Shown here: positions 1-64,000 of the stretch, piece by piece
How positions within the stretch are numbered: position 1 is the stretch's first letter
Layout: each line of letters starts with the position of its first letter
Source of the DNA: an uncultured bacterium
Lineage (GTDB): Bacteria > Lernaellota > Lernaellaia > JACKCT01
Direction: 5' to 3'
NCBI GenBank assembly: GCA_964591275.1
Contig: CAZQAE010000023.1
Span: forward strand, 6,333-70,332
DNA length: 64,000 nucleotides
Program-made: the position numbers and the translations under genes
Notes under the pieces: generated by a model
Seen by the model: only the letters and a program-made list of their open reading frames with translations
Database searches by the model: none
What the model was told of the DNA's origin: nothing

Positions 1-1288
1 AGAATATGTTCTTCAGCACATCGAGCGCCTTGATGCCGTTCTCACCACCGATCTCGATTCGAGACTGGGGGACCGATGCCACAACGAGTGTCCTGGGAGC
101 AGCCTTTGCGGCCTCGGTCAACGCCTGAGCAAAGCTTCCCTGTGAGTCGAATGTACCCGCTGGCAGATCGTTCTTGTCGAAGAGCTGCCGTGCATAAGCT
201 ACCCACTCATCGATGAGAATAAGGCAGGGACTGTAAGCACGAAAGAGCTTGCTCAAGGTATCTGAACCAGGGCTGGTTCCATTTTTATCGGAGTCAGCGA
301 CCATCGCGTAGCCCGGGGCTTTCCCGAGTTGCCATGCCATCTCACCCCAGATGGTGCGAACTTCGGTGCCATCAGACTTTACCGATACTTCTCCGGGTGA
401 AAGCGCCGTGCCCACAAGCACCGCACGGTTGGCTTTGGGAGCGACGTTCACTCCCGCGTCTGAAAGAACCGGTTCAATGCCTTCCAGGCTTCCAGTCTCC
501 ACCCCGCTGAAGAGGTGAAAGAGAGCGAGCATGGAGTGCGTCTTTCCGCCTCCGAAGTTGGTTTGAAGTTCAAGCACGGGGTCACCCCCGGAATCATTCA
601 TGCGTTGTAGAGCTCCGGCCAGGAGGTCCCGCAAACCGATTGTTATGTAAGTTCGGCGATAGAACTCGTGCGGATCGAGGTACTCCTCTGATCCCCGGTC
701 CTGGTAAACCTGCGCCAGGTCCGCCGCGAATTCAGCCTGCATATACTGTCCCGAGGCCACATCTTTGTGAGGGCTGATGATCTCCCGCCAAGGTTTCAGC
801 CCGGCCTGCGGCATCCCATCCAGATTTAGCTGCTGATAGCGCGTCTTGTTACGAGCTTGCTCCTGGAAAACCTGCCTCTGGAGGTCCACTCGCAGCGTGC
901 CGAGCTCTTCGGCAGGGTCAAAGGCGGAAACGGCCTGCAAGAGCCTTTGCATGGTATCGAGAGCGCGGTAGACATCATCTGAATTGAAGGGCTTTTCGTG
1001 TGCCCACTTGTTGCGGACCTCAATCAGCTCACCCACATAGGATCGCTCAACGTGCCCGAGCACATAGCGGAACACACTCTGCCAGTTGCCAGTCATCGCC
1101 ACGAAGAGCGCTTGAGTGTCCCAATGGATGCTATCTCCATCGCGCCTGATGCCTCGGATACGATTTGTGACATCATCAACCCAATAGCTGCCGAGCTTTG
1201 ACTTCAACTCTCGCTCAACAAAGGGGGTCAGCCCAGTTTTGGTATGGTCGAGTCCTTTGCGGATTCGGTCCCTGTTACTCATGGTCAT
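1..1288 (-). CDS. DUF499-family P-loop ATPase with N-terminal Swt1-like HEPN domain. This is the 5' 429 codons only; the gene runs off the window start.
   Basis: I translated the minus strand by hand from ATG at 1288-1286 (MTMSNRDRIRKG...). It has an Rx4H HEPN motif (EVRNKWAHEKPF) near residue 85 and a Walker A motif TNFGGGKTHS near residue 245. It lies 12 nt downstream of the methylase stop. It is absent from the ORF track because it has no stop inside the window. Confidence 0.7.
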   Translation of the reverse strand, partial: MTMSNRDRIRKGLDHTKTGLTPFVERELKSKLGSYWVDDVTNRIRGIRRDGDSIHWDTQALFVAMTGNWQSVFRYVLGHVERSYVGELIEVRNKWAHEKPFNSDDVYRALDTMQRLLQAVSAFDPAEELGTLRVDLQRQVFQEQARNKTRYQQLNLDGMPQAGLKPWREIISPHKDVASGQYMQAEFAADLAQVYQDRGSEEYLDPHEFYRRTYITIGLRDLLAGALQRMNDSGGDPVLELQTNFGGGKTHSMLALFHLFSGVETGSLEGIEPVLSDAGVNVAPKANRAVLVGTALSPGEVSVKSDGTEVRTIWGEMAWQLGKAPGYAMVADSDKNGTSPGSDTLSKLFRAYSPCLILIDEWVAYARQLFDKNDLPAGTFDSQGSFAQALTEAAKAAPRTLVVASVPQSRIEIGGENGIKALDVLKNIF

Positions 1289-1300
1289 TGTTCAATTCCC

Positions 1301-4150
1301 TCAATCAAAGAGTTCAGCCTGCGTGCCGGATGTAGACGTGGATTCGGTTTTACTGGCAAGCTTCTCCAACTCCGGCCATGCGATAACCAGGCCGTTGTAA
1401 GCACGAGCTTCCTCAGCCCACTTGTTGCGCTCGCAAGTAGTGTAGAGACGGTAGGCAAGGTTCCGCGCCTGCTCCGCCATTGGGCCAAGCTTCTTCAAAA
1501 GCGTTGCTGCGGCCTCCTCGCCGTCTTCTTCCAGTCGTTTGATAAGATGCTGGGTCGCCTCCCAGACCGTAAGACGCTTGTCGGCCTCCGGGTCCCAATC
1601 TTTGGGCAATTCTGCTCGTGTGAAGAGCCGGACCTTGCCTGCGGCGGAGTGAAGGACGCCTGCCTCTTGCACACCCTGCACGGATACGTTTCGGGCACGA
1701 GCAAGATTATCGGCCTCTCCGAAGGGACCGGCCTGGTATTGGTGGGTCTCGAACCAGGTCACGGCAAAGCGGGTGTCACCGTCGAGTGCGCCCTCTTCAG
1801 CACCCAAAGATTCGTCGAGCACCTGGTTGATAAGTTGGAGGGCACTTCGAACCGTCATAGCCGAGCCGTCGGCCTCGATGACTTTCTTGTACTTGGAGAA
1901 AACCGCCATGCCTGGGCCGATGGAGGATTGAGCGAGGTCAACGGGAGCAATGTTGCTCTTCTGGAGGTTTTGGAGTGCGCTGGGAAGCTCGGCGCGAAGA
2001 GTACGAATGAAGTCGCGGCGGGTTGTTATCGGTGCGTCCTCTGGGCGCTTGCGGCAGACGAGCACGATGCTAGAAGCAAGCACATTGCTCCCAGTCTTCA
2101 AACCTTGGTCGCGCTCCGTGCGTATGGGCCATGTACCAATTATGTTTAATCCAGCCTCTATGACAGCATCTAGGAAAGTTTCCCAACCAGTGCTAACAGT
2201 GCCTTCATCTTTTTTGCTTTCAGATTGCTTAAAGGCGTAGTAGATGGTCACAGGAAAAGCAGGGTGAGCTTGTTCTGCGATCCGTTGCATCGCCGAAGTC
2301 ATCCCACCCATGAAAAATTTCTCAGCTTGTACTTTTCCACCATGACGATGGGCAGCCGACACCAGTTCCTCAGACTTGGGAACCACTATGGTACTGAGTA
2401 GTTTTGGATATATATCCTTAAGGCAGGGTCGAAGCCAAACATAAAAGAAGTCTGATAGCTCTGCGTACCCAATATTATCGAAGTATGGTGGATCCGTAGA
2501 AACAATCCGCCTTTTACTTTGAATTTGCTTTTGTGCGTCCATTTGGACAGCAATACCAACCTGCGAAGCAGGTAAGGAAGTTTCAAGCACTTTGCAAATC
2601 CAGTTGATTGCACCCGACCAGTTGCCAGTCGAATCTGAAAACGGATTTGCTTCAGCATGGTCCCACACCATCCGAAGTGCGTTACGTCCAAATGTCTGTA
2701 CGATAAAATTGCCTGCCCATGGTGTTAGAGAAGACCAATAGTTGACACTACGTCCAACACCGAGTCCAGTGTAGGTAGCGATTGCATCAGCATAATCATG
2801 AGCAAAACTATCAGCGTCACTGTATCCCAATCGCGGAGCGCGATAAAAGTCTATTGCTGCATCTTTCCGCACCTTCTTCCAACACTCTCGCACTAACTCA
2901 CTAAACGTGACGAGTGCAGTTTGCTGTCGGGAAGTAAATGCATCACCCCATTGAAACATTCCGTACATCGGCAACCTATCGACATCATGGCATTTTGTTG
3001 GAACTGGAATGTTGGGCTTCCCAATAGGCTCTGGCGGAAAAGCCAAGGACTCCGATTGACTCTGTGGATCAAGAAAAACACGCTCCGACCTACCTTCCGC
3101 AATTATCGCTAAAAGGCGTCGCCCCATTCTTCCTGCCTGAGCTTCGGAACGAATGTATGCAGTATTGATAACAGAGCCAGATATTAGACATTGAAAAACT
3201 CCACGGCCTGTCTTAGTACCAGATTTAGAGATCATTGGGTGGAGTGGTACTCTGCGTCGTATTCTAAATAAATAAACGCTGCCATTAACGATTGGTTCAA
3301 CATAGGCTTCTTTCCCTTTTATTGTACTGAGTATAAAAGTAGAAATCAATGGCACGTCCACCTGACTAAACGCTGGATTTGGACTCTTCACCGTCCTTGC
3401 CCAAAGCCAGGCAATCACCGTAAGTTCTTGCCCGCGATATTTCTCAAGATCAGGACGCTCGGTGACCATTTCATTCGTGATTTTAACTTTTGGGTATAAG
3501 TGTCCAATTCGCTCATCAGCCTCGTCTCGCATCCACTCGGCATAATAGCGAACGTCCTCGGCAAGACCACCCGCACTCTTCCACTCCTTTTCAATGAGTG
3601 ATTTCTTACTGTGAGCTTCGAGGTTCACGGGCGGCATCCCTGCAAACTTGGGGGGGATTTCAATCATTGCCTTGTTAATAAGTACTGCAACCGGGTTCAG
3701 GTCTGATGCGCAGGACTCCAATCCCAATCGTTGAGCTTCCAAAGGTAATGTGCCACCGCCTGCAAAGGGGTCGTGGAAGGCGGGAAGCTTTTCTGGATCT
3801 TCCCCCGTCTCCTCACAAGTTCGTGCCCATGATTTCTTGATCTCGGCCCGAGCCTGATTGAGCACCTCTTCGTTGTTGGTGTTCTCCCACTTCACCAGTT
3901 CACGAATCAGATCAAAGAGGCGTTCTCGCTCTTTCACTACTTCTTCATCGCTGAGTCCCGGAATGGAGCCTGGATCGTCCACCATCTGGGCAAAGATAAC
4001 AGCTCGTGCTGCTGCGAGAGGGCGCCGTGCCCACCACAGATGCAGGGTGCTTGGGTGACCATGCCGAATTGACTTTTCGCGTTTACAGGCGGCGTTGATA
4101 TCATCAAGAGGGAGCGCCACCTCAATCAGCTTCTTTCGAGAAGTACTCAT
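1301..4150 (-). CDS. DUF1156 (COG1743) DNA methyltransferase, N6-adenine/N4-cytosine type, 949 aa
   Basis: The N-terminus (KKLIEVALPLDDINAACKREKSIRHGHPSTLHLWWARRPLAAARAV) matches the DUF1156 signature. SAM motif I is DPFAGGGTLPLEA and catalytic motif IV is STDPPYFDNIGY. Confidence 0.85.
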   Translation of the reverse strand: MSTSRKKLIEVALPLDDINAACKREKSIRHGHPSTLHLWWARRPLAAARAVIFAQMVDDPGSIPGLSDEEVVKERERLFDLIRELVKWENTNNEEVLNQARAEIKKSWARTCEETGEDPEKLPAFHDPFAGGGTLPLEAQRLGLESCASDLNPVAVLINKAMIEIPPKFAGMPPVNLEAHSKKSLIEKEWKSAGGLAEDVRYYAEWMRDEADERIGHLYPKVKITNEMVTERPDLEKYRGQELTVIAWLWARTVKSPNPAFSQVDVPLISTFILSTIKGKEAYVEPIVNGSVYLFRIRRRVPLHPMISKSGTKTGRGVFQCLISGSVINTAYIRSEAQAGRMGRRLLAIIAEGRSERVFLDPQSQSESLAFPPEPIGKPNIPVPTKCHDVDRLPMYGMFQWGDAFTSRQQTALVTFSELVRECWKKVRKDAAIDFYRAPRLGYSDADSFAHDYADAIATYTGLGVGRSVNYWSSLTPWAGNFIVQTFGRNALRMVWDHAEANPFSDSTGNWSGAINWICKVLETSLPASQVGIAVQMDAQKQIQSKRRIVSTDPPYFDNIGYAELSDFFYVWLRPCLKDIYPKLLSTIVVPKSEELVSAAHRHGGKVQAEKFFMGGMTSAMQRIAEQAHPAFPVTIYYAFKQSESKKDEGTVSTGWETFLDAVIEAGLNIIGTWPIRTERDQGLKTGSNVLASSIVLVCRKRPEDAPITTRRDFIRTLRAELPSALQNLQKSNIAPVDLAQSSIGPGMAVFSKYKKVIEADGSAMTVRSALQLINQVLDESLGAEEGALDGDTRFAVTWFETHQYQAGPFGEADNLARARNVSVQGVQEAGVLHSAAGKVRLFTRAELPKDWDPEADKRLTVWEATQHLIKRLEEDGEEAAATLLKKLGPMAEQARNLAYRLYTTCERNKWAEEARAYNGLVIAWPELEKLASKTESTSTSGTQAELFD

Positions 4151-4614
4151 GTGGATGCCTTCTTCAGTTTAAATGATGATTTGGCACAAAGGAACTTCTC
4201 GCCTGGACCAGACAAGTAGAGAAAGCTCTGTGGTGGATGGAATCGACCCGCTTCGCTAAGCTTACGAAGCCCTTGAGGAGTGGAAGCATGTTCGTAGGCA
4301 CCCAAGACAAATACACCTAGTGTTTCACAGTTTGCACAATAGCTTTTGACTTCTTCTCTCGAAAGACAGAAGAGCTTATGTTGCTGCAGAGCCTCATCTC
4401 TCGTGATCGCACCAATCTTGATTATCGGTGCTCTTCCAACGATGGCTGAAACAGGTGCCTTCGCCCAAAGATATATCCAATCGGGCGTACCTGTGCGTGG
4501 ATATCGTTTCCTAATCACTCGTTTTAATGAACCGTTGCTGATCTTCTCCAGGTCGGTGGGAGAAAAGGAAACGACAACAGAACATAAACGCGATTCTGCT
4601 TTGAAAGTGATCAT
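4147..4614 (-). CDS. Small (155 aa) PUA-like/ASCH-like protein, occupying the slot usually taken by DUF3780 in DUF499/DUF1156 cassettes
   Basis: It overlaps the methylase start (4147-4150) and the helicase stop (4611-4614) by 4 nt each, so it is translationally coupled. The segment ISNGSLKRVIRKRYP...IVGRAPIIKIGAI resembles the ASCH beta-barrel N-terminus (IlsGkKtiEiRk). The family assignment is tentative. Confidence 0.45.
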   Translation of the reverse strand: MITFKAESRLCSVVVSFSPTDLEKISNGSLKRVIRKRYPRTGTPDWIYLWAKAPVSAIVGRAPIIKIGAITRDEALQQHKLFCLSREEVKSYCANCETLGVFVLGAYEHASTPQGLRKLSEAGRFHPPQSFLYLSGPGEKFLCAKSSFKLKKAST

Positions 4615-7600
4615 GCGGGTGTCGCTCCATGATTCAGTAGATCATCCAGCTTGTAGGCCGTTGCTACTTCGCCAAACCCGGGTTCTTTGAATGGGAAGGC
4701 GCGGATGTAGGTCAGCTCGGATACTGCATCCCCATAGATTATGGCTACTGCCAGAATGAACTGGTCGGGCGCGTTCACAGCACACCGTACTTCGTTAGTA
4801 GTCAGCGTGACCTTATCTGCACCCTTGGCTCTGCCCTTCACCTCAATGAAGCGAAGTGTGCCTTCGGCGTCCTGGGACTCAATGTCGTAGCCAATACCTT
4901 TTGTGGCGCTCACGTCTTTAGGAACGCAGTCCAGAGAGCGCTCAGCCTCCATAACCGCTGCCATCGCCAACGCCTCAACCCGCTTACGTGCCTCAGCATC
5001 TACTCCGTCATCAGGCGAAACCGGTGCATGGCCCTGGTGCTTCAGCAAGAGTCCCGCGGGGATAATGAGCGCGCCACCTTTGACCTGCGGTGGACCCGCC
5101 ATGATCTGCCTCTCCTTTTGCAGCTCATCCAGTCGTGACTGGAGCCGGTCAGCGAGCTTGTCGGCGCGTTCCTGCGCAACGTGGGCAGGTAGTCGAGTGT
5201 TCTTGCCGGCACGTTCCTTGTGTTTGAGCATCTGGGCGCGGTGATCCCAATGGTTGATCTCTTTTGTGAGCCGAGCCTTGACCTGCTGCTCCACGCGATC
5301 GGTCTGCTCCATACGCTGTGCTTTGATCTCATTTACATGCTCAGGGATCACATCGGTGATGGCGTATCCCATGACCTCGTTGTCCCAGTCTTGCCGCAGC
5401 CACTGCGCGTCCAACTCGGCTTCAATCAAGGAGTGTTCGTTTTCGGCCAAAGGACGGTAATCAAGATAGGGCGCTGCGCCTGCTGATCGGTAGTTGCCGT
5501 CGGGTCCAACCTCAACAAACTGAAGGCGCTTGGAGATGGTCAGGAAGTCCCCGTCTCGACCCCGACGACCATCATGGATTTCGTGCTCCAGGTAGAAGAG
5601 TATTCGTGGCGTCTCACTCGCGTCAGCTTCATCCACCAAGACAGCACCACGCTTCATCAGCTCGCCGTGCTTTTCTAGGACGAGGTCGATGGTGGCATCA
5701 AGAAGCGGGCTGCCAGGGCAGACCAGTTCGGCGCGAGGCTGCTGGTCAACCATGTCTTTCTCGAAACATATGCGCTCGTAACGTTCACCAAGCGGGGCGC
5801 CCATTCCTATCTGCCGATCCCGGCGACGCAGAGCTACAGGGACACGGGAGACCTCCCATCGGCCCGACTCACGGCGGTGGACCTTACCACCCAGGCGGGG
5901 GAAGGCATCGAGGAAGAAGGCTTGAATGAAGTGAGGCTGGAGTCTGCGGGCATGGGCGCGTTCCATCTCCTCTCGGATGCTCTGAATGTGCGTGGTGTCC
6001 ATCGAGTCGTTGACCAAAGCCCTTTCATCGAGAATCTCCAGGAGATGGTCATGGTTGATGACGCCGTCTACCGCTTCGTTGAGGCGTGCCTTGACCTCGG
6101 GGTCGTTGCCGTAGCAAATCGCATCCATGAGCATCTCACGAAGGGCTTTCTGATCGAAGAGCCTGCCGAGTACGTCGTAGACCTTGCCGCCGAGGGCTTC
6201 ACGCTCGGCTTCGAGCTTCTCCAGCAGGCGGACGTATACATCGCCCTCACGGGTATCTTTGGCGATCAAGTTCCACAAGTGACAGACCTCGGCCTGGCCG
6301 ATGCGGTGAATGCGACCGAAGCGCTGTTCCAGTCGGTTAGGATTCCAGGGCAAATCGTAGTTCACCATCAGGTGCGACCTCTGGAGGTTCACACCTTCGC
6401 CCGCGGCATCGTTGGCGACCAACACCAGGACTTCGGGGTCGTTCATGAACCCATTGACGATACTGCGTCGCTCTTCTCGGGTTACGGACCCGTGTATCTC
6501 TACGACGGCCTTGTCCCGCCCGAGCCGGTTTCGGATACGTCTGCCAAGATAAAAAAGGGTGTCCTTGAACTCACTGAAGATGACCAGCTTTCGACGGTTC
6601 CCGTCATCATCTGTCATCAATGGATCATCAAGGATTGTACTGAGTTGGTTCCACTTGGCATCTTGGCCTGAGCGCACCACCGTCCGGGCAAGCCCTTCCA
6701 GTCGTTTGAGTGTCTCGATCTCAATCTGAAGTTCTTCGATGGTCGCCGCTGCTGTAGCGTTGTCGATGAGTTGGGTCTCAAGATCCTCCCGCTCCTCCTG
6801 GGGAGCCTCATCGTAGGCATCATCAAAGTTGTCCTCAGTTATACCATCGAGCACAGAGTCAGAAAACTCCAGCTTAGCCTTCTCACCCTTGAGCAGGATG
6901 CGCGCCTCACGCAGGCGGCTCTCCAGCTTCTCGTGACGGCGCTTGAGTGATCTATAGATAGACTCAGGAGACGAAGCCAGACGACGTTGGAGGATCATCA
7001 AGGCAAAGCCCACGTTGACACGCCGTGTCCCTTCTCCTTCAGCGAATCGCTCGGCCCGGTTCATCTCCTCGCGAACGTAGTCCGTTACTTCTGTATACAG
7101 AGCCGCCTCGGGCGCCGACAGGTCATACTGAACAGTGTAGGAACGGCGCTCGGGGAAGAGAGGTTTGCCGTCGAACTTGTAGAGGTCCTCTTTGACCAAG
7201 CGGCGCATTAGATCTGAGGGGTCAGGCGTATGGACACCATCACGGAATTTGCCCTCGAAACGATCGCTATCCAACAGGGCGAGGAAAATCTGAAAGTCCT
7301 CGTTCTTCCCATTGTGCGGGGTTGCTGTCATCAGAAGAAAGTTCCGACAGTGTCTACCAACCAACTGGCCCAGCTTGTATCTCTTGGTGAGTTTGACCTC
7401 GTTGCCGAAGTAATGGCCGCTCATCCGATGGGCTTCATCAACGATGATGAGATCCCACTCGGTGGCGTGTATAAACTTTTCCTGCAGATCTTCGTTGCGG
7501 GAGAGTTGGTCCATCCGAGCGATGAGGTAGTTGTTGTGGTCGAAAGGGTTGGCCGTGCGTGAGCTTTGAATCATTTCTCGGTTAAGCAGATCGAAGTTCA

Positions 7601-8129
7601 GCCCAAACTTTTCATATAGCTCGTCTTGCCATTGATCCGTAAGGGACCCGGGAGAGATAATAAGGCATCGCTTGAGGTCACCCCGAACCATTAGCTCCTT
7701 GATGAGGAGTCCGGCCATGATGGTCTTACCGGCGCCAGGATCATCTGCGAGAAGAAAGCGCATCGGCTGACGAGGCAGCATCTCTTCATAGACTGCTGAT
7801 ATTTGATGCGGCAAGGGCATGATGATGCTGGTGGTGATCGCAACATATGGATCAAACAGCCAAGCAAGATTGATCCGATACGCTTCTGAGACAAGACGAA
7901 GGAGCGCACCGTCCCCATCAAAGGACCAGGGCTTACCGCCGGCGACAACCTCGATGCCCGGTTCATCGTCACGATAGATGAGGCGTTCTCCATACTGGCC
8001 AGAGGAGTCCTTGTAGACAAGCTTCATTGCCTGGTCTCCGATCCACTCTGCCGAGACGACGGTCGCAACACCAGTGGGCGAGATGCCGCTCATCCGCGCT
8101 CCAGCAGTCAATTCCTCTAGCTTCGCCAT
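4611..8129 (-). CDS. SNF2-family DNA helicase (1172 aa) with C-terminal DUF3883-like (NO VEIN-type) domain
   Basis: Helicase motifs present are I (LLADDPGAGKT), II (IIVDEAHRM), V (VANDAAGEGVNLQ) and VI (QRFGRIHRIGQ). The C-terminal approximately 120 aa (GYDIESQDAEGTLRFIEVKGRAKG...) is typical of DUF3883 appended to defence helicases. Confidence 0.85.
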   Translation of the reverse strand: MAKLEELTAGARMSGISPTGVATVVSAEWIGDQAMKLVYKDSSGQYGERLIYRDDEPGIEVVAGGKPWSFDGDGALLRLVSEAYRINLAWLFDPYVAITTSIIMPLPHQISAVYEEMLPRQPMRFLLADDPGAGKTIMAGLLIKELMVRGDLKRCLIISPGSLTDQWQDELYEKFGLNFDLLNREMIQSSRTANPFDHNNYLIARMDQLSRNEDLQEKFIHATEWDLIIVDEAHRMSGHYFGNEVKLTKRYKLGQLVGRHCRNFLLMTATPHNGKNEDFQIFLALLDSDRFEGKFRDGVHTPDPSDLMRRLVKEDLYKFDGKPLFPERRSYTVQYDLSAPEAALYTEVTDYVREEMNRAERFAEGEGTRRVNVGFALMILQRRLASSPESIYRSLKRRHEKLESRLREARILLKGEKAKLEFSDSVLDGITEDNFDDAYDEAPQEEREDLETQLIDNATAAATIEELQIEIETLKRLEGLARTVVRSGQDAKWNQLSTILDDPLMTDDDGNRRKLVIFSEFKDTLFYLGRRIRNRLGRDKAVVEIHGSVTREERRSIVNGFMNDPEVLVLVANDAAGEGVNLQRSHLMVNYDLPWNPNRLEQRFGRIHRIGQAEVCHLWNLIAKDTREGDVYVRLLEKLEAEREALGGKVYDVLGRLFDQKALREMLMDAICYGNDPEVKARLNEAVDGVINHDHLLEILDERALVNDSMDTTHIQSIREEMERAHARRLQPHFIQAFFLDAFPRLGGKVHRRESGRWEVSRVPVALRRRDRQIGMGAPLGERYERICFEKDMVDQQPRAELVCPGSPLLDATIDLVLEKHGELMKRGAVLVDEADASETPRILFYLEHEIHDGRRGRDGDFLTISKRLQFVEVGPDGNYRSAGAAPYLDYRPLAENEHSLIEAELDAQWLRQDWDNEVMGYAITDVIPEHVNEIKAQRMEQTDRVEQQVKARLTKEINHWDHRAQMLKHKERAGKNTRLPAHVAQERADKLADRLQSRLDELQKERQIMAGPPQVKGGALIIPAGLLLKHQGHAPVSPDDGVDAEARKRVEALAMAAVMEAERSLDCVPKDVSATKGIGYDIESQDAEGTLRFIEVKGRAKGADKVTLTTNEVRCAVNAPDQFILAVAIIYGDAVSELTYIRAFPFKEPGFGEVATAYKLDDLLNHGATPA

Positions 8130-8344
8130 TCGTAAAATTCCTTTCCCATCCCTGGGGCGGGAGAAAGTAAATAGTACACATCAACATGGTCTGGGTTCAG
8201 GGGGAATTCGCGAACCGCCACGCCTTTAGTGGTGTGAAGATTCATCACGTCACGATTCTGGACAATCCACCCTGTCATGCCGAGCATCCCATCAATGACA
8301 ATGCGGGCTTTCTCTTCCGGAGTTTTAGCGCCGGGAGCGTTCAT
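8117..8344 (-). CDS. 75-aa ORF resembling the N-terminus of an HsdR-type restriction subunit (HSDR_N motif); probably a gene remnant
   Basis: EEKARIVIDGMLGMTGWIV resembles the HSDR_N consensus (ea.tR..IDp.L...GW.v). It overlaps the helicase start by 13 nt in another frame. It is too short to be a functional nuclease domain. Confidence 0.25.
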   Translation of the reverse strand: MNAPGAKTPEEKARIVIDGMLGMTGWIVQNRDVMNLHTTKGVAVREFPLNPDHVDVYYLLSPAPGMGKEFYEWRS

Positions 8345-8900
8345 AAATTTCCCCGTCAGTTTCGCTCAATCTGATAACCCGGCCAATCGAAGGGATACAA
8401 TGAATCCAGATTTCACATAACCTTCAAACGCGCCTGACATTAAAGCGATTTCAGATCATAGGCCTCCGGCGATTCAACGTCAACGCGCAGCGCCGATACT
8501 CCGCACACAAAAATCCGTACGCACGGTCAATTTCCACACACCGGAAAAAATAATACACCGACCGGCATTTCACCGGCTGAGTGGGTCCCCTTTAAGGCGA
8601 GCCGAAGTCCCGGGGCCTTGCTTTGTCAGCCCAGAGGTTCAGACGGTAGGTCGGAAGTATGCGGGCGGTTTCTCATCCCGCGACCCAACAGGGAGCTGGT
8701 CGAGCACGACGAGGAGGAGGCCGAGAGCGAAGACACCTTGAAGTGGACTGTGCCTATAACCGTGCCCAGAATAATGGCCCATAACGGGAACTAACCGGAA
8801 GTATCCGGAAGTAACGAGAGGTGCGTGGAATGCATAAAAGCGAGATAATGCAAGGGAAGCGCCGTAATCTCGCATAGTTAGATGTTTCCGTTCGTTAGGG

Positions 8901-8923
8901 TTCGAACCCCGTCGCCCGCTAAA
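8901..8923 (+). repeat. Copy 1 of a perfect 23-bp direct repeat TTCGAACCCCGTCGCCCGCTAAA (tRNA T-loop-like GGTTCGAACCCC)
   Basis: There is an exact match to 12763-12785. An imperfect TTTTCTCATTT(T) motif also occurs in both regions: at 8968-8979 (about 45 nt downstream of copy 1) and at 12741-12750 (about 12 nt upstream of copy 2). Confidence 0.8.
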
Positions 8924-8964
8924 TGAAAGATGGTCCATAAGGCATTGTTTTTGCGGGCCTTTTC

Positions 8965-9339
8965 TCATTTTACAAGCCTCAAATGACTGGATCTTTCAGG
9001 CCGTTGACAGATTTCTTGACAACTTTCTTGCTTTTCAAGCCCAGGGAGCAGGCGATCTACGGCGTCTTTCGCTGCCTGACCAGGGCTGTGCGTGTACCTC
9101 ATCGTGACACGAATATCGGAATGGCCAAGGATTTTTTGTACGACTTCAAACGAAGTCCCATTCAGAACGAGCAGCGAAGCGAAGGAATGCCGAATGTCGT
9201 GAAAGCGAATGCGCTTCAATCCCGCCTTCACGCAAACTCGATGAAAGGGTTTACGAAATGAATATGCCGTCACTTGGTGCCCCTCTGGACTCACAATTGG
9301 TGCTAAACGCCTATCAGCATCAGAGGATGATTCTCCCAA
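8965..9339 (-). pseudogene. Tyrosine recombinase (phage integrase family) C-terminal catalytic fragment, 124 codons; 5' part of gene missing
   Basis: It contains the HxxR box (HDIRHSFAS) and the catalytic Tyr region (VTMRYTHS). There is no N-terminal core-binding or arm-binding domain. The upstream DNA is occupied by the start of the 9404 gene. Confidence 0.7.
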
Positions 9340-9403
9340 TTTGCTATTTCATGTTTTTAAGTTCACCATTCGTTGAGAATTTTCAAATTGACGGGGATAA
9401 TAA

Positions 9404-12400
9404 ATGCGAACGCCGGTAATTTTTTGGACTTTGCTTTTGGCTTGCCTGCTTTCTTTTTCTATTTCGTGCGGCGGAGGCGGAGACGACGATGATTCCGATG
9501 ATGACGATGCTGGGGAAAGCGAATACGGGGCCTGCTGCGTCGATGGCGCCTGCTCAGTGACAACATACGCTGATTGTTCCGGTTCCTGGCAGGGACCGGG
9601 CACGAATTGCGATCCTAATCCGTGCGTTGACGACGACGTGGATGATGACGTTGACGACGATGTTGATGACGACGCGGATGATGACGTTGACGACGATGTT
9701 GATGACGACGCGGATGATGATACGGACGACGACACAGACGATGATGCGGACGATGACGTAGATGATGATGACACAACGGAGCCGACAACAACGACGACTG
9801 TCGAACCAACGACCACAACGACGCAGGAGCCGACCACGACGACCACGGTTGCACCGACGACAACAACGACGCAGGAGCCAACCACGACGACCACGGTTGC
9901 GCCAACAACCACAACGACGCAGGAGCCGACCACGACGACCACGGTTGAGCCAACAACCACAACAACCACGCAGGAACCGACCACAACGACAATTGTCACA
10001 ACAACTTCGACAACAACCACGACAGGGAATCCCGACGCCGAGGAAGTTATCGTGCCTGCAGGTACTTTTTGGATGGGTTGCGAACCGGACGACTCTGAAT
10101 GTGAATTAAATCCGAACGAACATCCTCGACACGAAGTAGAAATGTCGGAATACTACATTGACGTGTTTGAAGTAACCAATGAGAAATACGCCCAATACAT
10201 GAACCTGCATAATCCTTTGAATGATTGCTATGACTACACATGTGTGGAATCGTCTCATAAGGCCAGTAGCAAAGGGATATATGAGGAAAGCGGAGTCTGG
10301 ATGGTTGACGAAAGATATGAGTCTCGTCCTGTAGTTGGCGTAACATGGTATGGTGCGTTAGCGTATTGCGAAGCACAGGATAAGTCTTTGCCGACAGAAG
10401 CGCAATGGGAAAAAGCGGCAAAAGGTGGAGATGAGCATTACATCTATCCCTGGGGTAATACATGGAACTATTATTCGACTAACTGGGCCAATCAGATGGA
10501 CGAATATGAAAGAATTTCAGAGTTGCCGAAGACAACTCCAGTGGGTTATTTTAATGGCGACATTTATGATGAAGGTACTATGTGGGAATACCAAACCATG
10601 GATGGACGCAGTCCTTACGGAGCACATGACATGCTCGGCAATGTTGACGAATGGGTCTATGATAGCTATCAAGCTGATTACTATTCTCAAACGCCCGCTG
10701 GAGGTTGGGTAGATCCTGTTGGCCCGGATGAAGTCAACCGCAAGGTATTTAAGGGAGGTAACTGGAATAATTCAAATCCAAGCTGGGAACAGAGAAACAG
10801 CCTTAGAGAAAATGAGCTTTCTTTTGATTCCAATGGTAGAATCGGTTTTCGATGTGCATTTGCCTCACCAACGACTACTTCCACAACAACGACTACGATT
10901 GCACCAACAACGACAACCACGGTTGCACCGACGACCACAACCACGCAGGAACCGACCACGACAACCACGGTTGCGCCAACAACCACAACGACGCAGGATC
11001 CAACCACGACGACCACGGTTGCGCCAACAACCACAACGACGCAGAATCCGACCACAACAACTATCGAGACTACAACGACGACGGTTGCGCCGACCACGAC
11101 CACGACGACCACGTCCACAACGACAACAACGGCGTGTCCGGGATGTTACATTGGAGAGACTTGTTTGGCGGAAGATGAGGTTAATCCCGACAATATCTGC
11201 GAAATATGCAAACCCGATCAGGATCGCTTCGACTGGTCCTCAAACGACGGCGAATTGTGTGACGATGAAGAATTCTGCAACGGAACGGATGCCTGCCTGG
11301 AGCGCACTTGTTCCGATCATTCAGGCGACCCCTGCCCGGATGATGGCTTATGGTGCACCGGTGTGGAAGGCTGCAACGACATTCTTGAAGAATGTGAGCA
11401 GCTCAACATCCCGGAATGTCCTGATGACAACCTGTTCTGTACCGGAAATGAATTCTGCGACGAGGTAAATGATCTGTGCGACAGCGAAGGCGATCCATGC
11501 GAAGATGGAACGATTTGCGATGAAGAGAACAATGTTTGCGTGACGACAACGACGACGACAAGCACATCCACTTCGACAACGACAACCGTTGAAACTACAA
11601 CAACCACGACCCAGGAACCAACCACGACGACTACAGTAGAACCGACCACAACAACCACGACAGGGAATCCCGACGACGAGGAGGTTTCCGTGCCCGAGGG
11701 CGCATTCCAGATGGGTTGCGAGCCGGAGGATGAAAATTGCTCAAATAATGAATCGCCCCGCCACGAGGTCTGGTTGTCCGCGTATTCCATCGATACATAC
11801 GAAGTGACCAACGAAAGTTACGCGGAGTTTCTGACTTGGCACGGCAACGTCTGCGAGGGGTACGGGTGCGTGGGTGCGGATTCTTCTTCTCTGCGCCTCA
11901 GCGAATCCGACGGCGTCTGGTCAGTCGATTCCGGTTATGAAGATCATCCTCTGGTAGAAGTGACTTGGTACGGCGCAAGGGCTTATTGCGAGTCGCAAGG
12001 CAAGCGTTTGCCGACGGAAGCCGAGTGGGAAAAGGCCGCCAAGGGCGCTGCGGAACACTACATCTACCCTTGGGGCGACACGATGATCACCAATGCCGCA
12101 AATTACAGGGACTCCGGCGACCCCTACGATAATGATACGACGCCGGTTGGATACTTCGACGGCAGCGACCACGGCGGCGCGTATCAGACAACTGATGGAC
12201 GCAGTCCTTATGGCGCGCACGATATGGCTGGCAATGTGTGGGAATGGGTGAACGACTGGTACTCGTCAACCTACTATTCCACCAGCCCATCAACCGATCC
12301 TCCGGGACCGGTTTCCGGTGGGTACCGTGTTTTGCGCGGCGGTTGCCGGGGCTATGGTTTCATGTACCTGCGTGCGTCGGACCGGGCCTCGGGCGTCCCT

Positions 12401-12445
12401 CGCAACACGTACGGCTACTACGGGTTCCGTTGTTCCCGGGACTGA
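9404..12445 (+). CDS. 1013-aa secreted lipoprotein with a polyAsp linker, three Thr/Pro mucin-like repeat blocks, a Cys-rich module and two SUMF1/FGE-sulfatase-fold domains
   Basis: Signal/lipobox is LLSFSISC followed by GGGGDDDDSDDDD. Repeats are (EPTTTTTV/APTTTTTQ)n. FGE-fold motifs occur twice: PAGTFWMGCEP...RHEV...VTWYGALAYCEAQDKSLPTEAQWEKAAKG...YPWGN...GAHDMLGNVDEWV...FRC, and again around 11690-12440. Confidence 0.75.
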   Translation: MRTPVIFWTLLLACLLSFSISCGGGGDDDDSDDDDAGESEYGACCVDGACSVTTYADCSGSWQGPGTNCDPNPCVDDDVDDDVDDDVDDDADDDVDDDVDDDADDDTDDDTDDDADDDVDDDDTTEPTTTTTVEPTTTTTQEPTTTTTVAPTTTTTQEPTTTTTVAPTTTTTQEPTTTTTVEPTTTTTTQEPTTTTIVTTTSTTTTTGNPDAEEVIVPAGTFWMGCEPDDSECELNPNEHPRHEVEMSEYYIDVFEVTNEKYAQYMNLHNPLNDCYDYTCVESSHKASSKGIYEESGVWMVDERYESRPVVGVTWYGALAYCEAQDKSLPTEAQWEKAAKGGDEHYIYPWGNTWNYYSTNWANQMDEYERISELPKTTPVGYFNGDIYDEGTMWEYQTMDGRSPYGAHDMLGNVDEWVYDSYQADYYSQTPAGGWVDPVGPDEVNRKVFKGGNWNNSNPSWEQRNSLRENELSFDSNGRIGFRCAFASPTTTSTTTTTIAPTTTTTVAPTTTTTQEPTTTTTVAPTTTTTQDPTTTTTVAPTTTTTQNPTTTTIETTTTTVAPTTTTTTTSTTTTTACPGCYIGETCLAEDEVNPDNICEICKPDQDRFDWSSNDGELCDDEEFCNGTDACLERTCSDHSGDPCPDDGLWCTGVEGCNDILEECEQLNIPECPDDNLFCTGNEFCDEVNDLCDSEGDPCEDGTICDEENNVCVTTTTTTSTSTSTTTTVETTTTTTQEPTTTTTVEPTTTTTTGNPDDEEVSVPEGAFQMGCEPEDENCSNNESPRHEVWLSAYSIDTYEVTNESYAEFLTWHGNVCEGYGCVGADSSSLRLSESDGVWSVDSGYEDHPLVEVTWYGARAYCESQGKRLPTEAEWEKAAKGAAEHYIYPWGDTMITNAANYRDSGDPYDNDTTPVGYFDGSDHGGAYQTTDGRSPYGAHDMAGNVWEWVNDWYSSTYYSTSPSTDPPGPVSGGYRVLRGGCRGYGFMYLRASDRASGVPRNTYGYYGFRCSRD
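9771..10025 (+). repeat. Tandem 48-bp coding repeats (Thr/Pro-rich linker block 1)
   Basis: Reiterated ccgaccacgacgaccacggttgcgccaacaaccacaacgacgcaggag units. Block 2 lies at about 10863-11135 and block 3 at about 11540-11665. Confidence 0.8.
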
Positions 12446-12482
12446 TTTACCCTTGAGCTCTTTTACCCTTTGAAAGGGGTTT

Positions 12483-12503
12483 CCAAAGGGGTATCCCCTT
12501 TGG
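12483..12503 (+). other. Perfect 9-bp-stem hairpin CCAAAGGGG-TAT-CCCCTTTGG, 38 nt after the stop of the 9404 gene; no U-tract follows
   Basis: Read directly from the sequence. A second near-palindrome, CCCTTTGAAAGGGG, lies at 12466-12479. Confidence 0.6.
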
Positions 12504-12619
12504 TGGGACTTGGGGCGAAGATGAGAATCTTCATTTCAAGGGCGATGCCCGCCCCTACGGCGCAGCCTGGGACATTGGCGCTGATGAATGGACGCCGTGA
12601 TGGGTTTCTTTTTGCAGTT

Positions 12620-12631
12620 TGTCAATTGACA
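12620..12631 (+). promoter_or_regulatory. Perfect 12-bp palindrome TGTCAATTGACA (candidate dimeric protein-binding site)
   Basis: It is self-complementary and located in the non-coding stretch between the hairpins and repeat copy 2. Confidence 0.3.
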
Positions 12632-12762
12632 GATTTTCGGCGAATTTTCGTGCATTGAAACAAATTTTCCGGCACTGAAAACAACTTTGAAAGCGCCGTA
12701 AGTGATTGAAATAGTGGCAATGTGGCGTAATACCAGAGTTTTTCTCATTTCATCGATTCGCT

Positions 12763-12785
12763 TTCGAACCCCGTCGCCCGCTAAA
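12763..12785 (+). repeat. Copy 2 of the 23-bp direct repeat TTCGAACCCCGTCGCCCGCTAAA
   Basis: There is an exact match to 8901-8923. It is flanked by TTTTTCTCATTT (12740-12751) and TTTTTCTTATTTT (12826-12838). Confidence 0.8.
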
Positions 12786-12913
12786 GCGAAAAGGCCGGTA
12801 ACTACTGAAAGTTGCTGGCTTTTTCTTATTTTGCCCTTCGGAAACCTGTTGGTTTGCAACGAGTTTTCTACTAAAGTCGGCGATACTGACTCGCCGCCGC
12901 GATCACCGTCGAG

Positions 12914-13396
12914 TTGCGGCATTATATTCCGCAGGTCCGTCGCGTCATCGATCAGGCCGAACGCCGCGTACTCAAGGGTGAGACCCTCCCGCCCGCGGAG
13001 AAGCTCGTCTCCATCTTCGAGCCGCATACCGACATTATCGTCAAGGATCGGCGGGATACATACTTCGAACACAAGGTCGTGCTCACCGGCGGCGCTTCGG
13101 ATCTGCTCACCGATCTCGTTGTCGAAAAAGGCAATCCGGCGGACTCAAGTCTGGCCGAAAAGATGATCGTTCGGCAAAAAGAGATTTACGGACGTGCGCC
13201 GCGTCAGGCCGCCTTCGACGGCGGCTTTGCCTCCAAGGACAACCTGAAGGACATCAAGGCGCTCGACGTCAAAGACGTCGCCTTCCACAAGAAACGGGGA
13301 CTGAAGATCGACGACATGGCGAAGAGCGCCTGAGTCTATAAGCGCCTGCACAATTTCCGCACCGGAATCGAGGGCAAAGCTGCACGCAAAGCATGA
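12914..13396 (+). pseudogene. IS4/IS5-superfamily DDE transposase fragment, with no N-terminal third and an in-frame TGA at 13331
   Basis: The DxG(F/Y) box is AAFDGGFASKDNLKDI. After the internal stop the same frame continues as VYKRLHNFRTGIEGK, resembling the C-terminal YK..R..IE signature. Confidence 0.6.
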
Positions 13397-13622
13397 ATCC
13401 AATAGGGAGATGGCGCACCGGCAAGGCTCAATCAACGATTATTGCGCCTCATGCGACAACCGCATCAGCCAATCGGACTGCCCGGTCGCTCGAAAACCCC
13501 CATTACGGGACAGGAACTTATTAATTTTTTCTTTTCACAATTCTTTTGCTTTCGGGTATAATTTCGATGGCTCACGGTGAAAATTGTCTGTTGTGAATAT
13601 TTCACTCGGAGGTGATTGCGTT

Positions 13623-14522
13623 ATGAGTCCAAACCCTGCTCAGTTCCTTAACCTGGAACCTGAATTCACCAATCCAAAATTGGCCCAAACGGTTATTCTG
13701 CCCGTTCCTTACGAGGGAGGCGCCTCGCATGGAAAGGGCGCAGCGAACGGTCCGAGGGCCATTATCGAGGTTTCACGCAATATTGAACTCTACGATGAAG
13801 TCTACGGAAAAGAGATTCACACTGGCGGTATCGCAACATTAGCGCCTGTCGATACATCAGGAGATCCCCGGACAGTTATGGAAAATATCCGGGCGGAGGC
13901 GGCGAAGTGGATGAAAAACGGTAAATTCCTTATCGGTATCGGCGGAGATCATTCTGTCACCTTCGGCCTGTTTGGCGGCGTTCAAGAAGCGCATCCTGAC
14001 ATAGCGTGCATCCAGATCGATGCCCGCCCGGATTTGCGTAATATCTATGCGAATGATCCGCTCAGCCATGTCTGCGTGATGTCGCGGATTCGCGAACTTA
14101 AGGCCCAGACTCTTCACCTCGGCATTCGAAGCATGAACGCCGCTGAAGCGCAGCGTATTAAAAACGAGAAAATCGAAACCGTACGAATGCAGGAGTTCTA
14201 TCAGAAAAAAGTGGATATCGGAAGAATCCTGGCCACGATCGGCGAGCGGGTTTATCTCACTATTGACTTGGGTTGCCTGGATTGGTCGGTTATCCGCTCA
14301 ACCGGCACGCTGGAGCCGGGAGGCTTCACCTGGCGTGAAATGCTTGAGCTTCTCGATATGATTTTCAAAGACAAGAATGTTGTGGCCTGCGACGTGATGG
14401 AACTGGCTCCAAAAGAAAACGACGTCAACTCGGCCTTCGCCGCTGCCCGGCTCGTTTTCAAGCTCATCGCCATGAAGCACAGTATCGAGCACATTGTCCG
14501 CATGGATGGCCTGGTCATTTAA
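13623..14522 (+). CDS. Arginase/agmatinase-family ureohydrolase
   Basis: The manganese-ligand motifs GGDHSVT and DARPD are present, with an RBS GGAGGTGA 11 nt upstream of ATG 13623. The track ORF starts at 13584. Confidence 0.8.
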   Translation: MSPNPAQFLNLEPEFTNPKLAQTVILPVPYEGGASHGKGAANGPRAIIEVSRNIELYDEVYGKEIHTGGIATLAPVDTSGDPRTVMENIRAEAAKWMKNGKFLIGIGGDHSVTFGLFGGVQEAHPDIACIQIDARPDLRNIYANDPLSHVCVMSRIRELKAQTLHLGIRSMNAAEAQRIKNEKIETVRMQEFYQKKVDIGRILATIGERVYLTIDLGCLDWSVIRSTGTLEPGGFTWREMLELLDMIFKDKNVVACDVMELAPKENDVNSAFAAARLVFKLIAMKHSIEHIVRMDGLVI

Positions 14523-14631
14523 AGCGTCCGAAAAATAGCGAGGGCATCTCTTTTCACTTTGGGTCATGGCATAATTCTGTCTGTTCATGTATAGGCAAAT
14601 ATGGTTTGAATTGCTTTCCAGGAGTCTTCAT

Positions 14632-15879
14632 ATGTCCAATCCTTTACAACTCGACAAATCTCAGGCGCTTTACACGCAGGCCAAAAACTTGATTCCCGGC
14701 GGCATGCTGGGCATTCGTCGCCCGTATAATTTCGTGCCCGATGAATATCCCGTCTTCATCGCCTCGGGCAAAGGCGGTCGCGTGACGGACGTGGACGGCA
14801 ACGAATACGTCGATATGCTTTGTTCCTACGGCCCGATCATCCTCGGGCATTGTGAAAAAGAGATCGACGACGCGGTCATTGAGCACATCCGATCAAGCGG
14901 TTTCTGCTTTTCCCTCGTTCACGAATCCCAGAATCGCCTGGTCGAAACCCTGCGTCGCGTCATCCCATGCTGCGAAATGGGCATCATCGTCAAAACAGGC
15001 TCGGACGCCACAACGTGCGCGGTGCGCATTTCCCGCGGATTTACGAAAAAACTCAAGGTGCTGCGTTGCGGCTATCACGGCTGGCACGACTGGTGCGTCG
15101 AAGTGAAAGGCGGCGTCCCGCCAAAACTTTACGAGGACACGCACGAGTTTCCTTACAACGATCTGGACGCCCTGGAGGCGCTCCTGAAAGAACATTCGGG
15201 CGATGTGGCGTGCGTGATTATTACTCCCGTCGGCCATCCTTTGGCGCGGCCGGTCGAAGCGCCGAAACCGGGTTATCTCGAAGGCGTCCGCGAACTGGCC
15301 GACCGGCACGAGTGCGTCCTCGTGTTCGACGAAATCCGCACCGGTTTCCGGGCCGCTTTGGGCGGGGCGCAGGAGCGTTACGGCGTGACGCCGGATTTGG
15401 CCACGGTGGGCAAAGCTATGGCCAACGGCTATCCCATCGCGGCGGTGGTGGGCAAATCGGATATCATGCGCATCGCCGAAAAAGAGGTCTTCATTTCCAG
15501 CACGTATTTCCCCAACAGCACCGAGACGATCGCCGCCCTCAAAACAATAGAAATCCTCGAACGTGAGAACGTCATGGATGGCATCTGGCGACGCGGCGAG
15601 GATTTCCTGAATCGCTTGCGCGCCATCGCGGAAGGCAGCGCAACAGACGCGCATGTTTCGGGAATACCGCCAATGCCCTTCGTGACCTTCCCGTCGAAGC
15701 AAGACAAGTCCCATAAATGGCAACGAAAAACTTTTTATACAGAGTTGATCCGGCGCGGCGTCTTCATGCAGCCCTTTCACCACAGCTACATCGCCTGGCG
15801 GCATACGGATGCGGATCTTGAGCAGGTGCTGGGCGCGGCGGAAGAAGCGCTGAAAGTTGTGGCAAAAGGGCATTCGTAA
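14632..15879 (+). CDS. Class-III (PLP) aminotransferase, glutamate-1-semialdehyde 2,1-aminomutase (HemL)-like
   Basis: The N-terminus (AKNLIPGGMLGIRRP...GGRVTDVDGNEYVDMLCSYGPIILGH) and the PLP lysine region (ATVGKAMANGYP) fit this family. An RBS AGGAG lies 7 nt upstream of ATG 14632. Confidence 0.8.
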   Translation: MSNPLQLDKSQALYTQAKNLIPGGMLGIRRPYNFVPDEYPVFIASGKGGRVTDVDGNEYVDMLCSYGPIILGHCEKEIDDAVIEHIRSSGFCFSLVHESQNRLVETLRRVIPCCEMGIIVKTGSDATTCAVRISRGFTKKLKVLRCGYHGWHDWCVEVKGGVPPKLYEDTHEFPYNDLDALEALLKEHSGDVACVIITPVGHPLARPVEAPKPGYLEGVRELADRHECVLVFDEIRTGFRAALGGAQERYGVTPDLATVGKAMANGYPIAAVVGKSDIMRIAEKEVFISSTYFPNSTETIAALKTIEILERENVMDGIWRRGEDFLNRLRAIAEGSATDAHVSGIPPMPFVTFPSKQDKSHKWQRKTFYTELIRRGVFMQPFHHSYIAWRHTDADLEQVLGAAEEALKVVAKGHS

Positions 15880-16048
15880 GATGGATTTGTTAGCCGACCT
15901 TAACTATTAAACACCGTCATTTTGATCATCGTTGATCCTGGTTGAAAAAAGTTGCCTTTGCCGACAACCGCTTGGTTTTCACTTTCGAAATCCTGTGCTA
16001 TGAGTTAGCGGTGTACCGAATTCAATAATTTAAATCGGGCGGGGAAAA

Positions 16049-17095
16049 ATGGCTGAGAAGATCAAACTTGGCGGGATTCTTTTAGACGCCGGCATCATTC
16101 AAGAAGATCATATCGAGAAAGCATTGGCGAAGCAGAAAGAGTTGGGCCTCCGTTTCGGCGAAGCCCTTCTGAAGCTCGGCGCCATTAAAGCCGAAGACAT
16201 TGCCTGGGCTTTGTCGCAGCAACTCGATATTCCACTGATTCACGTGAGCGCCTCATCAGTTGATATCAATGCCGTTGCCCTGGTTCCGATTGAAATCGCC
16301 AAAAAGCATACACTCGTTCCCTACCTGTTGATGGAAGACGAACTGACCATCATCATAGACGATCCTTTCAAGGAAGATGCCGTAAAGGATGTTCAAGCTG
16401 TCAGCCGTCGCAAGGTGAATCTGGCCGTTGGCATGGCCGACGAAATTCTGGCGATCCTTGATGAAGTCTATGAAATGGCTTCATCTCATTTTGCCGATTC
16501 GGCTGCGCCCGGGCAGGCTGCCAAGCCGCGGATCAACATCGACAAGATCGTCAACGAAATCATCGAAAAGCCCGTATCCATGATCGATCTCGACCAGGAA
16601 GGCATGAGCGAGGCCATCGGCGAATTGGGTCAACGCAAACCTGAAGGAATATCCACCAAGCTTTCGGAAATATTTTTTGCCGAACCCAAACTCAGGATCG
16701 CCGTTGTGAAATCTCTGGCGCGAATAGGCGACAAAGTATCCGAAAAAATCCTCATCCCCGCCGCTAAATTCCAGGAAAACTTTACTTCCATGGGTCACAT
16801 CGTCAGCGCCTACAACAGGGATTACGAACTGCGCGACGCGGCATTGAAGGGCCTTGGGAATTTGGGGACAAAAAACGCCCGCTCAACCTTAAAATTAATG
16901 ATCCGCTGCTGGGCTTTCCCCTTATTCAGAATCTTCATGTTCCCGATTTTCAAATTGGGCAAAGTCCGTCCCATGATCGATACCGCGCGCAACTCATTGG
17001 TGCGCGTTGAAATGCGCTTGAATGAAGCCAAAGTGGCAAAAGACGAAGAGACGACTGACCCGAGAATGGGCGACGACAATTCTTCCAAGGAGTGA
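16049..17095 (+). CDS. MshEN (T2SSE_N)-domain protein with C-terminal HEAT-like repeats; a putative c-di-GMP receptor
   Basis: Two consecutive 24-residue MshEN-type motifs are present: KLGGILLDAGIIQEDHIEKALAKQ and RFGEALLKLGAIKAEDIAWALSQQ. HEAT-like repeats include AVVKSLARIGDKVSEKILIPAAK. The stop lies 4 nt before the pilT start. Confidence 0.7.
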   Translation: MAEKIKLGGILLDAGIIQEDHIEKALAKQKELGLRFGEALLKLGAIKAEDIAWALSQQLDIPLIHVSASSVDINAVALVPIEIAKKHTLVPYLLMEDELTIIIDDPFKEDAVKDVQAVSRRKVNLAVGMADEILAILDEVYEMASSHFADSAAPGQAAKPRINIDKIVNEIIEKPVSMIDLDQEGMSEAIGELGQRKPEGISTKLSEIFFAEPKLRIAVVKSLARIGDKVSEKILIPAAKFQENFTSMGHIVSAYNRDYELRDAALKGLGNLGTKNARSTLKLMIRCWAFPLFRIFMFPIFKLGKVRPMIDTARNSLVRVEMRLNEAKVAKDEETTDPRMGDDNSSKE

Positions 17096-17098
17096 TTA

Positions 17099-18195
17099 AT
17101 GCCTGTTATTGACCGATATTTTAAATTCGTCACCGAAAGCAATGCGAGCGATTTGCACCTCACAACGGGTTCTCCGCCCATGGTGCGTGTTCATGGCGAG
17201 TTGAAAAGCATCAACCACCCGCCTTTCAAAAACGAAGATCTGTATAAAATCATTACAGAGATAATGAATGATCGCGTGAGAAAGGAATTTGAGGAAAAAA
17301 ACAGGCCGACTTCATATATGTCCTTGGAGACGCGGGCCGATTTCGCTGCAACGCTTTCACGCAACGCGTTGGCGTCGGGTTTGTCTCACGACTGATTCCG
17401 AGCAAGGTTCTGAGCATGACGGACCTGAATATGCCCAAGGCCCTTTACGGATTCACCAAACTCACCAAAGGGCTCGTGGTCGTGACGGGACCCACGGGGT
17501 CGGGGAAATCGACGACCCTCGCCGCCATCATCAACGAAATCAACGAAAACCGGTGCGATCACATTCTTACTGTCGAGGATCCGATAGAATTCGTTCACAA
17601 GAACAAAAAGGCTTTGGTGAACCAGCGGCAAATCGGCGAAAATGTCGACTCGTTCAGCGACGCGCTCCGGGCCGCCTTGCGCGAAGACCCCGACATAATC
17701 CTCGTCGGCGAGATGCGTGATCTGGAAACAATTTCCCTGGCCATCTCCGCCGCGGAAACGGGCCATCTGGTTTTCGGAACCCTGCACACCAGCAGCGCCG
17801 TGAAAACCGTGGACCGCATCATCGATGCTTTTCCCGCAGACATGCAAGAGCAGATTCGGGTGATGCTTTCTGAGTCGCTCAAAGGCGTTGTGGCGCAGGT
17901 CCTTCTTCCAACGGCGGACGGCAAAGGGCGCATAGCCGCCCTGGAAATTCTCATGTCCACCCCGGCGCTGGCGAACATCATACGCGATAAAAAGTCTTTC
18001 CAGATTCCTTCGCTGATTCAGACCAGCAAGAGTATCGGCATGCAGCTCATGGACCAGGCGCTGACGGATCTGCTCGAAAGAAAGAAGATCCATGGCCTCG
18101 ACGCCTACATGGCCGCCGTGGACAAAAAGTCTTTCGTCCGCTTCCTGACTCCACAGGAAAAAGATCAAATCGGATTGAAGCCGGAGTTGAGCTAG
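17099..18195 (+). CDS. pilT: Twitching-motility ATPase PilT, interrupted by a single-base frameshift in an A7 run (17294-17300) and therefore split into two track ORFs
   Basis: The N-terminal ORF (SDLHLTTGSPPMVRVHGEL...IMNDRVRKEFEE) and the C-terminal ORF (VVVTGPTGSGKSTT...LVGEMRDLETI...GHLVFGTLHT) together cover full-length PilT. In frame 1 upstream of 17416 the reading is GKKQADFIYVLGDAGRFRCNAF...LIPSKVL, which is continuous with PilT. Confidence 0.85.
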
Positions 18196-18242
18196 CGCTG
18201 ACCGTGTTTTTTCTGCCAAACATCGAAGCTTGTTTGGTTAAT

Positions 18243-21200
18243 TCACAAATTCAACGATCTCTGTATTTCAAGATCGATTTTCGGTGATTTTCGCATCTCA
18301 GGCAAAACCGGCGGCAATTCATCTTCTGTGAACAGCGGTCCAGCGAGTATCTCCTCAAGAAGTTTCCGCTGCCTGGAATATGTGTTCACCGTTTCATCCA
18401 AAATGGCCAACAACTTGAGTAATTCCGTCGTAAAATCCGGCGTCCAGGATTCAGGACCAATGTCATCCAAAGGGGAAGATTTTCTGCCTCTGGGCGTTTT
18501 CATACGATTCGCCAACCATGACTGGACAACTTTCAAACCCGAAACTTTGAACTCCCAGACTTCCCTCCTTACGGGTGCAAACTCGCCTTCGCCCACTCGC
18601 AGCACTTCCGTGGACTCGTTATATCCGAAATCGTCCGGGCATTTGGCGGGAGAATTCGGCACATGTTTTGTGCATCGAATTTTTCCACGCGGAATTGCAC
18701 CCTTCTTTCGACCCTGTCCAGAGAATCGCTCACCGTATGTGTGGAGCCATATCAAACGCCGACCGATCTTTTTCATCTTTTCAAACAGTTCCCGATTTTT
18801 CGTCAACGGTACTCGTATTTCCTGTTTTCCCAACTCATCCCAAAACCGTTTGGCATATCCTGGATGCGCCAGAACACCGTAAAGATAAGCCGAAAAGTCT
18901 TCAGGTTTTATTTTGCGTGCGAAATCGTAATGTTGAGTCAGCAGTCCGAGAACCCCAATATTAATATTTGGGGATTTTAAATCTCGGTCCCGGTATAAGG
19001 GGACAACATCTTTAGCGCCTCTGCCGCAAAAGAAATGCAAATCAGGGGGAGCCGCAGCTACCGTCAGCGCGGGGCCAGCGCCAATAGGCTGAGTAAAAAC
19101 ACTCGCAAAATACAGTTGCTTTTCACTGTGACAAAGCCATATTGCCGGCCTTGGTCGAGAAATCAATCGACCATCTGCAATTATTTTTTGGTTATCAAAC
19201 GATCTATATGAATAATCCATCAAGGGAGGTATTGATGCATTTCGCGGTTCTTTTGCGATCGGAATAGTCCGGTTATTTTCTGTGAGACGTACACAATAGC
19301 TTTGATCAATTTTTCGATCCCCAGATTCTTTAAAAGCGATTCCTCGATTGTCGGCCCTTAATAGGCTATCCCATCTGTGTTTAAGTATTTCCTCATCAGG
19401 CGCAATTGGCCATTTGCGCTTCATTTGCACACCCGAATGTTGCCAGGGCATTAGGTCCGTTAAAAGCGGCCAGGAGAAGAATTTTCCCGTACCGTTAGGT
19501 TTGAAATTTCCCTGCCATTCTTCCGGGCACTTACGCCACTTAAGGGGCTTGAAGCCGGATATGGAGTCCAAAGCGTCGAGCTTATCCTTTTTTGACCCTC
19601 TGATACGGACGTAGCGCGTTGTTGCAGGCTCTTCTTTTTTCTCCGACGCATTCCTGAGCGCAATACAGATTGCCACCGGCGTCTGAATCGCAAAGATATT
19701 TTTCCCCTTTCGGGTTCCTCTTCCTTCTCCCCCAAGATCGATTATCCATATTTCGTCGCAGGTGCGGCGCATGTGCTCTCGCATACCGGAAAAAGCATCG
19801 CCCTCAAGATACGATGATGCGGAAATGAAAGAGACGATTCCCGGACCTTGGGAAGTCATATGCTCAAGAACCTTCCACAACGCCCAACGCCAGAAATATA
19901 TATAAAGGTTGTAGAGATTTTTTATATCTCCGCCATGTCCTGCTTTGACCGCGGGTTCAATGAAGTCTTTTAAGATCGGCTTTTCGCCCGGACGATTTTC
20001 ATCGCCATACCGGACCCAGCCGCCCGTGCGGACTTTATAATGAGGATCTGAATTATCCGCCGCATCGTGACGATCATAGGGCGGATTTCCAAGGCAAACG
20101 AAAACCGGAACCTTCTCCTTTACCCTTAATGCCAAACGATGCTGATTGCTGATTTCCCTGAGGATGGTTGTCAACTGAATCGGCTTGGCAAAAGGAGATT
20201 CCAGCGTGTCAGTCAAATACACTCCGAGGCCGTCTTTGGGAAGCGATGCCCCTCGGTCGATCAACGCGCGGCTGACCCGTAATTCCGAAACGGAGTAAGG
20301 GCCGACCATAATTTCAAAACCAAACAGGTTTTTTGCCAGGATCGAAGCACGCCCAGGGACAGCCCCTTTCCCTTCTTCGTCTTCAACACGATCCAGGGCG
20401 TGATCAATGACTCCAAGCAGGTATGTGCCCGTACCGACGGCGGGATCAAGCGTTATGACATCATTATCCGCGAAACCCGTCTGTTTATCGAATCTCTCCC
20501 GAAGCAACTCGTCAACCAAGCGTACCTGCGCGCGAACAACCTCAACAGGCGTATAGTAAACTCCAGAGTCTTTTCGCATCTTCGGATCGTAAACGGCGAG
20601 AAAATCCTCGTAGAAATACAGCCAGGGGTCTTCCTTTTTCCCATTGGCCATCACCTTTTCCGGAATGGCGTTCACGACGCGTTGAAGCAATTTCAACGAC
20701 GGTGGTATTTCCTCCCTGGCCAACGGGTCAGTCAGAATTTCCAACGCCTTTGAAAGCAATGTATGCTTGGCATATAGCTTCTTGACGGCATCATCGATGT
20801 CGGTGACCGCGGCGCCTTCGGATTTTGCCAAAAGAAGCGCAAAGGTCACTGTCTGTGCGTATGCGTCGGCGAAACGCGCGTTGCTTGCGTCTGGAAATAA
20901 AAGCTGTCGCCAGTCATTGGCAATGGCTGTGAGTGGAGATGAGTTATCGGTGAGGGCATCCGTCACATCGTCGCGCAGCATACGGCATAATGGAGCCAGA
21001 AGGGCGGCCAGTCCCTCCGGTTCATCCGGCGCTATTGGATTCCAAGTGATAAAATCCGTAATAAGCCGAGCCAGGGCAAGGGCGTCATTTTTCTGAATCG
21101 CTTTCTTGCCGTCGCTTGCGATGTCGCCTGAAAGACGAACCGCGCGACCGACACGTTCCCCATTTCTATAAAGCACCCAGTCATTCCCATCGCAATATAT

Positions 21201-21563
21201 TAGGTTTGGTATGGCCTTAAAGCGCATCCATTGATTTTTGTCATGTCCTCTATAACGAGCCGGATCGACGCCCTTTCCTGTTTCCTTCAATTCCATGTAA
21301 CCCTGAAGCACTCCGTCGAGCAAAACCGCATAATCAGGAATGCCAAGCCTGTGTAGCTTTGATTCTCCTTTTGCAATTATCTCCTGAGAGGTCGCCTGGC
21401 CAACCTCTTTCAGAAATATTTCAAGGGGCGAACGCAGTTGGTCCTCCGGGTGACCGTCAACCAATGCAGACATTTTCTTATGCACCGTCTCTGCAAATGA
21501 CTGCAATGCCTTATACACTGCTGTTTCAAGCGGCGTCATTTTTTGAATTGTCATTTTGCACAC
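18243..21563 (-). CDS. Single-chain restriction-modification enzyme of MmeI-like Type IIL (or Type IIG) organisation, 1106 aa
   Basis: The N-terminal PD-(D/E)xK-like element is IPDYAVLL...YMELKETG. Gamma-class N6-methyltransferase motifs are VYYTPVEVV, DPAVGTGTYLLGVI and CLGNPPYDRH. The C-terminal approximately 450 aa fits a target-recognition domain. The G+C content is lower than in the surroundings. Confidence 0.65.
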   Translation of the reverse strand: MCKMTIQKMTPLETAVYKALQSFAETVHKKMSALVDGHPEDQLRSPLEIFLKEVGQATSQEIIAKGESKLHRLGIPDYAVLLDGVLQGYMELKETGKGVDPARYRGHDKNQWMRFKAIPNLIYCDGNDWVLYRNGERVGRAVRLSGDIASDGKKAIQKNDALALARLITDFITWNPIAPDEPEGLAALLAPLCRMLRDDVTDALTDNSSPLTAIANDWRQLLFPDASNARFADAYAQTVTFALLLAKSEGAAVTDIDDAVKKLYAKHTLLSKALEILTDPLAREEIPPSLKLLQRVVNAIPEKVMANGKKEDPWLYFYEDFLAVYDPKMRKDSGVYYTPVEVVRAQVRLVDELLRERFDKQTGFADNDVITLDPAVGTGTYLLGVIDHALDRVEDEEGKGAVPGRASILAKNLFGFEIMVGPYSVSELRVSRALIDRGASLPKDGLGVYLTDTLESPFAKPIQLTTILREISNQHRLALRVKEKVPVFVCLGNPPYDRHDAADNSDPHYKVRTGGWVRYGDENRPGEKPILKDFIEPAVKAGHGGDIKNLYNLYIYFWRWALWKVLEHMTSQGPGIVSFISASSYLEGDAFSGMREHMRRTCDEIWIIDLGGEGRGTRKGKNIFAIQTPVAICIALRNASEKKEEPATTRYVRIRGSKKDKLDALDSISGFKPLKWRKCPEEWQGNFKPNGTGKFFSWPLLTDLMPWQHSGVQMKRKWPIAPDEEILKHRWDSLLRADNRGIAFKESGDRKIDQSYCVRLTENNRTIPIAKEPRNASIPPLMDYSYRSFDNQKIIADGRLISRPRPAIWLCHSEKQLYFASVFTQPIGAGPALTVAAAPPDLHFFCGRGAKDVVPLYRDRDLKSPNINIGVLGLLTQHYDFARKIKPEDFSAYLYGVLAHPGYAKRFWDELGKQEIRVPLTKNRELFEKMKKIGRRLIWLHTYGERFSGQGRKKGAIPRGKIRCTKHVPNSPAKCPDDFGYNESTEVLRVGEGEFAPVRREVWEFKVSGLKVVQSWLANRMKTPRGRKSSPLDDIGPESWTPDFTTELLKLLAILDETVNTYSRQRKLLEEILAGPLFTEDELPPVLPEMRKSPKIDLEIQRSLNL

Positions 21564-21656
21564 CTTTCAGATAGCCGGTCAATGCGACTTGAACTATCGT
21601 ACTTTTATAACGAATAGACAACAACTCGGAGCTTTTCATGTTTTCAAAGCTCCACA

Positions 21657-22100
21657 TTGGAGTTAAGCTCTAGCAGGATTAATCGGGGCTATGCTATGAA
21701 CAAAATAAATCAATTGAAATGGCTGATGCGAATTCTGTCGCTGGCGATGGGGAGCGGCTTCGGATTGTCGCACCTGTTTTTCCCTGCCGCTTATTTCGGT
21801 TTTCTAAGCCAGACGCAATTCGACCCCGGCGATCCCTTTCAGATATTCCTCGCCAACATGGTGGGCGTCGTCGTCATAGCGCTGTGCGTCGGTTTTTGGA
21901 TTGCGGCGCAAGATCCGATAAAATACCGCGTGGTCATCATCCAGTTCTTCGTTTGCGCCGGCCTGACGATTCCCGTATTCTTCTTTCACCTGGTCACCGG
22001 CACACTGCGCGGATGGGAATGGCTGAACCTGGCCGCCCTTATCGCCGCAACCTGGGCCGTGTACGCCCTTTACCCATGGAAAGCCGACAAAAACTCATGA
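21657..22100 (+). CDS. Small integral membrane protein with four predicted TM helices
   Basis: It has hydrophobic segments, and its stop overlaps the rlmD start as ATGA. Confidence 0.5.
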   Translation: MELSSSRINRGYAMNKINQLKWLMRILSLAMGSGFGLSHLFFPAAYFGFLSQTQFDPGDPFQIFLANMVGVVVIALCVGFWIAAQDPIKYRVVIIQFFVCAGLTIPVFFFHLVTGTLRGWEWLNLAALIAATWAVYALYPWKADKNS

Positions 22101-23413
22101 CAATCAAAACCGATCCGCCTTATAAAAAAGGCGACATTATTGAAGTGCAATTTGAAACTATGGCCTTGGGAGGCGCCTGCAAGGGCACGCCCGTCGGCAG
22201 ACACCCCGGCTTCATGAGCGTCTTCGCCTCGTCCGCGGCGCCGGGCGATGTGGCCCGCGTCCGCGTTGATTCCGTCGTCAAACGCTATATCAACGCCGAG
22301 ATCGAGGAGATCATCACCCCTTCGCCGCAACGCGCAACGCCGCAATGCCCGATTTTCAACGAATGCGGCGGTTGCGACTGGCAACATCTTTCTTACGAGG
22401 CGCAATTGGCGCAATCGGACGATATCGCCGCTTACTCCATTAAGCGCCTTGGCAACATCGATTCTTTTGAGCACATTCTCGAACCAACGCACGGGGCGCC
22501 CTCCCCTTACGGCTATCGCGTGCGTGGAGATATGGCGGCGCGTGCGTCCGGCGGCGAAGTTGAACTGGGTTTCCGGCGCAAAAACAGCCGTCGCATCATC
22601 GAGACGACATCATGCCCCATCATGAAGCCCGCGTTATCCGCAGCGCTGCCCGCGGTCAAAGAGGCGTTGGTCATAGCAGGTCTTATAGAGGGCGAAGACT
22701 ACCGGATTCGCGTCGTGCTCGACGAAATCCAGGGACTCGTGGCCGCCATACCGGTTCCCATGACGCGTTTTCAATCCGGTCCCATCGAGGGTTGGATCAT
22801 CGACACACGCGACAACAAGGCGAAACCCGTCCAGAAATTCGGTGATTTCACCACCTCGGTCAGCGGCCTCGACTTGAGCCACCACCCCTCAGCCTTTACG
22901 CAGGTCAATCCAGAGGTGAACCGCATCCTGGCGGATTACGTTGCCGCCTCGCTCAAACCATCCGAGCGCGACGTTGTTCTGGAACTTTATGCGGGCATCG
23001 GCAATTTCACCATCCCGATTTCATCTCGCGTGAAGCGAATGATCGCCGTTGAGTCTTTTTCCCCGGCCCGTGAAAATATTCGATCAAACGCGCGGAAACA
23101 TCGCCGGGAAAATATTGAGCATGTCAGCGATTCCGCGTTGCATGCCTGCGGCAATATCGTCCACGCAAAGCGCCCCATCGACAAGATTTTGACCGATCCA
23201 CCCCGGAAAGGAATGGGGCATAACGTCTGTGTCTCGATCTCGAAGATCGCGCCCCGGCGCATCGTTTACCTGTCCTGCGATATCGATTCGCTCAGAGACG
23301 ACATAAAAATATTGCACAAAGGCGGATTCATTCTCCGCGCATTGACGCCTTTCGATATGTTTCCGCAATCCTGGCACAAGGAATATCTCGCCGTTTTGGA
23401 CCTTTGCAAATGA
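22097..23413 (+). CDS. RumA/RlmD-family 23S rRNA (uracil-C5)-methyltransferase with TRAM domain and Fe-S cysteines
   Basis: The TRAM N-terminus is DIIEVQFETMALGGACKG. The Cys cluster is CPIFNECGGCDWQH. The C-terminal Rossmann-fold methyltransferase region is LELYAGIGNFTIP. The track ORF (21719) is over-extended at its 5' end. Confidence 0.75.
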   Translation: MTIKTDPPYKKGDIIEVQFETMALGGACKGTPVGRHPGFMSVFASSAAPGDVARVRVDSVVKRYINAEIEEIITPSPQRATPQCPIFNECGGCDWQHLSYEAQLAQSDDIAAYSIKRLGNIDSFEHILEPTHGAPSPYGYRVRGDMAARASGGEVELGFRRKNSRRIIETTSCPIMKPALSAALPAVKEALVIAGLIEGEDYRIRVVLDEIQGLVAAIPVPMTRFQSGPIEGWIIDTRDNKAKPVQKFGDFTTSVSGLDLSHHPSAFTQVNPEVNRILADYVAASLKPSERDVVLELYAGIGNFTIPISSRVKRMIAVESFSPARENIRSNARKHRRENIEHVSDSALHACGNIVHAKRPIDKILTDPPRKGMGHNVCVSISKIAPRRIVYLSCDIDSLRDDIKILHKGGFILRALTPFDMFPQSWHKEYLAVLDLCK

Positions 23414-23667
23414 GTTCACCAGCGAGTGCGTGCGCCTTGGCGAATGCACAAAAAAAAAGCCGGCCGCGTATTGCTGACCGACTCTCCAGTGTGACGGGTC
23501 TAAGTTTAGATCAAAAACACGTTCATATGCTTGCGGCATATTTCCCTGTGTTTAAGATCGGGTCTGACCCCCACGAAAACCGTTTCATCCGGTAGGCGAA
23601 GATCCTTTCGCCGAGGGGATGACGCGGTTTGCGTTATGCAATTCAATTGTCAAAGCTGGCGCCGTGT

Positions 23668-24168
23668 CTATGCTTCGGTGCCTTCATCTATGGGCGTTGT
23701 GTCTTCGTCGTCGATATCGACGCCCCCGCCAGACTCGGCGCTGCCGTTAGGATCCCCTTCCCAGAAATCCACCGACACGATGACCTGCATGGACTTGTAC
23801 GTGGCGACGACGGCCGAGTAACCCGCTGTTCCGGTGGCACTCAAAGCCGTCACGGCAACCCCGTCCACATCCGTTTCCATTTTGTTTTCCGAAAGCGCGC
23901 CGATGGTGGAAGTGACCACGATGTCAGCCCTTTCAATGGCCGAGCCGTCCGGCGCGTATAGCTCGACCAACACCGTGCAGGCGCCGCCCGAAAAAACGTC
24001 AAGATTGTCGGGTGAAACCGTGAGCTTTAAGGTCTGCCCCGCGTCATTGGTCATAACGGCCGATTCGGTTGTGAGAAAATCATCCTCGCAACTAAGAAGA
24101 GGCATCGCTATCAGCACGGCAAAAATTATGATTCCAACAAAACGCATTCTGGCTCCCGGTTTTCTCAC
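23668..24168 (-). CDS. Small secreted lipoprotein with acidic C-terminus
   Basis: The signal peptide and lipobox are ...AMPLLSC, followed by EDD. Confidence 0.5.
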   Translation of the reverse strand: MRKPGARMRFVGIIIFAVLIAMPLLSCEDDFLTTESAVMTNDAGQTLKLTVSPDNLDVFSGGACTVLVELYAPDGSAIERADIVVTSTIGALSENKMETDVDGVAVTALSATGTAGYSAVVATYKSMQVIVSVDFWEGDPNGSAESGGGVDIDDEDTTPIDEGTEA

Positions 24169-24500
24169 GATACTGGATTAAGCAAGGGCCATGCCAACAG
24201 GTGGCGCGCTTGGGCGGGAAGCTATAATATGTATTATTATCAGCCGCTTAGGAGTTGATCATTAAAGTAACTACGATGCGTATTAGTGCTAATCCACGAG
24301 GCAATTCCAACCAGCATTAAAGGTGAGCATCGGGAAAAATTTGCCTGTCAGCGGCAGGATCACCGGGCAAGATATTCAAATTATTGAAGTAACGAGGGTG
24401 TTGATAAGCGCTATTTTAGAAAAGAGATAGTCGCACAGTAATTTCAGGCGATCCCGTTTAGGCGCGACAAGTATTCCCGATTTTATGACAAGCAGCTTTC

Positions 24501-27032
24501 CTATGGCGCCAGTTGATTCTCATACACTTCATATTGCCGGCACGGCTGGCCGCGAAGCGCATGGCATTCGGGCAGGGCCGTCGGCACGTCGATTCCGGGA
24601 ATGACCGGAAAAACGATACTGGACGGAAAGGCTTCGTGATGAGAAATGATATTTGTCGGCGGCGTATCGAAATCCAAAAGCAAAAACCGCCATCGGGCCA
24701 TGCTGTCTCCAGGAGTGTCCACGGTTAACCGAATGCGGGAACCGGCTCTGAAAATATGGAGTATAGGCATAAATTCCACTCGCACTTCGTTCCACTGCCC
24801 GGCCTCAAGTGGAATAATATCCTCCTCATAGTGGGAAGAAATGGGGCGAAGCTCGGTGCTTTCTTCGAACAAGGTCCTGTGGCTGGCGCGAAGCCACCCG
24901 CTTTGGACGTATGACTCAAAATCATCCGGCCTCACTTCGGAAAGATTCACCTCCAGGTCCGCATCGTTGGCCGTGGACTGAAACCAAAGATCTACGCTTG
25001 CAGATCCCACGAGAACTACATCTTCTTCAAGGGGCGCTGTTAAAAAACTCACCGCCTTGCCGGGCACGGGTTGGCGGTAGTCCCAATTTGGTTGGAGATG
25101 ATTTACGGAGCCGCTGGCCAGATTCACTCTCTCCCCGGCTTCCGGATCGTGTTCGAATTCACAGGCCCCTCCATCTGTAGGAGGCAAATCTTCAGAAAGA
25201 CTTCCATCGGGTTGAAAATATAATCTTGTGGGCACTGTCGACGGGATAGGCCATTCGGGAAATTTCACTTCAAATGTGCCCACCGGCGCTCCGGGTTCCA
25301 CATCGGGGTGGGCGCCGGATTCGAAAATCACCCGTACCTCGTCTTCGGCTTCGTAATCGGCTTTCGCCTGCTCAAAATTCGTATAGGAAGCAAATCGATC
25401 CGGCCCGAAATCCATACCCTGTGAGCTTTCAAAGACATCTTCCATGAAAATTGGCACCAATAATCTGACCAGAAGGGGGATTCGGGGGATTTCGCCGGTG
25501 AGGTAAAATGACTGAAAATTGTGCCACTCCGTCAGGTTCTGCGGCGAATACCCGTCCATATGCACGCCGTTTGTTACGGTGAACCGAGTAACTGGAGCGC
25601 TTGTGAATTTATCGAACAGGGCTGGGGAATGGGGTCCGGTTTGTTCATCCTGCATCTGTCCTGCCATAAATACGGGAACGTTAATATTTTGAACAAACTT
25701 GCTGGGGTCCAGCGGCGCCGCTACCTCATCAGTGTAAAATGGATTTTCCAGCGCTTTTTCAATGGCATCCAGCAGTTGGCTGTGTAGAAGCTGATTTTCC
25801 TCGCAAATCGTGTCCCCGGCATCAACCAGTTCGGTTATCCAATCGTGAGCGTAGGGTTCTGCCTTGTTTAGAACCATTTCGATCCAGTCAAAGGCAAAGC
25901 CGTTGTTGTATATGCCTCCGGGAACCAGCGTGGAGGACACGGTGTCGGCAATGACTGAAAAAGGCGATATGGAAGCCAGGCTCGGCGGATTGATGGAGGC
26001 CACGAAAAGTTGCGTTATGCCGGGGTAAGACAAGCCCACCATAGCCACCTTGTGGTCAAAAACCCATTCCTGCGCTGCGATGGTTTCAATAACATCGTAT
26101 CCGTCAAGAAGCTGCAGCATCTCAAAATAATCGTAAGCCCCGCCGCTGCAACCAGTTCCGCGAATATTGACGCCCACTGTTGCGTAGCCGAGCACGTTGC
26201 CGATTATTCCGTAGGGGTGGTCGGGCGCATTGCAGAGCACTGGATACAGCCAGCAGAAGTTCTCGGCATCGCCGCCCACGCTTTGTCCGGGTCTTGAAGG
26301 CGTATATCCGGACAGATTTAACAAAGTTGGGTATGGCCCATCCTCCACTGGCCCGGGAAGCGAAACGAAAATCGAAAGCTGCGTGCCGTCGCGTGTAGTC
26401 AGGTAGCCGTAGCCGATATCCAAAACCTGACGATCGTAGAATGTTTGACGGGGTAGGCTTTCCTCCACTGACATGACGGTGAGTCGGTCAGTGTAATCTT
26501 CGTGATCTTCGGCAAGGCGAACAACATACCCCGCACCAGGTTCAAGTTCCCGAACGACCAGACTGCCCTGGTAATCGGTGGGTGATGAAAACACCACAGC
26601 GCCGCTCGGATCGACAATTTCAATCTCGGTGTCCGGCTCGCCGTTCCAGATATGAAGTTGCTCAACGCTTTTCCTGACTGAAAAGCTGCCTGAGACATGG
26701 GGAAATTTATCGATGCTGACGTCGTAATCATCGTCGATGTCATCATCGACATCGTCGTCCACGTCATCATCGACATCGTCGTCCGTATCATCATCGACAT
26801 CGTCGTCCGTATCATCATCGACATCATCGTCCGTATCATCGTCGACATCATCGTCCGTATCATCATCGGGCAATGGAGCGTTGTCGTCATCGTCAATGTC
26901 ATCGTCCGAGCCTCCGCCTGAATCGGAATCATCATTGTCATCGTCGTCACCGCATCCGGTCGACGTCAAAAGCAAGGCAAGCATGATCAGTATGAGGAGA
27001 ACTACGCTTTTCATCTGCATTTTCCATTTCAT
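24501..27032 (-). CDS. Secreted CocE/NonD (X-Pro dipeptidyl-peptidase, S15)-family alpha/beta hydrolase with lipoprotein polyAsp N-terminal linker
   Basis: The start at 27032 (MKWKMQMKS...LLTSTGCGDDDDNDDSD) is preferred over the track start 27101. The nucleophile elbow is VGLSYPG, with upstream NIRGTGCSGG. Confidence 0.65.
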   Translation of the reverse strand: MKWKMQMKSVVLLILIMLALLLTSTGCGDDDDNDDSDSGGGSDDDIDDDDNAPLPDDDTDDDVDDDTDDDVDDDTDDDVDDDTDDDVDDDVDDDVDDDIDDDYDVSIDKFPHVSGSFSVRKSVEQLHIWNGEPDTEIEIVDPSGAVVFSSPTDYQGSLVVRELEPGAGYVVRLAEDHEDYTDRLTVMSVEESLPRQTFYDRQVLDIGYGYLTTRDGTQLSIFVSLPGPVEDGPYPTLLNLSGYTPSRPGQSVGGDAENFCWLYPVLCNAPDHPYGIIGNVLGYATVGVNIRGTGCSGGAYDYFEMLQLLDGYDVIETIAAQEWVFDHKVAMVGLSYPGITQLFVASINPPSLASISPFSVIADTVSSTLVPGGIYNNGFAFDWIEMVLNKAEPYAHDWITELVDAGDTICEENQLLHSQLLDAIEKALENPFYTDEVAAPLDPSKFVQNINVPVFMAGQMQDEQTGPHSPALFDKFTSAPVTRFTVTNGVHMDGYSPQNLTEWHNFQSFYLTGEIPRIPLLVRLLVPIFMEDVFESSQGMDFGPDRFASYTNFEQAKADYEAEDEVRVIFESGAHPDVEPGAPVGTFEVKFPEWPIPSTVPTRLYFQPDGSLSEDLPPTDGGACEFEHDPEAGERVNLASGSVNHLQPNWDYRQPVPGKAVSFLTAPLEEDVVLVGSASVDLWFQSTANDADLEVNLSEVRPDDFESYVQSGWLRASHRTLFEESTELRPISSHYEEDIIPLEAGQWNEVRVEFMPILHIFRAGSRIRLTVDTPGDSMARWRFLLLDFDTPPTNIISHHEAFPSSIVFPVIPGIDVPTALPECHALRGQPCRQYEVYENQLAP
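26737..26880. repeat. Tandem 24-bp coding repeats (DDDTDDDV)n within the hydrolase gene
   Basis: The unit catcgtcgtccgtatcatcatcga is reiterated about six times. Confidence 0.8.
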
Positions 27033-27360
27033 ATTGTAAATTTGACTCCCTTGGCTATCTTTTTTAGGAAAAAGGGCAAAGCCCGTCCAGGCGGATTGCA
27101 AAAAAACTCTTCGGGAAGCTTTTTAAACTTTGAAAAGCATAAAGTAAAAAACAGTGGAATGCCATACGGTACGATTTCTCTAAAAAATGCGAATCGAAAA
27201 AGATCGCCTGCGATAATTCGAACAACCACTTGAGCCTCGCCCTTTTATAAAAAAACTTCGCGCCGGTTCAGATGACATGAGTCGCGGCTCAGAACCACGT
27301 GGGCTTGCTTTATGGTGATGACCAAATCATCATGCAATCTGAAAAACTCGGAGGCCAACA

Positions 27361-28014
27361 ATGAAATACCACTTCGCCAATGATTATCGAGATATTTACG
27401 ATGCCTCGCAGCTTCGAAGCCTTTTCGCCTTCGAAACATTCCGCGTTCAGGGCGATTCCGTCGTCGGATTCGTTTCGCCTTGCCACATCACGGTGGAAAA
27501 ACTCATCGACCGGGACGACGCCGTCAACAATCGACCGATCCACGCCGAATCGCAGGTGCACTACGTGGTGGAAATGTTCGGCGTCGATCTGAAATTCGGC
27601 GTCATGGCCCAGCGCCTGCTCAACGGCTGGATGGAACGCGGGGCGAAGCTTTTTAAATCCCCGGATGTCCATTGCCTTATTGAGCTTTCGGGCAATGATG
27701 TTTACGCGCTTTTCCCGGACGAAATCCAACTGGACGCAGGCCAAGACATCAGCGCCTTCATCCGATCCGGCGGATTTCATTACGATATCCCGGGCTGCCG
27801 GAAGCTGTCGGTGTCCATTGCCACTTTGAGTCCGGTCAGCGCCCTTATCCACGCGGGAATTAACGTGTCGACCGAGGGCACTCCCGTGCAGACCGCCAGT
27901 CTGGAAATGCTCGGAATCGATCCCGTCGAATACACGAACTGGGTAGGCGACAACTTCGCGAGAGATTTTGAGAAGGTTCTTATGGCTTGCACAAAAGCGA
28001 AGCCGACACCCTGA
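27361..28014 (+). CDS. Hypothetical cytoplasmic protein (217 aa)
   Basis: It is a long ORF with host-like codon usage and no recognisable motifs. Confidence 0.4.
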   Translation: MKYHFANDYRDIYDASQLRSLFAFETFRVQGDSVVGFVSPCHITVEKLIDRDDAVNNRPIHAESQVHYVVEMFGVDLKFGVMAQRLLNGWMERGAKLFKSPDVHCLIELSGNDVYALFPDEIQLDAGQDISAFIRSGGFHYDIPGCRKLSVSIATLSPVSALIHAGINVSTEGTPVQTASLEMLGIDPVEYTNWVGDNFARDFEKVLMACTKAKPTP

Positions 28015-28074
28015 GAACGCCGGTTATCGCCGGATGATTAATAGGAATCAGGCTCACACGGCGCGCGAAGGCCG

Positions 28075-28917
28075 TCAGCGATAATACTTGCCGCGTCCAA
28101 ATCCCAGGCCGACCCGGAGATAGGGCCCCATGAATCGGTCCAGAACCGGCCTTTCCAGCCGACCGTGCTTGATCTGCCAGAAGTAGGTGATCAATTCCCC
28201 CTGGTATCCGATTTGAATGAACAGTGGAATATTCGTCGCCTTGCGATAATAGTCGTCTTTGGATTTCCAAAGGGGATTTTGCAGCTCGAACCCAATCCCC
28301 ACGTCTCCCGGCACTCCCTCCTTAGCCCCGGCAAAATCGGGAAAAGAACCCCGGTCCTTGCAGATTCCCGGATCGTCGATATTGCTGTAAATCGTGCCCT
28401 CTGAACTCAGGTTGTAGGGCACGCAACGCTCGTCTCCGTTGACCACGAAATTCGTGTATGACCAACCCAATCCAAAAAATGGATAAACGAGATAGCGACG
28501 CTGAACGATGTTGTAGCCCACGTGAAAAAGCAAATGAACGCCGGAAAGCATGGCGCCGGTATCAGGCCCTTTCCGTAATTGTTTATAGTATTGGAGCATA
28601 ATATCGCCCATGAAGGACTTTTGCGTGTAGGCTAGGCGAATCCCCGAAACAGGAGTAGCTCGCTGAAGATATCCTTCGCCGTTGGGATATCCGAAATCCT
28701 CGACGCGCCCCTGCCCGATGTAGTTGTTGATATCGGAATGATCGATAAAATGAACGGAGGTGAATGCCTGCAAACTCACCAGCGAGCTGGGACGCCAGGG
28801 AGCATGATTGTCCGCTTCTTCTTTGGCCTCCACCTCATCGGCAACGGCGTATTCAGCCGAAAGCAGCATGGTCATGGCAAGGCAGGCCGTAACCGCAATG
28901 TACAACGCATATTTCAT
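28075..28917 (-). CDS. Secreted, possibly outer-membrane, protein (280 aa) with signal peptide
   Basis: The N-terminus is MKYALYIAVTACLAMTMLLSAEYAVA. It is Gly/Tyr-rich and beta-strand-like. Confidence 0.45.
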   Translation of the reverse strand: MKYALYIAVTACLAMTMLLSAEYAVADEVEAKEEADNHAPWRPSSLVSLQAFTSVHFIDHSDINNYIGQGRVEDFGYPNGEGYLQRATPVSGIRLAYTQKSFMGDIMLQYYKQLRKGPDTGAMLSGVHLLFHVGYNIVQRRYLVYPFFGLGWSYTNFVVNGDERCVPYNLSSEGTIYSNIDDPGICKDRGSFPDFAGAKEGVPGDVGIGFELQNPLWKSKDDYYRKATNIPLFIQIGYQGELITYFWQIKHGRLERPVLDRFMGPYLRVGLGFGRGKYYR

Positions 28918-29112
28918 AAATCAGCACCCTCCGTCTTCGGACAGGAATATTTTATCACAGGATTTGTGCAAAAAGGGAAGTGCTATTCCCTCTAAAACGA
29001 GCATTTTGTTCATTGGAGGCTTCTTAGGACCATGGACGGTCCGGCGCATTGATTGACGAACGCAGTTCCCATCGCTAATGTTTGCCCCTGTTTTCTTATG
29101 GGATATTCAGGC

Positions 29113-30072
29113 ATGTTCGATAAAAGGCTACTTTTCATAACCGGCAAAGGCGGCGTCGGCAAAACCACCATCGCGGCATCCATTGCCATCGCTGCCAAGG
29201 AGTTGGGCTTAAAGACTTTGCTGGTGGAGATCGGGATCACGCAGAATCTGGAGCAGATTTTCAGAAAGTGGCTCCCCGTTTATGACATCACACATATCGA
29301 AGACGGGCTCCACGTCATCCGCATCGATCCACTCCGGGCTTTGGAAGAATACATTGCATTATCGCTCAAGATGCAATGGGCGGCCAAGAAGTTCATGGAC
29401 ATGGAAATGATCCGATATCTCCTGCAATTTCTTCCCGCCTGGCGCGACCTGATGATCCTCGGAAAGATATGGAAATTGGAGCAGGAGCTTGAAAAGGGCA
29501 AAGGCGGCCATCCAAAATGGGATTTGATTGTCGTGGATTCTCCAGCAACGGGGCACGGCATCAACTTCTTTCGCATACCGCAGGTCATCCTCGACACCTT
29601 GAGGACAGGGACGCTGCGCAAGCAGACGGAAGCCGTGCATAAGATGATGACCGATCCGGCGCGCACGCAGATCAACGTTGTGAGCCTGGCCGAAGAAATG
29701 CCCATCAATGAATCCATCGAAATCCATCAGGCCACGATTGAAACGCTGAAAATGCCCTTCGGCCGAGTGTTCATTAATATGATGCCCCCGAAAATCCTGG
29801 GCGACAAACAGCTCAAGATCATCGACGAAATGAAAAAGGACAAAAAGGCGCTCAAAGTCCTCAACAGCTTTTTCCCCGGCGGTCATCAGAGATTAATCAC
29901 AGCCGCTCGGCAGCAATCAGCCCGTCGCAAACTCGCCGAAAGCTACGTCGCTGCCGGTCGCGAAAAAATCGATGCCGAATTCATTGAACTGCCCCATGTT
30001 TTCCGCGAAACAATGGACCGTGAAGGCTTGGGACTGCTCGCCCGCGAAATCATCGACCGAGTTAACCAGTGA
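29113..30072 (+). CDS. ArsA/GET3-family P-loop ATPase
   Basis: A deviant Walker A GKGGVGKTT lies at the N-terminus, and there is an ArsA-like switch region (DSPATGHG). Confidence 0.7.
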   Translation: MFDKRLLFITGKGGVGKTTIAASIAIAAKELGLKTLLVEIGITQNLEQIFRKWLPVYDITHIEDGLHVIRIDPLRALEEYIALSLKMQWAAKKFMDMEMIRYLLQFLPAWRDLMILGKIWKLEQELEKGKGGHPKWDLIVVDSPATGHGINFFRIPQVILDTLRTGTLRKQTEAVHKMMTDPARTQINVVSLAEEMPINESIEIHQATIETLKMPFGRVFINMMPPKILGDKQLKIIDEMKKDKKALKVLNSFFPGGHQRLITAARQQSARRKLAESYVAAGREKIDAEFIELPHVFRETMDREGLGLLAREIIDRVNQ

Positions 30073-30149
30073 TTCGGATCAGTATAGGAGCGGTTTGTAA
30101 CCGCGATGCAAAAAACCGCCATCCCCGCGCACATCTGTCAGCGTAGTCT

Positions 30150-32126
30150 CTATTGCAGATAGCCTAATGAACGCAGCCTATTAATCGTTTCATCGTCCAA
30201 TCTTAGCGTCGTGCCTTCTTCGATACGCGAAGCGAATTTTTCATTTTCCTCGGCGATGACTTTATCCAGGGCGGCGGCGGCTTCCGGAGTATGGATGTTG
30301 CTCTTTTCCCCCGGATCATTGGCCAGGTCGAAAAGAAGCCAATCGTGTCCGAATTTCTCCATCGCATTTTCATTGGGATGATATGGCTCAAGCAGTTTAT
30401 GCGTGGTCGTTCTGGCGCTGAAACGATGCGCTCCCTGATGTTCGCTGATCCATGAAAACTGGGTTTCTGAAAAGACAGGCCCCGTCGCGGCAAGCTTTTC
30501 CAAAAGTTCCGGCACTCCTCGCTCCCCGCATGACAGGCGCAGGTTCATCTCCGGCGTCTGCCCAGCCACCGACATTATCAGGTCCGCAATCGCTTTGGAT
30601 GGAATCGAACGGTCCGAGAGCCTTGCGCCCGCGCACGCGCCACGAGGAAATTTGACGATAAGGGGAACACGGATGCTTTCGTCGAAAAGATGTTGGGAAT
30701 GACCCCACGCGCCGTGTTCGTAGAATTCCTCACCGTGGTCGGATACGACAACGATCATGGCGTTGTCGTATCGCCCCGCTCTTCTTAACATCTCAAAAAA
30801 CCGCCCCAGAACAAAATCCACGGAAAGTATCAGTTCATCGTAACGATCAATGGAAGAGCGTGCGGCGTGTTCGGGCGCGCCATTCGCCCACCGGAGGAAA
30901 TCCCCGAAATCGCTGCCAATCTCGGCATTGAGAAAAGGCGTCGGCGGTCCGAAATGCGTGTAAAGCTCCGGCGGTGGTTTGTAGGGATAGTGGAGATCGA
31001 AGAGATGAAGAAAAAGAAAGCTCGGTGCGTTTTCCGCGAGAAACCAGCCGGCGGCTTCCCGTGTTGTCGTTGCGGCGTCTTGAGAATCCTTAAAGGAAAA
31101 AACATCGAAACCGCTGTCGAAACCGAATTTCTGGGACACAAGGATTCCCGTCACGTAAGCGGCGGTTCGATACCCCTTTTGCTTAAGCAGTTCCGGGAAA
31201 ACGGTCATTTTCGGATCTATCGACGAAAGCGGCTCCACGGCGCCGTGTTCATAGGGCAAAAGACCCGTGAACATGGAGGCGTGGCTCGGCAAGGTCCACG
31301 GCGCATGCGCGATGAAGTGCTCCGCAAGAACACCCTCTTTGGCCAGTAGATCAAGATTCGGCGAGGTGTTTCTCTCATATCCATAGCTGGATAAATGATC
31401 GGCCCGCAAGGTATCGATGCTGATAAAGATGATCTCGGGCGAATCATATGGGAGCATTTCCGTGGCGCTGCGGCCCAGCGTCGTCATGAAGATCAATATC
31501 AGAACAAGAGAAACGGGAACGGCAATTCGCGAAGGTTTTCCGCTTTGCCAAGCTGCGGATTTTCCGCCAGGGAAGAGCTTCGCGACAAGATGGAGAATCA
31601 CCAGAAGGATTAAGCTGACAATTCCGAAGAAGGTTATTGCCGTGGCGCGAAAACGAAGAGGCTCTTGTTCCAGGCCAAAGGAGATGATCGACTTTAACAA
31701 CTGCCCGGCACCGGCCCACCTGACGATAATCCGGGCGCCGAACAAGGCTCCATTCGTTTCAAAAAACATCAGCGCCAGATGCAACAGAGGCGTCGCAATA
31801 ATCCATATGGCGGCTAAAATCCCCAGTTTCAGCCGATGCCTTCCTCCCAGGACCCGCGCGATTGTGGCTATGATCGCCAGCCACAGACCGAAGATCAAGC
31901 CGTTTGCGAGCACCGGACCAAGCTGCGCCTGCACCATCGCCAATAGAACGCCGGGGAGGTCTCGCTCCATATACTGATGCGGCCCGGCCTTCCCTAAACC
32001 GACAACAACTCCGCCAATGCCGAATAGAGCCGCGACGACAAGCCAGACATTGAGAAAGCGCAGCACTGAATCAAGGCTTAATCCCCTGCCTGATTCGGCT
32101 TGATTTTTCTGGTCTTGCTTTGGCAT
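30150..32126 (-). CDS. Membrane-anchored sulfatase-like (alkaline-phosphatase superfamily) phosphotransferase of the LtaS/MdoB/EptA type, not a formylglycine sulfatase
   Basis: An N-terminal block of multiple TM helices is followed by metal-site motif IIFISIDTLRADHL. The nucleophile region APWTLPSHASMFTG has Thr and His where true sulfatases have C-x-P-x-R. Confidence 0.7.
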   Translation of the reverse strand: MPKQDQKNQAESGRGLSLDSVLRFLNVWLVVAALFGIGGVVVGLGKAGPHQYMERDLPGVLLAMVQAQLGPVLANGLIFGLWLAIIATIARVLGGRHRLKLGILAAIWIIATPLLHLALMFFETNGALFGARIIVRWAGAGQLLKSIISFGLEQEPLRFRATAITFFGIVSLILLVILHLVAKLFPGGKSAAWQSGKPSRIAVPVSLVLILIFMTTLGRSATEMLPYDSPEIIFISIDTLRADHLSSYGYERNTSPNLDLLAKEGVLAEHFIAHAPWTLPSHASMFTGLLPYEHGAVEPLSSIDPKMTVFPELLKQKGYRTAAYVTGILVSQKFGFDSGFDVFSFKDSQDAATTTREAAGWFLAENAPSFLFLHLFDLHYPYKPPPELYTHFGPPTPFLNAEIGSDFGDFLRWANGAPEHAARSSIDRYDELILSVDFVLGRFFEMLRRAGRYDNAMIVVVSDHGEEFYEHGAWGHSQHLFDESIRVPLIVKFPRGACAGARLSDRSIPSKAIADLIMSVAGQTPEMNLRLSCGERGVPELLEKLAATGPVFSETQFSWISEHQGAHRFSARTTTHKLLEPYHPNENAMEKFGHDWLLFDLANDPGEKSNIHTPEAAAALDKVIAEENEKFASRIEEGTTLRLDDETINRLRSLGYLQ

Positions 32127-32134
32127 GAAAGTCG

Positions 32135-32509
32135 CTATTCAGCGGGTTGCGTGGATGGTTCTTCGCTCGGCTTTTCAGTCTCCGAGTTTTCCGATGCGTC
32201 GTCCGCGCTTTCGTCTTCAGGCATTTCTGGCCACTTGTCCCAATCGACATCGCCCGCTTCATTGTCTTTCGGTGCATCGGGGGGCGTGGCGAAATCTTGC
32301 GGGTCTCCTATGGTCTTTTCGCCGTAAAGATCGAGTATTTCCTTTTCGTCCGCTTCTGGCCTGGGCTTTGGAGCGCCAATTCCCACAACCGGCTTCCGGC
32401 CCTCTTTCACCAGTTCGGGCGCAACAGGCTCTGTTTTTAAACCACAATGCACGCAGAAAAGAAGCAACGTAAATGTCACGGCAACGCAGAATGATTTGAA
32501 TTTTTTCAT
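32135..32509 (-). CDS. Small acidic lipoprotein, 8 nt upstream of the LtaS-like gene start (same operon)
   Basis: It begins MKKFKSFCVAVTFTLLLFCVHCG and has an Asp/Glu-rich tail. The start at 32509 is preferred over the track's 32614. Confidence 0.55.
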   Translation of the reverse strand: MKKFKSFCVAVTFTLLLFCVHCGLKTEPVAPELVKEGRKPVVGIGAPKPRPEADEKEILDLYGEKTIGDPQDFATPPDAPKDNEAGDVDWDKWPEMPEDESADDASENSETEKPSEEPSTQPAE

Positions 32510-32646
32510 CAGACCTTTACTCTTCTCGCTTGCCGAGCCTTTCAGGATATGCAAGCTGCCGGTCAGAAAAACGACTTGGCATATATTGCAGATAAAACTG
32601 GCAATATCCAACAATTACTTTTATACTTGCATCAAGGAGTTTTGCC

Positions 32647-33100
32647 CATGCCCGGCACAGAGACATTTACAGATTTCTTGAAGCGCAGGAAAGAGGAGTT
32701 CAATAAGGAACCCTCGGTCGATTGGGATAAAGAAAAAGAGGATTGGATTGCTTCCGTTGATGCGCTATATAAAAAAATTGAACGGTGGCTCAAGCAGGCG
32801 CAAGACGAGGATTTGCTGAAAATTCAATATGAAGATGAGGAATTGTCAGAAGAGAGATTGGGAAGCTATAAAATTCGCTCGATGCATATCGATTCGGAGT
32901 TCATTCGTGTGAAAATCCGTCCGGTGGCACGCATTGTCATCGGCGGCAAGGGACGCCTTGATATGATCTGCGGATCAAAGAAAATGATGATTGTTCGTAG
33001 TGATGATAAGTGGAAATTCGCGATTAGAACGCCCAAGTTTGAGTCCTGGCCTCTTAACAAAAAATCGTTCACGGAAATTTTACAAGAAATGATGGAATGA
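32647..33100 (+). CDS. Hypothetical protein (151 aa), first gene of a low-GC two-gene insert
   Basis: An RBS AAGGAG lies 8 nt upstream of ATG 32647. The stop overlaps the next start as ATGA. The track ORF starts at 32549. Confidence 0.5.
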
Positions 33101-33681
33101 CGCGCAAGAAGATTCCCTTGAATCCTGACCGACCGCGCGTCAGGGAAATATGGGATTATTACGCGGCATCGACAAAAGCGCTGAAGCTTTATCAGAAAGA
33201 ACTTCTCGATTCTCTGGCAAACGAGAATGTTCAATCCGATTCGAATGAAGCCCGCTTTATGCCAAAAAGTGAAGTTTTCGACCTTTTGGAGAGTTATTAT
33301 ACGGAACTCTCACAAGAAGTGGTGCTCACCCTAAGTTCCATTTTTGAAGCCGAATTGAGACTGGATTATCAACACAGAGTTCGCAATCGCTTTAAGGACG
33401 ATATCAGCAAAAGTTTTCGGGTGTTGCATAAGAAACATGGCGAGAGAATACGCATGGAAACATTGCTGAACGTCTGGAAAAAACGATACTCCGAGTGCGG
33501 ACGTCACATCAGTCTTTTCGAAAGACTTATACTATTCAGACATTGGCTGGCTCATGGAAGATATTGGATTAATAAGTCCGATGAATTTACGCCGGAACTT
33601 TCGCTGACTTGCGCCGATAATCTTTTCACATCGTTGCCCAACTTTGATACGTGGGAATCAATCGATCAGCCGAATACCTAA
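33097..33681 (+). CDS. HEPN-like (Abi-type) protein, 194 aa
   Basis: The C-terminal helix carries an Rx4H motif (ERLILFRHWLAHGRYW). It is translationally coupled to the upstream gene, and the G+C content is lower than in flanking genes. Confidence 0.45.
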   Translation: MTRKKIPLNPDRPRVREIWDYYAASTKALKLYQKELLDSLANENVQSDSNEARFMPKSEVFDLLESYYTELSQEVVLTLSSIFEAELRLDYQHRVRNRFKDDISKSFRVLHKKHGERIRMETLLNVWKKRYSECGRHISLFERLILFRHWLAHGRYWINKSDEFTPELSLTCADNLFTSLPNFDTWESIDQPNT

Positions 33682-33780
33682 TCAATTGAAATCGCTCCCT
33701 CCACCATGACATCGACAAAACCGCGACCTTGAATTGACGCGGCGCGACTCAATGGATATTGTTTGTTTTCTGGAGCGACC

Positions 33781-35376
33781 ATGACGCATGAATGTGACTA
33801 TTTAGTAATCGGTTCGGGCATTGCCGGACTTTCGTACGCGCTCAAAGCCGCGGCCTGTGGCCCTGTCATTATCGTCACGAAATGCGGGCCGGAAGAAACG
33901 AACACAAAATACGCGCAGGGCGGAATTGCCTCCGTCTTTTCCGACCAGGACGATTTCGACCTGCATGTTCGGGATACTTTGGAAGCGGGCGCCGGACTGT
34001 GCCACGAAGATGTTGTACGTATGGTGGTGGAATCAGGCCCCGCCAGGATACGCGAACTGATCGATTGGGGCGTTGAATTCACGCGCAACGAGCAAGAGGG
34101 AAAGGGCTACGATCTGCATTTGGAGGGCGGCCACAGCCGGAAGCGCATCCTGCATGCCGCGGACCTGACCGGAGCCGCCATCGAAAAGGCGCTGCTGGAA
34201 AGAGTGCGCGAACACCCAAATATCAAAATCCTCGATCACCACATGGCCGTTGATCTGATTATGAAGCGAAAAATCGACGGCGACATCGAAAACGACCGAT
34301 GCCTGGGCGCCTACGTACTCAACACAAAATCCGGCAAAATTCCCACCTACGTCGCAAAAACAACGCTCCTGGCGACCGGCGGCATGGGGAAAATTTATCT
34401 GGTCACATCGAACCCCGACATCGCCAGCGGGGACGGAATCGCCATCGCGTTTCGCGCGGGTGCCGCTGTCGCCAACATGGAATTTATGCAGTTCCACCCC
34501 ACGTGCCTCTTTCATCCGCTAGCAAGGAATTTTCTCATCACCGAGGCCCTGCGCGGCGCCGGAGCCGTTCTCGTGGATAAAAACGGCCATGAGTTCATGC
34601 AGCGCTATGATGAGCGCGGCAGCCTTGCGCCCAGAGACATCGTCGCTCGCGCCATCGACAGCGAGATTAAAAAAAGCGGCAGCGAGTGCCTGTACCTCGA
34701 CATCACGCACAAACCGGCCAGCGAAGTGAAAACCGAATTTCCCAACATTTACCAAAGATGCCTTGGTTTTGATATCGACATCACAAAGGCACTGATCCCT
34801 GTTGCGCCCGGCGCCCATTACCAATGCGGCGGGATCCTCGTGGACAAGGACGGAAAAACGACGACCCCGAACCTCTACGCCATCGGGGAGGTCAGTTGCA
34901 CCGGAATGCACGGCGCCAATCGGCTTGCCTCAAATTCACTTCTGGAAGCCGCCGTTTACGCACACAGAGCCGCCGGCAGTTCCACAAGCGAGGATGCAAA
35001 GATCATTAATCCGAATCTGGTCAAAGCCTGGGACCCCGGGCACGCAACGGATTCGGACGAGATGGTCGTGGTCACGCACAACTGGGACGAAATCCGGCGA
35101 CTCATGCAGAACTACGTGAGTATTGTGCGAACGGATCGTCGCCTGGAGCGAGCGAAGACCCGGATTGACAACTTGAAGCGGGAAATCAGACAATATTTTT
35201 GGGATTTCATCATCACGCAGGATCTTCTGGAACTGCGCAACCTCGCCGAATCCGCCGACCTCGTCATCCGTTGCGCCATGGCCAGGCGCGAATCACGCGG
35301 ACTGCATTACAGTCTCGACTGCCCAGGGGTCGGCAAAATCGAACACTCAAAAGACACAATCATAACGAAGCATTGA
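33781..35376 (+). CDS. nadB: L-aspartate oxidase
   Basis: The FAD-binding N-terminus is DYLVIGSGIAGLSYAL. The flavoprotein motifs AQGGIA and RPGDIVA-like ones are present, and the length is 531 aa. Confidence 0.85.
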   Translation: MTHECDYLVIGSGIAGLSYALKAAACGPVIIVTKCGPEETNTKYAQGGIASVFSDQDDFDLHVRDTLEAGAGLCHEDVVRMVVESGPARIRELIDWGVEFTRNEQEGKGYDLHLEGGHSRKRILHAADLTGAAIEKALLERVREHPNIKILDHHMAVDLIMKRKIDGDIENDRCLGAYVLNTKSGKIPTYVAKTTLLATGGMGKIYLVTSNPDIASGDGIAIAFRAGAAVANMEFMQFHPTCLFHPLARNFLITEALRGAGAVLVDKNGHEFMQRYDERGSLAPRDIVARAIDSEIKKSGSECLYLDITHKPASEVKTEFPNIYQRCLGFDIDITKALIPVAPGAHYQCGGILVDKDGKTTTPNLYAIGEVSCTGMHGANRLASNSLLEAAVYAHRAAGSSTSEDAKIINPNLVKAWDPGHATDSDEMVVVTHNWDEIRRLMQNYVSIVRTDRRLERAKTRIDNLKREIRQYFWDFIITQDLLELRNLAESADLVIRCAMARRESRGLHYSLDCPGVGKIEHSKDTIITKH

Positions 35377-35572
35377 TTCTGACGATTCACGAGCCACAGC
35401 TTGTGACTTTTTCTTTAAAAACGGGTATTTTTACCAAACCCCATTGTCATGACATTTGTGAACGTGTAAAATGCAAATCTAGAGAAACCCAGTCTGCTCG
35501 TTCCACCGTACGAGCCGACGCAGACCCTACCGTTTCAATGAACGCTCCACCAATATCCGGGAGATCACGGCG

Positions 35573-36991
35573 ATGAGAAGTCCGACCTTAATAATTTCAA
35601 TTTCTGTTTTCATGATTTTTGTCGGCGCATTCGGCGCGGATATTTCCTCGGCATCGCCTTCGGTGAAAGGTGAATTCCAGATCATCGACGGCATTCGCGT
35701 GCTGCATGTGTGGGGCTCACATTACGAAATGGGCTACGCACACGGCTATTTGCTGGCCGATGATATTGTTGAGTTGTTTGACAAAATTTTAGTGCCATTA
35801 ATCGGCAACGCCGAAGGCATGGAAGAAAACCGAGTGCTCTTTCGCGACCGCTACGCCATGCCCGCGTGGCACATGGAAGAAACCCAGGGGATTATCGACG
35901 GTATCGCCGCATCAAGCGCCGGCCTTTTCGTACCGGTTTTGGGCCGGGATCTGGACGCGGATGATTTGGGGACAATGGATTCATTGTCCGACATACGCAC
36001 GGTGTACGAATGCTCATCGTTCGCCGCATGGATTGAATCTACAACATCGGATGCCGTGTTGCTTGGCGAATCGGCGCTTGCGCGCAATCTCGACTGGTTT
36101 GCGCCCTTTGGTCGTCCATACATGCTGGCGAAAAATACTCTTGTCATAGGTCGTGAACCGGATGACGCCCGCGCTACATTGACGGTCAGTTTTTCCGGAT
36201 TAACGGGTTGTTATTCGTGCATGAACGAAGCCGGCGTCGCCACGACGCGAATGATGTCCAATCACGGCACGCCGGGATGGCAGATGGATTTTTCCCGTCC
36301 CTTTACTCCCCTCAACATTGTCATGCGCGACGCTCTGCAGGCGCAAGACGTGGACGGAGACGGCGCCTCAACGGTGGCCGACCTGGCATTAGCGCTTTCG
36401 GAGTCGGTGCGTTCTTCGGCATACAACATCATGATCGTCGGTCCAACCAGCGCCGGACACGAACCGGTTGTCGCCGAAATCAACCACAAAGAGTTCGCTT
36501 TGCGTAGCGGTGCGGATAATACGGAACTGCCATCCAGCGTTCTGGCTTCGGTCAATAATATGCGCAAGTTGTACCCGCCGTATCCCGATGGTCGCTACAA
36601 CGCCATGAAGCGCGATGTCCTGGGCTGGAACGGCGAGATTACTTTGTCGCGGATGTGGGAGGTCCTACAGAGTATGAGCGACCAGTGGATGGCGACGCAG
36701 GCCATGATCTTCGTACCTTTCAACCGTAGTCTGGCCATTTCGTATACGGATGCCGAAGGACTGGCGCCCTTCAAATCACCCGTCTGGCTCGCGTGGGATG
36801 ATGTATTTGACCTTGGAGGCGATGACGACGACGTGGATGACGATGTTGATGATGACGACTCGGACGACGACGATTGGTTGCCCGATGACGATTCAGATGA
36901 CGATGACGCCAATGATGATGACAGCGAAGCAATGGATAATTCCATTGAAACCGACGAGGGGGATTCCGCAGGCAGAGGCTGCGGGTGTTAG
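35573..36991 (+). CDS. Secreted Ntn-hydrolase (peptidase C45 / acyl-CoA:6-APA acyltransferase-like) with C-terminal polyAsp tail ending GCGC
   Basis: It has a signal peptide. A putative autoproteolytic Cys lies in YECSSFAAW. The C-terminus is ...DDDDVDDDVDDDDSDDDDWLPDDDSDDDDANDDD...DSAGRGCGC*. Confidence 0.5.
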   Translation: MRSPTLIISISVFMIFVGAFGADISSASPSVKGEFQIIDGIRVLHVWGSHYEMGYAHGYLLADDIVELFDKILVPLIGNAEGMEENRVLFRDRYAMPAWHMEETQGIIDGIAASSAGLFVPVLGRDLDADDLGTMDSLSDIRTVYECSSFAAWIESTTSDAVLLGESALARNLDWFAPFGRPYMLAKNTLVIGREPDDARATLTVSFSGLTGCYSCMNEAGVATTRMMSNHGTPGWQMDFSRPFTPLNIVMRDALQAQDVDGDGASTVADLALALSESVRSSAYNIMIVGPTSAGHEPVVAEINHKEFALRSGADNTELPSSVLASVNNMRKLYPPYPDGRYNAMKRDVLGWNGEITLSRMWEVLQSMSDQWMATQAMIFVPFNRSLAISYTDAEGLAPFKSPVWLAWDDVFDLGGDDDDVDDDVDDDDSDDDDWLPDDDSDDDDANDDDSEAMDNSIETDEGDSAGRGCGC

Positions 36992-37265
36992 GAACGGCGA
37001 ATTGAAATGAAGCCCGCGAAGGATTCACGAATACCATAGCGTAATGCGCCATGCACCGCCCTATACGCTGCTTTTCCAAAACTTCGGGCTGTGGGCCGCC
37101 GCAGGCTACACAAAAGCCCCCTTTTTTCTCCCCTATGCCAATTTCGGATTGACGCATGGACCATGACTTGGTTAATATTAAGATCCTTGGTGGGTCTCAA
37201 AAATGAATGACAGGTGGATTTTTCTCCTGCGGAGCTAAGGCGTACGTGTTTGCCGGTCAAACGGA

Positions 37266-37493
37266 ATGGGGGCACTGATGAAATGCAAGGCGACAACAAA
37301 ATCAGGAAATCCGTGTAAGGCAAACGCCATGCATGGATCGGATTACTGCGTAACTCATGCAAGGATAACGAGCGGCGAAAAGAAAGCCGAAGAATCACCG
37401 CCAAAACCAATTGACGAGTCGAAAACGTCCGGTGCAACAAAAGCACAGACACAAAATATTTCAATGAAAACAGGGGGGGGTTGGCATGGATGA
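37266..37493 (+). CDS. Small (75 aa) protein with N-terminal CxxxxxxGxxCxxxAxxGxxYCxxH zinc-ribbon-like motif
   Basis: The motif is CKATTKSGNPCKANAMHGSDYCVTH. It overlaps the next gene by 8 nt. Confidence 0.4.
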   Translation: MGALMKCKATTKSGNPCKANAMHGSDYCVTHARITSGEKKAEESPPKPIDESKTSGATKAQTQNISMKTGGGWHG

Positions 37494-37971
37494 AAGAAGA
37501 AAAAACGTTAGTCTGATTTCCGGCGTGGCTCTTCTGCTGGCCATTGCCGCAATTCTGATGTTCGGTTGGAGCCAAATGGCATATTCGCCCTTTCAGCAGG
37601 AAGATCAGGATATGATCAATGGCAAGCTCGACCACCTCGGCAACGGTCTTCACAAACTCGAGGATCAGCTCAACGAGCTCAATAATGTCGACAAAAATGC
37701 ATGGCAGTTGTACCAGCTGAAAAACCTGCAGAACACAGTGGACTTTCTCAGCGCGGCCGGCGCCGACGATTACAAAGCCGACTACAACAAAATCCAGGGC
37801 GATGTTACGGCGCTGATTGCAAAGATCGGAGGCCGGAAAGCCGCTTTAAAAGGAAGCAATCCGAAAGCGACTCTGAAGGGTGATTGCCCCATGGCCAAAA
37901 AGGGTGATTGTCCGAAAGCCGGCGCCCTTAAAGCTAAAGCAGAAAAGGCTAAGGCCAAAGCAAAGAAATAA
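37486..37971 (+). CDS. Single-pass membrane coiled-coil protein with Lys/Ala-rich tail (161 aa)
   Basis: The TM helix is VALLLAIAAILMF. There are heptad-like segments, and the C-terminus is AKAEKAKAKAKK. Confidence 0.45.
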   Translation: MDERRKNVSLISGVALLLAIAAILMFGWSQMAYSPFQQEDQDMINGKLDHLGNGLHKLEDQLNELNNVDKNAWQLYQLKNLQNTVDFLSAAGADDYKADYNKIQGDVTALIAKIGGRKAALKGSNPKATLKGDCPMAKKGDCPKAGALKAKAEKAKAKAKK

Positions 37972-38258
37972 CGCCGATTGCGTAAATAGCTCATACGATC
38001 AAAAATCCCCGCGATCACATTGTGATGGCGGGGATTTTATTTAAAGTGGGGTGATCGGTTAGCGCCACATATGCTCAGGCATCCTGATCTATGGGAATTA
38101 TGGGAATTAAAGTGGGACAATACGAATTTTCCTTCGCTTTCGAAAAGTCCCGCAGGGACAGCTGAAAATAACCCGTCGATTCATCGGCGGGATTACGGAT
38201 GGTGCAGAAATTTTCGTCCTGTAGGGACGATTGAAATCAACCGGAGGTATGAATCACG

Positions 38259-39018
38259 TTATTTTTGCGAATAATATTCTTCGCTTCCTTCCTTGAAGGT
38301 GGGCTGGCTTCCGGTCCGCGCCATCATCCGGCGAAGGCCCGGCGTCCGGGTGGTGTCTACAACGTCCAGTTCCTCGTCTCCGGGGTAGCGTGTTTCCCCG
38401 CAGGAAGGACAAACGAACATCGAACGCGAATATGACACAGGGCCGAGGATCGACAACAAGGGCTTGCTTTGAAGTCCCTGGCTTCCCATTCGGCGGCCGC
38501 AGGAGCAGAGCACCGGCTCGGTCCGCCTGCCCGAACCGATTTTTCTCAGCAGGTCCGACAGCATTTTGGCGCCGGCTGTATGGACGGCGGCGCGTATGGC
38601 GCTCTCCCACGCCTCCAGGTCGGCGTTTCCCGCCTTCGACGGCTTTTCGAGAATGCGCTTTACTTCTTTGTCTTGCTCAATGGCGACCTGCGCCGTTTTT
38701 TTTCGACGGGTTCTTTAGAGCTTCACATAAGGCCTCTCCAATTTCCCGCAATTCCTTTGTCAATTTCTCAAAACGCCTGAAGTTGTCGATCTGCTGTTGA
38801 TATTTGGCGACTTCCTTCAGGCTCTTGAGCCTTTTGGAGACGGTCTTTCCTCCTTCCTTGAAAGTGTAGAGGGGGTAAGGCCCGCGCCGCACCATCTCGC
38901 CTTCCTTGTTTTTGCCCTCCCTATACTGCTGGACAATACTTCCCCGTCTCATGCGATCCAGATTCGCTAATTCGGACAGGATGTCTTTGCGCCTTGCCGT
39001 GAGATCTTTTGAAGCCAT
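38259..39018 (-). pseudogene. Transposase remnant: an N-terminal DUF6788-like segment plus a downstream CxxC...CxxC segment, frameshifted and truncated to about 250 codons
   Basis: The N-terminal segment RRGSIVQQYREGKNKEGEMVRRGPYPLYTFKEGGKTVSKRLK matches the pattern RGS...GPY..L....GKT.S that precedes several IS transposases. A second frame (38259-38564) carries a zinc-ribbon. Confidence 0.4.
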
Positions 39019-39203
39019 TTCACCCTTCGCATGTAGTACGCAAAACTACATTACCACAGGCAAAAAAAAGAGTAAGAAAAAAAAACCGGTTTTATGTCGC
39101 AGGCCCTTGACAGTTCTGTATTTTTTTTGCTAGCCCATAAGAAGATGAGAATCATGAGGGGGATTAATTTTTTACGCTCAACAAACAGGGAAAAGGAGGT
39201 CGC

Positions 39204-40067
39204 TTGATGCAAAAATTTTGTTTGATTTCAGTTTTATCAATCTTATTGCTGCTCGTAGCAGCGCAAATCCTTAACGCCAGGGAATCGGCGGAACTCGTCG
39301 TTAATACATGGAGTGACGATTGCTGTGCAAGTTGCGATGCATTACCGGGTTTCAACAACATGGTCGGACATTGGTTCAATGAAGTACGAGATGGCTCACA
39401 TGGATCAAGAGCCTTTGATGATTACTCCAAATGGCGAATCGACGGACATTTCACTCAAGATCTTTTGACTGATGGCACATATGAACAATACGCGGCGGAT
39501 TCGTCCTGGATAGACTATGTCGATGTGGCAATTGTAGCATTGCATGGCACAAGAAGAAATTCTAATCATCATTGGGGTGCAAGGGTTAGAAGTCAAAACA
39601 TCAATGATGAGTGCATTGCTGACCCAGATGAAATGGAAGTTGGGGACTATAACAATGAAAACTTAGTCCTTGTTTCATGTTATTCTGTAAATAAAAACTA
39701 CTTCTCACATTGGAGTGAATGGAAACAAATGTTCGGAGGGATGCAAGCGCTTAATGGTTTTCATGGCAAGGCCTGGTTGGCGGATTGGTTGCACGACGAT
39801 TATGAAAACTTCGCTGATGATGGTTTCGATGTGCCTTTAAAAACGGCCTTTATGGATAACCTCTATGAGTCGAATGCGTTCAACGATGGTGGAACCATTG
39901 TTGATCAATGTCCGGTAACTGTTTCGGCAGGTTCATCTTCGACGGAAGCACGCAGCTACAGAGATAATTACTATTACTATACATGGGGCTCAGACCCATC
40001 AGGGAATTCAAATTGGGCAAGATGGGGCGTTATAGGTTGCGATCCCGGCGGCGAAGGCGCATACTAA
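39204..40067 (+). CDS. Secreted Cys-containing protein (287 aa) with a possible His-Gly ... Ser-Cys dyad arrangement reminiscent of clan-CD peptidases
   Basis: It has a signal peptide. Candidate dyad residues are VAIVALHG and NLVLVSCYS. The region is AT-rich. Confidence 0.3.
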   Translation: MMQKFCLISVLSILLLLVAAQILNARESAELVVNTWSDDCCASCDALPGFNNMVGHWFNEVRDGSHGSRAFDDYSKWRIDGHFTQDLLTDGTYEQYAADSSWIDYVDVAIVALHGTRRNSNHHWGARVRSQNINDECIADPDEMEVGDYNNENLVLVSCYSVNKNYFSHWSEWKQMFGGMQALNGFHGKAWLADWLHDDYENFADDGFDVPLKTAFMDNLYESNAFNDGGTIVDQCPVTVSAGSSSTEARSYRDNYYYYTWGSDPSGNSNWARWGVIGCDPGGEGAY

Positions 40068-40080
40068 TAAATGAAAGGAC

Positions 40081-41010
40081 ATGGTCATGAAAAGGCAACA
40101 TTTAATCAGTTTTGTTCTCATTGCGCTCATCCTTCTTGTGCAAACCATCCAAGTCAGGGCCGACGAGGAGGACAATACATCGGAAAAATACTTCGGAGGT
40201 AAAAGAGTACTGGATTACAATGCAATTCTCGATGAAATATCTCAAAAGGAACAGAAAATCGATGAAACGATTACCCAGAGTATGAGAAAATGCGAATCCT
40301 CTGTCGCCTCGTTTTCCAATGAGGATATTTCCGAATGGTATGAAGCGGGGAAAGCATTTACACGATCCACTTTCCGTAATGGAAAAAAACTTCGAGATGA
40401 AAACGAAGATTTAATCATTAAAAGAAAGCTAGGATATTTGAGAATAATTGAGAAAAGAGGCATCGAGGAATCGAGAAACATCGCTTCGAGGTCCAATAAA
40501 ACTTTAGACATCAGCAAAGAGGATGCGTTGGAAAGCGCTCTTGTATTTTCAGACTACATCGGAATTGAAAGAGATCAGATATGGGATGTCGATATTAAGG
40601 TTGTCGCCGGAGAAAGCGGAGGAGAAAACGGCGTTGTTGAGGAAAAAGTGGAAGCGGAGTATCTTGTGACAATATATCGCTCGATAAACAACACACCCGT
40701 TGCCGACAGCCGCGTACGTTTGGCGATCAGCGATAGTGGGATTGTAACAAGAGTGCTTGCTCAATGGCCGATTCTTGAGGCTCAACCGGTTACTAAGCAG
40801 AAAGTGGATATTTCCCGGGTGGCGCTGAAAGTTTACGATCAATTGGACGCCATATACTATAAGAATCCGAAGGTAAGCTATGGCCTTTACCCCGTCATTG
40901 TCCATCAGGAAGACGGCGATGTCATTCGCGCCATGCCCGCTTTGCGCGTCATGGTGGTTCGTTCCGAGCAGGGACCTGTTATAGGATTCGATATTAACTT
41001 GGTGGAATAA
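40081..41010 (+). CDS. Secreted hypothetical protein (309 aa)
   Basis: It has a signal peptide ISFVLIALILLVQTIQVRA and lies in the same AT-rich block, 13 nt after the previous gene. Confidence 0.45.
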   Translation: MVMKRQHLISFVLIALILLVQTIQVRADEEDNTSEKYFGGKRVLDYNAILDEISQKEQKIDETITQSMRKCESSVASFSNEDISEWYEAGKAFTRSTFRNGKKLRDENEDLIIKRKLGYLRIIEKRGIEESRNIASRSNKTLDISKEDALESALVFSDYIGIERDQIWDVDIKVVAGESGGENGVVEEKVEAEYLVTIYRSINNTPVADSRVRLAISDSGIVTRVLAQWPILEAQPVTKQKVDISRVALKVYDQLDAIYYKNPKVSYGLYPVIVHQEDGDVIRAMPALRVMVVRSEQGPVIGFDINLVE

Positions 41011-41037
41011 ATCCCCTAACGGGAAGGAGAAAAGGAA

Positions 41038-41478
41038 ATGAGGAATTTTAAGATATTCAACAGGCTGCCCTTCGCGTTGCTGCTTGTCATTCTCGTGGCA
41101 TTACCCATTGCGCTGATGGCCTTATCCTGCGGCGATGATGATGACGATGATGATTCGGATGACTCTCAAACCCAGACATGTCAACATAGCTATGAAGATG
41201 CATGCGAGTTCATTACCGATATCCAAGCTCCGAATGATTCGGATTTGAATTGTGTTGATGCTTTTGAATTCGGATTTGAAACGGTGAAGGAATGCCATGA
41301 AAACATTATCGAACCTCTCCTTGATTCCGAGAATCCCTGTGAAGTATTGGCCGGTGAATGCTTAAATACGATGAGTGAGATTGACGAAGAATGTAGTGAA
41401 GTGACGCCGACCAGTTGCGAAAACGCCTGGGAAATATGGAGCGAATGTCTGGTGATCGCCGAGCAAGAGGATTGCTGA
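41038..41478 (+). CDS. Small Cys-rich acidic lipoprotein with polyAsp linker
   Basis: The lipobox is LMALSC followed by GDDDDDDDSDDS, and the mature part has 12 cysteines. Confidence 0.5.
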   Translation: MRNFKIFNRLPFALLLVILVALPIALMALSCGDDDDDDDSDDSQTQTCQHSYEDACEFITDIQAPNDSDLNCVDAFEFGFETVKECHENIIEPLLDSENPCEVLAGECLNTMSEIDEECSEVTPTSCENAWEIWSECLVIAEQEDC

Positions 41479-41796
41479 TCGACTTTTGACCGATTCGATA
41501 ACGAGGTTGCCTAATAAACAGCCTCGTTTTTCTTCACCAAGGCTTAAGTAGTCGTCCCTGCAAAATGTCCTGACATATTGAAAAAAATTTTGCCAGGCAA
41601 GAGAGTGTGGTACAGCCTATCGAGAGCCTCAAGGTCGAGCGATCGCCCTCGACCGTGATCCTTGGCAACATTCCTCAAACGCGGACGTATTTGGTTGGGA
41701 GCGTAAATCAAGCGCTTGTCAAACAATCACCCGATCACTCAGTCGTCGCCCGCTCACTCATCGGCGACGTACGCTCACTTGGCTTCGTGTCTTGAC

Positions 41797-42267
41797 TTAG
41801 CGAAGAATAACCCTTGCGTCGGCTATGACAGCCCTTAGCGGCGAAGCGATAACCGGATTGAGATCAATGGATTCGATAACTTCACGCATTTGATAGGCCG
41901 CTTCGGAAAAATCAGCAATCAATTGCGCCACGGATTCGACATTGATGGCTGCGGCGCCGCGGAGCCCTTCCAGAAGCGGACGTCCTTTGAGCATGCGAAG
42001 CGCCGAAAGGGCTTCCCCTTCCGATACAGGCGCCATGCGAATGACCACATCCTTATAAACTTCCACCGAAGTGCCTCCGATGCCGACAACAACCACGACA
42101 TCGAATTGGGGATCGGTTTTTGCGCCGACGATAAGTTCCAATCCCGGCGGCAGCATTTCGTCCAGCAATACGCCCGCGAAGCCTTTAAGACCGGAGAACT
42201 TTTTGAATATCTCCCGCAGGTGCTTGAGTGTTATGTGGATTTGAGAAACTATGCAGGGGTGGTCCAA
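41797..42267 (-). pseudogene. C-terminal approximately 150 codons of an NDP-forming acyl-CoA synthetase (ATP-grasp, AcdB-like); the 5' part of the gene is absent
   Basis: The segment ELIVGAKTDPQFDVVVVVGIGGTSVEVYKDVVIRMAPV...ESIDLNPV matches the C-terminal half of the ATP-grasp domain of ADP-forming acetyl-CoA synthetases. No N-terminal nucleotide-binding part lies upstream. Confidence 0.45.
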
Positions 42268-42563
42268 TGGTCGGGGGTCTCATCAGTTCAACAATACTGA
42301 TCTTAATCATACTTCCGGCAGTTTATTTGCTTTATAAAAAGGGAGATGAACCGACGCTTTTTCAGTCAAACGAAAAAAGAAAGCAGCAAGCCTTCAAAAA
42401 GGCTTTTGAAAACGAATAAACACGATAGAAATGCGGGGGAATAAAAATGACGGACTTAAAAAATGAACTTGATGCGGAAAAAGAATGGCGAAAATATGCT
42501 GATTATGGGTACCGATCCGAGCAAATAGGAAAAGCCAACAGATCGAAAAAGAGGTCAAATACC

Positions 42564-42863
42564 ATGAAAGACTTGTTCATACTTCTCATCGCGACTGTTT
42601 TTGTGCTCGCCATCGCCTCGGTCAGTTTCGCCTGCGACGAAAATTCCGATGTCTCGGCAAAGGCGGATACGACGACGGCGGCGCCGAAAGTGTTCGACAA
42701 GGCACAGACCGTCGGGACGCAAGTCACCTGCCCTGTCATGGGCACTGTCTTTGCCATTGAAAAAGACACGATTCACAAAGAGTACAAAGGCAAGCACGTG
42801 TATTTGTGCTGCCAGGGATGCATTGAAAAGTTCAAGGCCGATCCGGGAAAGTATACAAAATAA
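42564..42863 (+). CDS. YHS-domain lipoprotein (putative Cu/metal binding)
   Basis: The lipobox is SVSFAC. The YHS/TRASH-like motif is TCPVMGTVFAI...HVYLCCQGCIEKFKADPGKY. The start at 42564 is preferred over the track ORF 42447. Confidence 0.65.
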   Translation: MKDLFILLIATVFVLAIASVSFACDENSDVSAKADTTTAAPKVFDKAQTVGTQVTCPVMGTVFAIEKDTIHKEYKGKHVYLCCQGCIEKFKADPGKYTK

Positions 42864-43169
42864 GCTCATCTCTCTTTCCTAAAATGACACCAAGAGCTTC
42901 TTGCCAAACACGGCAAGAGGCTCTTTGTCTGAAAGGGTAAAGAAAGAAGGCGGAAAGAGGTTCTCTTTCGTTTCAGAAAGAAAATTATTTCTCCCAATTA
43001 CCGCATTTTCGTTGACTACAGAGACATTGGAGAATTTCTCAACTTTTCCTTTTATCTTGACTTTCCAGAAGCAATTGACTATGGACGGAGGTCGCGAACC
43101 GTAAGTGTTCGCAGCTTTATTTTGCGCACTGCGCAGGGAAATATTCGGGGCTTGGTCTTTGAATCGGTA

Positions 43170-44534
43170 ATGAGAAAAGGAGAATGCAAAGTGAAAAATG
43201 CGTCGATTATCATTCTATTTGTCGTCATCTTTGCGGCATCAGCCCAGATGACTCCATCCTACGCCCTGGACATCGCCGAACTCCAAAAATCGATTGACGA
43301 AAAAGGCGCCGAGTGGACAGCCGGCGAAACAAAGTTTTCGCACCTAAGCGCCGAAGGGTTCGCGCAAATGCTTAACTATCCGCTGGAAACCCCCGTTTTG
43401 CCGGAAGGAAAGATTCTCCACGAGTGGAACGGCGAAGTTAAAGATGATCCCCCCGATCAGCTCGACTGGAGGGATTATAACGGCAAGAACTTCCTGACCT
43501 CGATCAAGGACCAGCATCCCTGCGGTTCGTGCGCCACCTTCAGCACCGTCGGCTGCCTGGAATCCCACATCAAGATCGTCATGGACAATGAATTCATCGA
43601 GCCGAATCTGGCTGAGCAGCTTGTATGGTCTTGCTCAGGCGGGATAATGCCGCCAGCCACTTTTTTTCATACTCTGGGATGGCTGCAAAGCGAGGGAACC
43701 GCGGATGAGGCTTGTTTTCCCTACGATGCCGAGGAGCAATGCGCCGACAGTTCCCTGGGCCGCGTCGATTGCGCGGAGCGTTGCGAGGATTGGGAAAACC
43801 GGACATACGGCATTGATGAATATCAATTTTTTATGTTCCAGCAGCCGGAAACCTTTATCCAACCTCTGCAAAGCGGCCCCATCGTCGCGGGCTTCATGGT
43901 CTTCGAGGATTTCCAGGACTACACCGAAGGCGTTTACGATCACACCACGGGAGCGATGCTGGGAGGCCACGCCGTGCTTATCGTAGGATACGACGCGCAG
44001 GAAGAGTACTGGATCTGCAAGAACAGTTGGGGAGCCGACTGGGGTGAAAACGGCTACTTCCGCGTTCGCTGGGGCGACGGCCTGCTCGACTTCGGCTACC
44101 AGGCCGCACACATGGACGTCAGCTTTGAAAGTGTTTGCGGCGGCAATGAAGCGCCCGCCATCAGCGATCTGGTCGTTTCCGGCAAAGCCGAAGGCGAATC
44201 CGAGATTCTCTTCAATTATGAGGATTTGGACGCCAATCTGGCCGGCGCCGAACTCTTTTATTCCATTGATGGCGGCGACTTTGTCCGTTTCGACTCCCCG
44301 ACCACGCAGCTCGTTGGCCTAAGCGGCGAAGCGTCATTTATCATTGCGGATGAATTTTCCTCCATCCAGGTTTACGTCAAGGACATCTGCGGCGTTGAAA
44401 GTAATCAACTCAATGTCGGCGAGCAAGTCGATGATGATGACGATGACACAGCCGATGACGACGCGGCTGACGATGACGAAGCCGACGGCGACGACGATGA
44501 CGACGATGATGACGACAGCGGATGCGGCTGTTAA
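43170..44534 (+). CDS. Secreted papain-family (C1A) cysteine peptidase with C-terminal beta-rich domain and polyAsp tail ending GCGC
   Basis: The active-site Cys box is DQHPCGSCATFS. The His region is GGHAVLIVGYD, and the Asn/Trp region is NSWGADWGENGY. The C-terminus is ...DDDDDTADDDAADDDEADGDDDDDDDDDSGCGC*. Confidence 0.8.
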   Translation: MRKGECKVKNASIIILFVVIFAASAQMTPSYALDIAELQKSIDEKGAEWTAGETKFSHLSAEGFAQMLNYPLETPVLPEGKILHEWNGEVKDDPPDQLDWRDYNGKNFLTSIKDQHPCGSCATFSTVGCLESHIKIVMDNEFIEPNLAEQLVWSCSGGIMPPATFFHTLGWLQSEGTADEACFPYDAEEQCADSSLGRVDCAERCEDWENRTYGIDEYQFFMFQQPETFIQPLQSGPIVAGFMVFEDFQDYTEGVYDHTTGAMLGGHAVLIVGYDAQEEYWICKNSWGADWGENGYFRVRWGDGLLDFGYQAAHMDVSFESVCGGNEAPAISDLVVSGKAEGESEILFNYEDLDANLAGAELFYSIDGGDFVRFDSPTTQLVGLSGEASFIIADEFSSIQVYVKDICGVESNQLNVGEQVDDDDDDTADDDAADDDEADGDDDDDDDDDSGCGC

Positions 44535-44560
44535 TTTTTAGTTCCTTTAATTAAACCAAA

Positions 44561-44595
44561 GGGCGGGCCTTAAAAGGGCGCCGCCCTTTTTCTTT
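44561..44595 (+). terminator. Rho-independent terminator after the papain-like gene
   Basis: A GC-rich hairpin GGGCGGGCC...GGGCGCCGCCC is followed by TTTTTCTTT. Confidence 0.6.
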
Positions 44596-44638
44596 ATGAA
44601 AACTGACTCATCCGAACAAGCCTCAATATTGCATTGCG

Positions 44639-44953
44639 ATGGCGTTGATACTATCCACGAGGGCGCTTTATCAGTGGGTTATTGATGGCGAGGAAAAAAT
44701 CCCCTCGGACGCCGCGCGTCGCAATTATCGACGGCTGCCAAAGTGCGGCCCTCGTTGTCGAGACAGGCATGCGTGCAAAGCGCGGGCTGTTTGGAATGAC
44801 GAATTAGACGAACCGCGCAACGGACGTTGTAGAATGCACGGTGGCCTTTCTTGCGGTCCTGGCAGGGATTCCATTGCACAATATCAGCGGCGGCGGTGGA
44901 AACTGTATCGACTTGCCAAGGCAATCAACCGGGCGGCGCTTCCTTGCGAATAG
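44639..44953 (+). CDS. Small Cys/Arg-rich protein (104 aa) with a CRMHGG element
   Basis: Cysteine motifs are PKCGPRCRDRHAC and GRCRMHGGLSCGPG. Coding status is uncertain. Confidence 0.3.
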   Translation: MALILSTRALYQWVIDGEEKIPSDAARRNYRRLPKCGPRCRDRHACKARAVWNDELDEPRNGRCRMHGGLSCGPGRDSIAQYQRRRWKLYRLAKAINRAALPCE

Positions 44954-45355
44954 CGAACCTGACATAATGGTAACTTACTAAAAGCAGGAGGAATCCATGA
45001 AGGCCTTGAAAACCACGTTGGTGGTAGCCTGGTTGCAGGCTTAGCCTAGTGCTTTGCGCTGGCGTTATCTTACGGCGACGATGATGATGCCGGACGTTCC
45101 TTCCCTCGAAAGCCTGCGATGGATGACAACGAACTACTTCTTTAATGCATAAATTATGTTATAGTGTTTTAATTGGAGGAATTTGGTCACTATCTTGAGG
45201 ATGCCTCAGGGCTTCGGCAAAGTCGCGACAAACCCTTGATGTTCCTCAAAGCGCATTTTGGCCCCCCCGAATTTTTCAAGGCGTGTCCTCGGACTTTTCC
45301 GAGGCCTTGAGAGATGCTTTCAACCGTTGGCGGCAAGCCGAATAAAGAGGGAGTC

Positions 45356-46063
45356 ATGGTTCCGCAAATAGCTGAAAACTTTGAACTCGTCAGCGAAAAA
45401 AAGACGGTCGCGTTGCTTAAGGAAGCCTGCGATCTCAAGCTGAGAATAAAGTTGTATCGGACGGCTGATGAAACACCTGCTTACTCCAACCTTTTAGGGA
45501 TAAACGAAAGCCATTTGATCCTGGCCGGCCTTCAACCCAAGGAACTGGAAGAATCCTTCGTCCAGCCCTGCTCCATTGAGGCGGATTTCAAGATGGCGGA
45601 CAAGGGTGCCTTTTCCTTTAACACCACTGTCCAGGGTGTTCGGGTGGGCAAGGAATATCAATTCTACACGGATTGGCCGTCATCGCTCCGGGTTTATCAG
45701 CGGCGGAAATATTTTCGCGCCCACCCAACTCAGGAATTGCCGGCGACCTGCGTTTCGATCAGCAAACGTAACACGGTGGGTCGGGTGCGCGTGGAAAACA
45801 TCAGCCTTGACGGCGCTTTGCTCACCTTTTCCAGCACAGCCGACATCAGTGTGGGAAAAATCCTGAAGAATATCCGTCTGCGCCTGGCGAGCGAGGGGGA
45901 ATTGAACGCGGACGGCATCGTCCGGCTTGTGATGCCCGGAGAGAAAGGGGGCTGCTGCCTCGGCATTCAGTTTGACGTGCTGGACAGGGAAACCCACAAA
46001 CGTCTCACTGCCTACATCATCAAATGCCAGAAACAGATGATTCGGCGAAAAGTCGACGTCTGA
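45356..46063 (+). CDS. PilZ-domain c-di-GMP receptor (YcgR-like, two-domain)
   Basis: The RxxxR element is RRKYFR, and the (D/N)xSxxG element is ENISLDGALL. An RBS AAGAGGGAG lies upstream of ATG 45356. Confidence 0.65.
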   Translation: MVPQIAENFELVSEKKTVALLKEACDLKLRIKLYRTADETPAYSNLLGINESHLILAGLQPKELEESFVQPCSIEADFKMADKGAFSFNTTVQGVRVGKEYQFYTDWPSSLRVYQRRKYFRAHPTQELPATCVSISKRNTVGRVRVENISLDGALLTFSSTADISVGKILKNIRLRLASEGELNADGIVRLVMPGEKGGCCLGIQFDVLDRETHKRLTAYIIKCQKQMIRRKVDV

Positions 46064-46531
46064 GCGGCGATCCCTCCGTCCTGGTTCATCGTCCTGCCTG
46101 AAATTGTTCACGCCCAGAAAGCCGTGTGCGATGTACAGCGGCTCAGGGTTTAATGAGAACCGATTCAATCGACCTTGTCCCGCTTTTTGGACTTCCTCTG
46201 TATTCACGGACCGCGACTGCGTGGGGTGCCTCTCTTCCATTGTGGGTCTAGTTTACTACCAACCTCTCAAATCTCTCCTCTCTTCGCGCTACGTCCGTTT
46301 TCCGCTCCACCCATCATAGCAACATATAGAAGGTCAAAAAGCGAACCGGGGCTTTATTATTATCCGAAGCAATCAAGAAAATGCGTCGGTGAACCCTTCC
46401 ATAAATCGAATAGGCGACAACGGCTCCGGGCGGTGTAGCCCAAGCAATCAACGGAGCGGCGGCTTCCCTTCCAAAACCGAGCGGCCTATAGTGGCGACAG
46501 CTTAAGAAAATCAAAAACAAGGATCGGGATT

Positions 46532-47173
46532 ATGAATATCTGGAAAAGCGCCATTCTTATCGCCCTGGTTTTGAGCTTGGTCTTGGCCGTAGCTTGTGGC
46601 GACGACGACGATGATAACCAGGGTTCCCCTTACCTTGACGACGATGCGGATGATGACGCCGACGATGATGATTTTTATGACCCCGCCTTTTCGTGTTCCG
46701 GCGAAGTCTGCACGGACCCGGCGGTGGGGTTGATGTGGCAAAATGAAGACACGGACAGGAAAACAGGTTGGAATGAATCCATTGATTATTGCCACGATCT
46801 TGACATGGGTGATGGCTTCGGCGGGTTTCACGGCTGGCGGCTGCCGACGATATCGGAGCTTCGCAGCTTGATCCGGGGATGCCCCGAAACGGTAACGGGC
46901 GGCGAATGCGCCGTTGCGGACGATTGCCTTTCATGGGGCGAATGCTGGGATGATTCGTGCCGTAGTTGTGAAGTGTTTGGCGGGCCTGGTTTGGAGGGGC
47001 GATACTGGCCCGAAGGCATGGAGGGCACGACAACCTTCCATTGGTCCGCGTCGGAAACCGATTATCCAGAAGATGAAAATGCGTGGCATGTTGTATTTGC
47101 CAATGGGTCAATAAGTAGGTCTGGAAAATCAGGTGCTATTGATTGCGGCACCCGCTGCGTTCGTGACCTCTAA
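46532..47173 (+). CDS. DUF1566 (Lcl C-terminal domain) lipoprotein, paralogue 1
   Basis: The lipobox LAVACG is followed by DDDDD. The DUF1566 core is GWRLPTISELRSLIRGCPE...RCVR. Confidence 0.75.
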   Translation: MNIWKSAILIALVLSLVLAVACGDDDDDNQGSPYLDDDADDDADDDDFYDPAFSCSGEVCTDPAVGLMWQNEDTDRKTGWNESIDYCHDLDMGDGFGGFHGWRLPTISELRSLIRGCPETVTGGECAVADDCLSWGECWDDSCRSCEVFGGPGLEGRYWPEGMEGTTTFHWSASETDYPEDENAWHVVFANGSISRSGKSGAIDCGTRCVRDL

Positions 47174-47202
47174 ATGACCGGCGTGGACAACGAAGGGGGA
47201 AA

Positions 47203-47841
47203 ATGAAGACTTGGAAAAGCGCCTTTCTTATCGCCCTGGTTTTGAGCTTGGTCTTGGCCGTAGCCTGCGGCGATGATGACGATGACCGTGGCTCACCCTA
47301 CCTTGACGACGACGCGGATGATGACGCCGACGATGACGATTTCTACCACCCCGCCTTTTCATGTTCCGGCGAAGTCTGCACGGACCCGGCGGTGGGGTTG
47401 ATGTGGCAAAATGAAGACACAACTTCATACACTAGGTGGGAAAGCTCCATTGATTATTGCGAAAGCCTTGACGCCGGGGATGGCTTCGGCGGGTTTCACG
47501 GGTGGCGACTGCCGACGATATCGGAACTTCGCAGCTTGATCCGAGGTTGCCCCGAAACGGTAACGGGCGGGAAATGCAACGTGACGGATGATTGCCTTTC
47601 GTGCGGCGAATGTTGGGGTGATTTGTGTTGGAATTGCGAACAGTTTGGCGGACCCGGCCCCGAAGGGCGCTACTGGCCGGAAGGTATGGAGGGCACGACC
47701 TATTGTTATTGGTCATCGTCGGAGCGTACGGATTCGGAATCAGCGAGTGCGTGGTATGCCAATTTTGCTATTGGATCAATAGACAGGATGGACACTTCCG
47801 GCTCTCAAGGCTTCGGCACGCGCTGCGTTCGTGGCCTCTAG
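47203..47841 (+). CDS. DUF1566 lipoprotein, paralogue 2 (about 85% identical at the 5' end to paralogue 1)
   Basis: The signal peptide, polyAsp linker and DUF1566 core are nearly identical to paralogue 1. The upstream region GGCGTGGACAACGAAGGGG-AAAATG is also conserved. Confidence 0.75.
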   Translation: MKTWKSAFLIALVLSLVLAVACGDDDDDRGSPYLDDDADDDADDDDFYHPAFSCSGEVCTDPAVGLMWQNEDTTSYTRWESSIDYCESLDAGDGFGGFHGWRLPTISELRSLIRGCPETVTGGKCNVTDDCLSCGECWGDLCWNCEQFGGPGPEGRYWPEGMEGTTYCYWSSSERTDSESASAWYANFAIGSIDRMDTSGSQGFGTRCVRGL

Positions 47842-47870
47842 GCAACCGGCGTGGACAACGAAGGGGAAAA

Positions 47871-49049
47871 ATGAAGACTTGGAAAAACGCCTTTCTTATT
47901 GCTCTGATTTTGAGCTTGGTCTTGGCCGTAGCCTGCGGCGACGATGATGATGATGATGACAGAGGCGGCGATGCTTATGTGCCGTCGGACGATGATGACG
48001 GTGGAAATGACGATCTCAATGATAACCAGGATGATGATGCAGACGATGACACAGACGATGATGACGAGCCAACGTGGACTGATCCAGATACCGGCCTTAT
48101 GTGGCTAAATCCGGGCCTCGCAGGCGTAGGGAGACTTTGGAATCAAACTTGGGAAGGGGCAAAACAAGCTTGTAATAATCTTACTTATGCCGGTTACAAC
48201 GATTGGTGGTTACCAACAATATCTGAATTGAGAACACTGGTACGTGGATGCCCGGATACAGAGACGGGCGGCAACTGCGAAATCACCGATGAATGTGGAA
48301 ACGATTGTGGCTCCCTTTGGTGTCGTACTTGTGACGAAAGTGACGCTCCTTTTGTAGGTTGTTTTTGGCCACATGGAATTGCAAACCTTGATATTGAGTT
48401 GAGCCTCTCTACTTGCGATGCTCATTGGTCTTCTACGCCAGTGTATGGTGATTACAGTTTAGCATATTATCTAAATTTCAGAGATGCATCTGTGGATTAT
48501 ATTTCAAAAACAAGGGAATATGCCACTCGTTGCGTTCGTAATGCCGACTCGGATGACGATTTGGATGATGACTCGGATGATGACTCGGATGACGATGGCC
48601 CCTGGACGGACCCTTCTTCAGGCTTGACTTGGCAAAACCCACATGATGAGCTTCTGCTTCCTCAAAATGGAGCGCATGATTACTGTTGGAGCTTGAGTCT
48701 TTTAGGCCAGGACGACTGGCGTCTACCTACGATCAGCGAACTGCGGTCACTAATCCGCGGCTGCGACCAAACCGAACTGGACGGCTCCTGCGGTGTAACG
48801 GATGCATGCTTGAGTCTGAGTGATTGTTGGAGCTATTCGTGCGATGGCTGTTACTATCTGAGCGGTCCTGGATCAGGTGGAGCTTATTGGCCTGATAGCA
48901 TATCAGGTAATATCGATTGGCATTGGTCAATTTCGCCGAATCCAGATGGCATTTTTGTTGGCCTTGGTTGGATCATCAATTTCACTGACGGTTCCGTTCA
49001 CAGTAATCGTGACGACAACGGCAGCTATGTTCGCTGCGTCCGTCCTTAG
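47871..49049 (+). CDS. DUF1566 lipoprotein, paralogue 3, with two tandem DUF1566 domains (392 aa)
   Basis: It has the same signal and lipobox. Domain 1 is WWLPTISELRTLVRGCPD...RCVRN and domain 2 is DWRLPTISELRSLIRGCDQ...RCVRP. The track ORF (47625) is over-extended. Confidence 0.75.
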   Translation: MKTWKNAFLIALILSLVLAVACGDDDDDDDRGGDAYVPSDDDDGGNDDLNDNQDDDADDDTDDDDEPTWTDPDTGLMWLNPGLAGVGRLWNQTWEGAKQACNNLTYAGYNDWWLPTISELRTLVRGCPDTETGGNCEITDECGNDCGSLWCRTCDESDAPFVGCFWPHGIANLDIELSLSTCDAHWSSTPVYGDYSLAYYLNFRDASVDYISKTREYATRCVRNADSDDDLDDDSDDDSDDDGPWTDPSSGLTWQNPHDELLLPQNGAHDYCWSLSLLGQDDWRLPTISELRSLIRGCDQTELDGSCGVTDACLSLSDCWSYSCDGCYYLSGPGSGGAYWPDSISGNIDWHWSISPNPDGIFVGLGWIINFTDGSVHSNRDDNGSYVRCVRP

Positions 49050-49140
49050 ACCGTGATTTTTGGTGATTTGGTCCGGTGCGGTGATTTTCCTGACTGACAT
49101 TTTGACAGCAAATTTGACAGCAACCCAGGCGAACGTGCGT

Positions 49141-49603
49141 GAATGACAATTACTTTGCTTTAGTTTTTCCTCTTGCCCTTCATCTTCACAACCTCTCCGG
49201 TTGCCTCATGCTTTCCGAACATCCCGTGAAGATCGCTAAAGGCTTCCGGCGCAAGGTGCGCGTATCTTTGAGTCATCTTTTGATCGGCATGGCCCAGAAT
49301 TTTTTGCAGTTTGAAAAGATCGCCGTTGCAAAGAAAGCATGGACATCTTGACCCTTTCCCTGCGTGGCATTAAGTAAGCCTCTTATATCGGATTCTGAGC
49401 GCAAATAGGCATAGTCCTGGACGTGTAGGCGGGGCTTTTTGATTTTTGGCGAATGAAAGATAATATCCAATTCTTGCGCGTAATGCTAAAATCCCTGAAA
49501 GGCAAGCGAGAATGTTGCGAATTGTATTTACAGCAAAACCCTTTGCAAAAAGCTCAACCTTTAACTTCTCGATTTTTTCCGTCGAAATGTGATTTAACTG
49601 CAC
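49141..49603 (-). pseudogene. Degraded tyrosine integrase (three frames, about 150 codons in total) adjacent to tRNA-Lys
   Basis: The core-binding-like N-terminal piece is LNHISTEKIEKLKVELFAKGFAVNTIRNILACLSGIL. The C-terminal piece, which I translated by hand from the minus strand, is GDLFKLQKILGHADQKMTQRYAHLAPE and includes the catalytic Tyr box. Confidence 0.65.
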
Positions 49604-49814
49604 ATTTTCGAATGCGGGATAAAGATGATTTCTCCATATGGATTTGTTATCTTGCTAAGAGCGGAGTGGCGCGTTGATCTTTTTTGGCCGTTCTTTTTTC
49701 TTGCCATGATAACCCCCTTTTTTATGCGAAATCGGGCGCCAGTAGCCGAAAAAAGCCGAAATCCGTGGAGCACCTAAAATAAAAAAGCGCTCCAGGTCAT
49801 TGAAATCATTTAAA

Positions 49815-49887
<73 letters not shown>

Positions 49888-49998
49888 GCGCAGCGGATTG
49901 GATTCGTAACCGAGTTTCAGGTACCTTGTCAAGCTCTATGGTCTTCCCATGTCGTTTTGCGTAGTATGGGTCATAGTGGAAAATGGAGGGGGCAGGCT

Positions 49999-51894
49999 AT
50001 GCAACACATTGATCCAGACTGGAAAAGCAAGGCGATTTCGCCCGAAGAGGCGCTGTCGCGAATCGAGCCGGGCATGCGCGTGTTCATTGGTACGGGCCTG
50101 TCCGAGCCGCGCACGCTCGTGCATACGCTGATGAACTCGCAGCAGGTGAACCTGCAGGACCTGGAACTGATCCAACTCGTATCATTGGGCGACGCCATTT
50201 CGCTCAAGCAATTGCATTTTCAAAAATTCCGTCTAAGAACATTTTTCTCCGGCTGGATCGCCTCCGACGCCATCGCAGATGGGCGCGTCGATCTGACGCC
50301 ATGCCGATTTTCCCGTGTGCCTGCACTTTTCAAATCCGGCGCCGTGCCTCTCGACGCCGCCATTGTGCAAATCACGCCGCCCGACGAGGCGGGGTATTCG
50401 AGCCTCGGCGTTTCCCTGGACGTGGCGCAGCAGGCCATTGACCGGGCCACCCTGGTTATCGGCGAGGTCAATGAGGAAGTTCCCCGCACGCAGGGCGACA
50501 CCTTCGTCCACGTCTCAAAATTTGACTGCCTCGTTGAGGCAACCGAGAAGCCGATTTACTTCCAGCGGTGGAAATCCGACGATGCATTCGATCGCGTAGC
50601 CGCCAACGTAGCGTCGCTCATTGAAGATCGCAGCTGCCTAACCTATTCCCTCGGCCCGCTCTTCGAAGCCCTGACGCCGCACCTTTCACGCAAGCGCGGC
50701 TTGGGCATTCATTCACCCCTTTTCACCGATGCTCTAATGGATCTCGTGAAATCCGGTGCCGTAACAAACCGCCACAAAGACAGCTTCCTGGGCAAATGCG
50801 TGACCTGCTACGCCATGGGCACAAAAGATTTGATGAACTGGTTGCACCGCAATCCATTGATCGAGTTCCAGGCTCTTGACGTTGTGGCGAATCCACTGAA
50901 CGTTGCACGCAACGACCGTTTCATGGCCATCGTCCAAGTGCGCAAAGTGGACCTGTCGGGGGGCTTCGCTTTTCACTTCGGCAAAAGCAGTCTGCTGACG
51001 GGACTCGGCCTGGGCGAAACGCATGACATGTTCACTTCCGCCGCCCTGTCCAAAGGCGGTCGAACGATCCTGGCCCTGCCCAGCCGCAATCTGGAAGGCC
51101 AGCCGAATATTCTCCCTTCCGTGGAACATATGCCCAATCTTTTCCTCAACTCGGAAGTGGTGGATATGGTCGTCACCGAATACGGCGTCGCCTATCTTTC
51201 GGAGCGCACCTATCGGGAGCGTGCGCAGGCGCTCATCGACATTGCCCATCCGGATGATCGGAAGAACCTCGTCGAAAAAGCCAAAGAGATGAAGGTCCTG
51301 TACCCGGACCAAATATACCTGCAGAGCAGCGGCAAGACCTATCCTCACGATATAAACGTCCGCCGCACATTCAAAGGCGGGCTGGATGTACATTTCCGCC
51401 CCCTGAAGCCCAGCGACGAAGAGTCCATGCGGCGGTTGTTTTATCAATTCTCCGACCAGTCCGTGTATTACCGCTACTTCAGCCCGATCAAGACAATGCC
51501 GCACCGGAAGATGCAGGAGTACACGAACGTGGATTATACGAGCATCATGCCCATCGTCGGGCTTATCGGCGAACTGGGCAAGGAGAGAATCATCGCCGAA
51601 GGCCGCTACGCACGCAAAAAAGACGACCCCTTTGCGGCGGACATTGCTTTCATCGTGGATGAAGGACACCAGGGCCTTGGCATTGCGACCTTCCTTTTGA
51701 AAATGTTGACACGGCTGGCCAAGGAGCGCGGCGTGAAGATGATCACCGCCGATGTCCTGACCTCCAACAAGGCCATGATGAAGGTATTCGAGCGTAGCTG
51801 CGAGGATATGAAGCTAAAGGTCAGCAGCGGTGTTTATGAGTTATGCATACCCATCGTCAATACCGACAAAAAGGTTAAGTTTAAGGGATGCTGA
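49999..51894 (+). CDS. Acetyl-CoA hydrolase/transferase-family protein fused to a C-terminal GNAT acetyltransferase domain
   Basis: The N-terminal approximately 430 aa fit the AcetylCoA_hydro N and C domains. The C-terminal approximately 180 aa carry the GNAT motif A (VDEGHQGLGIATFLLKMLTRLAKERG). Confidence 0.65.
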   Translation: MQHIDPDWKSKAISPEEALSRIEPGMRVFIGTGLSEPRTLVHTLMNSQQVNLQDLELIQLVSLGDAISLKQLHFQKFRLRTFFSGWIASDAIADGRVDLTPCRFSRVPALFKSGAVPLDAAIVQITPPDEAGYSSLGVSLDVAQQAIDRATLVIGEVNEEVPRTQGDTFVHVSKFDCLVEATEKPIYFQRWKSDDAFDRVAANVASLIEDRSCLTYSLGPLFEALTPHLSRKRGLGIHSPLFTDALMDLVKSGAVTNRHKDSFLGKCVTCYAMGTKDLMNWLHRNPLIEFQALDVVANPLNVARNDRFMAIVQVRKVDLSGGFAFHFGKSSLLTGLGLGETHDMFTSAALSKGGRTILALPSRNLEGQPNILPSVEHMPNLFLNSEVVDMVVTEYGVAYLSERTYRERAQALIDIAHPDDRKNLVEKAKEMKVLYPDQIYLQSSGKTYPHDINVRRTFKGGLDVHFRPLKPSDEESMRRLFYQFSDQSVYYRYFSPIKTMPHRKMQEYTNVDYTSIMPIVGLIGELGKERIIAEGRYARKKDDPFAADIAFIVDEGHQGLGIATFLLKMLTRLAKERGVKMITADVLTSNKAMMKVFERSCEDMKLKVSSGVYELCIPIVNTDKKVKFKGC

Positions 51895-52012
51895 TTTTTT
51901 AAGGAAGTGGCGAAATCGATTTCTAAAAATTGACAAGCCGGTCGATTGTCGTGGAGGGATTGTCTATTTCGCCTTCGGCTTTATCGTTCTTACACTCGGC
52001 AAGGCTTTGCCC

Positions 52013-52777
52013 TCAGCCGGCGTCGGGAATTTCCACATCCATATTTTTTAAAACACGTTGAATGACGTATGAGGCGACCCGCTCCGCATAGGCGCCCGGT
52101 CCGAAACCGGCGTCAAATCCCAATTCCAGAGCCAGCATGTGGTCGATGCGCGGTCCGCCGCAGATGAAAAAAAAGCGCTCGCGCAGCCTGGAGGCCTCGG
52201 CCAGTTCAATCAATTTCGTCAGGTTCAGCCGATGGAGGTCATTACCCGTAACGATCTGGCTAGCCAAAACAGCGTCGGCATTATATTCCCGCGCTTTTTC
52301 GAGGAGCATTTCCGGCGGAGTTTGCGCTCCCAGATTATAGGCTTCCACCATCTGATAGCGCTCAAGGCCGTAGTGCCCGTTGAAGCCTTTCATGTTCATG
52401 ATGGCGTCTATGCCCACGGTGTGCGCGTCGGTTCCAATGCAGGCACCGACCATGACCAACTTCCGACCGATTTTCTCTTTGATGATCCGATCGCAAGTCT
52501 CCCGATCCCAGACATGGACATCAACGCGGGGAATATTCAGCGCGGCCACATCAACATAAGTTTCGCTTTTCCCATAAACAATGAAGAAGCTAAATCCTCC
52601 CAGGTCAGCCTGATGAACAACACTGACATCTTTTAGCCCAAGCTTCTTTGCCCAGGCTTTGGCGGCGTGCGAAGCCTTTTCATCGCACGGAATCGGCAGC
52701 GTGAATGATAGCTGCACCGCACCGTCATTGAGTTTATCCCCGTAGGGTCTTATTTTTTTCATATCGATTTCAGTCAT
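52013..52777 (-). CDS. B12-binding beta-subunit-like protein of the lysine 5,6-aminomutase (KamE) / D-ornithine aminomutase family
   Basis: The N-terminus is KIRPYGDKLNDGAVQLSFTLP. The cobalamin DxHxxG motif is GTDAHTVGIDAIMNMKG. Further motifs are FICGGPRI and GFDAGFGPG. No alpha subunit is adjacent. Confidence 0.6.
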   Translation of the reverse strand: MTEIDMKKIRPYGDKLNDGAVQLSFTLPIPCDEKASHAAKAWAKKLGLKDVSVVHQADLGGFSFFIVYGKSETYVDVAALNIPRVDVHVWDRETCDRIIKEKIGRKLVMVGACIGTDAHTVGIDAIMNMKGFNGHYGLERYQMVEAYNLGAQTPPEMLLEKAREYNADAVLASQIVTGNDLHRLNLTKLIELAEASRLRERFFFICGGPRIDHMLALELGFDAGFGPGAYAERVASYVIQRVLKNMDVEIPDAG

Positions 52778-53020
52778 TTTTTCACCACGCTTGTTCCACC
52801 GTAATCTTACCTGAAAAGCCCTTCGGCGTTCAAGTCCCGTGGCCGCGAAGGATAAAAATCAGTATTGAAATTACAAAAGAAATTTTACCCCCGTGGCAAA
52901 GATGAATTCAGGACCCCCATTTACCCATCATCCTTTTCTATTTTCAAGTCGCTTGAACTAAAGCTGTGCGACTGCTAATAAGCAGCTAATAATTTCGGCA
53001 TCAATCCGCAAGAGGACCTG

Positions 53021-54814
53021 ATGGAAGACAAAAATTTAGCCCATATGTTTTTGAATCGCAGTCGCTCTCATAAAAAGAACCCTTTTATTTTGAGCTATCG
53101 AAAAGATAACTGGAATGTCCTGTCCTGGCGCTATGCCAGGCGAACAGTTCGAAAACTCTGCCTTGGCTTCATTTCTCTGGGAGTTAAACCGGGCGATCGG
53201 GTAGCTTTGCTGTCGACAAACCGAGCCAAGTGGGTATTTTGCGATCTCGCAATTCTCTCTGCGGGCGGAGTTGTCGTCCCGATTCAACACAACAGCACCC
53301 CCGGCCAAATCCGCCACATTGTCCGGGATTCCAAGAGCCGATTTTTGATTATTGCGGATTATAAGCAGCTTCGAAAGTTCACCACCAACGGCGAAGAATA
53401 TCCCGATGTTGAGAAAATCATCGTCATGGAAATGGTGTCGGGGATAAAAGAGGGCGACAAACTCATTACCAGCTTTTCCGAAATCCAAATGCGGGGCAAG
53501 AGCCATCATCGATCCCATACTTTTGAGGAGCACATCGATCAAATTGACATGGATGATCCCGCCACAATCAACTACACGACGGATGTTGAAGGCGAGGTCA
53601 AAGGGATCATTCTAACCCATGGCAATATATACTCGAATTTGAAAGCGATAGGAGATATTCTCAGTGGGTCCGAGGAAGATATCACCTTGCATTCCCTACC
53701 CTTGACATATGGTCCCTGCCGTTTATTTGGATATTTTTCTCCCATATATTCCGGCGGCACCATGGTGATTGCCGACAAAGCCGACATGGAAGAAAAGCTT
53801 TTTCAGAGCACGAAACCGACTATCGCCCTGGTTGTGCCGCGAAACCTGGAAAGTATCCGTAGAAAAATCATCGTGAAGGTGGAAAGCGGCGGCGCGCTCA
53901 GAAGAAAATTGTATCCCTGGGCTTTGGAAGTTGGCAAACGGGTCCTGGAAAACAAGACTGCGGGGAAAGATCTTTCCTTTTCAGAATCGATAAGACATTT
54001 CATTGCGAACCTTTTTGTGTTTAAAAAAATCAGATCTGATTTCGGCGGTAGGATGAAATTCTGCATTTGTTCGGGCGCTCCGCTCGTGTACAAGCTGGCG
54101 GAGTTTTTCCATATCATTGGCATGCCCGTTTTCGACGCATACGGCATGACCGAATCAAGCTACCTGATTGCCATGAACCGTCCGGATGATTTCAAGTTGG
54201 GAACCGTGGGCAAGGCGATCCCAGGCGTTAAGATTCGTTTATCGAAAAATGGCGAAATTCAGTGCCATGGCGCAAACATCATGAAAGAATTTCTCGACGA
54301 TGAACAAAAGACGATTCAAGCAGTGCCGGGACACTGGCTCAGCAGCGGCGACCTGGGCGAGATCGACGAAGACGGTTTTTTAAAAATCACCGGGCGCGAA
54401 AAAGATGTCATCATCACCAGCGGAGGCGAAACCATCGCGCCCAAGGTTATTGAACACGCGCTGACAATCAACAGGCACATCAAACAAGTCAGCATTATAG
54501 GCAACGATAGAAAGTATATTACGGCGATTATCGTCCCCGATTTGGAGGAATTGCGCGCTTACGCAAAAGCCAATGGTTTTCATTTCACGGACATGACCGA
54601 CCTGTTGTATTCCGATGAAGTCAGAACGCTTCTTGAGCAGGCTGTCTCCGAAGTCAACAAGGACCTCATTAAACATGAAGCTCTAGTGGATTTCATTATT
54701 GCTGAAAGTGACTTTACAACGGCCAATAACATGTTGACGGCGGCGCAGCGAAACAATCGGAGCGTTATCGAAAAATATTACGCGACGCAGATCGAAAGAA
54801 TGTATGAATCTTAG
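53021..54814 (+). CDS. AMP-dependent acyl-CoA synthetase/ligase (long-chain fatty acid--CoA ligase-like)
   Basis: The AMP-binding box region is YTTDVEGEVKGIILTHGN. The adenylation core is YGMTES. The C-terminal lid region is TITGREKDVIITSGGETIAP. Confidence 0.75.
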   Translation: MEDKNLAHMFLNRSRSHKKNPFILSYRKDNWNVLSWRYARRTVRKLCLGFISLGVKPGDRVALLSTNRAKWVFCDLAILSAGGVVVPIQHNSTPGQIRHIVRDSKSRFLIIADYKQLRKFTTNGEEYPDVEKIIVMEMVSGIKEGDKLITSFSEIQMRGKSHHRSHTFEEHIDQIDMDDPATINYTTDVEGEVKGIILTHGNIYSNLKAIGDILSGSEEDITLHSLPLTYGPCRLFGYFSPIYSGGTMVIADKADMEEKLFQSTKPTIALVVPRNLESIRRKIIVKVESGGALRRKLYPWALEVGKRVLENKTAGKDLSFSESIRHFIANLFVFKKIRSDFGGRMKFCICSGAPLVYKLAEFFHIIGMPVFDAYGMTESSYLIAMNRPDDFKLGTVGKAIPGVKIRLSKNGEIQCHGANIMKEFLDDEQKTIQAVPGHWLSSGDLGEIDEDGFLKITGREKDVIITSGGETIAPKVIEHALTINRHIKQVSIIGNDRKYITAIIVPDLEELRAYAKANGFHFTDMTDLLYSDEVRTLLEQAVSEVNKDLIKHEALVDFIIAESDFTTANNMLTAAQRNNRSVIEKYYATQIERMYES

Positions 54815-54830
54815 CTTCACTTCGCCGTAG

Positions 54831-55964
54831 TTATTTTGAATCTTCAACAGCGACCAAAGCCGTTCGAAGCCGCAATATCACGCCGATAACATCTTCTTTG
54901 GATATTTCGGGATAGATGGGAAGAGATATCAATTCCCGAGCCGCTTTTTCCGTGACCGGCAGCGCGCTATGAACCGAGCCTAAGGCCAGGAAAGCTTCCT
55001 GGCGATGTACAGGAACAGGATAGTGGATTGAGGCGGCCACGCCCGACTCACGCAGTTTTTTCAAAACGACGTCTCTGTGCGCTATTCTGACGGCGTAAAT
55101 ATGATAAACAGGCGTGCAGCTTTCACCAATGGCGGTCAGTTTCAAACCCCGAATATCGCGCAATCCCTCTTCGTATATTGCGGCTTTGGCGCGCCGACCT
55201 TCGTTCCATGAATCCAGGTATGGCAGTTTAACGCGTAATACGGCGGCCTGGAGATCGTCAAAGCGACTGTTTTGCGATGCAAATTCGTGCTTGTGCTTTT
55301 GGCTTCTCCCGTGGTTTCGGGCTTTTTGGAGCCAGGAGGCCAGCTCCTTGTCATGGGTTGTAACAGCGCCGGCGTCGCCATAAGCGCCCAAGTTCTTGCT
55401 GGGATAAAAACTAAATGCTGCCGCGTCTGCGAAACTTCCGGCGCGGCGGCCTTTGTATTTCGCACCATGCGCCTGCGCGGCATCCTCTATCACACGCAAA
55501 CTGCGTCGCCCGGCGATCTCCATCAAAGGGTCCATATCCACCGTCTGGCCGTAAAGATGCACGGGAATGACGGCTTTTGTGCGCGGTGTAATTGCCGCTT
55601 CGACCTTTGAGACATCCATCAGGAGCGTGTCGTCGCGAACATCGACAAACACCGGCACAGCGCCGACAAGAAGTATTGCCTCCGCCGTGGCAATAAAAGT
55701 GTGCGCCACCGTAATGACTTCGTCGCCCGGACCGATACCGAAACCACGCAATGCCAGGGCGAGAGCATCCGTACCGTTCGCGCATGCCACGCAGTGCTCG
55801 ACGCCGCAATAACCAGCAAATTCCCGCTCGAAGGCCGATGTTTCGGGCCCAAGGATGAAAGCGCCGTTTTGAAGCACCCTTCGAATACCGTCATCGATCT
55901 CGTCTTTGATGGATTCGTATTGCGCCGCCAGGTCAACGAAAGGTATCGCCGAATTCTGCGTCAT
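54831..55964 (-). CDS. DegT/DnrJ/EryC1/StrS-family PLP sugar aminotransferase (WbpE-like)
   Basis: The N-terminus IPFVDLAAQY is typical of this family. It is clustered with a Gfo/Idh/MocA dehydrogenase and a hexapeptide acetyltransferase. Confidence 0.8.
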   Translation of the reverse strand: MTQNSAIPFVDLAAQYESIKDEIDDGIRRVLQNGAFILGPETSAFEREFAGYCGVEHCVACANGTDALALALRGFGIGPGDEVITVAHTFIATAEAILLVGAVPVFVDVRDDTLLMDVSKVEAAITPRTKAVIPVHLYGQTVDMDPLMEIAGRRSLRVIEDAAQAHGAKYKGRRAGSFADAAAFSFYPSKNLGAYGDAGAVTTHDKELASWLQKARNHGRSQKHKHEFASQNSRFDDLQAAVLRVKLPYLDSWNEGRRAKAAIYEEGLRDIRGLKLTAIGESCTPVYHIYAVRIAHRDVVLKKLRESGVAASIHYPVPVHRQEAFLALGSVHSALPVTEKAARELISLPIYPEISKEDVIGVILRLRTALVAVEDSK

Positions 55965-56611
55965 GGCCTGCGCTCCCCATAAATGAGGCGACCCGTTTTT
56001 GCATCACGCAGTTGCTGTGTTTCGCCGATCACGCGAGCCGGGTTTCCCGCAACAACGACACCGGGCTGGACATCCGATGTGACAACGGAACCTGCGCCGA
56101 CCAGAGCCCCTTCCCCAATGATAATGCCCGGCAGAATCACGGCGCCGGCGCCCACAATGGCGCCTTTTTTTACTCTAACACCCTTCAAGTTTCTTTTTAC
56201 ATCCGGCGAAGCCGGGTATTTGGCGTTGGTGAGCGCTACGCCGGGGCCTATCCAGCAGTTGTCTTCGAGATGGCAAAACTCCGGAACAAACACGTTTGAG
56301 TGCAGCCTGACATTGCAGCCGATTTCGACCAGAAATTCCACAACGGATCCGCTGCCGATGCTGCAATCGTCTCCGATTTTAGCGCCCTGTCTTATCAAGA
56401 CGTGATGACCGGTTTGGAATCCATGGCCGATATGCGCTCCGGCGTAAATAACCGTATGGGAACGGATGAGGACTTCGTTTCCCAAACTCGTGGTAAAATC
56501 ACTCGGCGAAATTCCTTCGGGCGGTCTGCCGAGAATGACGAAAGGATCAATCCGCGCTCCCGGTCCAATCGAAACATTCGGATAGATTATTATGTTGTCT
56601 TTGTCTGGCAT
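55961..56611 (-). CDS. Left-handed beta-helix (hexapeptide-repeat) sugar N-acetyltransferase (WbpD/PglD-like)
   Basis: Repeated [LIV]G hexapeptides are present (VEIGCNVRLHSNVFV...IGPGVAL...GAIVGAGAVILPGIIIGEGALVGAGSVV). The start at 56611 (MPDKDNIIIYP) is preferred, and the track ORF is over-extended to 57220. Confidence 0.75.
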   Translation of the reverse strand: MPDKDNIIIYPNVSIGPGARIDPFVILGRPPEGISPSDFTTSLGNEVLIRSHTVIYAGAHIGHGFQTGHHVLIRQGAKIGDDCSIGSGSVVEFLVEIGCNVRLHSNVFVPEFCHLEDNCWIGPGVALTNAKYPASPDVKRNLKGVRVKKGAIVGAGAVILPGIIIGEGALVGAGSVVTSDVQPGVVVAGNPARVIGETQQLRDAKTGRLIYGERRP

Positions 56612-56615
56612 AGAT

Positions 56616-57662
56616 TCAACCACGGTCGCGTCCGGGATAACCCAATCTGACCTCGGAATGCGTGGCGGCGGCTTGATATATGGCCTCCACGAGTTCCACG
56701 GATTTTCGCTCTTCCATGCCGTCAAGCATGTGCCGTCCTTTCGCCCTGATGCTTTTGACGACATCTTTATAAAATTCCTGGTGGCCATAGGCGCTGATGC
56801 CGAGAGGATTGCAAACGTCGTTCCCAACCTCGTCAATTCCTGAGGCCGAATCGACGAAACTCCAGGTTTTGAGTTTGTCCATACAAAAACCTTCGATGAC
56901 CACGGCTCCCTTTTCACCAAGGATGGTGATGCCGCCTTCCAAGTCGTCGGGCCTTGTGGCTGTTGTCGCCTCGATGACGCCCAGAGCGCCGGATGTGAAT
57001 CTGAGGATTGCCACGCCGACATCTTCGGTTTCGATGTCCACGAGCCGCCGGGCCGTATAAGCCTGCACGCTTTGAACCGGGCCCATAAGATGCTGCAGGA
57101 GATCGACGAAATGGTTGGCCTGGTTGGCAAAGAGTCCGCCGTCGTCCTTGACCGTCCCACGCCAGGGATCCGAATTATAATAGCCCTGCGTCCTTCGCCA
57201 ACGCAGGCGAACCGAGCCAAGCGTTAGTTTGCCCAAGCGACCGGACTGGGCGGCCTCCCGCAATTTGACCACGGGCCGGTTATAACGATTCTGTTTGACG
57301 ACAAAAATCGAAACCGCATTTTTCTCGCAGGTCTCCAACAGGTGGTCCGCCTCGTGCAGCGTTAGAGTCATGGGCTTTTCAATCACCAGATGACGGGTGT
57401 AAGGCGCCGCAGCGCACGCTACCGCGCAATGCGAACCGCTTTCGACCAAAACAACCGTGATGTCGGGTCTCAATTCGCTGAGCATGGCCGTTGCGTCGTC
57501 GAAGGCCCGAACGCCGTTTGGCTCGGCCCGCCTTTTTGCCTGCTCCATTTTTCGATCACATACGCCCACAAGATCAATATTTTCGATCCGCGCAATGACA
57601 TCGAGATGTTTTTTCGAAACCTTGCCGCAGCCTATCAGGGCAACGCTTAAGGAGCTGGTCAT
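56616..57662 (-). CDS. Gfo/Idh/MocA-family NAD-dependent sugar-nucleotide dehydrogenase (WbpB-like)
   Basis: The Rossmann N-terminus is VALIGCGKVSKKHLDV, and the family core is EKPMTLTLHEADHLLE. Confidence 0.75.
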   Translation of the reverse strand: MTSSLSVALIGCGKVSKKHLDVIARIENIDLVGVCDRKMEQAKRRAEPNGVRAFDDATAMLSELRPDITVVLVESGSHCAVACAAAPYTRHLVIEKPMTLTLHEADHLLETCEKNAVSIFVVKQNRYNRPVVKLREAAQSGRLGKLTLGSVRLRWRRTQGYYNSDPWRGTVKDDGGLFANQANHFVDLLQHLMGPVQSVQAYTARRLVDIETEDVGVAILRFTSGALGVIEATTATRPDDLEGGITILGEKGAVVIEGFCMDKLKTWSFVDSASGIDEVGNDVCNPLGISAYGHQEFYKDVVKSIRAKGRHMLDGMEERKSVELVEAIYQAAATHSEVRLGYPGRDRG

Positions 57663-57697
57663 TGAAACTCCACTTATCTTTTACGACGCCGCGTCCA

Positions 57698-58696
57698 TCA
57701 GCGATCCACGTGGCGCTGGTCCTGTTCCTTTAGAGCCTCGGCCATATCGTGATCCACCATCAAAGCCACCAAATCCTCGAAGGAGGCCTTTGGCTCCCAA
57801 CCGAGAACTTTGCGTGCTTTGGATGCATCTCCGACCAGAACATCCGCCTCCGTCGGACGGAAATATCGCGGATCAATCTCAACGTATTGTTCCCAGTCCA
57901 AATCCAATCGCCCGAAACTCAATTCCAGAAACTCCCGGACGCTATGCGTTTCCCCGGTGGCGACCACGTAATCATCCGGCTCATCATTTTGCAGCATCAG
58001 ATACATCGCCTCGACATAATCGGCCGCAAAACCCCAGTCACGTCTTGTATCAATATTGCCTAAAAGCAACTTCTTTTGCGTGCCAAGCTTGATGCGGACG
58101 GCGGCGCGCGTGATCTTGCGCGTTACAAAGTTTTCGCCCCGCCTGGGCGACTCATGATTGTAGAGGATGCCGCTGCAGGCGAACATGCCATAGGCCTCGC
58201 GATAATTAACGGTTTGATAGTGCGCGTAGACCTTCGAGCAGGCGTAGGGATTGCGTGGATGAAAACAGGTCTTTTCGTTTTGCGGAACCTTTCCTCCCTT
58301 GCCGAACATGTCGCCGGAGGAGGCTTGAAAAAATTTCACCTTTTTGTCGAGATTTCTGACGGCTTCCAGAAGCCGTATCGTACCGAGAGCGTTAATATTC
58401 GCCGTGAGTACAGGCTGCTCAAAGGACGTTCCCACGTGGGACTGCGCTGCCAAGTTATACACTTCGTCAGGTTGGATTTTTTCAAACAACGTTGTGAAGT
58501 TCGATCCATCGGTCAGGTCGCCCTCGTGAACAAAGAGCCTTTTTTTTTCCTCAATCAGTTTCCTGTCGAGATAGCCCCCGCTGGAAACTCCGGCGGGAAG
58601 GTCAATGCCGTGAACTTCGTAGCCCTTTGTGAGCAGAAACTCGGCCAGATAGCTTCCGTCCTGTGCTGTGATTCCTGTGATCAGTGCGCGTTTCAT
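57698..58696 (-). CDS. gmd: GDP-mannose 4,6-dehydratase
   Basis: The N-terminus is MKRALITGITAQDGSYLAEFLL. The SDR catalytic YxxxK is ACSKVYAHY. The length is 332 aa. Confidence 0.85.
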   Translation of the reverse strand: MKRALITGITAQDGSYLAEFLLTKGYEVHGIDLPAGVSSGGYLDRKLIEEKKRLFVHEGDLTDGSNFTTLFEKIQPDEVYNLAAQSHVGTSFEQPVLTANINALGTIRLLEAVRNLDKKVKFFQASSGDMFGKGGKVPQNEKTCFHPRNPYACSKVYAHYQTVNYREAYGMFACSGILYNHESPRRGENFVTRKITRAAVRIKLGTQKKLLLGNIDTRRDWGFAADYVEAMYLMLQNDEPDDYVVATGETHSVREFLELSFGRLDLDWEQYVEIDPRYFRPTEADVLVGDASKARKVLGWEPKASFEDLVALMVDHDMAEALKEQDQRHVDR

Positions 58697-58706
58697 TGCT
58701 GATGCC

Positions 58707-59849
58707 TTATTTCAATATCAGCGCTTCAATGACGGATTCGGTGACGTGTTGGATTTCATCCGAGGAAAGCTCCGGAAAAACAGGGAGGCTCAAAACCTCT
58801 GCGGCCGCGGCTTCCGACACCGGCATGTCCCCCTTTTTGTATTCAAGATGCTTGAAACAATCCTGCAGGTGCAGGGGCAAAGGATAGTATACGGCAGCGC
58901 CAATTTTCTTTGAATATAGATGATTCAGCACTTTATCCCGACCACCATTTTTAATCCGAACGGTGAACTGGTTGTAAATATGCCGACGTTGCGGCAACAC
59001 TCGCGGGCAAAGGATGTCCGGATGGCCCATCTCATCGAAGACTTCGCGGTATATATCTGCATTAGCCTTCCTGGCCTCCGACCATGCGTCGAGCTTTGGC
59101 AGTTTCACGCGCAATACCGCAGCTTGTATTTCGTCGCAGCGAAAATTCCCGCCGATGAAGTGATATTGGTACTTTGGGCTTTGCCCGTGGTCGCGCATGA
59201 TTCTAAGGTGCTCAGCCAGCGCGCTGCTGTCCGTGGTGATCAGCCCGCCGTCTCCCATGGCACCCAGGTTTTTGCTCGGAAAAAAGGAAAAGCATCCGTA
59301 CCGACCCATGGACCCGGCCCGCTGCTGCTTGTACTCGGCGCCGATGGCCTGTGCTGCGTCCTCAATAACCGCCAGCCCGTGCTTGTCGGCAATTTGCGTG
59401 ATGATGTCCATCTCCGCGCATTGACCATAAAGATGCACCGGGATAATAGCCTTCGTTTTTTCCGTGACTGCGCTTTCGATTTTCGCGATGTCGATGTTGC
59501 AACCGTCCGGCTCGATGTCCACGAAGACCGGGCGCGCGCCGACGCGTTCAATAACCCCGGCAGTCGCGAAAAAAGAAAAAGGAACCGTGATGACTTCATC
59601 GCCAGGTCCGACATTTTCCGACAAAAGCGCCATGAAAAGGGCGTCGGTGCCGCTGGAAACGGCGACGGCATGCGCAGAGCCGCAGTAACTGGCGGCTTCG
59701 GTCTCAAATGCCTTGATCTCGGGTCCGAGAATATAGCGCCCTGATCGAGCGCAACGGAGAAGCGCCTGTTCAAGCTCTTCCTGAATGGGGGCGTGATGAC
59801 GCTGCAAATCCAGCATGGGAACTTGATTTAGTTTTTTCTTTTTTGCCAT
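58707..59849 (-). CDS. Second DegT-family aminotransferase; because of the adjacent gmd it is plausibly a GDP-4-keto-6-deoxymannose aminotransferase (perosamine synthase-like)
   Basis: Family motifs (VPMLDLQRHH..., PLP lysine region FSFFPSKNLGAMGDGG) are present. The start at 59849 (MAKKKKLNQ) is preferred over the track's 59948. Confidence 0.7.
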   Translation of the reverse strand: MAKKKKLNQVPMLDLQRHHAPIQEELEQALLRCARSGRYILGPEIKAFETEAASYCGSAHAVAVSSGTDALFMALLSENVGPGDEVITVPFSFFATAGVIERVGARPVFVDIEPDGCNIDIAKIESAVTEKTKAIIPVHLYGQCAEMDIITQIADKHGLAVIEDAAQAIGAEYKQQRAGSMGRYGCFSFFPSKNLGAMGDGGLITTDSSALAEHLRIMRDHGQSPKYQYHFIGGNFRCDEIQAAVLRVKLPKLDAWSEARKANADIYREVFDEMGHPDILCPRVLPQRRHIYNQFTVRIKNGGRDKVLNHLYSKKIGAAVYYPLPLHLQDCFKHLEYKKGDMPVSEAAAAEVLSLPVFPELSSDEIQHVTESVIEALILK

Positions 59850-60084
59850 TTTTCTTTCCTCATCGCCTAGGCTTTGCGCGACAATCGGCAAAAGCACGCC
59901 AACAGTCAAGACTTTTGGCGCATCGGTGAGCAGTTTGGACAAGGCCAAAACCGCGAAAAGGCGGAAAAGGCATAACTTTCCTGGTCAGGAAGCACCGAAA
60001 TTCGGGTCTAAAATACTTGGATTTTTTGTCTTGACCAATGGTCATTCCGCGTCCACCCTACGCACCGGTTTGGAAAGGACAACC

Positions 60085-61929
60085 ATGACAGACAATCAAC
60101 AAGTACGAATGCCAGAGAAAATCCGCAACATCGCCATCATCGCCCATGTCGATCATGGGAAAACGACGCTGGTCGATAAAATGCTCGCGCAATCCGGCAG
60201 CTTCCGGCGCGGCGAAAGCGACATCGAACAAGCTATGGATTCCGGCGAACTGGAGCGCGAGCGCGGCATCACTATTCTCGCCAAGTTCACCTCGCTGGAT
60301 TATGAGGACTTGCACATCAACGTGGTGGACACGCCGGGCCATGCCGATTTCGGCGGCGAAGTCGAGCGCGTGATGCGCATGGTCGACTCTGTGCTGCTGC
60401 TGGTCGACGCCTTCGAAGGAGCGATGCCGCAAACGCGATTCGTCACCAAAAAAGCCCTCGCGTGCGGCCTGCGCCCGATTGTTGTGATCAATAAAATTGA
60501 TCGCCCCGGCTGCGACCCCATCGCCGCCGCCGACTCGGTGCTAGACCTGTTCATTTCGCTGGACGCCACCGATGAGCAGTGCGATTTTCCCCTCATCTAC
60601 GCATCGGCTAAGCACGGTTACGCCGTGAACAACCTGGACGACGAGCGGGCTGACCTGATGCCCCTGTTTCGCCTGATCGGCGAGTACGCGCCGCCGCCCG
60701 TGGTGGACCTAAACGATGTCCCGGCCTTGCAGGTCATTACTTTCAACCACGACGAATACCTGGGATCCATGGCCATCGGTCGTATGGAATCAGGCACTTT
60801 CCATACCGGCGACCGCGCCCTGCTGGTGCATCGCGATGGCAGCCGCGACGAGTTTCGCATCAACACCATTCTCGGCTTTCGCGGTCTTCACCGCTTCGAA
60901 ATGGAACAGGCCATGGCCGGCGACATCATCGCCCTGACCGGCATGGAGGAATTGGACGTCGGCGAAACAATCACTTCGGTGGAAAACCCCAAGGTGTTGC
61001 CGCTGCTCGAGGTTGATGCGCCCACGGTCAGCATGACCTTTATGATCAACACCTCGCCCACCGTAGGTCGCGAGGGCAAGTACATCACCAGCGCCAAGCT
61101 CAGCGAACGCCTGACTCGCGAGAAGAAATCCAACGTCTCACTGCGCGTTGAGCATACCGCCTCGACCGATTCATTCATTGTCAGTGGACGCGGCGAATTG
61201 CACCTTTCGGTGCTGATCGAAACCATGCGGCGCGAGGGCTATGAGTTCATGGTCTCGCGCCCCAAGGTCGTTTTGCGCAAAAACGACAACGGCGCCACAC
61301 TCGAGCCTTACGAAATCGTCATCGTCGATGTCGAGTCCATACACGCCGGCACGGTCATTGAGTCGTTGAACCAACGCTTCGGTCGCATCACCAATTTGCG
61401 CGAAGTGGGCATGGGGCGCTCCCGTGTCGAATTCGTCATCCCCACGCGCGGCCTTATCGGCTATCGCCCAAGATTCATGACCCAAACGCACGGAACCGGC
61501 GTCATCAACGCAGTCTTTCACGAGTACGGCCCCTGGGCCGGCGACATCAAAGACCGACCGGTCGGAGCGCTGGTCGTGCTGGACCCGTGCACTTCCGTGA
61601 TCTATGCGCTGTGGAAACTGGAAGACCGCGGCATATTTTTTATTGGACCGGGTGAAAAAGTTTATGCGGGGCAGGTCATCGGCGCGCACACACGCAATAG
61701 AGACCTGGTCGTCAATCCCGGCAAAACCAAAAAGCTGACCAACGTCCGCGCGGCGGCCACCGACGAAAAGAATGTATTCAAGCCGCATAAGGTGTTGACG
61801 ATTGAAGAAGCCCTCGATTTCATCAACGACGATGAGTTGGTCGAATTTACGCCGCAATCCATTCGCCTACGCAAACGGATTCTGGATCACAACGACCGCA
61901 AGAAAGCCGAGTCGGTCGTCAATGCCTAA
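60085..61929 (+). CDS. typA: Translational GTPase TypA/BipA
   Basis: The GTPase motifs are [29 protein letters not shown] and NKIDR. The length of 614 aa and the C-terminal domain are typical of BipA. Confidence 0.85.
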
Positions 61930-62036
61930 GCGCCGGAAACAAAGGCTCAAATAGCATCCCCAAAAATATCCTGTGAAAAATGCTCCGAATTTTCTTGCGA
62001 ACGAACTATAGCGTAGGCGAAAAAGAAAAATCCGGG

Positions 62037-63641
62037 CTAGTGGCTCGATTTCATCTCGACAAGAAAAGACGGATTTTCCGATGCATCGCAGCGTAGCCCC
62101 GCAAGCTGCCCGAAAAGCCGTTCGCCGTTCGCAGCCAGCGTGGCGCATGCGCCGGTTAGTACAAGATTGATCGGCCGGAAAGTCGGCGAGGTCCAGAGCG
62201 TCGCTGGCGCGGATGCGGTTTCCGCGACGACAACTACATTGCTCACAGTCGGCCCAACCACGTGCACTTCGTATCCCATCTGATCGCCGCTGACTTTGAG
62301 TTCTATAGTCGCGCCGCTTTCCCCGCTCGCCAGGGCAAACAGGTTCGCGGCGGCAGGCTCTTGCCAATTGGCCAGCAACGTGGATCCGGGCGTCGTCACA
62401 CCCATGGAATCGACGGTCCCGCCGCCAATCCCCTGCGCCGCCACGCGAAAAATCACCGCAGGGGCATCCGTCATGCCGAGCGCTTCATCGAAGGAAAGAT
62501 CAAGAGATACGATCCTTTCACTCTCCGCGCCAAAAGCTCCGACAAAAACCGGCGGCCCCAGGCGATTGGGCTGACCGTCCACTGTTTCCACGTACCCCGC
62601 CGGCGCGTAGCCCCGCGCGTTTTCATCCATAAAGACATAGGCAGGTTTGTGCTCCGAGCCCACCATCTCCATGTTCAGCGCGCAGTTTGAAACGCCTGAC
62701 CGGAAGCCGTCGAAGAGATCGTAGTTGCCGTTAAAGATCCGCCCCGATGTATAGATCCGCGTCAGCCGCTGCGCCATGCGATTGGCCGTGTGCGCGGCAA
62801 TATCGTCCAACGCTTCTTCGCCGTCGTTAGTGAAATGCCCATCGCCTCCGAGCTGAAAAAAGGAAGGCGTCTGTGAAAATACCGAGCTTCCCGTTTCAAG
62901 AGCCAGCTTTCCCCGCATTTCAGCGATCGAGGGATAGCCCAGGACCTGCGCCAGTTCTATTAGAGGCAGCGCTGCAATTTCAAGCCTCGTCGCTTCATCC
63001 AATGCCGCAGTCATCTCCCGCACCCAGTCGGCAAGGGAGAAAAGTGGGCCTGCATCCGAAACCGGCGACGGTCCGACAAGAAACTCGTCGATAAGGGCGT
63101 TGAACTCATTCATAGTCGCCTCGTCGCTTCCGACGCCCCATTGAAAACCCACGACGATCATCTCGTGGTCCGCGTGCGTGTCGGACCACCAGCGAAGGTT
63201 CCGCAACATGCTCGAAAGCCGAACACTTTGCGTCGTTTCCGAATGGTTCACCCAGAAATCGCCGTCCTCGGTTTTGCTTGTCACATCGATTTCCAGAAAG
63301 AGCTGCCCCAGGTTTAGAGCGCGGATCAGGCCGAGGCTGGCAACCAGCGTGGTCGGTCCTCCCGGAGGACCGCGCCAGATGAAAGTGTTGTGGGAGGCAG
63401 CCATGTGCCAGGCGTTGATCGGCAAAGACGGACGCACGAACAGCGGCGCATATGAATCGTCGTCGCCCGTGTCGTCATCGTCGGCGTCGTCATCGGCATC
63501 ATCGTCGCCCGTATCGTCATCGGCATCATCGCCGTCGGTGTCGTCATCGTCAGCGCCATTATCATCATCGTCATCGCCAACGCAGCCGGGAAAGCCAACA
63601 GTCAAAAGCATTGCAACAAGCAGGAAAATCCAGCTCTTCAT
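62037..63641 (-). CDS. Secreted lipoprotein with long polyAsp linker and a TIM-barrel phosphodiesterase-like (PI-PLC X-like?) domain
   Basis: The start at 63641 (MKSWIFLLVAMLLTVGFPGCVGDDDDDNGADDDD...) is preferred, as the track ORF is over-extended. The segment AWHMAASHNTF is weakly PLC-X-like. Confidence 0.4.
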   Translation of the reverse strand: MKSWIFLLVAMLLTVGFPGCVGDDDDDNGADDDDTDGDDADDDTGDDDADDDADDDDTGDDDSYAPLFVRPSLPINAWHMAASHNTFIWRGPPGGPTTLVASLGLIRALNLGQLFLEIDVTSKTEDGDFWVNHSETTQSVRLSSMLRNLRWWSDTHADHEMIVVGFQWGVGSDEATMNEFNALIDEFLVGPSPVSDAGPLFSLADWVREMTAALDEATRLEIAALPLIELAQVLGYPSIAEMRGKLALETGSSVFSQTPSFFQLGGDGHFTNDGEEALDDIAAHTANRMAQRLTRIYTSGRIFNGNYDLFDGFRSGVSNCALNMEMVGSEHKPAYVFMDENARGYAPAGYVETVDGQPNRLGPPVFVGAFGAESERIVSLDLSFDEALGMTDAPAVIFRVAAQGIGGGTVDSMGVTTPGSTLLANWQEPAAANLFALASGESGATIELKVSGDQMGYEVHVVGPTVSNVVVVAETASAPATLWTSPTFRPINLVLTGACATLAANGERLFGQLAGLRCDASENPSFLVEMKSSH

Positions 63642-63997
63642 TTGGCGCCTCCATCTATCCGCCAAATGTAGACGTAGTAGCTCCTGATTCCCGGGTTGAG
63701 ATGATGAACCGTTTCCAAGGCGCCCGAAATCACCATTCCATCGCTCAGGATTTTGGAAAAATTCCCTTCCTGCGTGACATCTATGGAAGCAAGGACGCCC
63801 GGCGCCGATCCGATTTGAAAGGTAGCGGCATTGTCGCTGTGGCAAAATGGGTGTTCGCCGGACGCCGCGCTGATCGTTTCCGAACCGTCGCACTGGCCGA
63901 TCATCACCTGTCCGGGCGCTGCAACATTGACCAGGAAAACCATCCCCGGCTGGTCGGCCCTCGCGCTGCTTGCAATGACCAGTCCCACGCATAACAA
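63638..63997 (-). CDS. Small secreted protein (119 aa) whose stop overlaps the downstream lipoprotein start as ATGA
   Basis: The signal peptide is MLCVGLVIASSARA. The gene start is 3 nt from the window end. Confidence 0.4.
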   Translation of the reverse strand: MLCVGLVIASSARADQPGMVFLVNVAAPGQVMIGQCDGSETISAASGEHPFCHSDNAATFQIGSAPGVLASIDVTQEGNFSKILSDGMVISGALETVHHLNPGIRSYYVYIWRIDGGAK

Positions 63998-64000
63998 AAT

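Follow-up and report, generated by a model that had tools for sequence, protein, structure and literature searches.

Results

Two exported cysteine hydrolases with a common C-terminal tail

The window, by which we mean the whole 64-kb stretch of DNA analysed here, contains two genes for exported cysteine hydrolases whose products both end in an acidic spacer followed by Gly-Cys-Gly-Cys (Table 1). We refer to spacer and motif together as the tail. One gene encodes a papain-family (C1) peptidase that ends in DDDDDDDDDSGCGC (pattern ...D9-S-GCGC-TAA), and the other a C45-like Ntn (N-terminal-nucleophile) hydrolase that ends in DEGDSAGRGCGC (pattern ...GRGCGC-TAG). Both ORFs and both endings are as a preliminary description of this DNA had given them, and it was right to call the two enzymes unrelated, since one has the PF00112 fold and the other is C45-like. 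The two proteins carry signal peptidase I-type signals and have no lipobox, so neither counts as a lipoprotein.

Table 1. Positions of the two tail-bearing genes and associated features in the window
Feature	Position	Strand	Remarks
Exported C45-like Ntn cysteine hydrolase gene	35573..36991	+	472 aa; second copy of the tag
Signal peptide, C45-like protein	about 35573-35638	+	predicted
Predicted nucleophile Cys147, C45-like protein	36011-36013	+	invariant in alignment A4
Acidic spacer, C45-like protein	36821..36976	+	52 aa, DDDDVDDDVDDDDSDDDDWLPDDDSDDDDANDDDSEAMDNSIETDEGDSAGR; predicted disordered
Terminal Gly-Cys-Gly-Cys, C45-like protein	36977..36991	+	GGCTGCGGGTGT at 36977-36988, TAG 36989-36991
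Mirror-image lipoprotein	41038..41478	+	N-terminus ...LMALS-C-G-DDDDDDD; from sequence
Further mirror-image lipoprotein	9404-12445	+	
Further mirror-image lipoprotein	24501-27101	-	
Further mirror-image lipoprotein	46532-47173	+	
Further mirror-image lipoprotein	47167-47841	+	
Further mirror-image lipoprotein	47625-49049	+	
Further mirror-image lipoprotein	62037-63998	-	
Exported papain-family (C1) cysteine peptidase gene	43191..44534	+	447 aa; GTG start as in database protein P0001
Predicted Sec-type (signal peptidase I) signal peptide, C1 peptidase	43191..43265	+	MKNASIIILFVVIFAASAQMTPSYA, then LD after the inferred cleavage site; hydrophobicity heuristic
C1 catalytic domain	43452..44075	+	CGSC active-site Cys, GGHAV His, KNSWG Asn; Pfam residues 111-318 (470-aa numbering)
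C-terminal beta-sandwich domain, C1 peptidase, between catalytic domain and tail	44148..44420	+	AlphaFold strands E323-E410, pLDDT >90
Poly-aspartate spacer, C1 peptidase	44430..44519	+	D6-TA-D3-AA-D3-EADG-D9-S, 30 aa; predicted disordered
Terminal Gly-Cys-Gly-Cys (tag core), C1 peptidase	44520..44534	+	GGATGCGGCTGT at 44520-44531, TAA 44532-44534
Terminator-like hairpin and T-run, 3' of the C1 stop	44572..44600	+	from sequence

The product of the C1 peptidase gene is 100% identical to P0001; other possible starts lie upstream (TTG at 43122, ATG at 43170). The catalytic domain, which is the sole Pfam match of the protein, scores well above the cut-off for PF00112 (E 1.7e-41, 143 bits, cut-off 20.7), and with the catalytic Cys, His and Asn all present the protein belongs to family C1. 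C111 is invariant in an alignment of the peptidase (A3), H260 and N278 are nearly so, and the N-terminal pattern is kept in 35 orthologues. The AlphaFold model has a pLDDT of 87 and a pTM of 0.84, with values of 48-63 over residues 411-447.

The C45-like protein falls below the cut-off of its family HMM (NF040521, the NCBIfam C45 model; E 2.7e-21, 76.2 bits, cut-off 85), and a sequence search of the PDB gave no matches, so that its fold was settled by structure prediction and fold search. The predicted structure (pLDDT 87.5, with 44-57 over residues 420-472) has the Ntn alpha-beta-beta-alpha fold and the conserved nucleophile Cys. Its top Foldseek match is IAT 2x1c, the founder of C45 (E 2.8e-16, TM(target) 0.71), the next ones being NAAA (N-acylethanolamine acid amidase) and acid ceramidase. 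Cys147 is invariant in the 38 homologues of alignment A4.

The tail recurs across a lineage and on many exported proteins

Of the window's 480 stop-to-stop ORFs that reach 60 aa, just two terminate in GCGC, namely the C1 and C45-like genes, and GGNTGYGGNTGYTRR occurs twice where shuffles give an expectation of 0.04. The preliminary description would have given up its idea had no other proteins shared the terminus, and many do. A scan of 185,579 species genomes for the pattern D3-x-GCGC-stop returned at least 120 matches; about 108 of the 120 matches listed were long ORFs from nine FEN-1099/Lernaellota-type MAGs, including FR-FEN-1099-1 and HK-STAS-FEN-2, and the roughly 12 outside these nine MAGs were tiny chance ORFs or unrelated proteins. 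Within about 855 kb sampled from these genomes we counted 131 tails, one MAG having at least 32. Homologues from the named Ca. Alcyoniella and Ca. Lernaella carry the tail too, and the identical ending was found in independent assemblies, contigs of 1.1-1.5 Mb among them. The tail is therefore lineage-wide and no local oddity, its restriction to the lineage being seen among the matches listed. No description of it was found in NCBIfam, Pfam or the searchable literature; the description of Lernaellota does not mention it, and searches on poly-Asp linkers, C-terminal Cys, CXC and bacterial C-terminal lipidation yielded nothing relevant.

The carriers are diverse. Pfam places 81 of them in 51 families, Kelch, BNR and FG-GAP propellers and PKD-domain proteins included, and BLAST clustering divides 106 carriers into 41 clusters. 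The suggestion that the tail marks a class of exo-hydrolases thus has to be abandoned, and what it marks is the lineage. Export is the common feature: with a simple hydrophobicity heuristic, not SignalP, a Sec signal peptide was called in 80 of the 95 complete carriers, compared with roughly one third of background ORFs, and a lipobox is present in only three of the 95.

The terminal cysteine is conserved and the gene ends are genuine

In unbiased homologue sets, 80 of the 82 Asp-rich tails have a Cys within the last 7 residues; of the two exceptions without a terminal Cys, one is a protein on a 2.2-kb contig and the other is labelled partial. The last Cys is followed by 0, 1, 2, 3 or 4 residues in 36, 19, 22, 1 and 2 tails, respectively. 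Of the 80 Cys tails, 61 have a Gly directly before the first Cys and 62 have one directly after it; 50 contain two Cys and 30 a single Cys. GCGC is the commonest ending, and the tails include endings of the CXC, CC, CCX and CCXX-like types. Spacers have a median of about 50 aa, and Asp makes up 59% of the last 40 residues before the motif. Spacer length is highly variable among the C1 orthologues, with many indels, and the first tail Cys (C445) is invariant in all 35 of them (33-75% identity). At the DNA level, 115 tails use 39 distinct 12-mers for GCGC. An invariant Cys despite spacer indels, together with these varied codons, indicates that selection acts on the tail at the protein level.

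Two trivial origins had been named beforehand as grounds for discarding the idea, and both are excluded. Duplication of a 3' DNA segment is ruled out because the 3' ends of the window tails align through GAY repeats only, with different GCGC codons and unrelated flanks, and by the 39 codon combinations. As for stops that truncate longer sorting signals through assembly artefact, read-through or frameshift, all three stop codons are used after the tails (TGA 85, TAA 29, TAG 17), and a hydrophobic segment lies downstream in frame 0 of 8 of 130 tails, against 36 of 658 control ORFs. For the window genes and 130 related tails, no excess of TM segments past the stop over control ORFs was found in any frame, in agreement with the original statement that the stops are true ones with no TM segment behind them. 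The terminator-like hairpin downstream of the stop further supports the end of the C1 gene.

Relation to MYXO-CTERM

The likeness first noted to the GCGC opening of MYXO-CTERM, without its hydrophobic anchor, is borne out. The MYXO-CTERM logo has a "GCGC motif" in which one Cys is invariant and another is frequently present (Haft preprint), and in three C45-like homologues (P0142, P0143 and P0170) an Asp-rich stretch and GC(Q/A/G)C, followed by a TM helix and an Arg cluster, occupy the position that aligns with the tail in A4. P0170, alone of these three, passes a MYXO-CTERM model: it scores 22.2 bits against a cut-off of 20 for TIGR03901.2, and 16.9 bits against 15.85 for TIGR03382. Locus L127 holds six tandem paralogues in which an acidic stretch, largely of poly-Asp, is joined to CxC, a TM segment and a basic C-terminal cluster; one of these paralogues (L127:4798-5676) scores 24.6 bits on TIGR03901.2 (cut-off 20); BLAST found no matches to them among the sampled FEN-1099 ORFs. 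Short and TM forms share one genome in L126, where 21 kb hold three short tails together with a lipoprotein of the Cys-polyAsp kind and a PslG-like hydrolase that has GGGCGG, a TM segment and RRKK. Among the FEN-1099 loci sampled, a tripartite Cys signal occurs once (L081, 753-1922). It was considered as a swap between short tail and TM form within an orthologue group and rejected, because the protein belongs to a PslG-like family that always has its own TM-type signal.

Like MYXO-CTERM (TIGR03901/TIGR03382), on which the myxosortase MrtX/MrtC/MrtP acts, the tail has a C-terminal Cys in a Gly-rich GCGC context and dozens of unrelated carriers per genome; for MYXO-CTERM, 3-73 carriers per genome are reported. 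It also resembles the entities of TIGR03901.2 in combining an extreme C-terminal position (last 4-8 residues) with an N-terminal signal peptide. It differs in having neither TM helix nor Arg-rich cluster (the latter is absent from all short tails), since the gene stops 0-4 residues after the Cys, in falling short of the 20-bit HMM cut-off, and in belonging to a different phylum-level lineage, MYXO-CTERM being known from Myxococcota and Bradymonadales (Haft). A TM-cleaving myxosortase is not logically required. The window proteins matched no NCBIfam CTERM model, whether searched whole (E <= 1) or as isolated tails (E <= 10).

Mirror-image lipoproteins and other C-terminal signals

The lineage's lipoproteins offer a second parallel. 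Of 38 lipobox ORFs, 21 have a Cys-(Gly)-polyAsp N-terminus, the mirror image of the polyAsp-Gly-Cys C-terminus, and only one of these 21 also has the tail; seven such lipoproteins lie in the window (Table 1). The tail differs from the lipoprotein pathway (lipobox, Lgt/LspA) in that its Cys is at the opposite terminus, with no hydrophobic h-region to present it to Lgt. Acidic residues adjoining the lipidated Cys drive surface export in Bacteroidota (PMC5080379), and the tail resembles this export signal (LES) in placing acidic residues beside a putative anchoring Cys, but the LES has 2-4 residues and the tail spacer about 50.

JDVT-CTERM, Synerg-CTERM, as well as CGP-CTERM, which are handled by CPBP proteases, share an invariant Cys in a short C-terminal signature that is presumed to be modified before or with processing; however, all are tripartite with a TM helix, and in no case has a bare Cys motif at the C-terminus been described. 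GlyGly-CTERM/rhombosortase and PEP-CTERM/exosortase are likewise lineage-specific C-terminal tags of many surface-associated exoproteins, but rely on a TM helix and intramembrane protease cleavage and lack an invariant Cys. In eukaryotes, the CaaX and Rab CC/CXC prenylation motifs (processed by Rce1 and Icmt) do place a Cys no more than four residues from the C-terminus and need no TM segment, and the Rce1 family (CPBP) is that of the myxosortases. The reading of the CXC ending as Rab-like is nevertheless weak: the Cys position fits, but CaaX and Rab substrates are cytosolic whereas the tail carriers are Sec-exported, the tail Cys is flanked by Gly and not by aliphatic residues, and one Cys is enough, as the 30 of 80 single-Cys tails demonstrate.

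Search for a processing enzyme

The loci sampled yielded no candidate for a processing enzyme that co-occurs with the tail. All-versus-all clustering of 590 ORFs from tail loci gave no recurrent non-tail family beside the tail genes beyond syntenic orthologues. A motif search for CPBP-like proteins, the family to which the myxosortase core domain (NF040914) belongs, found none in the approximately 855 kb of sampled loci, which are parts of genomes only, and a regex and TM search of tail loci for CPBP- and Lgt-like proteins returned a YhfC protease (L108), a rhomboid (L041) and unrelated transporters only. BLAST clustering suggests 208-aa counterparts of the rhomboid in L020 and L068. We judged the proximity of the YhfC protease and the rhomboid to some tail genes to be coincidence or shared synteny. 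The 64-kb window contains no protease or acyltransferase candidate.

Discussion

We suggest that the tail is probably a TM-less variant of the Cys-type MYXO-CTERM signal, tethering or sorting exported proteins via a modified Cys. That it is a selected tag related to MYXO-CTERM seems to us very likely. With moderate confidence, we take an acidic, mostly poly-Asp spacer plus x(0-3)-Gly-Cys-Gly-(Cys/x), the last Cys having no more than four residues behind it, to be a lineage-wide sorting or anchoring tag of Sec-exported proteins in FEN-1099/Lernaellota-type bacteria. In a similar measure, we are inclined to equate the tail with the Cys-containing signature motif of MYXO-CTERM, the gene ending where the TM helix and Arg cluster would begin. 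The tail looks like MYXO-CTERM minus its membrane anchor, and may therefore be a new mode of C-terminal sorting or tethering.

MYXO-CTERM proteins are proposed to be lipidated on Cys and then cleaved by myxosortase, the lipidation being only predicted and the modifying enzyme still sought; both cleavage and surface anchoring depend on the Cys in M. xanthus (PMC11980579). The tail Cys is probably modified, and the modification may be a lipid and its outcome surface tethering. Sec would export the protein and signal peptidase I would cut off its N-terminal signal peptide, after which the invariant C-terminal Cys would be covalently modified in the envelope, most likely by lipidation as predicted for MYXO-CTERM. 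No intramembrane cleavage of a TM segment would be needed, and at most the 1-4 residues after the Cys would be trimmed, as in CaaX processing. The protein would then stay tethered to the envelope or cell surface, with the disordered poly-Asp as a charged spacer and possibly also as a determinant of surface export, like the acidic lipoprotein export signal of Bacteroidota. We put this Cys-lipid anchor forward tentatively, at slightly less than an even chance.

Some observations sit uneasily with an anchor. Nothing obvious would bring the Cys to a membrane-embedded transferase in a tail that has no TM segment, and poly-Asp should be repelled by anionic membranes. The sampled loci offered no candidate enzyme, and the window tails match no sorting-signal model.

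A more specific form of the anchor can be imagined. An envelope enzyme may lipidate the free ...Gly-Cys-Gly-(Cys)-COOH end of soluble Sec-exported proteins, dozens of which would be displayed on poly-Asp tethers in a mirror image of the lipoprotein pathway. This we consider conceivable but somewhat doubtful, as we do its corollary, that the lipidation is a periplasmic analogue of CaaX/CXC modification with neither TM segment nor intramembrane cleavage.

The tail could instead be a signal for export and release without anchoring. Surface delivery of MYXO-CTERM proteins requires the type II secretion system (PMC11980579), and the tail might keep the part of MYXO-CTERM that such outer-membrane translocation machinery reads; with neither TM segment nor lipid, the carriers would be freely released exoproteins kept soluble by poly-Asp. 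Many carriers are indeed degradative exoenzymes (M14, S8, C1, C45 and phosphatase families), and the tail has no hydrophobic element. However, no requirement of the Cys for recognition as such is known in M. xanthus, the Cys-Gly-polyAsp lipoproteins put poly-Asp beside an anchor point, and many other carriers are non-enzymatic propeller and PKD proteins, typical of surface display. We consider release unlikely.

The Cys might also act through thiol chemistry and not through a lipid, by a disulfide or thioether to an envelope protein, S-layer or polysaccharide, or as a CXC redox pair. An invariant Cys at a flexible extreme C-terminus, exposed and disordered in the AlphaFold models, would suit such a role, as would the second Cys of 50 of the 80 tails. 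The remaining tails manage with a single Cys, so that a redox pair is not required. Moreover, the hosts are described as fermentative and living in anoxic zones (PMC9324843), a setting that disfavours disulfides, the loci studied show no conserved partner gene near the tail genes, and homology to MYXO-CTERM points to that pathway. Thiol chemistry is, we think, quite unlikely.

The strongly acidic spacer raises the possibility of cation, metal or mineral binding, since polycarboxylates are strong binders of Ca minerals. Poly-Asp would bind Ca2+, Mg2+ or minerals and the Cys thiolates soft metals, so that the enzymes would adsorb to particles or, via cation bridges, to lipopolysaccharide. The Asp content and length of the spacer fit this idea, but it leaves unexplained the strict terminal Gly-Cys-Gly and its alignment with MYXO-CTERM signatures. 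The Cys is invariant while spacer length is unconstrained, and in lipoproteins the same poly-Asp stands behind a lipidated Cys, which offers no free thiol. Binding of this kind strikes us as improbable. Finally, a non-functional remnant (decayed MYXO-CTERM, low-complexity drift or assembly truncation) might be imagined, given that GAY repeats expand easily and that all the genomes are MAGs, but it is effectively refuted by the near-universal Cys, the diversity of GCGC codons and of stops, the terminators that follow and the recurrence of the ending in independent assemblies.

The bacterial and archaeal C-terminal sorting signals treated in Haft's preprint and in PMC11980579 are all tripartite, joining a signature motif to a TM helix and a basic cluster. 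A tag reduced to the Cys signature and conserved across dozens of exported proteins challenges the need for a TM helix in recognition. If the tail is a TM-less MYXO-CTERM variant, signals of this type would reach beyond Myxococcota and Bradymonadales, and the short-tail and MYXO-CTERM lineages would constitute a natural experiment: the Cys-modifying step should be common to both, while the TM-cleaving step is unneeded by short tails. The contrast between short and TM tails could therefore separate the two steps of MYXO-CTERM processing and make the modifying enzyme findable by comparative genomics. Should the mirror-image lipidation prove true, modification would be uncoupled from myxosortase cleavage, and comparing short-tail with TM-tail lineages would identify the long-sought Cys-modifying enzyme of the MYXO-CTERM pathway. 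Annotation of FEN-1099/Lernaellota genomes would improve, including that of exoenzymes that are likely to be cell-bound, and an extreme use of poly-Asp tethers at both protein termini would be documented.

Two unrelated proteins with one ending

Two exported proteins of the window, a papain-family (C1) peptidase and a C45-like hydrolase, end in an acidic run followed by Gly-Cys-Gly-Cys, and both endings proved to be as the preliminary description had read them. The two are mutually unrelated cysteine-nucleophile hydrolases. The C1 peptidase matches PF00112 (Pfam, E 1.7e-41), the orthologue alignment shows conserved catalytic Cys, His and Asn residues, and a confident AlphaFold model (pLDDT 87) lays out a signal peptide, pro-region, C1 domain, beta-sandwich and disordered tail. 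The C45-like protein, at 76 bits, falls slightly under the NCBIfam C45 cut-off of 85; its model (pLDDT 87.5) matches the C45 founder, Penicillium isopenicillin-N acyltransferase (E 2.8e-16), followed by N-acylethanolamine acid amidase (NAAA) and acid ceramidase, and its Cys at position 147 is invariant among aligned homologues. Only these 2 of 480 window ORFs of at least 60 aa end in GCGC, and the DNA pattern of the ending is present twice where 0.04 occurrences are expected. Alignment of the two 3' regions is confined to GAY repeats, and their flanks are unrelated; therefore the tails are not one duplicated DNA segment, an origin that the preliminary description had considered.

Between the tail genes lie a small secreted-protein cluster and a DUF6788/Zn-ribbon pair that may be a mobile-element remnant, and a membrane-anchored YHS-domain (metal-binding type) protein is encoded directly upstream of the C1 peptidase. 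Three tandem lipoprotein paralogues whose signal peptides and poly-Asp linkers are almost the same look like a recent local duplication; both of those scanned have Lcl_C domains. The window also holds a defence-like cluster and, apart from it, a restriction-modification enzyme.

Features of the window and of sampled loci (L) from other genomes
Feature	Coordinates	Strand	Details
C45-like hydrolase ORF	35573-36991	+	ends ...DDDSEAMDNSIETDEGDSAGRGCGC; GCGC codons GGCTGCGGGTGT at 36977-36988; stop TAG
C1 peptidase ORF	43191/43122-44534	+	ends ...VDDDDDDTADDDAADDDEADGDDDDDDDDDSGCGC; GCGC codons GGATGCGGCTGT at 44520-44531; stop TAA
Terminator-like hairpin	44572-44590		3' of C1 peptidase gene
Cys-polyAsp lipoproteins	9404-12445, 41038-41478, 46532-47173, 47167-47841, 47625-49049	+	
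Cys-polyAsp lipoproteins	24501-27101, 62037-63998	-	
Tandem lipoprotein paralogues	46439-49049	+	partly overlapping; Lcl_C in 46532-47173 and 47625-49049; third is 47167-47841
Small secreted-protein cluster and YHS-domain protein	39204-41478, 42447-42863	+	DUF6345 protein, unannotated secreted protein, Cys-rich poly-Asp lipoprotein
DUF6788 ORF and adjacent Zn-ribbon-like fragment	38259-39018	-	
Defence-like cluster	1301-8129	-	DUF1156 methyltransferase-like (949 aa), small ORF, SNF2/ResIII helicase with NOV_C (1172 aa)
Type ISP restriction-modification enzyme	18243-21563	-	Type_ISP_C, E 1.5e-70
YhfC-family intramembrane metalloprotease	L108 5652-6440	-	convergent to tail gene
Rhomboid protease, 208 aa	L041 1405-2031; L020 1325-1951; L068 717-1343	-	Pfam match (L041); BLAST clustering (L020, L068)
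PslG-like glycosidase	L081 753-1922	-	
PslG-like glycosidase	L126 10001-11104		
Tandem paralogues, TM-type	L127 4798-9877		
Lipoprotein candidate with C-terminal tail	L080 5466-5969	-	167-aa ORF

Spread and conservation of the tail

A scan of one genome per species (185,579 species) for the pattern GAYGAYGAYNNNGGNTGYGGNTGYTRR gave at least 120 matches. About 108 of the matches listed are long ORFs in nine MAGs (DAIMDW, DAIPLW, DAINPV, CAZEDX, CAXXWT, CAYSHR, CAZPJD, JAOSJX 'FR-FEN-1099-1' and JACKCT 'HK-STAS-FEN-2'). About 12 come from other, unrelated taxa and are chance matches: ORFs of 10-46 aa, a 169-aa Solwaraspora ORF and one longer, unrelated-looking protein (L044). Named homologues belong to Ca. 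Alcyoniella australis and Ca. Lernaella stagnicola (phylum Ca. Lernaellota, or FEN-1099), and by the matches listed the tail appears to be lineage-wide. In the ENA the window belongs to ERZ27317826, contig k141_891046. The two window proteins are far from alone: about 855 kb of tail-bearing genomes, all of them MAGs sampled as 8-21 kb pieces, contain 131 ORFs that finish with an Asp-rich run and a terminal Cys. Spacer length ranges from 12 to 223 residues with a median of about 50, the 40 residues preceding the motif are 59% Asp, and GCGC is spelled by 39 distinct 12-mers among 115 tails.

The preliminary description had raised the concern that the stops might be artefacts truncating longer signals. 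Truncation, read-through and frameshift are excluded, because hydrophobic segments downstream of the tails are no more frequent than in controls, whether in frame (8/130 tails vs 36/658 control ORFs) or in any frame (25/130 vs 124/658), and three stop codons are used (TGA 85, TAA 29, TAG 17).

Close homologues of either protein almost all terminate in poly-Asp and then GCGC, GCGG/A/L/K/M, CCG, GGC or similar, with no hydrophobic segment in these short-tail endings. Pooled and unbiased homologue sets yielded 82 Asp-rich tails, and 80 of these carry a Cys among their final seven residues. Of the two that do not, one belongs to a protein from a 2.2-kb contig and the other to a protein labelled partial. 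The last Cys is followed by no residue in 36 tails, one in 19, two in 22, three in 1 and four in 2. Two Cys are present in 50 of the 80, and Gly precedes the first tail Cys in 61 and follows it in 62. Among 35 C1 orthologues (33-75% identity) that first Cys is an invariant column, as is the catalytic Cys, and the Asp spacer is full of indels.

Carriers and mirror-image lipoproteins

Sec-type signal peptides, assigned by a hydrophobicity heuristic, were found in 80 of 95 carriers with complete 5' ends, and in about one third of background ORFs by the same heuristic. Nearly all are of the signal peptidase I type, with a lipobox in only 3. As 81 carriers match 51 Pfam families (among them M14, S8 and C1 peptidases, purple acid phosphatases, Kelch, BNR and FG-GAP propellers, and PKD domains) and 106 carriers form 41 BLAST clusters, the tail, with these signal peptides, marks exported proteins of a lineage and not the class of exo-hydrolases first proposed.

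The window and related tail-bearing genomes also encode lipoproteins whose mature form begins Cys-Gly-(Gly)-polyAsp (LSCGDDDDDDD and VACGDDDDD are examples). Of 38 lipobox ORFs in related genomes, 21 show the Cys-(Gly)-polyAsp pattern. A single one of these candidates (L080), which begins lipobox-Cys-Gly-polyAsp, also has an Asp-rich C-terminal Cys tail; the two architectures are almost mutually exclusive. Poly-Asp thus adjoins an anchoring Cys at the N-terminus and an invariant Cys at the C-terminus. Bacteroidota lipoproteins are exported to the surface by a signal that consists of a short acidic stretch directly following the lipidated Cys (PMC5080379), and the window's Cys-polyAsp lipoproteins resemble an exaggerated form of it.

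Relation to MYXO-CTERM

MYXO-CTERM, reported from Myxococcota and Bradymonadales, has three parts: a signature containing one invariant Cys and often a second (the 'GCGC motif'), a TM helix and an Arg cluster (Haft, TIGR03901 revision). CPBP-family (CaaX protease and bacteriocin-processing) myxosortases process it following presumed Cys lipidation (Haft), and MrtX-dependent cleavage and surface anchoring of TraA have been shown by experiment (PMC11980579). The suggested likeness to its GCGC opening without the anchor held up. Three C45-like homologues on contigs of about 70% G+C continue past the Cys motif into a TM segment: P0142 (DDDDDDDDTPGGCQC, TM, RRP), P0143 (GCAC, TM) and P0170 (DDDDSADDGSGGCGC, TM, RRRARR). 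Their Cys motifs share alignment columns with the short GCGC endings; spacer and Cys are both missing from more distant homologues. P0170 exceeds the curated cut-offs (TIGR03901.2, 22.2 vs 20 bits; TIGR03382, 16.9 vs 15.85), and P0142 scores 16.8 bits. The tail is equivalent to the MYXO-CTERM signature in position and composition. It lacks the TM helix and Arg cluster, the window tails match no model even at E <= 10, and its carriers lie beyond the reported taxonomic range; we therefore class it as a variant and not a member.

L127 (JGI 3300083231, 833-kb contig, 56% G+C) carries a tandem array of six paralogues, each about 230-290 aa long, whose C-termini run from an acidic, mostly poly-Asp stretch through C-x-C and a TM segment to a basic cluster. 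Two of the six match the 'choice-of-anchor J' model, one above cut-off, and one passes the MYXO-CTERM cut-off (24.6 bits), which suggests MYXO-CTERM-type signals outside the reported range. Within 21 kb of the FEN-1099-type contig L126 there are three short-tail genes, one gene for a Cys-polyAsp lipoprotein and one for a PslG-like glycosidase, whose family always carries G-G-C-G, TM and RRKK; short and TM-type Cys signals thus coexist in one genome. This family (also L081 and P0309-P0334; weak GH39/GH10-type Pfam matches) has its own tripartite signal, NPT[DE]PGGxGGCG, TM and RRKK, beside short-tail genes in L126. As it does not match the MYXO-CTERM model, it may constitute a separate and dedicated sorting signal of the Cys type.

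Possible processing and function of the tail

The co-occurring processing enzyme sought since the preliminary description did not emerge: the 64-kb window holds no candidate modifying or processing enzyme, and no non-tail family recurs beside tail genes in the sampled loci. Intramembrane proteases seen close to tail genes there are limited to a YhfC-family protein and a rhomboid; three related MAGs encode the rhomboid near orthologous tail genes. As tail-processing enzymes both are probably coincidence or shared synteny. Myxosortase and other housekeeping sorting enzymes are encoded apart from their substrates (Haft), with which the lack of an enzyme adjoining tail genes agrees. The tail is absent from the Lernaellota description paper (PMC9324843), no account of it was found in the literature searched, and neither NCBIfam release 20 nor Pfam has a matching model.

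In rival readings, the tail may serve release or export without anchoring, its Cys may form a disulfide or other thiol linkage, or it may bind cations or metals. That it is a non-functional remnant is effectively excluded, being contradicted by the conservation data.

The tail is a selected, lineage-wide C-terminal tag of exported proteins. Its invariant Cys would be covalently modified, most likely with a lipid, given the analogy with the MYXO-CTERM model and the mirror-image lipoproteins. Any residues beyond the Cys might be removed in the manner of CaaX processing, poly-Asp would be a charged spacer or export determinant, and the modified Cys would tether or sort the protein at the envelope.

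Follow-up and report, generated by a model that had tools for sequence, protein, structure and literature searches.

Asp-rich N termini of three Lcl_C proteins

The window, i.e., the entire stretch of 64,000 nucleotides analyzed in this work, contains at positions 46532-49049 three genes, starting at 46532, 47203, and 47871, to which Pfam assigned Lcl_C (= DUF1566). The ORF that begins with the ATG at 47871 encodes, in the region 47871-48100, the sequence MKTWKNAFLIALILSLVLAVAC, continued by GDDDDDDDRGGDAYVPSDDDDGGNDDLNDNQDDDADDDTDDDDE and then by PTWTDP.... The following features were predicted for the three genes.

46532..46672, + strand: first Lcl_C gene (46532-47173), signal peptide with lipobox (46532-46597) and 25-residue Asp tether (46598-46672)
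47203..47340, + strand: second Lcl_C gene (47203-47841), signal peptide with lipobox (47203-47268) and 24-residue Asp tether (47269-47340)
47871..47936, + strand: third Lcl_C gene (47871-49049), signal peptide with lipobox LAVAC, Cys codon at 47934-47936
47937..48068, + strand: third Lcl_C gene, 44-residue Asp-rich tether (25 D, NCPR -0.57) between the putative lipid-modified Cys and the first Lcl_C domain
48543..48602, + strand: Asp-rich inter-domain linker ADSDDDLDDDSDDDSDDDGP that joins the two Lcl_C domains of the 47871-49049 protein

The three genes are tandem paralogs with 81.6% nucleotide identity, and the DNA encoding their signal peptides is 85-94% identical. Across 4.2 kb, a contig from a second sample (L002) matches the window with 99.95% identity and without indels, and the short Lcl_C arrays therefore do not vary in this comparison. 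One protein of 356 aa from the cluster containing the 47871 protein was considered as a length variant and rejected: it is a 5'-truncated copy without a gene record.

Asp runs on other predicted lipoproteins

Lipoproteins were predicted by simple rules, which asked for a positive n-region, then a hydrophobic h-region, and a lipobox [LVI..][ASTG..][AGS]-C no more than about 15-45 residues from the start. Further window proteins with Asp runs, and two lipoproteins that serve for comparison, are as follows.

9404..9514, + strand: double FGE-sulfatase lipoprotein 9404-12445, signal peptide with lipobox SISC and first tether GGGGDDDDSDDDDAG
9623..9778, + strand: second array, (DDDx)n, of the 9404-12445 protein, 52 residues, encoded by 12/24/36-nt tandem repeats; window copy 36 nt longer than the ENA contig
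23668..24168, - strand: predicted comparison lipoprotein without a long run, LLSC followed by EDDF...
26724..27032, - strand: S15/CocE-NonD hydrolase gene 24501-27032, signal peptide with lipobox TSTGC (26952-27032) and 76-residue tether (26724-26951, 50 D), with a 24-nt tandem array at 26727-26868
41038..41166, + strand: small Cys-rich lipoprotein 41038-41478 without a Pfam family, signal peptide with lipobox ALSC and 12-residue tether GDDDDDDDSDDS
42564..42863, + strand: predicted comparison lipoprotein carrying a YHS domain; acidic start only short, SFAC followed by DENSD...
63453..63641, - strand: lipoprotein 62037-63641 without a Pfam family, signal peptide with lipobox FPGC (63582-63641) and 43-residue tether VGDDDDDNGADDDD... 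(63453-63581)

Pfam identified two FGE-sulfatase domains in the 9404-12445 protein, and Peptidase_S15 plus PepX_C in the 24501-27032 protein.

An initial annotation of this DNA had described a signal peptide, a Cys, a Gly, and an Asp run at the start of at least seven proteins with unrelated catalytic domains. The general architecture was recovered throughout: each of the seven ORFs named there possesses an n-region and an h-region, followed by a lipobox Cys and by 12-76 Asp-rich residues. The residue after the Cys (+2) is Gly in six of them and Val in one, and Asp begins at +3 or later. The exact order, however, departs from the description in two proteins, namely, 62037-63641, which starts with C-V-G-D5 and has Val at +2, and 9404-12445, which starts with C-GGGG-D4 and carries its long (DDDx)n array behind a small Cys-rich module. 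Gly at +2 is the commonest choice but no more than a preference, S, A, D, N, and V being found at this position as well. As for the domains, FGE-sulfatase, S15, Lcl_C, and two proteins without a family bear out the diversity of the cargo, but the three Lcl_C genes are paralogs; the window therefore provides five independent instances and not seven.

Beyond these seven, the lipoprotein rules retrieved two ORFs in the window and three elsewhere on the contig. Seven of the nine predicted lipoproteins of the window carry the run, the remaining two beginning with C-E-D-D and C-D-E-N-S-D, and so do 10 of the 12 on the 77.8-kb contig (seven in the window, three outside it). Asp-rich segments, defined as at least 5 D in 8 aa and sought in a list of 38 window genes, were found in nine, all of which encode signal peptides, and in none of the other 29, which are mostly cytoplasmic. 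With the cytoplasmic Asp content of 6.4%, five or more D among a given 8 residues are expected, by calculation, at about 6e-5 per protein, and chance is therefore excluded as the source of these segments. Some of them are inter-domain linkers and others precede a C-terminal GCGC (see below), and the description of the run as an N-terminal feature is correct for the N termini but too narrow.

The linkers of the window proteins have an NCPR of -0.53 to -0.75, an Asp:Glu ratio of 150:1, and a mean hydropathy of about -2. They are 12-76 aa long and exceed 22 residues in five of the seven proteins, those of 9404 (15 aa) and 41038 (12 aa) being shorter. A halophile-type acidic proteome was considered and rejected: the cytoplasmic proteins contain 6.4% D, 7.1% E, 6.1% K, and 6.7% R.

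Tandem repeats and length drift

The runs were also proposed to be encoded by near-perfect 24-bp repeats. This applies to the array at 26727-26868, for which TRF reported a period of 24, 5.9 copies, and 92% matches, but the array of period 24 at 9629-9770 is less perfect (75% matches), and a period of 36 was found at 9626-9720 (96% matches). Weaker TRF arrays are located at 47305-47338, 48033-48063, and 63456-63578. In-frame tandem DNA repeats downstream of the lipobox, as characteristic of size-variable lipoproteins, are present.

The proposal that run length is hypervariable was borne out by near-identical assemblies, all read here with the caveat that they derive from short reads. In the S15 gene the (DDDx)n array of the window is 24 nt longer than in two near-identical ENA short-read assemblies, and in the FGE gene the arrays of the window are longer than those of a short-read ENA contig, by 36 nt for (DDDx)n and by 96 nt for a Thr-rich one. 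No further indels between the window and the near-identical ENA assemblies were found in about 68 kb aligned. Copy number differs among closely related genomes, although these differences may in part be artefacts of short-read assembly. The 62037 orthologue in a 92%-identical relative has a linker that is 57% identical with 30 gap positions, as compared with 91% identity and no gaps for the remaining gene. A lipobox is recognizable in about 86 of 120 S15 hydrolase orthologues and is followed by a linker of 0-113 aa; the longer of these linkers contain about 20-50% D/E, and their sequence is not conserved.

Asp-rich blocks before a C-terminal GCGC

Two window proteins show the mirror-image arrangement.

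36809..36991, + strand: C-terminal Asp-rich block, then ...GRGCGC-stop, in the SPI-type secreted C45-like protein 35573-36991
44421..44534, + strand: C-terminal Asp-rich block, then ...DDDSGCGC-stop, in the SPI-type secreted papain-family protease 43122-44534

Together with L123:495-2003, three SPI-type contig proteins end in poly-Asp and GCGC-stop. In metagenomes, this ending was found on 80 unique long ORFs; 55 of them have a signal peptide but no lipobox, and three have a lipobox. GCGC is the signature of MYXO-CTERM, a tag for whose Cys lipidation has been predicted (PMC11980579) and which has been reported as Myxococcota-restricted (Guo, Haft & Wall 2025, PMC11980579; Haft preprint 10.1101/2023.06.07.544157). 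All three contig proteins carry this signature with its invariant Cys, but they stop directly behind it and have neither the TM helix nor the Arg-rich tail. Tail-less GCGC ends matched no NCBIfam model. When the sequence past the stop was inspected for a TM helix and Arg tail hidden by readthrough or frameshift, only 3 of the 80 metagenome cases were TM+RR-like. A protein of a FEN-1099 MAG has a D-rich stretch, SGCGC, a TM helix, and RRRR, and passes TIGR03901.2 with 27.4 bits against a cut-off of 20.

Lineage and spread

The TypA protein of the window is 77% identical to that of Ca. Lernaella stagnicola and 73% identical to that of Ca. Alcyoniella australis, which places the organism in Ca. 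Lernaellota (FEN-1099). The 92%-identical relative has OEP and OMP_b-brl genes, indicating that the lineage is diderm. A tblastn search of 30 window proteins against 115 GTDB chunks gave scattered weak matches only.

Loci of relatives were anchored on TypA and thereby chosen without regard to the poly-Asp motif. At the locus of Ca. Lernaella stagnicola, the run is present in all five predicted lipoproteins, four of which are Lcl_C paralogs, and two further close TypA relatives have it in 1/2 and 2/6 predicted lipoproteins. In FEN-like MAGs, 10 of 19 neighboring non-seed lipoproteins carry it. Lipoproteins with and without poly-Asp are found side by side in one genome (seen at TypA-anchored locus L120, in a separate case of LemA lacking the run, and as 23 vs 29 in a further set). 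In total, the motif was found in more than 100 GTDB loci, and lipoproteins with short C-G-D6 starts are sporadic in Chloroflexota, Actinomycetota, Myxococcota, and Bacteroidota, and also in Lachnospiraceae.

The initial annotation had seen in the motif an organism-level convention. Five different signal peptides, the three additional contig cases, and the TypA-anchored loci support a convention, but its level is that of the lineage: judged from these sequences, the lipobox-Cys-poly-Asp start is a habit of Ca. Lernaellota, with short forms in several phyla.

A proposed polyanionic tether and its alternatives

The architecture, distribution, composition, and repeat polymorphism of the runs, as well as their mirror-image arrangement at C termini, are direct observations. 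The reading that we favor, with somewhat better than even confidence, is that the run forms a disordered polyanionic tether beside a Cys-based membrane anchor on ordinary Sec/Lgt/LspA lipoprotein precursors of Ca. Lernaellota; its lipidation, disorder, spacer physics, and cellular location are predictions from sequence. The mature protein would start with the lipid-modified Cys and a small residue, mostly Gly, followed by a near-pure-Asp disordered tether of D-runs and DDDx units that would link the membrane anchor to unrelated globular cargo. Charge and position would be conserved and sequence would not, and tether length would drift fast by the gain and loss of 12/24/36-nt repeat units. Such a highly charged chain should be unable to collapse or fold, and the cargo would be held away from the bilayer because the anionic membrane surface would repel the tether. 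Furthermore, the early mature region would be kept without positive charge, which may favor Sec export. Since poly-Asp also precedes the C-terminal GCGC of lipobox-less secreted proteins, it may best be read as the standard spacer of this lineage beside a Cys anchor at either terminus.

Several side observations touch on this tether. C-G-D6 occurs on lipoproteins of monoderms (Actinomycetota, Lachnospiraceae) and of Chloroflexota, and outer-membrane sorting is unneeded in monoderms, which was counted for the tether. Counted against it were that a passive spacer has no obvious need of pure Asp or of a start at +2/+3 and that B. fragilis SDDDD, a proven sorting signal, is very similar at +2 to +6. 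The coexistence of poly-Asp and non-poly-Asp lipoproteins in the same genomes agrees with a class-specific signal no less than with a generic spacer.

The most serious alternative, although an unlikely one, is that the run is a sorting or export signal that marks lipoproteins for the cell surface, either LES-like or by Lol avoidance followed by T2SS export (as for pullulanase and MYXO-CTERM), with poly-Asp-GCGC taking the same route. In the LES of Bacteroidota (C. canimorsus, K-(D/E)2; B. fragilis, SDDDD), acidic residues at +2 to +6 are sufficient for surface exposure (Lauber et al. 2016, PMC5080379), and T2SS carries MYXO-CTERM proteins to the surface (PMC11980579). The diderm nature of the lineage, the start of the run at about +2/+3 in every case, and the two lipoprotein classes within one genome agree with a signal, but up to 76 residues and fast length drift are superfluous where 4-5 residues work, the same D-blocks serve as inter-domain linkers, and C-G-D6 also occurs on the monoderm lipoproteins of Actinomycetota and Lachnospiraceae. 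In addition, Asp stands at +3 or later and not at +2 in all seven window cases, which departs from the Lol-avoidance rule of E. coli and counts against a signal; C-D-E is found only in the non-poly-Asp protein at 42564. The cargo points in both directions. Poly-Asp proteins are often of the exo-enzyme or adhesin type (GH92, GH3, GH88, PAE, penicillin amidase, S15, CAP, PKD, Lcl_C), and some lipoproteins without poly-Asp resemble housekeeping proteins (AhpC/TSA-thioredoxin, TPR, LemA), but the Pfam content of both classes overlaps (penicillin amidase, cytochrome c, rhodanese). The functional split is suggestive in small sets, whereas the larger metagenome sets overlap, and the set without poly-Asp contains false positives (CstA, DctM).

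A bolder proposal, which is speculative and rather doubtful, is that poly-Asp beside a terminal Cys represents a dedicated surface-display code of Ca. Lernaellota and their neighbors. The N-terminal lipobox-Cys-poly-Asp and the C-terminal poly-Asp-GCGC-COOH would then be interchangeable anchors served by one export route (T2SS- or LES-like), and C-terminal lipidation/anchoring would have a new class of signal in the tail-less GCGC-COOH, one that works without a TM helix or myxosortase cleavage. A eukaryotic analogue for the two anchor ends is Rab-type CXC vs CaaX.

It is improbable that the run is a cation-binding stalk (Ca2+, Mg2+, other metals, or mineral surfaces) for bridging to the anionic envelope, cation storage, or particle attachment. 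The 150:1 excess of Asp over Glu and the DDDx periodicity resemble poly-Asp mineral-binding proteins such as osteopontin, and the runs are confined to extracytoplasmic proteins; however, tether length is not conserved in orthologues, the cargo is unrelated to metal metabolism, and the constant placement beside the anchoring Cys would be left unexplained.

A largely neutral origin appears very improbable. According to it, GAY-rich microsatellites expand by replication slippage in linkers that tolerate any hydrophilic sequence, poly-Asp serves as a linker and nothing more, and its prevalence reflects a mutation bias of the lineage. This would account for the near-identity of the repeat units in DNA (92-96%), for indels in multiples of 12 nt between near-identical genomes, for the similar behavior of Thr/Pro-rich arrays in the FGE gene, and for the Asp-only composition, which fits the expansion of one codon family. 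Nevertheless, the feature is kept across Lernaellota genera at 73-77% TypA identity and across many protein families, it is placed strictly beside anchor cysteines at both termini, and it is absent from cytoplasmic proteins. Furthermore, orthologues of other lineages stay acidic with quite different sequences (DGD, PDA repeats), which indicates selection on charge.

Finally, the recent duplication of one signal-peptide/poly-Asp cassette, named in the initial annotation as the scenario that would refute a convention, can practically be dismissed: it suits the three Lcl_C tandem paralogs and their closely similar signal-peptide DNA, but the remaining four signal peptides have their own sequences and lengths, the contig has three additional examples outside the window, and other Lernaellota genomes share the motif, as do the GTDB loci mentioned above.

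Significance

Rules for lipoprotein sorting and display are known for few phyla, namely, the +2 rule of Enterobacteria, the LES of Bacteroidota, and default surface export in Borrelia. The polyanionic Asp tract abutting the anchoring Cys, at the start of lipoproteins or ahead of a C-terminal GCGC, is a conspicuous and easily spotted rule in a whole candidate phylum without a cultured member. If it is a signal, LES-type acidic sorting would extend beyond Bacteroidota and be tied to display of the MYXO-CTERM/T2SS kind. A spacer, on the other hand, would make it a natural polyelectrolyte tether with a length set by repeat slippage. Surface-display engineering could profit from this, and so could attempts to predict from sequence which proteins (glycosidases, peptidases, Lcl_C proteins) uncultured degraders expose. 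For annotators, the message is that low-complexity starts of this kind are genuine and that short-read MAGs give unreliable gene lengths at the arrays.

Relation to known systems

A literature search for the combination of lipobox and poly-aspartate yielded nothing relevant, the papers that it gave dealing with poly-Asp mineral-binding proteins, and lipoproteins and acidic tracts go unmentioned in the description paper of Lernaellota. The poly-Asp spacer resembles known lipoprotein linkers and export signals, and in this form it is previously undescribed.

As in LES, an acidic run is located directly behind the lipid-modified Cys of lipoproteins with unrelated domains, and SDDDD of B. fragilis is similar to G-DDDD. 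At +2 to +8, the G-D4-7 of the window proteins resembles SDDDD, but these proteins have Gly or Val at +2, and their run continues well past +6. LES, in contrast, comprises 4-5 residues with a polar or basic residue first, is phylum-specific, and has an experimentally established surface role, whereas the runs described here are 12-76 residues of near-pure Asp, repeat-encoded, length-variable, and known from sequence, and their host lies outside Bacteroidota, its nearest TypA proteins being those of Ca. Lernaellota.

Another related case is that of E. coli outer-membrane lipoproteins, of which disordered N-terminal linkers of >22 residues are a functional part (El Rayes et al., 10.1101/2021.01.05.425367). 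In the present proteins, too, a segment that is predicted from its composition to be disordered would join the lipid anchor to a globular domain, and length and disorder would matter rather than sequence. The E. coli linkers, however, are neither polyanionic nor repeat-encoded, and their role in Lol trafficking has been demonstrated by experiment, whereas that of the runs is putative.

The C-terminal counterpart shares with MYXO-CTERM an end in GCGC, here behind a putatively disordered region, and the tailed FEN-1099 protein even passes the corresponding model, but the window proteins have no TM helix, Arg-rich tail, or model match. In E. coli, Asp at +2 causes Lol avoidance, and retention in the inner membrane can precede T2SS surface export, as for pullulanase. 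Common to both is an Asp near the lipid-modified Cys, which in E. coli sets the fate of the lipoprotein; the E. coli rule, however, needs this Asp at +2, which is Gly or Val in the seven window proteins.

The Vlp proteins of the wall-less pathogen Mycoplasma hyorhinis are size-variable lipoproteins with charged in-frame tandem repeats of 12-13-aa units. The order of a lipoprotein signal and charged tandem repeats of changing copy number is the same, but the Vlp repeats are linked to antigenic and size variation, whereas the DDDx units occur on enzymes of a free-living diderm.

Source organism and its relatives

The window is nearly identical to the ENA metagenome contig ERZ27317826:k141_891046 (77.8 kb). 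Its TypA shares 77% identity with the Ca. Lernaella stagnicola protein and 73% with its Ca. Alcyoniella australis counterpart, followed by a group at 68% or less and by Polyangia/Kofleriaceae at about 60%; on these sequence identities, the organism is placed within, or close to, Ca. Lernaellota (FEN-1099). A sister species is represented by a JGI contig (L118) about 92% identical to the window in nucleotide sequence, and its genes for OEP (TolC-like) and OMP_b-brl proteins indicate that the lineage is diderm. A 3.7-kb segment of the window (38043-41798), with three secreted-protein genes including that of the poly-Asp lipoprotein 41038, is missing from L118, which instead carries, beside an ArsA-like gene, an insertion of 5.7 kb holding two genes that combine NTPase (KAP or NACHT) with FGE-sulfatase; secreted-protein genes thus lie in variable islands. 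The window regions 1-8200 and 18243-21563 hold defence-island-like genes (an SNF2-family helicase with NOV_C, a DUF1156 protein, and HEPN_Swt1 with DUF499) and a separate restriction-modification-like gene (N6_Mtase with Type_ISP_C).

Asp-rich N-termini of predicted lipoproteins

The ORF at 47871 starts with MKTWKNAFLIALILSLVLAVAC, followed by GDDDDDDDRGGDAYVPSDDDDGGNDDLNDNQDDDADDDTDDDDE, ahead of its first Lcl_C (DUF1566) domain. The initial annotation had listed seven window ORFs with a lipobox Cys and an Asp-rich start, all of which were recovered by a regular-expression scan and then by a rule-based lipoprotein predictor.

Predicted poly-Asp lipoproteins of the window and their Pfam content
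9404-12445: two FGE-sulfatase domains
24501-27032: Peptidase_S15 and PepX_C
46532: Lcl_C
47203: Lcl_C
47871: Lcl_C
41038: no family
62037-63641: no family

The Cys-Gly-polyAsp pattern ascribed to them holds for most, but 62037-63641 reads C-V-G-D5 and 9404 reads C-GGGG-D4. Pfam supports the description of their cargo as unrelated. The Lcl_C genes, however, form a tandem set of three paralogs (81.6% nucleotide identity, with signal-peptide DNA 85-94% identical), which leaves five independent instances. Nine lipoproteins were predicted in the window, and the two lacking the run begin C-E-D-D and C-D-E-N-S-D. At least 5 Asp within 8 residues were found in nine window genes, all with a signal peptide, and in none of the 29 remaining, mostly cytoplasmic, genes of a 38-gene list. 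Since Asp makes up 6.4% of cytoplasmic residues, the calculated chance expectation of such a cluster at a fixed place is about 6e-5 per protein.

The seven linkers span 12-76 residues, with a net charge per residue of -0.53 to -0.75, a mean hydropathy of about -2, and 150 Asp versus 1 Glu. Strongly charged chains are expanded and disordered by established polymer arguments, and the same is probable for these linkers, judging from their composition. The absence of an acidic composition from the cytoplasmic proteome rules out a halophile signature. Small (80-200 aa) acidic Cys-rich lipoproteins without a Pfam family stand behind poly-Asp tethers in the window (41038-41478) and in several FEN-1099-like MAGs (L010, L057, L070, L073, L079, L096, and L121:4610); from their likeness by eye, they may form an undescribed family.

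Distribution of the motif

Beyond the window, the contig encodes three further predicted lipoproteins, each bearing a long D tract, giving 10 of 12 for the contig. Loci fetched through TypA were chosen without reference to the motif. At that of Ca. Lernaella stagnicola, 5/5 predicted lipoproteins start with C-G-D5-8, four of them being Lcl_C paralogs. Of two close TypA relatives, L121 has the run, of about 20 consecutive Asp, in one of two predicted lipoproteins, and L120 has two lipoproteins with and four without poly-Asp, as well as a LemA protein with a lipobox overlooked by the predictor and no run.

A scan for [AG]-C-G-D6 in one genome per GTDB species matched at least 115 chunks, and a Sec- or Tat-type signal segment directly precedes the motif in 110 of the 119 matches listed. 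Most of the hosts among these belong to Chloroflexota or Actinomycetota, some others to Myxococcota, Bacteroidota, or Lachnospiraceae, and in FEN-1099 and other MAGs the run extends as (DDDx)n, as in the window. Other lipoproteins in the matched 8-kb chunks were then scored for at least 4 D/E within positions +2 to +13. Among the matches listed, this was found for 10/19 neighbours in FEN-like chunks, compared with 2/28 in Chloroflexota and other chunks, 0/9 in Actinomycetota, and 0/8 in Myxococcota. The short C-G-Dn start is thus sporadic and widespread among these matches, and it is a habit only in the Lernaellota lineage. Spread of a single duplicated signal-peptide cassette is refuted by the signal-peptide comparison, the further contig examples, the TypA-anchored relatives, and the GTDB matches.

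Tandem repeats and tract evolution

Near-perfect 24-bp repeats had been proposed to encode the tracts. Tandem Repeats Finder confirmed these at 26727-26868 (24 nt, 5.9 copies, 92%), whereas 9626-9770 consists of 12/24/36-nt arrays that reach 96% for period 36 and only 75% for period 24. The proposed hypervariability in length is supported by three near-identical assemblies, whose indels are confined to repeat arrays, with none elsewhere in about 68 kb aligned, although MEGAHIT k141 can mis-size such arrays. Compared with two ENA assemblies that derive from different samples, the S15 gene of the window is longer by 24 nt (one DDDTDDDV unit); in the FGE gene of the window, the (DDDx)n array is 36 nt and the Thr-rich array 96 nt longer than in the near-identical ENA contig. 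The 96 nt fall in the first of two 48-nt tandem arrays (9778-9990 and 10883-11061) that encode (PTTTTTxE)n Thr/Pro-rich linkers of this lipoprotein. The same gene has a cluster of amino-acid substitutions at about 12100-12240 (aa 900-945, second FGE-sulfatase domain) relative to the otherwise 99.99% identical ENA contig; these could have arisen as differences between strains or by recombination of one FGE domain with the other.

Over longer distances, the orthologue of 62037-63641 in the 92% relative is 87% identical in the signal peptide, 57% identical with 30 gap positions in the linker, and 91% identical without gaps over the other 1405 nt. A recognisable lipobox is present in about 86 of 120 S15 hydrolase orthologues (50-83% identity); their linkers have 0-113 residues, the longer ones typically with 20-50% D/E, and are mutually unrelated in sequence (DGD, PDA, etc.). 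The nearest orthologue (83%) has a linker of 36 residues versus 76 in the window.

A C-terminal mirror arrangement

Secreted proteins ending in an Asp-rich block and GCGC-stop
35573-36991: C45-like protein, SPI-type (block 36809-36991)
43122-44534: papain-family protease, SPI-type (block 44421-44534)
L123:495-2003, just outside the window: third such protein, without lipobox

The GCGC ending is kept in the L118 orthologue of 35573-36991 (gene end 13210). A metagenome scan for D4...GCGC-stop matched at least 119 stretches (L128-L246), with at least 80 unique long ORFs (stops TAA in 51 and TAG in 29 of the matches listed). Of the 80 listed N-termini, 55 have a signal peptide without lipobox, 3 a lipobox, and 3 no signal peptide, and 19 are truncated. 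At the N or the C terminus, poly-Asp thus adjoins an anchor motif containing Cys, and proteins mostly have one arrangement or the other. The listed ORFs carry diverse domains behind nearly always SPI-type signal peptides, and many come from a few metagenomes (Ga0272444, Ga0116164, Ga0116156, Ga0315273, and ERZ795059). A 70-aa ORF (L241) joins both anchor motifs, from a lipobox signal peptide and C-G-D6 through further Asp repeats to GCGC-stop, with the globular domain absent. A family of about 220 aa (L133, L144, L164, L175, L181, and L219) has D-rich repeats immediately after an SPI-type signal peptide (…LAFAQ) and also ends in poly-Asp-GCGC, so that poly-Asp is present at both termini.

Function of the tract

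Best supported, and somewhat favored overall, is that poly-Asp is the standard disordered polyanionic tether of this lineage, linking a Cys-based membrane anchor to its cargo. The Cys would be lipidated at the anchor, and the disordered tract would be pushed off the anionic membrane by repulsion and may benefit Sec export. Architecture, distribution, composition, lability, use between domains, and the mirror arrangement are in line with a tether, as is the occurrence in monoderms, where outer-membrane sorting does not exist. The main rival, an export signal like the Bacteroidota lipoprotein export signal (LES) or a retention signal feeding the T2SS, is distinctly less probable: the strict +2/+3 start of the run, the presence of lipoproteins with and without poly-Asp in one and the same genome, and a cargo rich in exo-enzymes agree with it, but the Pfam content of both classes overlaps and such a signal needs no tracts of 40-76 residues. 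Cation or mineral binding is unlikely, as it fits the Asp-only composition but no other feature. Neutral microsatellite expansion is very unlikely, given that charge and position are conserved across genera.

Comparison with known systems

No matching NCBIfam model and no describing paper were found for poly-Asp with GCGC-stop, nor any description of poly-Asp lipoprotein tethers or tail-less GCGC ends in the literature searched, which is not proof of absence. The closest known system at the C terminus is MYXO-CTERM, with the generic signature GCGC; lipidation of its Cys is predicted to precede removal of the downstream TM helix by myxosortase, after which the T2SS takes the proteins to the surface (PMC11980579). 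The window proteins share this signature but differ in lacking the TM helix and basic tail after GCGC, and they match no NCBIfam model. MYXO-CTERM is reported as limited to Myxococcota (10.1101/2023.06.07.544157); however, in a FEN-1099 MAG, a subtilisin-like protein (L070:4444-6222, minus strand) has the full domain, with a D-rich stretch, SGCGC, a TM helix, and RRRR, and passes TIGR03901.2 (27.4 bits, cut-off 20). At the N terminus, the tract resembles an exaggerated LES, which is K-(D/E)2, or SDDDD in B. fragilis (PMC5080379), but differs in phylum. The tract does not follow the E. coli Lol-avoidance rule, as none of the seven poly-Asp proteins of the window has Asp at +2. In function, it may be comparable to the N-terminal disordered linkers known from E. 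coli lipoproteins (10.1101/2021.01.05.425367). As a rule of this lineage, the N-terminal tether is moderately surprising by itself; paired with a tail-less MYXO-CTERM-like tag, it makes the question of anchoring and sorting directly testable.
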